A stretch of DNA of 42,684 nucleotides, filler included, from Psammoneis japonica (Eukaryota): assembly GCA_008632985.1 (NCBI GenBank). It is 6 parts of 6 records of this genome, joined end to end, with 100 filler letters (N's around TTAATTAATTAA, not from the genome) between each part and the next. Parts side by side here need not be neighbours in the genome. Positions count along the whole stretch, not along the records: positions 8,094 to 36,991 come from QPGO01000592.1; 5 more parts are not named here. One strand, written 5' to 3'. Of this stretch, positions 1 through 42,684 are shown piece by piece; within the stretch, counting starts at the first letter, position 1; every line of letters begins with the position of its first letter. The notes below the pieces were generated by a model. That model ran no database searches, had not been told where the DNA came from, and worked only from the letters and a program-made list of their open reading frames with translations. Made by a program: the position numbers and the translations under genes.

Positions 1-243
1 GCATTTCCTTTTCTGCAGTGAAATCCCGTTCCGAGCAAAGAGCCCGGGAAGCCCACCTATCGAGGTTCACTGAGTTCAAATTCTTAGGCCAGCACGTCGT
101 CTCATCTGGCTTTTTCGTCTAGTGTTTCGGCTCCAGCTTTCTCGTAACTTGAAGCCATTGTCACGTTTAGCAGTGAACATGTCGCGTCCGCCTTTGTCAA
201 CAGACGGCAGTCGATATAATGCCACATCCGCGACGAGCCCATC

Positions 244-1340
244 TTGTTTGCAGTTTCCGAATGCCAAGCCCGCACAGTCAACGCCGCACGTCTGAGGAGC
301 ATTTCGGTTCTGCTCAGTTGGGCATCGGACGTGCGACAGATGAAGAAAGAAATGACGAGCACACTGGAGGCAGACGATGACGCCGACAACCACACCAATG
401 CCTGCTCCGAGATGATTGCCCATGCCCCCCACTTCACCACCAGGGCCAACCTGCAACCCACCGAAACATTTGCCGCTGATGACGTCAAGATTTGGGAGAT
501 CATTGCTGCGATCACGCAGGAACATTCATGTTGGGCAAGAAGGCTCAGCGCAACCAGGACAGCAGGACAGCCTGCCTGAACTTGCAAAACCATTTCTTGG
601 GCCCGAATGATGCAGATGACATGGCCAGTGTGGCTGAAAAGTGCTTGGCAGGTCTTTGCCATCACTGCAAATGCTGGAACTGGAACTTGAGCACCCAGTG
701 CGTGTTCACGTTGAACAGCACTCCATCATTGACAGCCTCAAGGAGCACGGCCATGCCGGAATCGACAAATGCTCCAATGTGTGCTGCCTTCTGGAGAGCA
801 TCAAGGGCATGTCCCTTGACTCCTTGAAAGCGCAGATTGTGGCCAGCACTGCGCTGTGCAGCAAATTTGACAGATGTGCTGTCTTGTGCAAAGACTTCAT
901 CAAGCAGTCCAAGCTGGATGGCGAAACCAAGAAGCTTTGCATTGCAGCCCTGAGGCTGCTGAGCACCAATGTGATGATGTCATTCATGAGAAAGATGTCA
1001 AGGACAAGCATTGCCCTGACAAGGAGCACAAGCAAATGTCCCCAAAGCACGTGAGAAGCTCAAGTCCCCATGCGATGCTTGCAGTGGCTGAGACACAACG
1101 TCCATGGCCAAGAACGCAAAGCAGATCAAGGCCCTTGTCAGCGCGGTTGCAGCCGCCGCTGCTCACATTGAGGGCCAGCAGGACAACACTGCCAGCAACT
1201 CTGAAGAAACCACAAAGCGGCCTGCCATCGTCAAGCAGAAGTGCAGCTGCTCCAACTTTCAGATGTTGAAGGGTGCGACAGCCAATGGCCGGAGTCATGG
1301 GAACAACAACCTCAGACCTGGCAGGAAGGAGAAGGAATGA
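244..1340 (+). mobile_element. Degenerate diatom Copia (CoDi-like) gag remnant, frameshifted
   Basis: Fragments in three frames: DSRTACLNLQNHFLGPND.DDMASVAEK, VRVHVEQHSIIDSLKEHGHAGID, LKAQIVAS...FDRCAVLCKDFIKQ and DKHCPDKEHKQMSP. They match the recalled diatom copia gag pattern (AY..LY.HYLGPN; KEYGYAGID; LYKDFIKQ; DRYY..KEY) once C/H are read as Y. Confidence 0.7.
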
Positions 1341-2124
1341 TCCTCTGCAACCCTGTGTCTCAGTCCGCTTTGGACCCTGTGCATGACCCAAATGACCATG
1401 AAGGAAGCCATGCACACCGAAGCTTGACATGCGGCACAATTGTTTTTTGTCATCCATCGCATGTTTTGCAATTTTGTGCATTTCCACGTGTGACATTTCA
1501 AAAAATTGCTCCAGACTCGCTGTTTTGCAAAACCCCAGATGTTTTGTTCAACAAAATCATGGGAACACAAACAGGCCAGGCACATTCTTCAATGTCTGAA
1601 GAGCGCACCTGCCAAGCAGAAAATGATGTGCTTGAATCACAGACGAGTTTGTGCATCAGCAAAATTGCCTCATTTTCTGTTGGCCATCATTGACATGTTG
1701 TTGGTTGCCTGATGATTTGCTGCAGAGCTCTCACGCAGAATTCTGCGGGCCCAATGTCACACGGATTCCTGCCTGCTCTTTTTGCCTGGCTCTTCCAAAC
1801 TTGAACGTTACAATTTTGGCACCTTTCTGACCAGATTTGTTGCATGTCCTCAGAAACCTGTGAAAACTTGCAACTTCTCTCCACAAACAAGTCAAGGGGA
1901 GTGCAGTTGAGCAGTCAAAACACTTTGTTGTGTGAAATGTCCAAGTTTCCATCATCCGGGAGAGGGTTCAAGTTGGCGAGCCGACTTTGGCGATTTGTGC
2001 AGAAAACACACTGAGCTCTGCGTGCGTGGAATCTGGCCCAATTTTGTGCCCGCACCACCTTAAGTGGTTGTCAAGTGGAAAGTTTTTTGTGCACTTCTCA
2101 GGCCATTTCAAGCCCCCAATCTAA

Positions 2125-2223
2125 NNNNNNNNNNNNNNNNNNNNNNNNNNNNNNNNNNNNNNNNNNNNTTAATTAATTAANNNNNNNNNNNNNNNNNNNN
2201 NNNNNNNNNNNNNNNNNNNNNNN
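2125..2223. other. Artificial scaffold linker (N-run + TTAATTAATTAA + N-run)
   Basis: The identical 12-mer, which has stops in all six frames, is centred in ~100-nt N spacers. It occurs at 2169-2180, 4352-4363, 6249-6260, 8038-8049 and 37036-37047. Confidence 0.95.
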
Positions 2224-3444
2224 NGTCTTGAGCAGTTGCCTCCAGAGATTGGACAGTTGAGAAGCTTGACGACCTTAGAAGTTTCGACAAATGAGCGTCT
2301 TCTGTCCTTGCCTGCTGAGATTGGACAGCTTGCAAACCTTGAGACGCTCAAATTGAGGCATTGCAAGAGTCTCGTGCAATTGCCTCCAGAGATTGGACAG
2401 CTGTCTAACCTCAAAGTGCTGTTTGTTGCAAGCTGGAGTCTCATCACCTTGCCTGCTGAGATTGGACAACTTGCAAACCTTGAGACCATCAAATTGGAGG
2501 GTTGCCACGGTTTCATGCAGTTGCCTCCAGAGATTGGACAGCTGTCTAACCTCAAAGAGCAGGTTGTTGAAAGCTTGATTGAGTTGACTGTCTTCAATGC
2601 TGAGAGTCTTGTTGCCATGCCCGGTGAAGTTGGACAACTTGCAAACCTCAAGACATTGACACTGATCCACTGCCATCGTCTTGAGCGATTGCCTCCAGAG
2701 ATTGGACAGTTGACCAACCTAAAAGAGCTGACGGTTGCTTCTAAAGATGGTTCTCTGCGTCTTGTCACCTTGCCTCGAGAGATTGGACGACTTGCAAAAC
2801 TTAAAGAGTTGGTTGTTGAGGGGTGCACAGAACTTGCTGAGTTGCCAGATGAGCTCTTCCAACTTTCAAGTTTGAAAAGGCTCAGTTTGACAGGGTGTCG
2901 ATCCCTCACTGAGTTGCCAGCGAGAGTTTCCAGGCTTGCGGGTCTTGAGTCATCAGGACTGGCCTGTTGCAATGGCCTTGTTGAGTTGCCTCCTGCGATG
3001 GGGTTGCTCAAAAGATTAAAAACGTTGGAACTCTCTAATTGCGTGCAATTGCAAACAATTCCGAGAGAGGTTTTGGCACTGCCCAATCTTGAAAGACTTC
3101 ATTTGCTGGAGAACCTTCAGCTGAACATCACACCTGAAGAAATTGGAGAAGCCTCACACTCATTGAAACACGCCCAAATGCCGATTGATGGGAGGACTCA
3201 ACTTGTGATGGATTGCTTCTGCGGAATGACCCAGGCAGGACGTCACTTGGTGCGGCTCGGCAAAGACAAAATGCCTGATTTGCTCTGGCCGCGTGTGTTG
3301 GCGGGTCGCCACAGCAATGCGAGTTTTGTTTTTTGGCTCTTGACAAACAAGCCCCATTTGGCTCAAAAGAAAGAACCTTCACAAGAAAGAGGGGCCAAGA
3401 GAAAGAGGGACCAAAAGAGAAAGTTCGCGGAGCTGGCAGTCTGA
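2224..3444 (+). CDS. Leucine-rich repeat protein, 5' truncated by the gap; ORF open but hypermutated
   Basis: About 12 repeats of LP.EIGQL..L..L.L..C..L, followed by a cap (MDCFCGMTQAGRHL...LWPRVL...FWLL) and a basic tail. No Tyr in 402 aa. Confidence 0.85.
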   Translation, partial: XLEQLPPEIGQLRSLTTLEVSTNERLLSLPAEIGQLANLETLKLRHCKSLVQLPPEIGQLSNLKVLFVASWSLITLPAEIGQLANLETIKLEGCHGFMQLPPEIGQLSNLKEQVVESLIELTVFNAESLVAMPGEVGQLANLKTLTLIHCHRLERLPPEIGQLTNLKELTVASKDGSLRLVTLPREIGRLAKLKELVVEGCTELAELPDELFQLSSLKRLSLTGCRSLTELPARVSRLAGLESSGLACCNGLVELPPAMGLLKRLKTLELSNCVQLQTIPREVLALPNLERLHLLENLQLNITPEEIGEASHSLKHAQMPIDGRTQLVMDCFCGMTQAGRHLVRLGKDKMPDLLWPRVLAGRHSNASFVFWLLTNKPHLAQKKEPSQERGAKRKRDQKRKFAELAV

Positions 3445-3825
3445 AGATTAAATTAATTTAAATGCACCGCAACTTTAGCATCAATTGCAGTTTGATTGTC
3501 CAAGGTCCGGTGTGCACCTTGCAGCAAAGTCAACATGTTCACCATTCGGAGATGAATTTGCACATGTGTGGGGGACATGCAATGATCATCTTGAAGTGTG
3601 TGACAATGCCTGAGCACAAGACGTTGGAAGTCGAACCCAGCCGTTCATGGACAGAACCAATTTCAGCCATTTTCCATCCGCAATCTCGAAATCAAATGGG
3701 GGGAAGAATGGTGTCCGAATGTCACCTCTCCATGGAGCACCATCCCTTCACTGCCCAAGAGCCTGTTGACATGTTGTTGGTTGTGTGGGCATTGATGATG
3801 TGCACATCCATGCCTGGAGGAGGAG

Positions 3826-4054
3826 GGGGCACACCTTGCAGCCAATCACATCACACGATTGCTGTCATTCCCGAACACCAACTCACGAGCAGGAGTGGAC
3901 ATTTGCGCAGAACACACCGGCATTTGACGGCCGCGAACATCGTCTGCTTTCGTTTTTTAAAAATTGTCACATGCAGTGCATCATGCGGTCCCCAAGAGGG
4001 GACATGCCTTGCAGCCAATCACATCACACGATTGCCGTCATTCCAAACACCAAC
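3826..4054 (+). repeat. Direct repeat pair of ~55 bp
   Basis: ccttgcagccaatcacatcacacgattgc(t/c)gtcattcc(g/a)aacaccaac occurs at ~3833-3882 and ~4007-4054. Confidence 0.85.
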
Positions 4055-4477
4055 CAAGGAGGCCGTGAACACTGCATTTCCGTTGACGTGGATTTTGGCA
4101 CCAAAACCTGCAAATGCGAGCCAGCTGCCACAGCACTCACTTGCTCTCCCTCCTTGCACATCATTGCAACACCATGGCCAAGGTTGTGAAACCAGGGGCT
4201 GTTGCTCCAGTCAACCAAGCCTGTCCCAGGCACAGTGAAAGCAGTGCTTGTGGAAAGCCACCGTCGCTGCCAAAACAGCCCAACATGAAACCAGGAGCTG
4301 CCCAGAANNNNNNNNNNNNNNNNNNNNNNNNNNNNNNNNNNNNNNNNNNNNTTAATTAATTAANNNNNNNNNNNNNNNNNNNNNNNNNNNNNNNNNNNNN
4401 NNNNNNNAGCTCTGCCAGGTTTGTGTCGTCCAATGGCAGACATTGAGGACGACAATCTTTGCTGTGCAGCAAAAGCT

Positions 4478-5654
4478 TCATGGTTGAGCAATCTGTTGAT
4501 GAACGTCCTGCCGCACTGTGCTGTCCTGCTCCTCGACAGCTCTCTTGGTTCCTCTTTTTCCCTGGTGCTTCTGGACAAAGTGAGGTTTGTGCGTCAAGAA
4601 CCAAAAACAAATTTTCATCACTGGAAGGACCCACCAACACATTTGGCCAAATGGCAGCGGGTGCGCCTCTTTTGCAACGCAACAAGTGACGTCCAGCCTT
4701 GTTCATTTGACAAAAGCAATCCATCTTCGCTTGAGTCTCCTCGGTCGGCATTTCCATGTGCTTCAAAGAATGCGAAGCCTCTCCAATTTCTTCCGGTGTT
4801 GTCTTTAGCTCACAACACGCCCACAAATTAAGATCTGTGAGATTTGGAAGCCCCAGAACCTCTTTTGGAACATGAGTCAATTGCGTGCAACCCATCAAAC
4901 ACAACTCTTTCAAAGATTCAAGTGACCCGATTGCAACAGGCAACTCAATGATGTCAGCATCATCACTCAAATCCAGTCTGGTCAGGTTCACCATGCCGCT
5001 TGTGCCATTTTGAAGGAAATCATTCAAGCCTCTGCATCCGCGCAGCTCAAGCGTTTGCAAGTTGGAGAGGTGGCCAATCTCAACAGGAATTTCTGACATT
5101 TTACCACAAAGTGACACGTGCAACGATTCGAGACTCGTCAGCTGGGAAACTCTCGCTGGCAACGCAGTGAGGGAATCACAACATTCCAACCGCAAGCATT
5201 TCAAATTTGGCAGTCGGAAGAGTTCATCTGGCAACTCAGTGACTTCCGTGCAGTGTTCAATCTCCAGCTCCCCCAGGTTTGTGAGGTGCAAAATTCCATG
5301 CGGCAGTCGTTTTAGCTCTGTGCACCCACACAAATGCAGCTCCGCCAAGCTCCGCAACTGTCCAATCTCATCAGGCAAATCAACAAGACTCGTGCAACAA
5401 ACAAGGCGCAACACTTTGAGGCCGGTCAACCGTCCAATCTGTGGCGGCAATTGCTCAAGATGCCGGCAGGATGACAAGTCCAGTGTAGTCAGTCGGTGCA
5501 GCAAGCCCACTTCAGGTGGCAATTCTCTCATTCTCGCCCAACGATCTTCGCTCAAGATCAGGAAAATTTGTTTGCGCTCCATCAAAGCCTCCTCAGACAG
5601 TCCCGCTGCTCGAGCCAATGTGTTGAGGCCATGCAGCGCTTTGCCATCCTCCAT
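4478..5654 (-). pseudogene. Second LRR paralogue with a frameshift near 4612
   Basis: Starts MEDGK at 5654 and contains LRR repeats. It shares TPEEIGEASHSLKH and MDCFC.M..AGRHL with LRR1. After a +1 shift it reads ICFWFLTHKPHFVQ...KRGTKR...AQP* (stop 4478-4480), matching LRR1 FVFWLLTNKPHLAQ. No Tyr. Confidence 0.8.
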
Positions 5655-5855
5655 GGTGCGTGATGGTGCTCTTCTTTTGGAGCGTGCCGCACAGGCAGGT
5701 GCAAAGCCAAACGAGGGTCGAAGCAACTCCCTCCTTGTCAACAGAACAACAAAAAGGTGGTGAAATGATGTGATGTGCTTGTTGCAGCAGTGCTTGTCAC
5801 AGCAGTGCAAGTTGGAGATGGATTTGTGCATGCAGCAGCAGTCGTGTGCACCCAC

Positions 5856-6082
5856 ATGCCATGTCGTGCGGGCACGGCCCCGGGGCACAACAAGCCACAT
5901 CACAAACTGCCATGCGGAGATGAATTTGCACATGTGAGGGGACATGCCTCGCAACGCGCAGTTGCTGTGCTTTCTGTGCTGTTGCAGTCGCGCATGCATG
6001 TCGTGCAGGTGTAGCCCCGGGGCACACCCACACCACAAACTGCCATTCGGAGACGAATTTGCACATGTGCGTGAGGGGGCAC
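5856..6082 (+). repeat. Tandem ~137-bp-period repeat upstream of LRR2, with a third partial copy at 3542-3580
   Basis: gccccggggcaca...cacaaactgccat(g/t)cggaga(t/c)gaatttgcacatgtg starts at 5877 and 6014. ccattcggagatgaatttgcacatgtg is at 3542-3568. Confidence 0.85.
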
Positions 6083-6304
6083 AGCACACATCCATCCTCC
6101 CCCACTCCTTGCTCCTCTGCAACCACAATGGCAGCAACCGCCATTTGCCAACACGCTGTCATCCGCATCAACCCTGATGTCCATCGCTTTGTGTCGGATC
6201 TTGCNNNNNNNNNNNNNNNNNNNNNNNNNNNNNNNNNNNNNNNNNNNNTTAATTAATTAANNNNNNNNNNNNNNNNNNNNNNNNNNNNNNNNNNNNNNNN
6301 NNNN

Positions 6305-7993
6305 ACATTTTGTTTTGATCCCTGTTGTTGTTGTTGTTGGATGATCCTTGATCAGATTGATGCCATGATGCTGTTGGGAATTGAAGCGCAAGAGATGCTG
6401 GCTGACACCAAACAAACATCATTGGACAAGCCATTCCTTTGAGGATTGTCAAGATTCTGCAAGCCTTGGAGGAAGAAACACACATGATTGAAGTGAAATT
6501 GCTGGCAAACTCAACTTGCACACTGGCAAAAGCTCTCAAGTTTGCCAAGGCTGGGGCAAAGACCTGGCATTTGCAGTGCAACCACACCTCATTCCCAAGG
6601 GCATCGTCCCAACTGGAGCACCATTGGCAAACCAGAAGTTCTTGAAGGGCACCGCAAAACAAAGTCAAAAGGACCAGAAGAACATTTTGCAGCAGATCCA
6701 GGTGATCAAGACCATGGGAGAGTTCCTGACAAAATTGGCCAACTCTTTTGCAGGGCTGGAGCAGCAAATCTGAGCCAAGGAGGTGACACAGTGGATCCAT
6801 TGTTGGATTTGCCAATTTCAGATTTGCTGTTCCAAGGTAAAATCCTGGAACCAGTGGGAAAATGCAACTGGATGTTGCAGCAACAAGAAAGTCTCAAAAA
6901 AGATGCCAACAGGCTCAACCATGACACCTTGCTGGTCCAAGTGCATCACAATGGAGTCGGCGGCATGATCCAACTGGCCATCAAGACCACCAGACCCTGG
7001 AAGTTGGCGGTGCTTTTGGAGTGTCATTGCACTGCCAACCCCTGCTTGGGAAACTTCCAGCAGCTCTTTACCTGGTGCAGCTCTCTTTGAGGCAGACATG
7101 GGTGTGTTTGCTGGCACCACCAGGGTGCCAAGTTTTGGCATCCCTGGGCTCCAGTCAGCCCACGTGCACATGTTGCAGGGATGGACCCAACTCTGCAATC
7201 TCAAGCTTGGCAAGCCCATGTCTCAACCAAGTCATTTGCCCATTTGCCAGCTCCAGCATGTGTTGCTGCAGCTGGGCCTGAACTTGCTGCCCATTGTCAC
7301 CTCCTCAGATTCTTTGCAAATTTGCTTCGAGGCATTCCCAGAAGCAGAGCCAGGTCAGGTTTGTGCACCTGGCAAGATTTTCAACAAATGGAGTCATCTG
7401 CTGCAGGGAACAACAGCAGACATGTGCTGCAATGATGTGTTTGTTCACTCGCATCATTTGCCAGTGGTGGAACCGGGCCAAAAGGCCTTTGTCCCATGCA
7501 GCCTGGAGCTGACAATTTTGATTGACTTGTCCACCAAAACTGAACAGGGTGGGGACAGCGACAAATTGGATTCACATCTTGCCTTTTTGGCTGTTGCCCA
7601 CACGGTCAATGTTGTGGCAGAAGAATCATCCTGTGCTGTGTGAGTCAGATTGCAGCTGCCAAAGCTCATGAAAGGCGGTGATGATCCCCAAGCAAAGGTC
7701 ATTCCCTCAAAGATGATTGTGCTGTGGAAGACACAGAAGATTTTGTTGATCCAGACATGGTCTGGTGTCACTTCACATTGTCAATGATGAGATGGCAGTG
7801 ATCCTTCAAATGGTTGCTCCCGATGGTGGCGCTGGCTTGACTGCTTCATTCTCCTGCCGAACTCAGCGGCAAGACAGTGTTGTTGTGTCAAGCAGCAAGG
7901 GCTTTGGTTTCAACAAGGCTCCAGCGGCAAGTGGCCTTTGGGGTGGCCCACCCCTGCCACTGGCGGTGGAGCATTTGGAGATGTCGTTTGGCA
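6305..7993. other. Unidentified degenerate, TpA-depleted sequence (probable TE or pseudogene relic)
   Basis: Only two TA dinucleotides seen (~6838, ~7069). Broken ORFs rich in C/H; no family recognised. Confidence 0.4.
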
Positions 7994-8197
7994 NNNNNNN
8001 NNNNNNNNNNNNNNNNNNNNNNNNNNNNNNNNNNNNNTTAATTAATTAANNNNNNNNNNNNNNNNNNNNNNNNNNNNNNNNNNNNNNNNNNNNCAAAAGA
8101 TGCTCAACAAATTGAGTCATGTCTTGTTTGACCAATTGATCTCATCCACACGTCATGATGAACGTTGGGGACCTCTGCCACCACCGCCACCAGAAGG

Positions 8198-8850
8198 ACC
8201 GTGTCAAGTGCCGCGTCTAGCTCGTCGTAATAAGGAATAATCGAGTTATTTTCCTCTGGGTCCTTTGTTATTAACGATGTTTCCGCTACTGAAGTTGCCT
8301 CCTCATTTGTTTGCGATCTCGTTTGTTGTCGCTCCAGCTTTTTGTCCAGCACTCGCGGCCACGCAAAGAAAGTCAGGAACCCTGCTAGCACTGACATCCA
8401 TACATATTCCGTCTCGCTCGTCCAAAACGGTCGTTTGCATAAAAAGATGGCGTCTCGTATGGTTCCACCACCAACGGCAGTCACCATTCCCACCATGGAG
8501 CATCCAAACACATCGAGTCCCGACTGCGCAGCCGTGACGCTTCCCGTGAGCGCAAACGTCAGGGTTCCCGCATAATCGAGTCCACGAAGGACTCCACCGG
8601 GACTTTTCAAATTTGGAAATCGAGAAAGGGCATCGTCATCACGGCCTCTGACGCGGGGAGCATTGACGAGTGTTGCATCCGTAGGTGTCTCGCATGCTTT
8701 CATATTTCGCCGTGCCGACGCTGTTGGCTGGTGAGTACGATTGTGCAACAATGATGAGCGAACTAGGGTTCGCCTCGTATGAGTCATGTGCCATAAGGAA
8801 TGACGCAAAGCTCTTCGAGGAAGGAGCCTTTGATTTATAAGGAGACTCAT
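8198..8850 (-). CDS. UPF0126/TRIC (YadS/YicG-like) membrane protein, 3' half apparently missing
   Basis: LDYAGTLTFALTGSVTAA...DVFG..MVGMVTAVGGGTIRD......PFW is the UPF0126 repeat. The R/S/L-rich N-terminus from the Met at 8850 resembles a mitochondrial presequence. Homology stops at LDAALDT, where repeat 2 should begin. TpA content is normal. Confidence 0.75.
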
Positions 8851-9279
8851 ACGGTAGCGGATTCGTAGTACTATCACCAAGCTCCAAGCTCCATCCCATG
8901 ATCTGGGATGTTCAATGATGGCCAGGTGTGAGTGTGAGTGTGAGGTCGCTGGCAGCAAACAGCAAGCACGATGTTTTGAAATTTTGCGATCCAAGTTCAT
9001 CCTTTTTTATCCAGCTTCCTTGATATCAATACCGGTGTAAATTAGAGTGTCCTTCTCTAAGATTAAATTTCAGTCTTGTCCCCTTCAACCAAATCCGCCA
9101 CCACTTTCGTCACAACTCACAATCCGCCACCACAAAGAACAAGAGACAAGAGCATAACGATGAATCAATCTGCGACTTTACCGCTGTGTGGGTGCCATTG
9201 ATTTTTCGGTGTAGAAGGTAGATGTGCTGCATCTAGCATCACGGACTCCCAGCTGATGCGCTTTTAGGCCGAAGCCATG

Positions 9280-11270
9280 CTCCAGGCAAAGCATTGTGGG
9301 GTTCTCAACCTCAGGAGTGTGGCTTCGTCAAAAATTGGTCACAACACATGAATTTCTGCTCACGGATTGGAGCCCCTTCACAGTTGTTTGCTTCAAGAGA
9401 TGGATCTGAGACTTGCAGGTGATGGAGTGCTAGAACATCCTTTTGATCTGCTGACAGTGTGATTGTTCAGTCCCTCCTTTGCCACATTCTTGACTTTGTT
9501 TTGTGCCGTTGCTCCCGGCTGTGCGTCAGATCACACGAACTCCTGGGCTCTTTGTTTTGTTTGCAAACTCATCTGGTGCATCAGTGGCATGAGAAACATG
9601 ATGCAGAGGGGTCTTCTGCACTTGCTGGCAGAGGGGAGAACATCAGACATGGTGGTGGACATCAGAGTGGCAGGCACACACAAGTGCAAAGCTGTGCTCA
9701 TTTTGCTCTCCTTTTCTTGTGGTGCTGACATTGGATTGTGCTTGGCAATGAGGCCAACAAGGCAGTGCTGCACATGAATGGCAAAAGCCATGCTCAAAAG
9801 TGTTTTTTGTTCACATGCAAATGAGCATCATGAGACAATGAGGGGGGGGCATGCATTGTGGAACTTCCAGCCTCTCAGATTGGCGCCACAGATGCCCTCT
9901 CAAGCAATGAGAAGATTGTGCTGGTCCATTCCTCTGCAAGTGTCAAATCAAACCAACAGCAACAGATGCCACAGGCTGAGATGTGAGGCATCAAAGCCAC
10001 ACACTCTGATGTCAACTGCAATGGTTGATTGCTTGAGGCAGAGCCAAAACCCAGTTGCAACAAAGTCAGGTTTGGCATCACTTTGCTGACAGAGCTGGCT
10101 GCCAGCCAAGTGTGCTCCCAAGAAGTGAGAGTGGCAAGGCTAGAGGATGGAATGGGTGGCAGCATTGAAGCCACCAGCTGCTGTTGCTTGCTCTTGGCTT
10201 TTGGCTGTTTTTCAAAAGAGAGAAAGAGAGCAAGGAAGCCAGAGCAGAGATGCTCAAAAGCTGCCACAATGGGCTGGAACAGCTTTGCAAGTGAGTGCAA
10301 CAAGGCACATGGGCACGTTCCCAAACTCAAGCTGGGGTGGCAGGGCTTTCCAGCTCCACCCACAGTGCAAAGCAGTCACAGAGAGGGCGTGCATGCTGGG
10401 CAGGTGGCTGGCTCAAAGCTGGAGGGTTGGGACAACACAGGCATCTTTGGGTTTTATCTGGTGGATGTTGGCAGCTGGGGTGGAAGACAAAGTCACCACT
10501 CACAAGCACCTTGGCTGTGGTTGCCAACTTTGCACGTGGCAGGCACAGCCAGGCAGCAGGCGGGGGCACCTGGTGCGCACAAGAACACCCGCACCTTTGT
10601 CTGCTCTGCACTTTGGGTGCAGCAGTGCATGGTTGTGGCAGCTGGTGAGTCATGGCTAAATGTTGCCACCACGTGCCCTCACTGGGCCCCTGGACAATGT
10701 CCCAGCCATCCTTGAGCCAGTGCCATGAAGCTCTGCATTGGTTTGATGCACTCCTTGATGCAGATCCTTTGTGCTGCTGTTGTGGTGTGACAACCTTGAG
10801 ACAACTTCCCATGACCAACAGTGCTGCCTTTGCTGGTGCTCCTCTGGCAGCAAGTGGAGAGGTGGCAGGCTGCTCCAGCCCCTCTCAGCACTGCAGTTAG
10901 CAGCGGCTCTGGTGGCGCGGGGGGTGGTTGCACAGGTTGCGGGGGTTCACTTGCACCATGGGCTCAGGAGGCAGCCAGTGGTGCACGAGGTGGCGGCACA
11001 TCGCTGGGGCCAGGTGAACTCTGTTGGGCTGCCCTCTGCCTGCTGCCAGCTGCTGATGAGCACCACTCATGTTGCATCGGCAGCTTGTTGCTCTTTGCAA
11101 ATGAGACTGCCTCAGCATCAACAAGAGCAGCAGATGGCATCCTTTGCTGCAATGACAGCACATTGGTGAAGCCATCTGCTGTGGCTGTTGCTCTTGGTTG
11201 CTCTTTTCAAAAGAATGTGTGCAGCGCGTTGATGTTGTTTGGGAGGTGAGACTGACCCTTGGAGCGGTTG
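9280..11270. other. Unidentified TpA/CpG-depleted relic
   Basis: Very few TA and many TG/CA. Overlapping C/H/Q-rich ORFs with no recognisable motif. Confidence 0.35.
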
Positions 11271-11617
11271 GAGGGCGGGTCATTTCGACTCGTCAAATTG
11301 CACGATCGAGGTGATGCTCATCGGTCATCGCACGTTAGCGCAAGCAAGCAAGCAAAAACTCGCTGGATGTCATCACGGTCACGAATGCGAAACCGCGAAC
11401 TGCTGCGAAAGAACCTTGGAGGGAGATCAAGCGATTGCACAACAAACAGACAATGGCAATTCGTGTGGTGATGGCGTCCCATGATGGATGCAGTAGCTCT
11501 TTGCTGCACCTCCCGAAGTGGCCTCCCGACCCTCCGCCATGGCCATCCTTCTTTTTGCGGATCCTTTTCCCTGCCGTTCTTGCCTTTGCCATCGTCTCCT
11601 TTCTTCATTCCCTTTCG

Positions 11618-12140
11618 GTCACTCCCTTCGCTCCTTTCGCCTGTACATTTCTACGCCCCTTCTACTGGCCCCCAGTTTCCACGATTGCCAATTGCCCTTC
11701 CAACTGCTCATTCCATTGCCCTTCCACTTTTCTTCACTCCCTTTCTTCATCCCAACAACTGCCCCCTGCCATTTCCCTTTCTGCTCTTCCTCATGCCCTC
11801 TCTCCTTCTCTGCCTTGTTCGTTTCTTTTCCCTGTGGCCCCTCTCTGCCCCCTGACCTCTTCCCCATTTCCTCCTCCAGCAACCCCTTCAATTGCCCCCC
11901 TTCCTCCCATGACTCCCTTCGCGCCTTTAGTTATGACTCCTCTCCTATCGTTCCACATGCCTTTCTACGCCCCTTCGAACACGATTGCTTCCGTACTCCT
12001 CTACAGCTTCCCCTGCCCTTCGGCCCTCTCTACTGCCCCTTTCTCTTCCATGACTCCCTTCGCGCTTCTGCTTGTGCCTTCCTCCCTATGTTTCTATGCA
12101 TCCTCTACGATCATTCGTGTACGATTGCCCACGTCATGCC
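11618..12140 (+). repeat. Degenerate 5' UTR subrepeats of the retrotransposon (3 copies)
   Basis: actcccttcgc...ttcta(c/t)gc...acgattgc recurs starting near 11618, 11909 and 12050. Confidence 0.65.
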
Positions 12141-12247
12141 CTCACCTTCCCTCCTCCTATCTTTCTACACGTTCTGTGACCTTGTCGCTGTTTTTGGCGA
12201 TCCGCACACAACAACGACTCTCTGCAACTTTCTCTTCTCGCTTGATC

Positions 12248-13927
12248 ATGTCTACTCTCGCCTCCGCTCCTCCCGCTGATGTTAAGCTTTTAGCTGAGGT
12301 CCTTCATCCTACTGACCTGCCTGACGTGCCTGCCATTGCTCTCACGTCTGATGTCATTCGTGACATCATTCTTAAGACACCAGAGCATCACACTGGGCGC
12401 GTCTCTCCGCTCCTCCTCACTCTTGGCTCTGTGACGCTTGCCGAAACCAAGAAGTGCTCCCATCCTCACCAGAATCAGTGGGCGTCCTACTTTCACGTCA
12501 CTCTTCACCCGGTGACCCCCGACGGCACCACCTTTTCCTTCGAATCCTTCCGCAGCCAAGCGCTCTCCTTTCTCCTTCAGAAATGGCACCTGCACCCTGC
12601 GTCGCACTTCACCCCCTTCCGCTCCGCTGGCTCCCCTTCCAATTTTCTCCACCCTGACTTCTCTCCGGTTTCGGCTGTGGACAATCCTTGGGCTCGGCAC
12701 TGCACCTTTGTGATCCCGGCCTGCAACTCTTTCAAAGAAAAGGCTCATGGCATCCTTGCTGGCCCCTCTCCAACCCTCTGCGGTTCTTCTCGACGTGCTT
12801 CTGAGTTTCTTCTATCCTGCCTTTATTCCTTCCTTGTTGGCAAGATCTCCAGCACTGCGACCAATCCCATCCTCCAATCCTTCCGAGACCACCCTGCCTT
12901 TCTCAATCTCGTTGGAATTCGTCCTTCGCAATGCCCTGCTAACTCGGCCCAGGCGCGACGCCGCTCTCTTCCGGTTTTTTACATTTCTGCTGCCTCCGAT
13001 GCCGTCTGGAACACCCTGCTTCACATCACCAATCCATCCAATGCGCCGCCTGCCTCCTTCTCCATCCTGGGGACCTCTGCTGCCATCATTCCCTTCCCAG
13101 CCCCGGCCAACTTTGCTTCCACCTACAACGCCCTCTCCAAGCTCATTTCGTGTCAGAGCAACATGAAAGTGGTTGTCTCTGACCGTCTTCTTCTTCCTCT
13201 CACCCAACCTGGCATCAGTCGTCTCCTTGCTGCGACCAATCTTCGCTCCCTCATCCCCATCTTCTCTGCTCATGACTCCCTCCCAATCAAGTGCAAGCTG
13301 CTCTTTTTCCCGTCTCCGTGCACAATTGCTCTTGTGGATGCCAACCCACACAACTGTCCCGGCTTTCCCTTGGATCTCCTCACCTCTGTGGTAGAATCTG
13401 CTCATGACGACAGCACGACTTCCCCATCCCACGCCTCTGCTGCTCTTCAGCCGCCCGCTCCCTCTCAAGATTCTTTCTCGTGTCATGCCCTTGAGCTGCT
13501 TGCTCAAGACTGGCAGCTCCCCAAGCCCCAAGATCCGCTCCCTGCTGCCACATCTCCTTCCTCCCATCCTCCCCAAGCCCGCTCCCTCACCACCGAGCCT
13601 CCTCCCTCCAAACGTCCCCACTCTTCTCCCGATGCTCTCTCTCCGCCCCCCGCTGTTCCCACCGTAGTTTTGCAGACTTCTCCGCCCCCCACCGCTCCCG
13701 ATGCAATTGTGCAGACCAAATCTGATGACTCGGTTTCTCCCCAACAGTCCCAGCGCGAGATGGAACTCTTGGATGTCCTTGATGCCTTCGCAGGTGCTTG
13801 CTGCCCGGCCCGCCTTTCTACCTGGCAACCTTTCTACGAAGAAGCCATCCGGGCTGCAGCCCCTGATGTCGACTCCCTCCGCGATCTCATCGCCTCGTGG
13901 AACCCACCGAAGCCCGTGCCCCGCTGA
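12248..13927 (+). CDS. Retrotransposon ORF1 (function unknown; P/S-rich linker near the C-terminus)
   Basis: Part of the 11435-13927 open frame. Complex, protein-like sequence begins at MSTLASAPP (ATG 12248); the upstream part translates the UTR repeats. Confidence 0.65.
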   Translation: MSTLASAPPADVKLLAEVLHPTDLPDVPAIALTSDVIRDIILKTPEHHTGRVSPLLLTLGSVTLAETKKCSHPHQNQWASYFHVTLHPVTPDGTTFSFESFRSQALSFLLQKWHLHPASHFTPFRSAGSPSNFLHPDFSPVSAVDNPWARHCTFVIPACNSFKEKAHGILAGPSPTLCGSSRRASEFLLSCLYSFLVGKISSTATNPILQSFRDHPAFLNLVGIRPSQCPANSAQARRRSLPVFYISAASDAVWNTLLHITNPSNAPPASFSILGTSAAIIPFPAPANFASTYNALSKLISCQSNMKVVVSDRLLLPLTQPGISRLLAATNLRSLIPIFSAHDSLPIKCKLLFFPSPCTIALVDANPHNCPGFPLDLLTSVVESAHDDSTTSPSHASAALQPPAPSQDSFSCHALELLAQDWQLPKPQDPLPAATSPSSHPPQARSLTTEPPPSKRPHSSPDALSPPPAVPTVVLQTSPPPTAPDAIVQTKSDDSVSPQQSQREMELLDVLDAFAGACCPARLSTWQPFYEEAIRAAAPDVDSLRDLIASWNPPKPVPR

Positions 13928-16900
13928 CTTGCCCCTTCTGCTCCTGGTCCCCTCCTTCCATTGATGCATCATCCCTTCCTGCTTCTGTGCACAGCCATCT
14001 TCGCCAGGAGCATCCCCGCCTCTCGCTTTCTCATGTGCCTGCATCCTTCTTCGACACCGCTGGTTCACATGTCTGCAGGCATTGCAATCACAGCCAATGC
14101 ACCCACCTGTCTACCACCCACCTTCGCAATCACTTGCAGAACAAGCACTTCGCTCCTCGCTCTTCCCTTGACACTGACATTGTTCTCTCGTCCTTCCACA
14201 ATCTAGGTGACTGGGGCCCCTCGCTACAATGGCTCCATGCTCTTGCACTCGAGCCTCCGCCTTTCCGTGCTTCCTGCCGCCGCAAGCTCTCGTCCTCCGC
14301 CCGCAAGGAACTCCACTCTGCTCGTCATCATGTGACAAGCTGGGTGCTGGCCGCCTCCCAGCCTCTCTCTGACCCCTCCCACCTCATTCCTACGTGGCAA
14401 CGTGACTCCACTCCCTTCTGGAAGCTGCTCTTACTCTTTGAAGCTCTCATTCTTGCTCCTGTCCCGCCACGCTCCAAGTTTGGCCCTGCCATTGCCTTCC
14501 GCTTGTCCCTCTTCCGCCGTGGCTGCATTCGCCAACTCTGCCACGAAGCCTGCTCCCATGCGCCACGCCTCTCCTCATCTTCCCCCGACTTTTCTGCTTC
14601 CACCTGTTGCTGCTCCGCTCAAGTTTGTGCCGACGAAGATGACTTTCACTCGGCCCACTCCAAGCTCACCTCTGCGCTTCCTGTTGCTGCCGTTGCTCCT
14701 GAGCGCCTTCCTGCCATCCTCAAGCTCTACCCTCCTCGCCTGCACCCCTCCGACCTGCCTAATCCTCCTTCAACTCGCTCGGCCTCCTCCCTTCATAATG
14801 AGCCTGTTGAGCTCTCCTCCGATGCTCTTCTTTCCGCTCTCTCCAAATGTAAGCCTGGGACTGCTGCCGGTGTCTTTGCTGATTCTACCGACCTTTTCAA
14901 GTCCCACGCCCTCTATTCTGCCAAAACCCCAACAGGTGTTGCTCAACGACCCTGCTTGTCATCCTTTCGTGAGCTTGTCCTTCTTCTACTCCATGGCTCC
15001 ATTCCTTCCTCCGTCCATTCCTCATTTGCTTCGAACTGCTTTGTCGCTCTGCACAAAGATGCCAGCGACCTCAACAAGCTTCGCCCCATTGGCGTCGGCA
15101 CTGCTCTTCGTCGCATTGCCGGCTCCGTCGTCATGACTCTCTTTGGTTCTGCATTTACCGAATGCCTCCTCCCAGATGGCCAATTTGGCATTGGTGTCAA
15201 AGGTGGCCTCGATTGTCTCATTCACTCTGCTCTTGCCAACATTGAACGACATCTTTCTTCTGCCGACTCCACCAAGGCTCTTCTTCTTCTTGACCTCGTC
15301 AACATGTTCAACGAAGCATCTCGAGATGCCTGTCGACACGTTCTCACCTCCACCCCTGCCTTCCATCCTCTGCTTCCTTTTTTTGACCTTCTACATCAAA
15401 GTTCCAATGCATGTTGGCATCGCCGACCCGATTCTTCCTGGGGCTCCTTTCTTCAAGAAGAGGGATTTGCCCAAGGATGCCCTCTCGGCCCTGTCTTCGC
15501 CAGCCTGGTCCTCTCTCTGGTTCTTCGTCCGATTAACCAAGAGCTTCAAGAACGTATCCCTGGCCATTCCTCTGTCTCAGTTGGCTCCTGCATTGACGAT
15601 GCTCACGCTTTCCTTCCCCATTCCGCACTCCCATGGTTCCTTGAACGCTTCTCCGCCCTCGGTGCCCCCTGCGGAATCTCCCTCAACCTCCGTAAAACCA
15701 AGATCCTCACCTCCATTGCCGGTGTTAGCCCCATCCCTGCTCTTCCCCCTTCCCGCGCCGATTCTCTCCGTGCTGCACTTTCCTTCTTAAACCCTGCCAA
15801 TGACCCCTCTTGCAACCCCGAACTCACCTCTGGTGTTCGCTTCCTTGGACAGCCCCTCGGCTCCCACGACTTCGCCACCTCTTTCCTTTCCGACACTTCC
15901 TCTACTCTCTCCAACAAAGTTGACATGCTTCTCACCCGTCTCCATGACAAACAAACCCAGGCTCAACTCTTCAAGCACTGTTTTGTTCCATCCTCTGCTC
16001 ACCTCCTTGGAGCTGACTTCTGCTGCAACTTCGACCCCGACAATCCTCCTGACCCCTTTCTCTGGACCTCTCCGTTTCAAGATTTCCTCCTCACCGTTGC
16101 TCACCGCTTTCTACACTGCGTCACTTCCTTCGCCGCTCCTTTTCCCGACCACTCCATTGCCATCGCCTTCCTTCCTGCCTCCTTGGGCGGGTTTGGTCTC
16201 CGGGACCCAACAGCTGCCGCCATTCCTTCCTTCTTGGTGTCGCTTCTCCGCTCGTTCCGCTTTGCTTCGCACGGTGTCAGCCTGCCATCTGGCGCTTCTG
16301 TTTCCCTTCCGCGCTGCTTTCGGCTCTCCCTGTCTTCCTGGTCCAACCCTCGCTCTTCCCTGCGACTCTGTGCGCTCTTCCGCCGTTGTGCTCCCGTTCT
16401 GGCTTCCGCCTCTACCCTTTCCTCTTCTTCCTTGGCCACCCTGGTTAAATCGGCCACTCTCCCCGGCCTGGCCCGTCGTCTCTACCATGAACATCAGCAA
16501 CAAGCAGTGACCTCCATCCTTGCTAACTCATCTTACGACGTGCAATCTTCACTCCCTTCATTGCTGTCTCCGCTTACAAGCCTCCCTCTTCATTCCTTCT
16601 CTCGTCGCTTTCCAAGCTCCCGCCTTTCTTCGGATGCCTGCGCTGTTGCCGCCCTTCGCAAGCTTCGTCTCCCCATCCTTCCTCCGTCCCTTGTCAACAC
16701 TCCCTGTCCCTGTGGCCATGCCATTCTGGATGCCCATGGTGATCATGCCTTTTCTTGCCGCCGTGCTCACAAGTCCAAGCTTTCCAATGGTCTCCGTGAC
16801 GCTGTTTTCATCCCAGCCCAAACTTTGGGTCCTCTTGCAGAGTTCTGTCGATCCCCCAATGACGTTCATCTTGAACCCACCAACCTGCTCCCCACCCGCC

Positions 16901-17628
16901 CGCTTCTCCATCCCGCCGATGTCGGCATTTCAATCCCCCCTCCCGCCTCCCTTTCTGCTCCCTCCCGCCATCACTGCATTGCAGTGGACGTCACCGTCCC
17001 TCAAGCTTCCTCTCGCCCTCCTCCAGGTCTGCCTGCTCCCTCTTCTCCTATCTTAACTGAGGCACACCACTCGAGCGCGAGATTGAAGTTTCTTGGCCCC
17101 TCTGCTTCCTCTGCCGATGGATCCCTTGTTGTTTCTTCGCTTGGCAACAATGGCATCTTTCTGCTCCCCTTCACTGTAGATCACCTTGGTGGTCTCGGCT
17201 GCTTTGCCCACCGCTTGCTCTTTGGTTCTACATCCCCCTCCGTCTGCTCTCAGCCCAAGCCACCCTGGTCCTCTTCCTCTGACCTTCGTCACTCCGATGC
17301 CTCCTACTCCGCCTTCCTCTACGCTTTGTCATCTCCGTCTGCAATCCTTCCCTCTGCTGACTCCGCATGGCGTCGCCTGTCCGCCGATCGCTTTGGAAAC
17401 ACCTACCGTACAGCCACCCCATCCCAGTGGGCCACCCAAACTCTTGGCTACAACGTTGTTCTTCACCTTTCTACGCACATCCTCCGATTCACCTCAACTC
17501 TCCCTGCCCCCTCCTCACCCATACCTTCCACAAAACGCCCTTCGTCTTGCGTCCATCGACCCTTTTACTCTACCGTCTCTACAGCTACCTCCGTGCCTCC
17601 CTCTGCTGTTACCTTCCGCTCTACATAG
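13897..17628 (+). CDS. Retrotransposon ORF2: two C2H2 zinc fingers, reverse transcriptase, zinc knuckle and restriction-like endonuclease
   Basis: Zinc fingers CPFC..H...H and CRHC..H...H. RT motifs LRPIGVG, QFGIG, LLDLVNMFN, GFAQGCPLGP, CIDD, LNLRKTK and FLGQPLG. Knuckle CPCG...DAHGDHAFSC. RLE motifs PADV, AVDVTV and FTVDHLGGLG. Confidence 0.92.
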   Translation: MEPTEARAPLTCPFCSWSPPSIDASSLPASVHSHLRQEHPRLSLSHVPASFFDTAGSHVCRHCNHSQCTHLSTTHLRNHLQNKHFAPRSSLDTDIVLSSFHNLGDWGPSLQWLHALALEPPPFRASCRRKLSSSARKELHSARHHVTSWVLAASQPLSDPSHLIPTWQRDSTPFWKLLLLFEALILAPVPPRSKFGPAIAFRLSLFRRGCIRQLCHEACSHAPRLSSSSPDFSASTCCCSAQVCADEDDFHSAHSKLTSALPVAAVAPERLPAILKLYPPRLHPSDLPNPPSTRSASSLHNEPVELSSDALLSALSKCKPGTAAGVFADSTDLFKSHALYSAKTPTGVAQRPCLSSFRELVLLLLHGSIPSSVHSSFASNCFVALHKDASDLNKLRPIGVGTALRRIAGSVVMTLFGSAFTECLLPDGQFGIGVKGGLDCLIHSALANIERHLSSADSTKALLLLDLVNMFNEASRDACRHVLTSTPAFHPLLPFFDLLHQSSNACWHRRPDSSWGSFLQEEGFAQGCPLGPVFASLVLSLVLRPINQELQERIPGHSSVSVGSCIDDAHAFLPHSALPWFLERFSALGAPCGISLNLRKTKILTSIAGVSPIPALPPSRADSLRAALSFLNPANDPSCNPELTSGVRFLGQPLGSHDFATSFLSDTSSTLSNKVDMLLTRLHDKQTQAQLFKHCFVPSSAHLLGADFCCNFDPDNPPDPFLWTSPFQDFLLTVAHRFLHCVTSFAAPFPDHSIAIAFLPASLGGFGLRDPTAAAIPSFLVSLLRSFRFASHGVSLPSGASVSLPRCFRLSLSSWSNPRSSLRLCALFRRCAPVLASASTLSSSSLATLVKSATLPGLARRLYHEHQQQAVTSILANSSYDVQSSLPSLLSPLTSLPLHSFSRRFPSSRLSSDACAVAALRKLRLPILPPSLVNTPCPCGHAILDAHGDHAFSCRRAHKSKLSNGLRDAVFIPAQTLGPLAEFCRSPNDVHLEPTNLLPTRPLLHPADVGISIPPPASLSAPSRHHCIAVDVTVPQASSRPPPGLPAPSSPILTEAHHSSARLKFLGPSASSADGSLVVSSLGNNGIFLLPFTVDHLGGLGCFAHRLLFGSTSPSVCSQPKPPWSSSSDLRHSDASYSAFLYALSSPSAILPSADSAWRRLSADRFGNTYRTATPSQWATQTLGYNVVLHLSTHILRFTSTLPAPSSPIPSTKRPSSCVHRPFYSTVSTATSVPPSAVTFRST

Positions 17629-17678
17629 GCTTCCTTAATCTTCTATTTTAAAGAAATAACCACTCCCAGCGAAATAAC

Positions 17679-17742
17679 GAACCGCGAACTGCAACGAAAC
17701 AACGATCGAACCGCGAACTGCTGCGAAACGGAACCGCGAACT
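17679..17742 (+). repeat. Three copies of GAACCGCGAACT at the element's 3' flank
   Basis: Copies at 17679-17690, 17708-17719 and 17731-17742. Confidence 0.9.
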
Positions 17743-18018
17743 ATAACTCCTGAGAAGACACTGATCACGCAAAGTGGCATGTTTTCTTGCACACTGCACT
17801 CACAGCCAAAGAACATGATAAATAAAGTGGCATTAGTCAAGCATTCTTTTCCAGCTTTACCTGCACTCGTTATGTACCAGAACACAAGTGTAGTATCGCT
17901 GGCAAGTCCCCAGAGATGAAACCAAATTGTAGAACTTTGGCAATGTTCTACAAAACCGTTCTCAGCTTGGTTTCAAAACTCTCTCATAAAATTCAAAGCG
18001 TGAAACGCACGAGACAAG

Positions 18019-19120
18019 ATGAAAACGATTTGCAGTTGCCTCCTAGTCCTTTCCACTCTGCTTTGGATTGGAGCTGAGCGCGCTGACGCGAACGAAGTGC
18101 CTACGTGTGGTGAACCATCATACAACAAGCGAAAGGACAGGGCTGTTTTCCTTTGGAGGAAGTGTTTTTTCCGATCAGTGGCACTTGGAAGCGGCTGGTG
18201 GGAGACAGCCTGTGGCAGTCAATGCCAGCCTGGTGGCGGATACATCCGACATTGCGATCAGCAAGAAGGCCGTTGGGATCGAGTTGAACAAGGACTTCAT
18301 CATCAATGTCCCGAGAAAGAAAAAGGATGGATTCAATTTCCTTGTCAAAAACGACGGAAGTGGATGTTTAACCATCAAGTCGCCGGAAGACATCCCCCTT
18401 TATGTTGGTAAGAACCGCATGGAGTTCTCTAAGTCCATCAGTGTCCCGGGCCTCAAGCCGTGCGATGGACCACTGCTCGAATACCGCTTCGACAGTTCAA
18501 GCACCCTTTACAAAGACTCAGGAATGAACGGATGGGATGGCGCGACAGCAGGTAGTAGAGGCAGGATTTCGTACAACAGTTTAGGTTACTCGAGATATGG
18601 CGCCTACCTTGATGGAAGGGATGATCACATGACAATCTCAGAGTCGAAAGATTTGAACATGAAGAAGTACACTTTCATGGCATGGGTTCGGTACTCTGAT
18701 AATTCCAGACCCGACGACAGTAATTATGCTCTTATCCAGAAAACCGGAGCTCTTTGGTTCGGCATTCACAAGGAATTTCATACACTCAGGGCGGGGGGCA
18801 AATTTGGTGGCTGCACCAAGAACGACAATTTCCAGTTGAAAGGTATCAACCCTATTCCAACTGAGACGTGGACCCACGTTGCTGTAACCAATGACCAAAA
18901 TACAATGAAGGTTTATATCAACGGAGAGTTGGACGTAGAGGGAGACATCACGAGCCCCGGAGACTATTGTAAAAATGAGGCGCCCTTTAACGTAGGCTCC
19001 GAATTAGGAGAGACCCGGGCATCAGATAGGCACTTCCTTAGAGGATACATGGATACGGTTCGCATCTATGACAAGGATCTCCCTCAGGATGAAATTCGTG
19101 CCGAAATGCATCGCCATTAG
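18019..19120 (+). CDS. Secreted LamG/concanavalin-A-like (LamG3) protein, with one frameshift in the T6 run at 18165-18170
   Basis: Signal peptide MKTICSCLLVLSTLLWIGA. Removing one T joins LWRKCF to SDQWHL. LamG motifs LDGRDDH, YTFMAWVR, WTHVAVT, KVYINGEL and GYMDTVRIYD. Normal TpA and Tyr. Confidence 0.8.
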
Positions 19121-19734
19121 GTTTTGGAGGTATCCATGTTACAAACGACGGATCAAATTTAGTATGTACCATGTAAAGTTAAATGCTGTTACAGTCACCT
19201 GATATTTTAAGTCTCTGAAATGACAACGAGGTCTTGCGCAAAGGTGGCATGGACCAAATTGCGAGCTCACATTTTTGTGGCCAAATGCCATGGCGAGCGT
19301 CTGTGAGAACTAGTGGCGGTATACGGCTTATGACGGCAGACGAGCCGGATACGGATAACTACCACAGCAAAATTGAATTTTGTGCCTTTGACGGTCTTGG
19401 TGTCGCAAGTGGCAGAACATCATATTGATCATTATTAGAAGAACCGCAGAAAAATTAAGACCGAGGACAAATTGATCAAAGTATGGTGACATATCCATGG
19501 CTACTTTGTCGACATTGCCCGAAACTTTCTGCAAAATGCCAGTGATCTCGAAGTCATGAACCGTAGCAATCGTCGTTTGAAGAGCATAGCTGCGTTGGGA
19601 AGTTTGTTGTGGTTGGCCGTGGAATACTCAACGGAAAGCTTGCATTGTTACACAGGTTTCGCATAGTAAAGGAACCATCCACCTGTAAAGTTCAAACGGC
19701 ATACTCCTCGAAGAGAGCTCCAGCATACCCTTCT

Positions 19735-20806
19735 TCAGCAAGTTTGATGGGCAACTAGGGGCTCGGCATAACGGGATACGAGCTGGAATCGGGAGATGTG
19801 TTCATATCCTTCACCGTTCACATTCTCCACTTTCCAAGAACAAGTGCGTACACCAAAAATTAGACCGGTGCCCTTGTTTAATACTTGCATTGATACCATC
19901 TTTGTGATGGAGGAAGTGTCAACCTGGCTCACGGTATGCTTAACTTGTTTCATGGCAATATCTGGTTGGAATAGATAACGCATACTACTACCCATAAGCA
20001 ATTGGTTTGCTACCACAATCTCTTGGTCGACCCCAATGGCAAAGCCGGTTCCGAATGCTTCTTGCTTCTTCCTCCGTGAGAGCTGGAAACGTGTAGCATC
20101 TGCGACGACCGATAATGACAGCATCTTCAATATTCTTGACGTACAGACTTGACAACGCAGCCATGAGAATGGTGGCGTTACATTTCTCAAGATTGAGCGG
20201 TAGCGAGCAACCATCCATGATGATTGGACCAGTGGTCGGCATGTACTCCTTGAGGTGGTTCTTGGAATCCTTTTTGGTATGATAGAGAAGTATTTTTCCT
20301 TTTCCAAAACGACCCCTTAGACCACAAGGCCATATGCCAGAAAGGTCGATTTTCCAAGACCACAAGGACCGTGCAGTGCAAACAGCTGCTTCTCATTCTC
20401 GGTGTCTGAGTGCAAAACGTCTTTTGCCTTCTGCATGGCATCCTCGTGATGCTGACGGGCGCATGCCTCCTTCACCAATCCAAAGACTTCCCCGACATCC
20501 GTCAGATAAAAGGAAATGTCCGACTGTGCGGCCTTGCGAGAGCATCTTCCAGAAACGAGAGTGGCGCCGAACAGTCCTCATGCAGCGGTGCCTTCTTTGC
20601 TTGTTTTTGTGCTCTTTCTTTTTCAGCAAGGTTACAATCTTCACAATTTGTCTCCACTTCTTGCGTTGTTGGAATCGACACTGAACGAGATAGGCTAACA
20701 TTAACATTGTTGTCCCGTTCTTTCTTCTTGCTGTTGAAGTGTCGTTGACGCCGCTGTGAACTGCAACTGTTGCTGTTGCGTCGCGTGTGAACTCGACAGT
20801 GTACAC
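19735..20806 (-). other. Possible fragmented or spliced coding region of unknown function
   Basis: Three overlapping minus-strand ORFs (20393-20806, 19988-20365, 19735-20307) with largely normal TpA. No motif recognised. Confidence 0.25.
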
Positions 20807-20997
20807 AATGGCTGAGGACTGAGGCTAGAAGAATGATCTTGCCGTAATAGAGTACTTGCGGCCTATCAACAACACATTCAACATCAAATGATCATTGTCA
20901 ATCTGGAATCTGGAAACCGCAAACTTGGAACTCCAAAACCGCTTCAGACATCTGCGTCTGCGCGCGCGAGGAGTGCGTGCCACGTCATCATTGTGGA

Positions 20998-21120
20998 AAG
21001 CACACGAGGCTACTGCTGATTTGACCTCTGCCGCCAACTGTAACCTGCAACCATCAGCCTCACACTGGCAATGGGCAACAGTGGAGGAGGCATAGAGGCA
21101 AGAGAAAGATGTGAGCATCG
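20998..21120 (+). repeat. Diverged copy of the sequence directly upstream of the METTL13-like gene (23340-23468)
   Basis: aagcacacgag(g/t)ctactgctgatttgac(c/a)tctgc is at 20998 and 23340. ggcaagagaaag follows ~100 nt later in both copies. Confidence 0.8.
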
Positions 21121-22990
21121 GTTTTCCCTTTTCAGCCCTGCCAACACAGGGGGTCACATGTGCACAGACATTCACCAACACTGCAAAACAGGTCATGTGC
21201 CCCAATGCTCTTTCCCGCTGCAGCTTCCCTTGTGCCCCTCTGTGGATCATGCACCCACTCACCTCATCTCCAGCTTTGAAGTGCAGCTGTTTTTTCACTA
21301 GTGTCATCAAGCTTTCTGGAGCCAAAGTCGCACCTGCTCCAGGACTGACATCCCCGCAACAACGCCTGCGCTGAAACTCTCGTCGTTGGGTGTCACACAC
21401 CCAAAGCTCCCACCCATTTTTTCAGCCAACATCAGCAATCAGTGGCAAAATGCAACTTTCCACCCATGTGTGTGACACACCTTGGAGATTCCCTTGGGAT
21501 TCCAGAAGGCATGTCCGTTTTGTGATGATGCAGGCCATGTGCAACATTTCTGAAGGCATGTCCTTTGTGACGATGCAACAAAGCAACCATCTCTCAGCCA
21601 TGAAACATGCGGGATCAAGCACACACAAAACTCCTTGCCATCTCTCATGGGGGCATGCACCCAAAGCTCCCTTTCTTGCTTTTCATTGCCAGCTGTGAAA
21701 TGCAACTTTCCCTCTGTTGGCATCAAAGATGATGGGCCAAAGATCTCCTTTTGGCTTTGACAGCATGCTCGACCACTTCTTTGGCTGTGTGGTTTCTCAA
21801 CAAATCATGCACCCAAAGCTCCCAAGCACACTTCCCAGTGCAACCGCATTGGTCACACACACCTTGAGGTGCAACTTGCCATCCACATTTCATCAAGTCA
21901 GACTCATGTGGGAAAAAGTCTGGCTCTCGACAAGTCAGAAATCTTGCCAATGCACTGTTGACGAGTTTTGCAGCAGTGTTCATTGCATGGACGGGATGCA
22001 GATTTGGCATTTCTGTGGAAGATAAATTGCCCATGGTTGGTTTGCCGGTGTGATGGGTGAAGTCAAGTGACCTGCTGCTGTGCAGATGAATTTCCAATTT
22101 GTGTGCACATGATGACCTTGCATGCGGACACGACTGAAGTTCATGCATCACAACTGGCGGAACACGTGCATCAAAAAAGAAAAGCACAAAAAATCGAAAT
22201 CGCAACTCGCGACCCATTTGTGCACCAACAACCCACAACAAATCCAGAGCTGGAGACTCAGTTAAACAGCATTCTGCATCAACAACAGCAAGCAAAGACA
22301 AAATGAATTGGCACAAGAAAGTGGTTGGTTGTCGCGTGCACAACAGGAGCATGGTGGATTGTTTGTGGTGCGGTTGCAATTTCCATTCGAGCACTCACTC
22401 TTTCATTGTTCTCTTGCTGAGCAATGGCACTGTGCACGTGTTGGAGTGTGGTCCGAGCGGTGCAGCTGGACGTTGCATGCCAGATGGTCCACCCAATCAT
22501 CAATGCAGTGATTCATGGGGTCATGAGCCATGTTGTGGTGTTCACCACTGTTGCAATGCCTGTGTTGGTGCCATCAACCATTGGGCGTTCATGGAGAGCA
22601 ACTTCCATGGACGAGACTGCAGCTGTTTGCATTGAAACTGCAAACTCTTTGTTTGGGACTTAGTCAATGAATGTTGGCAGCACAAAGTGGGTGGTTCGAT
22701 GGCCACAATCTCCCGTAAGATCCGAGACAATGGCTGGACCATTGGCCCAGAGACAGATTGCACAACACGGACGAGCATCATCTGAGTCATGCCTGTTGAT
22801 GTGGTTTCTGAAGAACAGAAGGAAAATGGTTTGACAGGAATAAAAACAGCATTTCTTAGCAGCATTTTCTCCATCGTTTAGGTGGCACAAAGTGCAAGCC
22901 AATGCTCGTCCTTTTCGTCGTCAAGTTGATGTGCTGCCCCACCCCTCTTCGAGCTGCATTGGCCACTTTGCTCTGCACCAACGACTCAGA
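21120..22990 (-). pseudogene. TpA-depleted degenerate ORF relic of unknown family
   Basis: Minus-strand fragments rich in C/H (e.g. FLTCREPDFFPHESDLMKCGWQ...CAWELWVHDLLRNHT) look protein-like when C/H are read as Y. Confidence 0.35.
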
Positions 22991-22996
22991 TTAGAA

Positions 22997-23320
22997 GCTC
23001 TCTCTCTCTCTCTTTCTCTGCTCTAGAGCTACTCTCCCAGCAGCTAGAGAGTGGAGAGGCCATTCTCAGCACATGCCATGCGTGCTCTAGCTGGAGCAGA
23101 GCTCTGCTGCCAGCTGGCCAGAGCACACAGCCCTCTCTCTAGCCAGGAGAGAGACCAGCCACTCTGTTCTACTGCTGCTCTCTCTCTCTCTCTACTAGTA
23201 GAGAGTAGAGAGACAGCAATAGCTACTCTCTAGTGGCTCTCTAGAGTAGAGAGGCCTCTACTCTCTAGAGCTAGCACCGGCAGTAGAGGGAGCTAGGGCC
23301 CCAGCGAGCGAGCTAGCATG
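22997..23320. repeat. (CT)n/CTAG-rich low-complexity palindromic island
   Basis: (CT)n runs, many CTAG/CTCTAGAG, and a perfect 18-bp palindrome ctctctactagtagagag at 23188-23205. Confidence 0.85.
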
Positions 23321-23472
23321 GCTCTCAGGGTGCGCACAGAAGCACACGAGTCTACTGCTGATTTGACATCTGCAACGAACCAGAACCCAGAACAGCGAGC
23401 CAATGGCGAGCCAACGAAATCAATACGGTAACAAAGAGCAGAGAGGGCAAGAGAAAGTTATGGGCATTGACC

Positions 23473-25114
23473 ATGACAAGCAGGGCGTCAGAAAAGAAAA
23501 ATCAAGACAGTACTACGAACGATGCAACTATTGAATTGAATGTGGAACCTCCGATTCGAGTGCATGATTTCAAAGTCTTTGACACGTCCAGATTTGACAT
23601 CTTTCATTTGCATGTCGACAGTGATGAACCAAGAACCAAACAAAACTTTCGGTACAGACTAACTGTGTTGGATCGAATGCCAACGGGACCAAGAGTCGAT
23701 TTTATTACAGCAGTCTTTATTATACCAGCAGGACGAGAGACTGAATACATTTTTTCCACTCGTCATGGCTTGGAATCGATTGCCTCGAGTGCGCACTGCA
23801 TTCGACTCATCGCGGTTGCGCTCGGACGTCCGCCTCATGTCTTTGAACAAGAAGAACAGATTCGACAAGAACTGGCCAATGTCGCTCAAATCTTAAATCA
23901 AGGAGCAACTTTTCTTACGTCATCCATGAAGTCGATGTACATGACTCGAACAAACACAATCATTCCTTTTGTCGCGTTGAACGGTATTGGCTCTCGACAT
24001 GTCTTGGCTGAGGGTGAAACTAAATTGTCGGGAAAACCTAGCAGAAAACACCCAACACGTTCGACGACTTTACTTTATGGATAATCCCTTTGTGATTCAG
24101 TCCGAAGTCGTGGTGAAAGTTCACGAGGGCAAAAAGAAGGTAACCGTAGACAAGACTTTTGTGGCTTTTGCCTACCACAAGGACATGGTGGCTGGGATTC
24201 TAGCCTTCTCGCCCGTCTTAACGACAAGTGAGAAACACCAGTCGGGTCTTGTTATTGGGCTAGGTGGTGCTGGACTGGTTAATTTTCTGCAGCAACTCTT
24301 GCCCGCTGTGCTACTCACAATTGTGGAAGTGGATGAATCCATAGTGACGGTTGCAGAACAATACTTTGGCTTTACAGCAGACCACGACGGGACAGTCGTT
24401 CGAATAGGGAATGGTTTGGATGTACAGCCGACTCCTCCACAAGGAGCCGATGCGGCAACGCCGTCAATAGACGAGCAAAACAAGGACAATATCAATATTC
24501 CTCCTGGGAGCCAAAGTTTTATTGTTGTGGATGTGGACTCCAAAGACAGATCGGCAGGCATGTCCTGTCCACCGGGTGCCTTTGTCGAGGAATCCTATCT
24601 TCACACACTCAAGTCCTTGTTGGATCCACAAGATGGTCTCTTGGCCATTAATGTGTCGGCGCGCAATAGGGACTTGTTTGACGAGGTTTTGACACGAGCT
24701 CAAGCCGTCTTTGAGCATGTCACGCTATCACGGCGGGTACAAGACGACAAGTCAAACGACCAACATGATGATGACGATGCGGATATTAACATTGTTGCCT
24801 TTTGCAAAGCAAACGACTTTGGTGACTGTCTGTTTGCCAAGACCACCAAGTCTAAAACCGCCTTTGTGGACAATGTTCACGAGGCGCTCATGTCTACAGC
24901 TCACAGCAGCACCCACGAAAAGGGTGCCCCAAAGGAAAAGCTGTCGGCGTCATGGTTGGAACTGGAAGAATGTGTTTCGGGACTGTCCGCGTTGGTACTG
25001 GACGAAAAGAAGAAATCTGGGTCCCCATCCAGAAAGAAAAAGAGCAGCGGCAAAAGAAGAAAGGAAAGAAACGGTAATTCTGATACAAAGCATGTTGCTA
25101 CAGATACGACGTAA
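23473..25114 (+). CDS. METTL13-like: METTL13 (eEF1A-KNMT)-like methyltransferase: central and C-terminal spermidine-synthase-like domains; frameshift at ~24033-24037
   Basis: AVFIIPAGRETEYIFST, VRRLYF...VIQSE, VIGLGGAGL, DVDSKD...GMSCPP..FV and GLLAINV match METTL13. The two ORFs join with a +1 shift at SGK|LAE. Confidence 0.82.
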
Positions 25115-25161
25115 TCATTTGAAGAATAGCACAATGTATAGCACTTTTTCTCTCGTTTGAC

Positions 25162-26074
25162 TCAGCCTAGTGGGTTTGCTGGTGATCCACCGTTGCCGGA
25201 TAGCGATCCGTTTCCAAAGATGGCATAGAGAATCACTCCCACCAAGAGCAAGACATTAATCACAGCAAAGCATTGGATAAACTTATCAGAAGCCATGCGC
25301 TTCCCAAAATGCTTAATAAGTTTGTCCGCACGTTGCAAATTGTCTTCGATCCGATCCACTTCAGCATCAACCCTTTCAATCGTCTGCCGTTGTCGTTCCA
25401 ATTCTTCCAAAGTCGATACACCCACTTCCTTTGACTCTGCCACAAGCCGTTTGGTATTGTCTAGAGATTGTTGTGTCTTATCTTGCAAGGCCTTTGCTTC
25501 GTTCAACATGACGTCTCCCTTTTTCACATCATCCATCTCACCGTTATCAGCCGCAGCACCCGACGCGGCTCCGACAAACAGTTCTCCGCGTTGACTCTCC
25601 GAACGCATGGCTCGCATGTCGGTTACTGCCGCCTTTAATTCTTCATCCAGCTTCTTCAATCGACTCTCGAATTTTTTTCGTTGATTGGGATCGCTCACCA
25701 AACGAGCCTCCATTTTGAAGGAACGCTTCGTTCCCTGCGCCTTGCGAATGTTCTTTTCGGCTTGAGAAATCAGAGACGAGCGTTCTGCGCCCTGAGCATC
25801 CGCAGCCTCGTCGAGTAAGCTATGAATTTCGTCAATCTCATCGCGTAACGTGTCTTCCCAATACTGAATGTCAGCCTAACATAAGAATCAGAAAATTGAG
25901 CCCAAAAACATACCAGAACAGATGAGTTTTACGTAGAGCGCAGTACAATTTCTACGCAGAAGCAGGTGCGATGACCAACCACGAGATATGGCGGTTGTAA
26001 CTTCCATAAAGAACGAAGCAACCACAAGTCGTAATCAACAGTACATTTCTCGTTCGTATAATCGTCCTTACCAT
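25162..26074 (-). CDS. Qb-SNARE (NPSN/Vti1-like), two exons, ~238 aa
   Basis: Exon 1 is the ATG alone (26074-26072), followed by a GTAAG donor. The intron (26071-25876) ends TTAG. Exon 2 (25875-25162) is in frame: ADIQYWED...SNARE motif (LEELERQRQTI)...RMASDKFIQC and a C-terminal TM helix. Confidence 0.88.
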
Positions 26075-26539
26075 GATGTGTTGAGTTGGCTTTTATCGTT
26101 GAAAGCCCTGCAAATGACACGATTGCGACGACGTCCGGTGGTGCCGGTTGTGTGTGTTTGCTGCTGTCGTTTTTCTTGCGTGATTTGCTCGCGCGAATGG
26201 TTGGGTGAGGATTGAGTCGACTGATTCAATCGACTTTTCTCAACGGCCGCAATGCTGTAAAACAGATTATCAGAACCGAATAAATCTATATATCTGCTTG
26301 CGACAGATAGACAGACATCCAACTTGCCGTCTGCCCGCCCGTGCCCCCCGCCAACTTCGACTTCAGATGCGATGTTGCGGCACAGGTTGTAATTTGAAAT
26401 TAAAGATAGCAAACGATTTCACCACCATGTACTGCCATGCACAACTGGTGTGGTTAACGTCAAATGTCAACGACCGAATGAAACATGAGTGCCGATCGAG
26501 TTTGCACCTCTGTCTCACAAATCGCAAGTGAGTCGTTGT

Positions 26540-29500
26540 TTGAGTTCACTGTCACTGATGAAAGTGGGACCTGCCGCCGCATCTCCATCTTTGACCATGT
26601 CCACACCAAGAGAATCCCATGGGACAAGGTCGAATCATCTGGAGTCATTGCATCATTTCCATTCTTCTGCTGGTCTTTTGCTCACGTTCAGGTCACTCTT
26701 CTTCCGCTCGCTTTCGTCGCTCATCTTCCAGGTGCCTCCTCTTGCACTCTGCTTCTTCTGCATGGCAGATGGCATGTTTTTGCTCTTTGCATTCCAACTC
26801 TCTCTGAATGCATTCCAACTCTTCTTTGCAGTGCTTTCACGCTTCGGCCTCTTTCGCTGCCTGTTCAACCAAGAGCCGTTGGTGCGCTTCCTCTTGCCGT
26901 TTCAATTCTTTGAGTCATTCTCTCTCCAGCTGCTTGGCTTGTTGAAGCTCCTTGGTGTCACATGCCTCCTTTCCATGAGGGCCAGTTCCCAGGTCATGTG
27001 CTTCATGGATGAAAAGAATGCCACCCTTGGCCTTGCTCTCAGAGCTTGTTCGTTCACCTTTGTCTTGGTCTGGCTCACAAAATCTCCCATCATTTCATGT
27101 CCCAATGACTCGACAATCTTGAGAAGCCCCAATCCAAACAGCACTTGTGCAATGGTTTGTGAGACTGTTGTCTCACCCGCGCCTTGTTGATTCAAACCAA
27201 AGGTGAAAAACACAATGATCGGCTGTGGCCATCAAGAAACCATGTGCATTTTTTGTGTTGACAATTGAACGCAGCACCTGGTGACCCTGCAAACACAAAG
27301 TGCCCCAATGACGGCTGGTTGTTGCCACCACTCTTCAAAACTGCCCAAGTCTTCTTCATGTTGTCCAGCTGTTCCTTCACCTTCTCCATCCAGAAAAGGC
27401 TGTCCAGCTGCTTGAGAGGATCGTCATCCTTCTTGGATCAAGCAACACCATGATCATCAATGTCCATGTCCTCCAGCGTTGGAGTGCCCAATGAAGCACC
27501 AAGGCATTTTGTTGCTTTCAATGTCACTCCCTTTGCAATGAGCTCAGCAGCACCGGCATTTCCAAAATTTGCTTGGCATCTCTGCTGATGAAGAAAGTCT
27601 CCAGGGCCTTTTCATTAAACTCAATGCTGGCCTTGACATTGTTTGTCTTCAAATTCAAGCTGACAATTTGGAGCAGCTCATTGTTGTTGCAGTTGTCAAA
27701 GCAGGGAGCGCGAATTTTCAGAAAATGCTGTGCAAGTCCAGAATTTTGGTTTCAAGTTGATGCCAGCATCTGCTCCTCACAGCCCAAGAGGAGAGCAGCA
27801 GCAATGTCATCTGACGGACCTCCTTGAACTTTCTCAATCAAAGTGTTGAGAACTTGCTTTCCATGCAGACCATCATCAAGGACATGGGCTTTGTCAATGA
27901 CCAACACTTTGCCACCAGCACTTTCAAGGACATTTGTGGTTTTTGTTTGAGACTCTCCGACTGCGCTTCCTGCAAAATCACTCACTGCCTTTGACACAAC
28001 TGCGCCGTTGCTTGTAAATCCAAGCTCCTTTAACAGCCATCAGCACAGCTTGCCGCAGGTGGTTTTGCCGGTGCCTTCATCAAGGAGGGCACTCAGTCAA
28101 TGTGAGTTCACAAAGAGTGCATGTGGGGGCGATGTCAAGATTCACTCACCCAGGTCACCGACAAACACTCGATTGAGAAAAATGTCAAGAGGCAGTTTCC
28201 CTTGCAGCTCTCATTCACAGTTGATGCCGCACAAGTTGACAAGTTCTCCCACAATTTTCTTGACACGGCCCCATCCAATTTTTTTGTCAATCTCGTTGTG
28301 AACTCTCTGGAGTTTCTCATTGGAAAGTCAAGGATCCTGACCAACAATGTGCTGGATCTCAATTTTCATGTTGGCCATGTTGAAATCATTGCCCAGTCAC
28401 GCCATTGCTGACTGCATTGCCTCTTCTAGGCACTTTCTCACATCACGTGCGTTTCCAAAGCCTTTTTGACTGGCTTTCTTGACCAAGCATTTTGCCGCAA
28501 CCGTTGACACCCCTTCAACTTCATCCCATCATTTTTGGACATGGAGATCAGCCCAGATGGTGTGCAACTCATCTTCATCAAAATCTTCAAAGATGCAAAA
28601 ACAGAATCTACTTCTCAAGCCATTGTTGCAGGCGAAGAACTTCTTCTCGAAATCATCTTTGCACCCGGCAAGAATGGATGAGATTTCATCATGTCTGTTT
28701 TTGCACAAGGTGAGGAGCTCGTTTGCAATTGGCCTTCCTTTGAAATCCCCAACTGGATCAAGATCACACACTTCATCAATGAAAACAACACCATCTTGGG
28801 CCTTGGCTGCCAACTTGCAGAATTCATCCATTCCCCCGTCTTTTGTTTCTTGCGCTGTTGGCTTTTCGATTGTGCTCTTCTTGCAAACCCCAGAGTCACA
28901 AAGCATTTTTGCAAAAAGGCATGTGACAGATGTTTTGCCTTCAACGCCAAGTCCAGATGTGGTGTCCAAGCTCACCTGTTCCTGGGTTTCTGGCAAAGAT
29001 GCAGTTTGCTGACTGTCGGTTCTCTTTCCGGGCCTCTGGATCCATTTTCTTAAGTTGCAGTGCTGAACTCCAAAGGCAGAGTGCCTCTTCTTTTATTTTT
29101 CTCAATCCCACATGGGCAAGAAGTTCGTCCATTGCTTCTGATTTGGCTTCTCTGGGATGTTGCTCTTGCAAGTCCCGCCATTGACTCTTCAAGGATTCTT
29201 CCTGCCAGCTTGCAGGCTTTGAAGTGTCCAGTGTGTTGGAGTGTCCTCCGTGCAATCTGTCAAGCTCACTTTCTTGTGAGAGGTGTTTTTGCATGGGAAA
29301 TGCAGATGAAAAGGTCAACAGCAGTTTCTTCTTGTTTGAGGGTTCCAGGCAAGCAGCAACAATCAGGCTCCACAGATGGATTTTGTGGCCTGATCCACAA
29401 GTTTTGGAAGCTTGCACAAAAGCAGCAAGGTGGCTCATTGCCTGGTTGGGATCGTGGCTCAACATCTCCAAAGACATCAGCAGGTGCAACAATGACAAAG

Positions 29501-32500
29501 CTGCCCCTTTGGTGTTTGTGATCAGCTTCTTCAACAAAGACATTGCCTTGAACAGAGCTGCATCTTTGTTTGGGAATTGCATCTTTTCCTCCAGGTCTTG
29601 CTCAACATTTGAACTCAATGTCCCATGTGAGTGGATTCCACCCGGCCAGTCTAGATCAACCCTCAAACCCTCCAGCACAGCATCAGTGAGCATGAGGTCT
29701 GTCATTTTTTCCTTTTCTTCAGTTTTGTTGTCATCTTTGTGACCATTGCTGTTGTCCGTGTCGGGGTGGCAGGTTGCAAGGTCCATCACAATGCCTTCAG
29801 GTGGAGCCTGGAATGCAGTTGATCATGGCTGCAGTTGCAGAGATTCGAACATGTCGCACATGTTGTTGGCAGCCAGAAGAAGTTGATTGTGGGAGAGTCT
29901 CACCCGGAAGAGGTCAAGTGCGGGGAAAGGATCCCAAATGATTGAGTCAGTGAAGTTTCTTTCTCGACAAAGCACTGAACTGCAATTGTCACTGAGCAGA
30001 GATTCAAGCATTGCGCCTCTCTTTTTTTGGGAAGGGAGTCCAGATTGAGTGGAATGGGTTCTTGCTGCAGAAACCAAGCCCGCTGACAACGTGATGTCTC
30101 CAGTTTTCACTGCATTGGCAAGTCGTTTCAGGTTCTCCTCTGCAACAGGCACTCAGGTGAGAGGCGACAGCAAAATCTGATGAGCAAGGCTGTGTCACAC
30201 AGCACAAGAACCCTGAGTTTCTAGACACACTTGCATGAAGCAGCTTTTGCAAATCTGTTTGGGTCAAAGCTTTTGGCTTGCAGGTTTTTTTCTGAAGATG
30301 ATGGAAGCACACTGCTTGCTGAAGCAAGAACAGAGGTCTCTGCCACTCATCCACAACACAGGAGTCAAACATCTTGCACTGAGACAGCGGCTTTGGATTG
30401 TCCTTCAGTTTTTTGACAGAACCTTCTGGCAGCAATTTGATGAATTTTGATGGCTCAGAGCAGTCGACATCTTTAGGAGCCCAAAGTGCTGCATCCAGAG
30501 CTGCGGGGAGGAGCATCTGGGGCAGTCCAGCAGAGTGCCTTCCATGCATTGCTCAGTGCTGAATTGATGTCCGCATGGACAAGTCCATGAGGCATTGGCG
30601 CTACACACAGCCTCGCCATCAAAGCTGCACCCTGCTTGCAGAGTCTGTTGACACTTCAAAAAATTCCAGCACTTTTGTGGAACTTCCTTTGACATTGCGG
30701 GATTGATGTTCCTGTTTTGACTTTCTGCTCCTCTGAACACGTCATCTCAGTTTCATGGCCATGGCATCTGAGACGTGGCATCACAATTTCGTCACAGCTT
30801 TGCTTTGAGTCCGACAAATCCCAACCACGGAGGAGCCAATCAAAAAATTCATGGCAAGGAATGGTCTTTTTGTGGCCACAGTGCATGGTGGTTTTTGTTT
30901 GTCTCTCACAGCTTTGAAAAGTCAACTTCATCCTGGGTTCCAACCCTTTCAGATCACGCAGAGGTGTTGTGCTTTGGTGAATGGTGCACTCCAAAACAAT
31001 GGCAGAAAAAGTTAGCCTTGGCCAAATTTCTTTTCAAAACTCATCAACTCCACCACAACTGACTTCCACCTGATGACCGCAAAGGGGAGAGACTGCTGTG
31101 ACACTTTCTTTGCAGCCAGCATGAGGCAAGTGAGCATCTGAGCAGCTGACTTTTGTTTTGTGGCCACACTTGCAGAGAAGTGCTGCCGTTTTGTTGCATT
31201 TGGGGAGTGGGAAATCTGCGGAAGGTGGTTTGGGCACATTTCCTTCTTTGCACTCAGTCACAGCAGTGGGTGAGCTTGTGGCTGGCTGTCACTGTTGATG
31301 CATTGCAGCAGGGCAGCATGCAACGATGCCCACAAGCTGGGCGCAGCTTTTGCACCGGAGTCTGACACGGCTTTAGATGGGGCATCCACGCGAAAGCTTT
31401 GTTGCATGGAAGTTCGATGTGGTGACCGCACTTTTGGACGATCTTAGCTCTCTTGTTGCAAATGTGGTCTCAGATGCCACAGGTCTCACCCTTGTAGATT
31501 TTCCCCATTTGGCTGCAGCTTCCACCTTCCCATTGAGAGAGGGACTGTGCAACCCCACAAATGACATTGTGTCTGTGACCACAATGAGGAAGAATCATCA
31601 AAACCTTTTCATGGCAGTCAAAGATCTTGGCACCATTTGTGTGCTCATTGATTTCCCAGTGCTGCATTTGATGTTTGTGCCCACAAGATGCTTCGTGAAC
31701 CCCTTCATTTTTGCACTGAACAATGGTGGATTTTCTGTGTGTGCTTTGAGTTCCTTGCATCTGACTCCTGAGGAATGTGTCCACAAGAAACAAAGACAAA
31801 TGGGGTCAGAGAAGCCAGGTTGCAAACTGGTGGGGATCAAGCCCCTTTGTTGATTTCCTTTTCTTTCCAGCATTCCAAGTGAGCAATGTGGCCACACTGG
31901 AGGCCCACATCAACCTGTCCAGGGCATCTGTAAAAAGCAAGAATGCGTGTGTAGTCTGCACTCAGCAGGGCTCCGACAGAATGCTCGAATGCCTCATGGC
32001 AGTTAATTTTGCTGTGATGACGAAGACAGGGAGAGTCAAGATTTGCAGCGCAGCTTTGTTTGTGAGTTGACTTTGGCCAGTGGCATCCAAGCAAGCATGG
32101 GTGGCCACATGGAAGAGGTGATTGCAGAAATCACCTTCAAGCAATGCGGGAGAATCTGCAGTCTTGGTGACGAGCCGGTGGACGGGGTGGCAGAGAGGAA
32201 GCTTGTCCCCTGTTCTCGGACCGGTGCAGATGTTGCTTGATCTGACATCTTTTTGATCTGAATCATCACTCCCACTTCCTTCAAGAAGCTTCAATGTGGC
32301 CTCCCAATGCTTTGGAATGCTCACGCTTCCAAGAAAGCCACTGTCGCCAACAATGTGCAGACCAAGGGGCGAGTGACTGAGGAGAACCACTGTTCGATTG
32401 ACCAGCTTGAAGAAACCAGTCTTGGATTCTCGTCAACAATGAGGCTGCAAATGATGATGTCCTCCTTGTCTCCTTGGAAGTGGTCAACCACACTCACATG

Positions 32501-35500
32501 ACAGATGTCCATGGTTTGGGGGTCTCTTGAGAGAAGACGTGCTGGAGCAAATGATGAATCTTTGAACAGCTTTTCTCTTGTCCTTTGTGGGGAGTCAGAG
32601 TGGCAATGCCAGACCTCAGATCTCTGCAGCAAGCAACTGGACAGGCTGCCAGAGAACAAACCATCATGGCTTCCAAATTGTTGATGCGCAAAACCCTGGT
32701 GTGGGCCTGTTTCTGCATGCTGCCATGCGTCCAAACAAAACATGAGGGGCAATGCCGGGAACCCTCCTGCTCACAAGCAGATGCAAAAGTTGAGCAAGCC
32801 ACATGACAATTCAATGCTCAATGAAATTTCATTGATGTGCACACCCTTCCCTGAGTTGATGACTGACTGACAACCAAACCTTTCGTGGAGGAACTTTTGG
32901 CGCCAATGACCTGCAGGCCACATGCTTCTTGGTCTTCAATCTCGACAACATTGGCACAAAAGTCTTGCATGAGATTGCAAATGTTTCTTCACATTTGCCA
33001 CTGGACAGACAAAATGGCAGAAGGAATGCCATGTCCAACAGGAGCTTCAATTGAATGTTGAAACATTGAGACGTCAATCCTGTTGCAGAGCTTGCAGTCA
33101 AAATGACTCATGACAGATGGGTGTGGTTGTCAGTGGTCACCAATCATCTCAAGCTTGAGAGTGAACTCAAACAGACATGAAAAAAGAAGTGGTTCAAGCA
33201 CCTCACTGGCCTCTTCGACAACAACAGCAAATGGTCTTGTTGCCTGTGTCGAATCAAGATGGGAGATGGCACCAACCATCATCCCACCTGCAACTGATTT
33301 GTTCTCGCACACATGAGATTTGGCATGGGATTGTCACTTGAGCCAGATCATTGCAAGCAATCACCAAGGAACCTTTCACTCGGATGGCAGCACAATTCAT
33401 GTGGGCATGGAGATCATCCATTGGATTGTGACAAGCGTGCCATCGCTCTTCCAGCAACATGTCCCATGTCCATTCATTCAGATCAGAAGAGACAAGGTCT
33501 GCAACGTGGAATGAAAGCTTGTGGCGCCACTTGACACTTCTTCTGAGACTTCATTGTCATCTTTGGATGCACTTTGCACCTCAAACACATCACGCAAGGG
33601 CTGAAGGTCATCAGCTTCTTTGCACTCCACATCGAAATCATTGACCTCGCCCATGAGGCCCTTTGGTTGGGCCTCTTTTCAAGTGCAGAATGGCTGCTTT
33701 CAGAAGGCACAAAAGAAGAAATCTCTGCATGATCAGGGTTGTTAGAATGACAAAGTTCTCCATGTTCATTGATGTCAAGTCCTGTTTTGTGCAATGCACA
33801 GGTGGTGGAAGTTCACTGTCTTTGCAGGATGCTGCCACTGCCTCTTCCGGCACTCCTTTGACACCTGTGGCAAGTTGTGGGGAATGATCATGACAGTGTT
33901 TGGAGCCAGACATTGGAAGCCCTTTGCAAGGATGGCCCTTTGTTGTTGTAGCCACACACTTGGGTCTTTCAACATTCAATGATGCAGCTCTTGCGTCATC
34001 ATCATCGTCAAGAGAAGAATCACTGTCAACAGACTAAAAGCTTTTGGTGTCAAACTGCATGATGCAAGCCATGTGCAAATGATCATGACAAAAAGGCTTG
34101 CAAACAGACAAAGGCTCTCCACAGCATGGCCTTCCTTTCTTCATGATGGCCTGCATTTCATTTGATGGTGATTGGTGCAACAAATGGCATTTGGGGTGCA
34201 ACATCCCAGACAGGATGGACAGGTGCAGAGAGGGTGTGACTCGCAAACATTCCCAGGAGGTTTGTCAAGCCCAGGTTTCACTGGGATGTTGAGTTCAATG
34301 CACTTTTTACATGCATGCATTTGACAGCAATTGTGCAATCTGCCAATTTTAGACACACGGCAACAAGCAATCTGGCAACAGTGCTCAGAGCAGTGGTTGC
34401 CGTTTTCTTTGCAGGGATCAACACAGCAGCCAATCGAGCTGTTTTCAAAAAAGCATCTGCGTTCATCACAAAGCAGAACTTCATGCAAGACAGCAAGCCC
34501 ACCACACGAATCACTGTTGCCATTGCCTGTGTGAAAACAAAGTGAGGGAGAGGTTCCTTTCCGTTGAGTCACATCATTGGAATGTCACCCCAGCGATCTC
34601 CAATCTGGTGGTGTTCTTTGTTGAAGAGGGATGTGACGAACTTTGATCCACTGGATGCTGATGAAACCAGATGCAACACCTTCCCAGAAGCCCGGCAATC
34701 TTTGTCTCTTTCCATGAAAGACAGAGTTGAAGCAATGTCTGCTGGACAGTGCACTTGGCTGTCATTTGGCTCGACTTGCCCAGCAGAATAAAGAGCAAGA
34801 AGAAGGTGCCGAAGAACTGTGCACTCCATGAGGAACTGGGTGGCCTTGTTTCTGGTGTTGCCCCTTGCCTTCTCATCATCATTAGAGAACATTGGCAGCT
34901 GACAGGCCAGAAATGATGTGACATCACCATGTGGATTTGCTTTGATGGAATCTTGCAGTCAAATCAAACTCTGGTCCATTGAAAGCTTTTTTTTGACTTC
35001 AGCATCAGATTGGCAGGTGTTTCTTTCAGAGTGCTGCGCCAACCGTGGTCCTTTGATTGGCTGCCAAGATTCGGATGAGCTTGCTGCAGGCTAGCTTGAC
35101 AGGCTCTGCCTTTACAAGATCAACCAGAAAATTGTCAATTGCCTGGTTCTTGCAGGACAGAACCAACATTGGAAGCAAACCAACCAAACGACCCTTCGTC
35201 ATCCAAAGTTCGCGTGTTGTGAGCAGCGCCCGGACCAACACAACGCCAAGATGGCTCTTTCCTGTGCCAGGCCTGTGACGCAAAAATCAGGTGTCAATGT
35301 GAGCAACAGAATCAAACATGGGTTCATTCAAACCATTTGGAATTGCCCGTGGGCCCTGTGTTGAGTGTGCTGGATTCTGCAGCGAGTCCACAAAACTGAC
35401 AAACTGCTTCTTGTCCAGAGTTGTCTCTGCCACCAGCTCAAGAAGCTTGGAGGTGAGTGTCTTTTGAAGCTCTGCATCTAAACGGATCTCACGGATGGGT

Positions 35501-42684: not shown

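Follow-up and report, generated by a model that had tools for sequence, protein, structure and literature searches.

RIP of fungi replaces C by T at CpA and makes TpA from CpA/TpG; it leaves an excess of TpA and a deficit of CpA/TpG, and stop codons are created. ADAR/APOBEC editing of retroelements in animals acts on RNA or on one-strand cDNA. Classical R2 elements have a single ORF.

TpA-targeted hypermutation of integrated viral DNA has been described in the marine alga Bigelowiella natans (Mettrop et al., bioRxiv 10.64898/2026.01.13.699255). In mutation-accumulation lines, 230 of the 231 mutations in two integrated viral regions were A>G/T>C, all at TpA, and the hypermutation rate per generation was ∼1000-fold above the genome background (10.64898/2026.01.13.699255). 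As far as the main text of the preprint goes, the insertions measured were NCLDV and virophage and no retrotransposon family was analysed; TpA-depleted coding sequences were enriched in reverse transcriptase, endonuclease-RT and DDE Pfams. Its discussion draws an analogy with fungal RIP; the terms CpG, retrotransposon, tyrosine and stop codon do not occur in the main text (10.64898/2026.01.13.699255).

The window analysed here (the whole stretch of Psammoneis japonica DNA, 42 684 nucleotides including filler) is a chain of contigs joined through N44-TTAATTAATTAA-N44 linkers. Our preferred reading, with a probability of about 75%, is that it holds a young copy of an R2-like LINE eroded by a regionally targeted TpA process that spares genes. 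A host process would convert TpA to TpG or CpA (A:T>G:C, either strand) wherever DNA is repeated or foreign, and the same blocks would then lose CpG to TpG/CpA more slowly. Tyr codons (TAY) would become Cys (TGY) or His (CAY), and changes of a first-position A after T would give Thr>Ala, Asn>Asp, Ile>Val and Met>Val. Reading frames would be left open, since TpA>TpG/CpA makes no stop and can remove TAG/TAA. The copy would have lost most of its family-conserved tyrosines in this way, the motif-C aromatic residue of the RT among them.

The retrotransposon copy

The ORF at 13897-17628 is ORF2 of a non-LTR (LINE) retrotransposon that is R2-like, high-copy and 5'-truncated and the parts of which are as follows.

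11301..17652, + strand: whole retrotransposon copy; 5' boundary uncertain (11201-11507), 3' end at ∼17652
11435..13927, + strand: ORF1 frame, 830 codons as listed; conserved core aa 297-649 (nt 12323-13381)
13897..17628, + strand: ORF2, 1243 codons, open; overlaps the end of ORF1 in the -1 frame; 31 homologues
13930..14148, + strand: N-terminal Cys/His zinc-finger-like region, with CPFC...H...H and CRHC...H...H read from the translation
15070..15852, + strand: reverse transcriptase domain, aa 392-652 (Pfam RVT_1)
16705..17088, + strand: C-terminal CCHC knuckle and restriction-like (PD-(D/E)xK) endonuclease, aa 937-1064

Copy number was assessed in run X1, which consists of contigs of the same organism and may be the sample from which the window was assembled. 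Summed contig depth rises from ∼60-100 in the flank to ∼560 in the bin 11301-11567, climbs to ∼6300 at the 3' end of the element and is 163 past 17708; behind 17652, twelve contigs diverge into A-rich sequence. The copy had been called young in the first-pass annotation, and this agrees with the finding that 328 of the 1264 aligned contigs are at least 99% alike and that, among the rows listed (40 of 288 difference rows), seven ORF2 positions differ from all other contigs. When the window was compared with itself, neither the element nor its proteins turned up a second time.

ORF2 has no internal stop over its 1243 codons, and the same frame is open from 13867. It is collinear with 31 relatives (E = 1.9e-154 to 2.1e-62) from the N-terminal zinc-finger region to the C-terminus and therefore contains no frameshift, so that its earlier description as free of stops and frameshifts is borne out. 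None of 2000 composition-matched first-order Markov simulations reached 1243 open codons (mean 273, maximum 672). The strand is A-poor (14%) and TpA-poor and stops are consequently rare in every frame, the other two forward frames having 9 and 39. The listed start at 13897 is a GTG codon; counted from stop to stop, the frame has its first ATG at codon 423 (nt 15133). Loss of a start codon at 13897 through the TpA process was considered and rejected, the preceding base being C and one TpA step insufficient.

The RVT_1 match (E = 9.1e-08, 32.5 bits against a cutoff of 29.6) was the only Pfam hit over the 1243 residues at E up to 0.1, and no N-terminal AP-endonuclease domain was found. The zinc-finger-like region received no Pfam call; its CxxC and H columns are present in the family consensus. 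Searched against the PDB, a family profile retrieved LINE-1 ORF2p (E = 4.1e-08) and R2 proteins (E = 4.5e-06); ORF2 as a single sequence reached E values of only ∼0.4-0.7. In the C-terminal region, C937, C939, H950, C954, K959, E993, D1031 and K1064 are invariant in 18 sequences and D1008 is near-invariant. An AF2 model of aa 880-1110 (pLDDT 77.9) was submitted to Foldseek; ranks 1-7 were all R2 retrotransposon proteins, with weak E values (2.6e-03 to 7.4e-02, probability 0.66-0.99), followed by PD-(D/E)xK nucleases. The modelled fold thus suggests, with E values of this size, an R2-like restriction-like endonuclease.

The element shares with the R2 superfamily the LINE-type RT, the C-terminal CCHC and PD-(D/E)xK nuclease (the model of which matches R2 structures best), the N-terminal zinc-finger-like motifs and, by Pfam, the lack of an AP-endonuclease. 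It differs in that sequence similarity to solved R2 proteins is confined to the RT and in carrying a long ORF1 of its own whose core is conserved, as do L007, L008 and L009. When 80 related loci were searched with ORF1 by tblastn, the region preceding the RT ORF matched in these three (24% identity, E = 1.6e-16 to 3.4e-16); Pfam gave no match for ORF1.

TpA and CpG across the window

Three host genes and several stretches without RT serve for comparison with the element.

8107-9006: Gly_transporter host gene, in a block keeping TpA o/e 0.5-0.77
18047-19117: LamG host gene, in a block keeping TpA o/e 0.5-0.77
25165-25875: V-SNARE host gene, in a block keeping TpA o/e 0.5-0.77
2236-3444 and 4408-6137: LRR ORFs without RT; TpA depletion stronger than in the element
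27001-37000: 10 kb block without RT; TpA depletion stronger than in the element

TpA is under expectation throughout the window, with a highest o/e of 0.77. Host-gene blocks have TpA o/e 0.5-0.77 and CpG o/e 0.8-1.1, whereas repeat or unannotated blocks have TpA o/e 0.01-0.13 and CpG o/e 0.2-0.5, and the TpA contrast is sharp inside one scaffold. In the TpA-depleted blocks CA/TG o/e is 1.5-2.0. The GC content stays at ∼0.48. The loss of TpA is regional, affecting foreign or repeated DNA and sparing ordinary genes, and is not genome-wide drift; the targeted process proposed in the first-pass annotation fits this mosaic.

Within the element TG o/e is 1.41 and CA o/e 1.21. ORF2 contains 45 TpA (o/e 0.29) and 194 CpG (o/e 0.77); in the block 6305-7993 there are two TpA (o/e 0.02) and 20 CpG (o/e 0.19). 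The ORF had been described as still rich in CpG and 6305-7993 as having lost CpG together with TpA, and these values (0.77 versus 0.19) agree; the latter block is, however, a separate small contig, since the window consists of contigs chained by linkers. Over 75 windows of 500 bp, TpA and CA/TG are inversely related (Spearman -0.84). Low TpA with normal CpG was found in 22 of the 75 and the reverse in only two, in line with the proposal that TpA is lost ahead of CpG.

The signature appears to match the TpA hypermutation of B. natans, the comparison being one of signatures. Shared with that system, as far as the preprint describes it, are TpA>TpG/CpA on both strands, the sparing of host genes and small scaffolds that are entirely depleted. 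The target differs, being a high-copy LINE here and NCLDV and virophage insertions there; the depleted blocks here also lose CpG, and the Tyr>Cys/His and stop-free consequences are explicit. By analogy with the agent that the preprint proposes, we infer that DNA-level adenine deamination may be responsible, and the CpG loss would reflect methylation of the same targets. The candidate enzyme named for B. natans in the preprint is an ADAT2-like deaminase.

Like RIP, this would be a mutational defence in which transitions in a fixed dinucleotide context degrade repeated or foreign DNA. It runs in the opposite direction: TpA is destroyed, no stops are possible and GC (∼0.48) is not falling. The TpA excess and CpA/TpG deficit of RIP are accordingly not what the window holds; it shows the opposite.

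Conserved tyrosines and differences between copies

The positions discussed in this section are the following.

15589..15603, + strand: RT motif C, C-I-D-D-A; relatives read Y/F-x-D-D-T
14314..14316, + strand: His140 codon CAC; TAC in 11 of 11 other contigs
14905..14907, + strand: His337 codon CAC; TAC in 14 of 14 other contigs, column majority Tyr in relatives
16735..16737, + strand: His947 codon CAT; TAT in 10 of 10 other contigs, column majority Tyr in relatives

The motif-C codons tgc att gac gat are present as the first-pass annotation had them, at 15589-15600 and not at 15588-15600. The first column of motif C is Y in 18, F in 8, I in 3, L in 1 and one other among the 31 relatives; Cys occurs there in none. 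TGC (from TAC) and GAT|GCT (from GAT|ACT) are each one TpA>TpG step away from the family majority. Position 15590 is not among the differences common to all other contigs (in the 40 of 288 rows listed), and CIDD is for this reason probably carried by other copies too.

Tyrosine is scarce in ORF2 (9 of 1243 residues, 0.7%; four within the first 1130, as noted earlier), against 1.6-4.0% in the 31 relatives. At 16 columns that are mostly Tyr in relatives, this copy has Cys four times, His six times, Phe three times and Tyr three times, i.e. Cys or His at 10 of the 13 changed columns; one example is Tyr500, which is Tyr in 29 of 31 relatives and His here. The presence of both Cys and His means that both strands are affected, which fits a process acting on duplex DNA. 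Columns that are Tyr in at least 60% of relatives are changed in eight of ten cases, compared with 55 of 360 other conserved columns (Fisher p = 1.6e-5).

Elsewhere the protein is well preserved. Of its conserved columns, 307 of 370 are identical to those of the relatives, RT motif A, the CCHC knuckle and the nuclease keep all their invariant residues, and both motif-C aspartates are present; the motif-C aromatic is the only exception among the invariant catalytic residues. One TpA step explains only 18 of 122 substituted majority columns. Accumulated missense changes may nevertheless have crippled the protein and silenced the copy.

The closest relatives (42-45% identity) have TpA o/e 0.44-0.62 and a similarly C- and T-rich strand, so that the strand skew, spanning 11001-18000 here, is entirely a family trait, and the low TpA partly so, rather than recent damage; the skew as a sign of damage was rejected on this ground. 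Whole-locus TpA o/e lies below 0.35 in four of 80 related loci (median 0.69). In a metagenomic relative (L018) TpA o/e is 0.07 over the matched ORF, with no Tyr in 1104 residues and C or H at 13 of the 16 Tyr columns. A short-protein search around motif C gave 14 matches, none above 53% identity, and a full-length search gave no ORF2 match above 44%; at these values the family of this genome is absent from the protein collection. An exact-pattern scan of viral_contigs around motif C gave no matches.

The single events that separate the copies were taken from 40 of 288 difference rows. Among the rows listed, 27 events inside the element were fully supported; eight of them have TG/CA in the window and TA elsewhere and none the reverse, and three more are CA-versus-TG and hence ambiguous. 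CpG-type differences (six fully supported events among the rows listed) were nearly as common. In the same rows, C>T lay at CA in seven of 12 (17% expected, p = 0.0015) and G>A at TG in four of four (41% expected, p = 0.028). At a share of at least 25% the counts of the four transitions lie close together (A>G 57, C>T 64, G>A 42, T>C 55). The expectation that the copy differs almost only by TA>TG/CA is not supported by these differences; of the interpretation in the first-pass annotation, the targeted action, the precedence of TpA, the youth of the copy and the stop-free outcome stand. The stop-free outcome follows from enumeration: no sense codon becomes a stop by TpA>TpG/CpA, and TAG and TAA can be removed, whereas the opposite direction creates stops (CAA>TAA, CAG>TAG, TGG>TAG).

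Alternative explanations and wider meaning

A family-level avoidance of TpA and Tyr is unlikely, although it deserves serious consideration. An active master lineage would have lost most TpA, CIDD included, and would still retrotranspose with a functional ORF that is not silenced, the changes being tolerated or the shedding of targets helping it to escape a host process. In its favour, private changes were seen at only three of 13 altered Tyr columns or codons and not at 15590 (among the rows listed); CIDD may sit in many copies that multiplied nevertheless, the first position of motif C varies among the 31 relatives (three I, one L, one other), and both the intact invariant residues with their 307 of 370 identical columns and the abundance of the family (328 of 1264 contigs at least 99% alike) would be expected. 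Against this, Cys occupies the motif-C position in none of the relatives, 29 of 31 relatives keep Tyr500, and sister contigs keep Tyr at 140, 337 and 947, so that erosion continues after copying. Inactive copies can also be mobilized in trans, and abundance is therefore no proof that the protein works.

Editing at the RNA or cDNA level while the element retrotransposes (an ADAR-like A>I change of the transcript that integration then fixes), instead of chromosomal mutation, is improbable. The element does move via RNA, its private changes could date from its own retrotransposition, and a U preceding the edited A is the usual preference of ADARs, according to the discussion of the B. natans preprint. 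The changes also resemble ADAR/APOBEC editing in being deaminase-type transitions with a preferred neighbour context that damage mobile elements; they differ in affecting both strands and non-retro sequences. Editing of the transcribed strand only is not what was found: the strands are about equally affected at Tyr codons (Cys 4, His 6), and LRR and unannotated blocks share the depletion, which is stronger in blocks without RT (LRR ORFs 2236-3444 and 4408-6137; block 27001-37000). The B. natans mutations, moreover, arose in integrated single-copy viral DNA during culture.

Ordinary genome-wide TpA under-representation with drift or codon bias, the open frame being a by-product of an A-poor strand, would suit a window in which TpA o/e is 0.77 at most and the scarcity of stops in all six frames of A-poor, TpA-poor sequence, but it has a very small probability and is already contradicted by the TpA mosaic of one scaffold (0.5-0.77 versus 0.01-0.13), by the 0 of 2000 simulations with 1243 codons, by the specificity for conserved Tyr (p = 1.6e-5) and by the TpA that sister copies keep at sites changed here.

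Returning to the targeted TpA process, a wider reading can be put forward tentatively, at somewhat less than even odds as a joint statement: TpA>TpG/CpA hypermutation would be a general RIP-like, stop-free defence against retrotransposons and other repeats and not only viruses, with CpG decay, operation in several uncultured marine eukaryotes and LINE escape as its further parts. The later CpG decay suggests either additional methylation of the targets or a single deaminase working on both A and C. Its operation in several uncultured marine eukaryotes is proposed because one metagenomic LINE relative lacks tyrosine over 1104 residues. A LINE lineage may shed TpA, even in the catalytic box, as an escape from the defence.

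A mutational defence that destroys TpA would be very unusual, as it runs against the common GC>AT bias and is the mirror image of fungal RIP. Since reading frames stay open, ORF-based annotation sees hypermutated mobile elements as 'intact'. New here are the TpA signature on a high-copy LINE family, copy by copy, the tie between TpA loss and later CpG loss in the same blocks, and a protein-level read-out, conserved Tyr to Cys/His, which also flags affected metagenomic relatives. With its many dated copies the family is a tractable test bed for rate, context and targeting rule.

The element is flanked by a short repeat.

11391..11410, + strand: 20-nt flank repeat (AACCGCGAACTGC... unit), upstream copy
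17680..17728, + strand: 20-nt flank repeat, downstream copies

The 13-mer AACCGCGAACTGC occurs three times in the window (at 11391, 17680 and 17709), and three copies were reached in 0 of 100 shuffles. The position of the element between copies of the repeat, at the one site known, hints at a specific insertion target. In one contig, 11414 is joined to 17770 without the element, the shorter side being 24 nt.

Layout and identity of the element

The retrotransposon copy (the element) spans approximately 11301–17652. Its features are as follows.

11391–11410 and 17680–17745: copies of a short AACCGCGAACTGC-type repeat bracketing the element
11435–13927 (+): upstream frame (ORF1)
11435–12280: first ~280 codons of the ORF1 frame, low-complexity Ser/Pro/Leu/Phe
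11883–11953 and 12024–12094: 141-nt direct repeats early in the ORF1 frame
13867–13927: overlap of the ORF1 end with ORF2 (61 nt, -1 frame)
13897–17628 (+): ORF2, 1243 codons without a stop
15589–15600: ORF2 codons tgc att gac gat (CIDD)

The ORF1 core (aa 297–649) was kept 5' of the reverse transcriptase (RT) ORF in three related loci (L007, L008 and L009), so the element has two ORFs. The stretch 11435–12280 probably represents 5' UTR or promoter repeats, not coding sequence. The ORF2 frame is open already from 13867; the listed start is a GTG and the earliest in-frame ATG lies at nt 15133. In the start region 13867–13927, which lacks a nearby ATG, the Met of the relatives aligns to GTG 13897, whose preceding base is C. 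ORF2 may be translated via frameshifting or reinitiation, or its start codon may have been lost.

RVT_1 was recognized at aa 392–652 of ORF2 (Pfam, E 9.1e-08). The nearest proteins were 31 metagenome or genome ORFs (711–1369 aa, 31–44% identity), to which ORF2 aligned end to end with no frame shift. Residues D466, D567, D568, C937, C939, H950, C954, K959, E993, D1031 and K1064 were invariant in the alignment and D1008 was near-invariant. Searched against the PDB, a profile of 18 relatives matched LINE-1 ORF2p (E 4.1e-08) and, at E 4.5e-06, R2 proteins, with coverage limited to the RT. An AF2 model of aa 880–1110 (pLDDT 77.9) was searched with Foldseek; ranks 1–7 were R2 retrotransposon proteins (E 2.6e-03 to 7.4e-02), followed by PD-(D/E)xK nucleases. 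The element is a LINE with an R2-like domain order; it is young, abundant and 5'-truncated.

Copy number was followed in sequencing run X1, which may be the same sample from which the window was assembled. Summed contig depth was ~60–100 in the 5' flank and ~560 across ORF1, climbed to ~6300 near the 3' end and dropped to 163 past 17708; 12 contigs departed into A-rich sequence after 17652, and 328 of the 1264 contigs were at least 99% alike. The element is flanked on either side by the 13-mer AACCGCGAACTGC, with one upstream match (11391) and two downstream (17680 and 17709); three matches arose in 0/100 shuffles. One X1 contig skips the element: it links 11414 to 17770 through 25 other letters, the shorter side of this joint being only 24 nt. 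The joint and the flanking repeats hint at an empty site or a paralogous array, and at a specific target.

Tyrosine erosion and differences from sister copies

The open frame reported by the first-pass annotation, free of stops and frameshifts, was confirmed, as were CIDD and the scarcity of Tyr; the frame is collinear with relatives. The ORF2 + strand is poor in A (14%) and G (17%), which gives few stops in all frames; 1243 open codons were nevertheless reached in 0/2000 first-order Markov simulations (mean 273, maximum 672). Strand skew as damage was rejected, since the C- and T-rich composition of the element copy recurs in its closest relatives. G was 0.11–0.19 on the coding strand of all 30 loci examined, and a G-poor, C-rich coding strand is a family trait.

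Tyr accounts for nine of the 1243 ORF2 residues, four of them within the first 1130, versus 1.6–4.0% in the 31 database relatives; Cys (3.2%) and Ser (15.2%) are elevated. Over the 16 alignment columns in which 50% or more of the 31 relatives carry Tyr, ORF2 has Tyr at three, Cys at four (aa 215, 353, 381 and 565), His at six (aa 337, 452, 500, 508, 575 and 947) and Phe at three. Using a 60% threshold, 8/10 Tyr columns were changed versus 55/360 other conserved columns (p 1.6e-5). The first column of RT motif C holds Y in 18 relatives, F in eight, I in three, L in one and another residue in one, with Cys in 0/31. The Thr conserved after the DD pair is Ala in ORF2, GAT|GCT being one TpA>TpG step from GAT|ACT. 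Only 18/122 substituted majority columns are explicable by a single TpA step, a low share that is expected with relatives so distant.

Comparison with contigs of sister copies gave 288 variable places; the 40 listed are those at which the window stood apart from every contig of a run. Within the element, these 40 included 32 rows, representing 27 events.

Events within the element among the 40 listed places (of 288)
Window TG or CA, others TA: 8
Window CA, others TG (ancestor TA or CG, ambiguous): 3
Window TG/CA, others CG: 4
Window CG, others TG or CT: 2
Other transitions: 8
Transversion: 1
Complex: 1

The opposite configuration, window TA with others TG/CA, was found in 0/27 listed events. 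Within the listed all-differ rows, C>T fell at CA in 7/12 (17% expected, p 0.0015) and G>A at TG in 4/4 (41% expected, p 0.028). Six listed all-differ events lie in ORF2 and three of them create His140, His337 and His947; these codons are TAC/TAT in all 10–14 other contigs, so the TpA>CpA changes were gained by the element copy and are absent from its sister copies.

Silencing of this copy, as put forward in the annotation, is a possibility. Two further expectations were not supported by the comparison. Differences from other copies were not almost only TpA changes: these made up 8/27 listed events, and the spectrum at a share of at least 25% (A>G 57, C>T 64, G>A 42, T>C 55, transversions 50) is not a one-way TpA spectrum. 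Nor did CIDD emerge as a private lesion of this copy, as position 15590 was outside the all-differ rows (40 of 288 places listed); either another contig shares this G or the differing base stays below a 25% share.

Copy-specific TpA-type changes clustered by strand, with four TG (A>G on +) and one CA in 11506–12015 and three CA (T>C on +) in the ORF2 part 14314–16735. Such clustering would suit a deaminase that works along a single strand in each episode, but few changes are involved and those in the 5' part come from one contig.

Regional loss of TpA, matching in signature a known hypermutation process

Six-frame-stop linkers (N44-TTAATTAATTAA-N44) are present at 2125–2224, 4308–4407, 6205–6304, 7994–8093 and 36992–37091. 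The window therefore consists of separate contigs (1–2124, 2225–4307, 4408–6204, 6305–7993, 8094–36991 and 37092–end) and adjacency across linkers is meaningless. Observed/expected (o/e) dinucleotide ratios were measured in 1-kb steps.

Dinucleotide o/e by block type
Host-gene blocks (8001–9000, 17001–20000, 23001–26000): TpA 0.5–0.77, CpG 0.73–1.16
Repeat or unannotated blocks (1–8000, 10001–11000, 21001–23000, 27001–37000, 39001–41000): TpA 0.01–0.18, CpG 0.05–0.68, CA/TG 1.3–2.6

Gly_transporter, LamG and V-SNARE genes were recognized in normal-TpA blocks; the last 1.7 kb (41001–42684) is also normal (TpA 0.57–0.76), without a recognized gene. TpA and CpG o/e were correlated (Spearman 0.71, 75 windows of 500 bp). 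Low TpA with normal CpG was found in 22/75 windows, the element included, and the reverse in only 2/75. Together with the mosaic, this indicates that TpA is lost regionally and, as had been proposed, before CpG. ORF2 has kept CpG (o/e 0.77; TpA 0.29), whereas block 6305–7993 has lost both (CpG n = 20, o/e 0.19; TpA n = 2, o/e 0.02), again in agreement with the annotation.

ORFs 2236–3444 (+) and 4408–6137 (-), on two small depleted contigs (TpA o/e 0.05–0.18), matched LRR_14 (E ~5e-29); a multi-copy host-like LRR gene family seems to be affected by the same process. The ~10 kb at 27001–37000 (TpA o/e 0.01–0.10, CpG 0.20–0.44, CA/TG 1.4–1.9) shares its scaffold with normal host genes, and no Pfam match was obtained among its ORFs tested. 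Region 40100–41000 is purine-rich (AT skew +0.53, TpA o/e 0.03) with direct repeats spaced ~355 and 479 nt; blastn and tblastn gave no LINE kinship.

Enumeration of every TpA in every codon context showed that no sense codon becomes a stop through TpA>TpG/CpA; TAA and TAG are removable, and Y>C and Y>H are among the amino-acid changes produced. RIP-type (fungal repeat-induced point mutation) and CpG-decay changes, in contrast, create stops. The earlier suggestion of a fast, targeted, stop-free process was largely correct as to its nature, and the signature is real and unusual.

A full-text literature search turned up one matching work, a 2026 preprint in which the process has already been reported (Mettrop et al., bioRxiv 10.64898/2026.01.13.699255); the window matches it by signature. 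According to its main text, mutation-accumulation lines of B. natans had 231/302 nuclear mutations within two integrated viral regions, an NCLDV and a virophage; 230 of these 231 were A>G or T>C, every one at TpA, and the rate in integrated viral regions was ~1000x the genome background. RT, endonuclease-RT and DDE domains were enriched in TpA-depleted CDS, and the authors proposed an ADAT2-like DNA adenine deaminase as the agent. The terms CpG, retrotransposon, tyrosine and stop codon have 0 occurrences in that main text. New here are another kind of target, the detail of CpG co-decay and the Tyr read-out.

The 80 loci related to the element had a median TpA o/e of 0.69, with four below 0.35. 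The metagenome locus L018 (260–3574) has a matched-ORF TpA o/e of 0.07 with a CpG o/e of 1.0, an extreme TpA loss without any CpG loss; its 1104 translated residues include 0 Tyr, and Cys or His stands at 13/16 Tyr columns. With Tyr at 0.4–0.7% in L032 and L039, the low Tyr of these three loci indicates that other LINE-group members in environmental DNA are under the same erosion.
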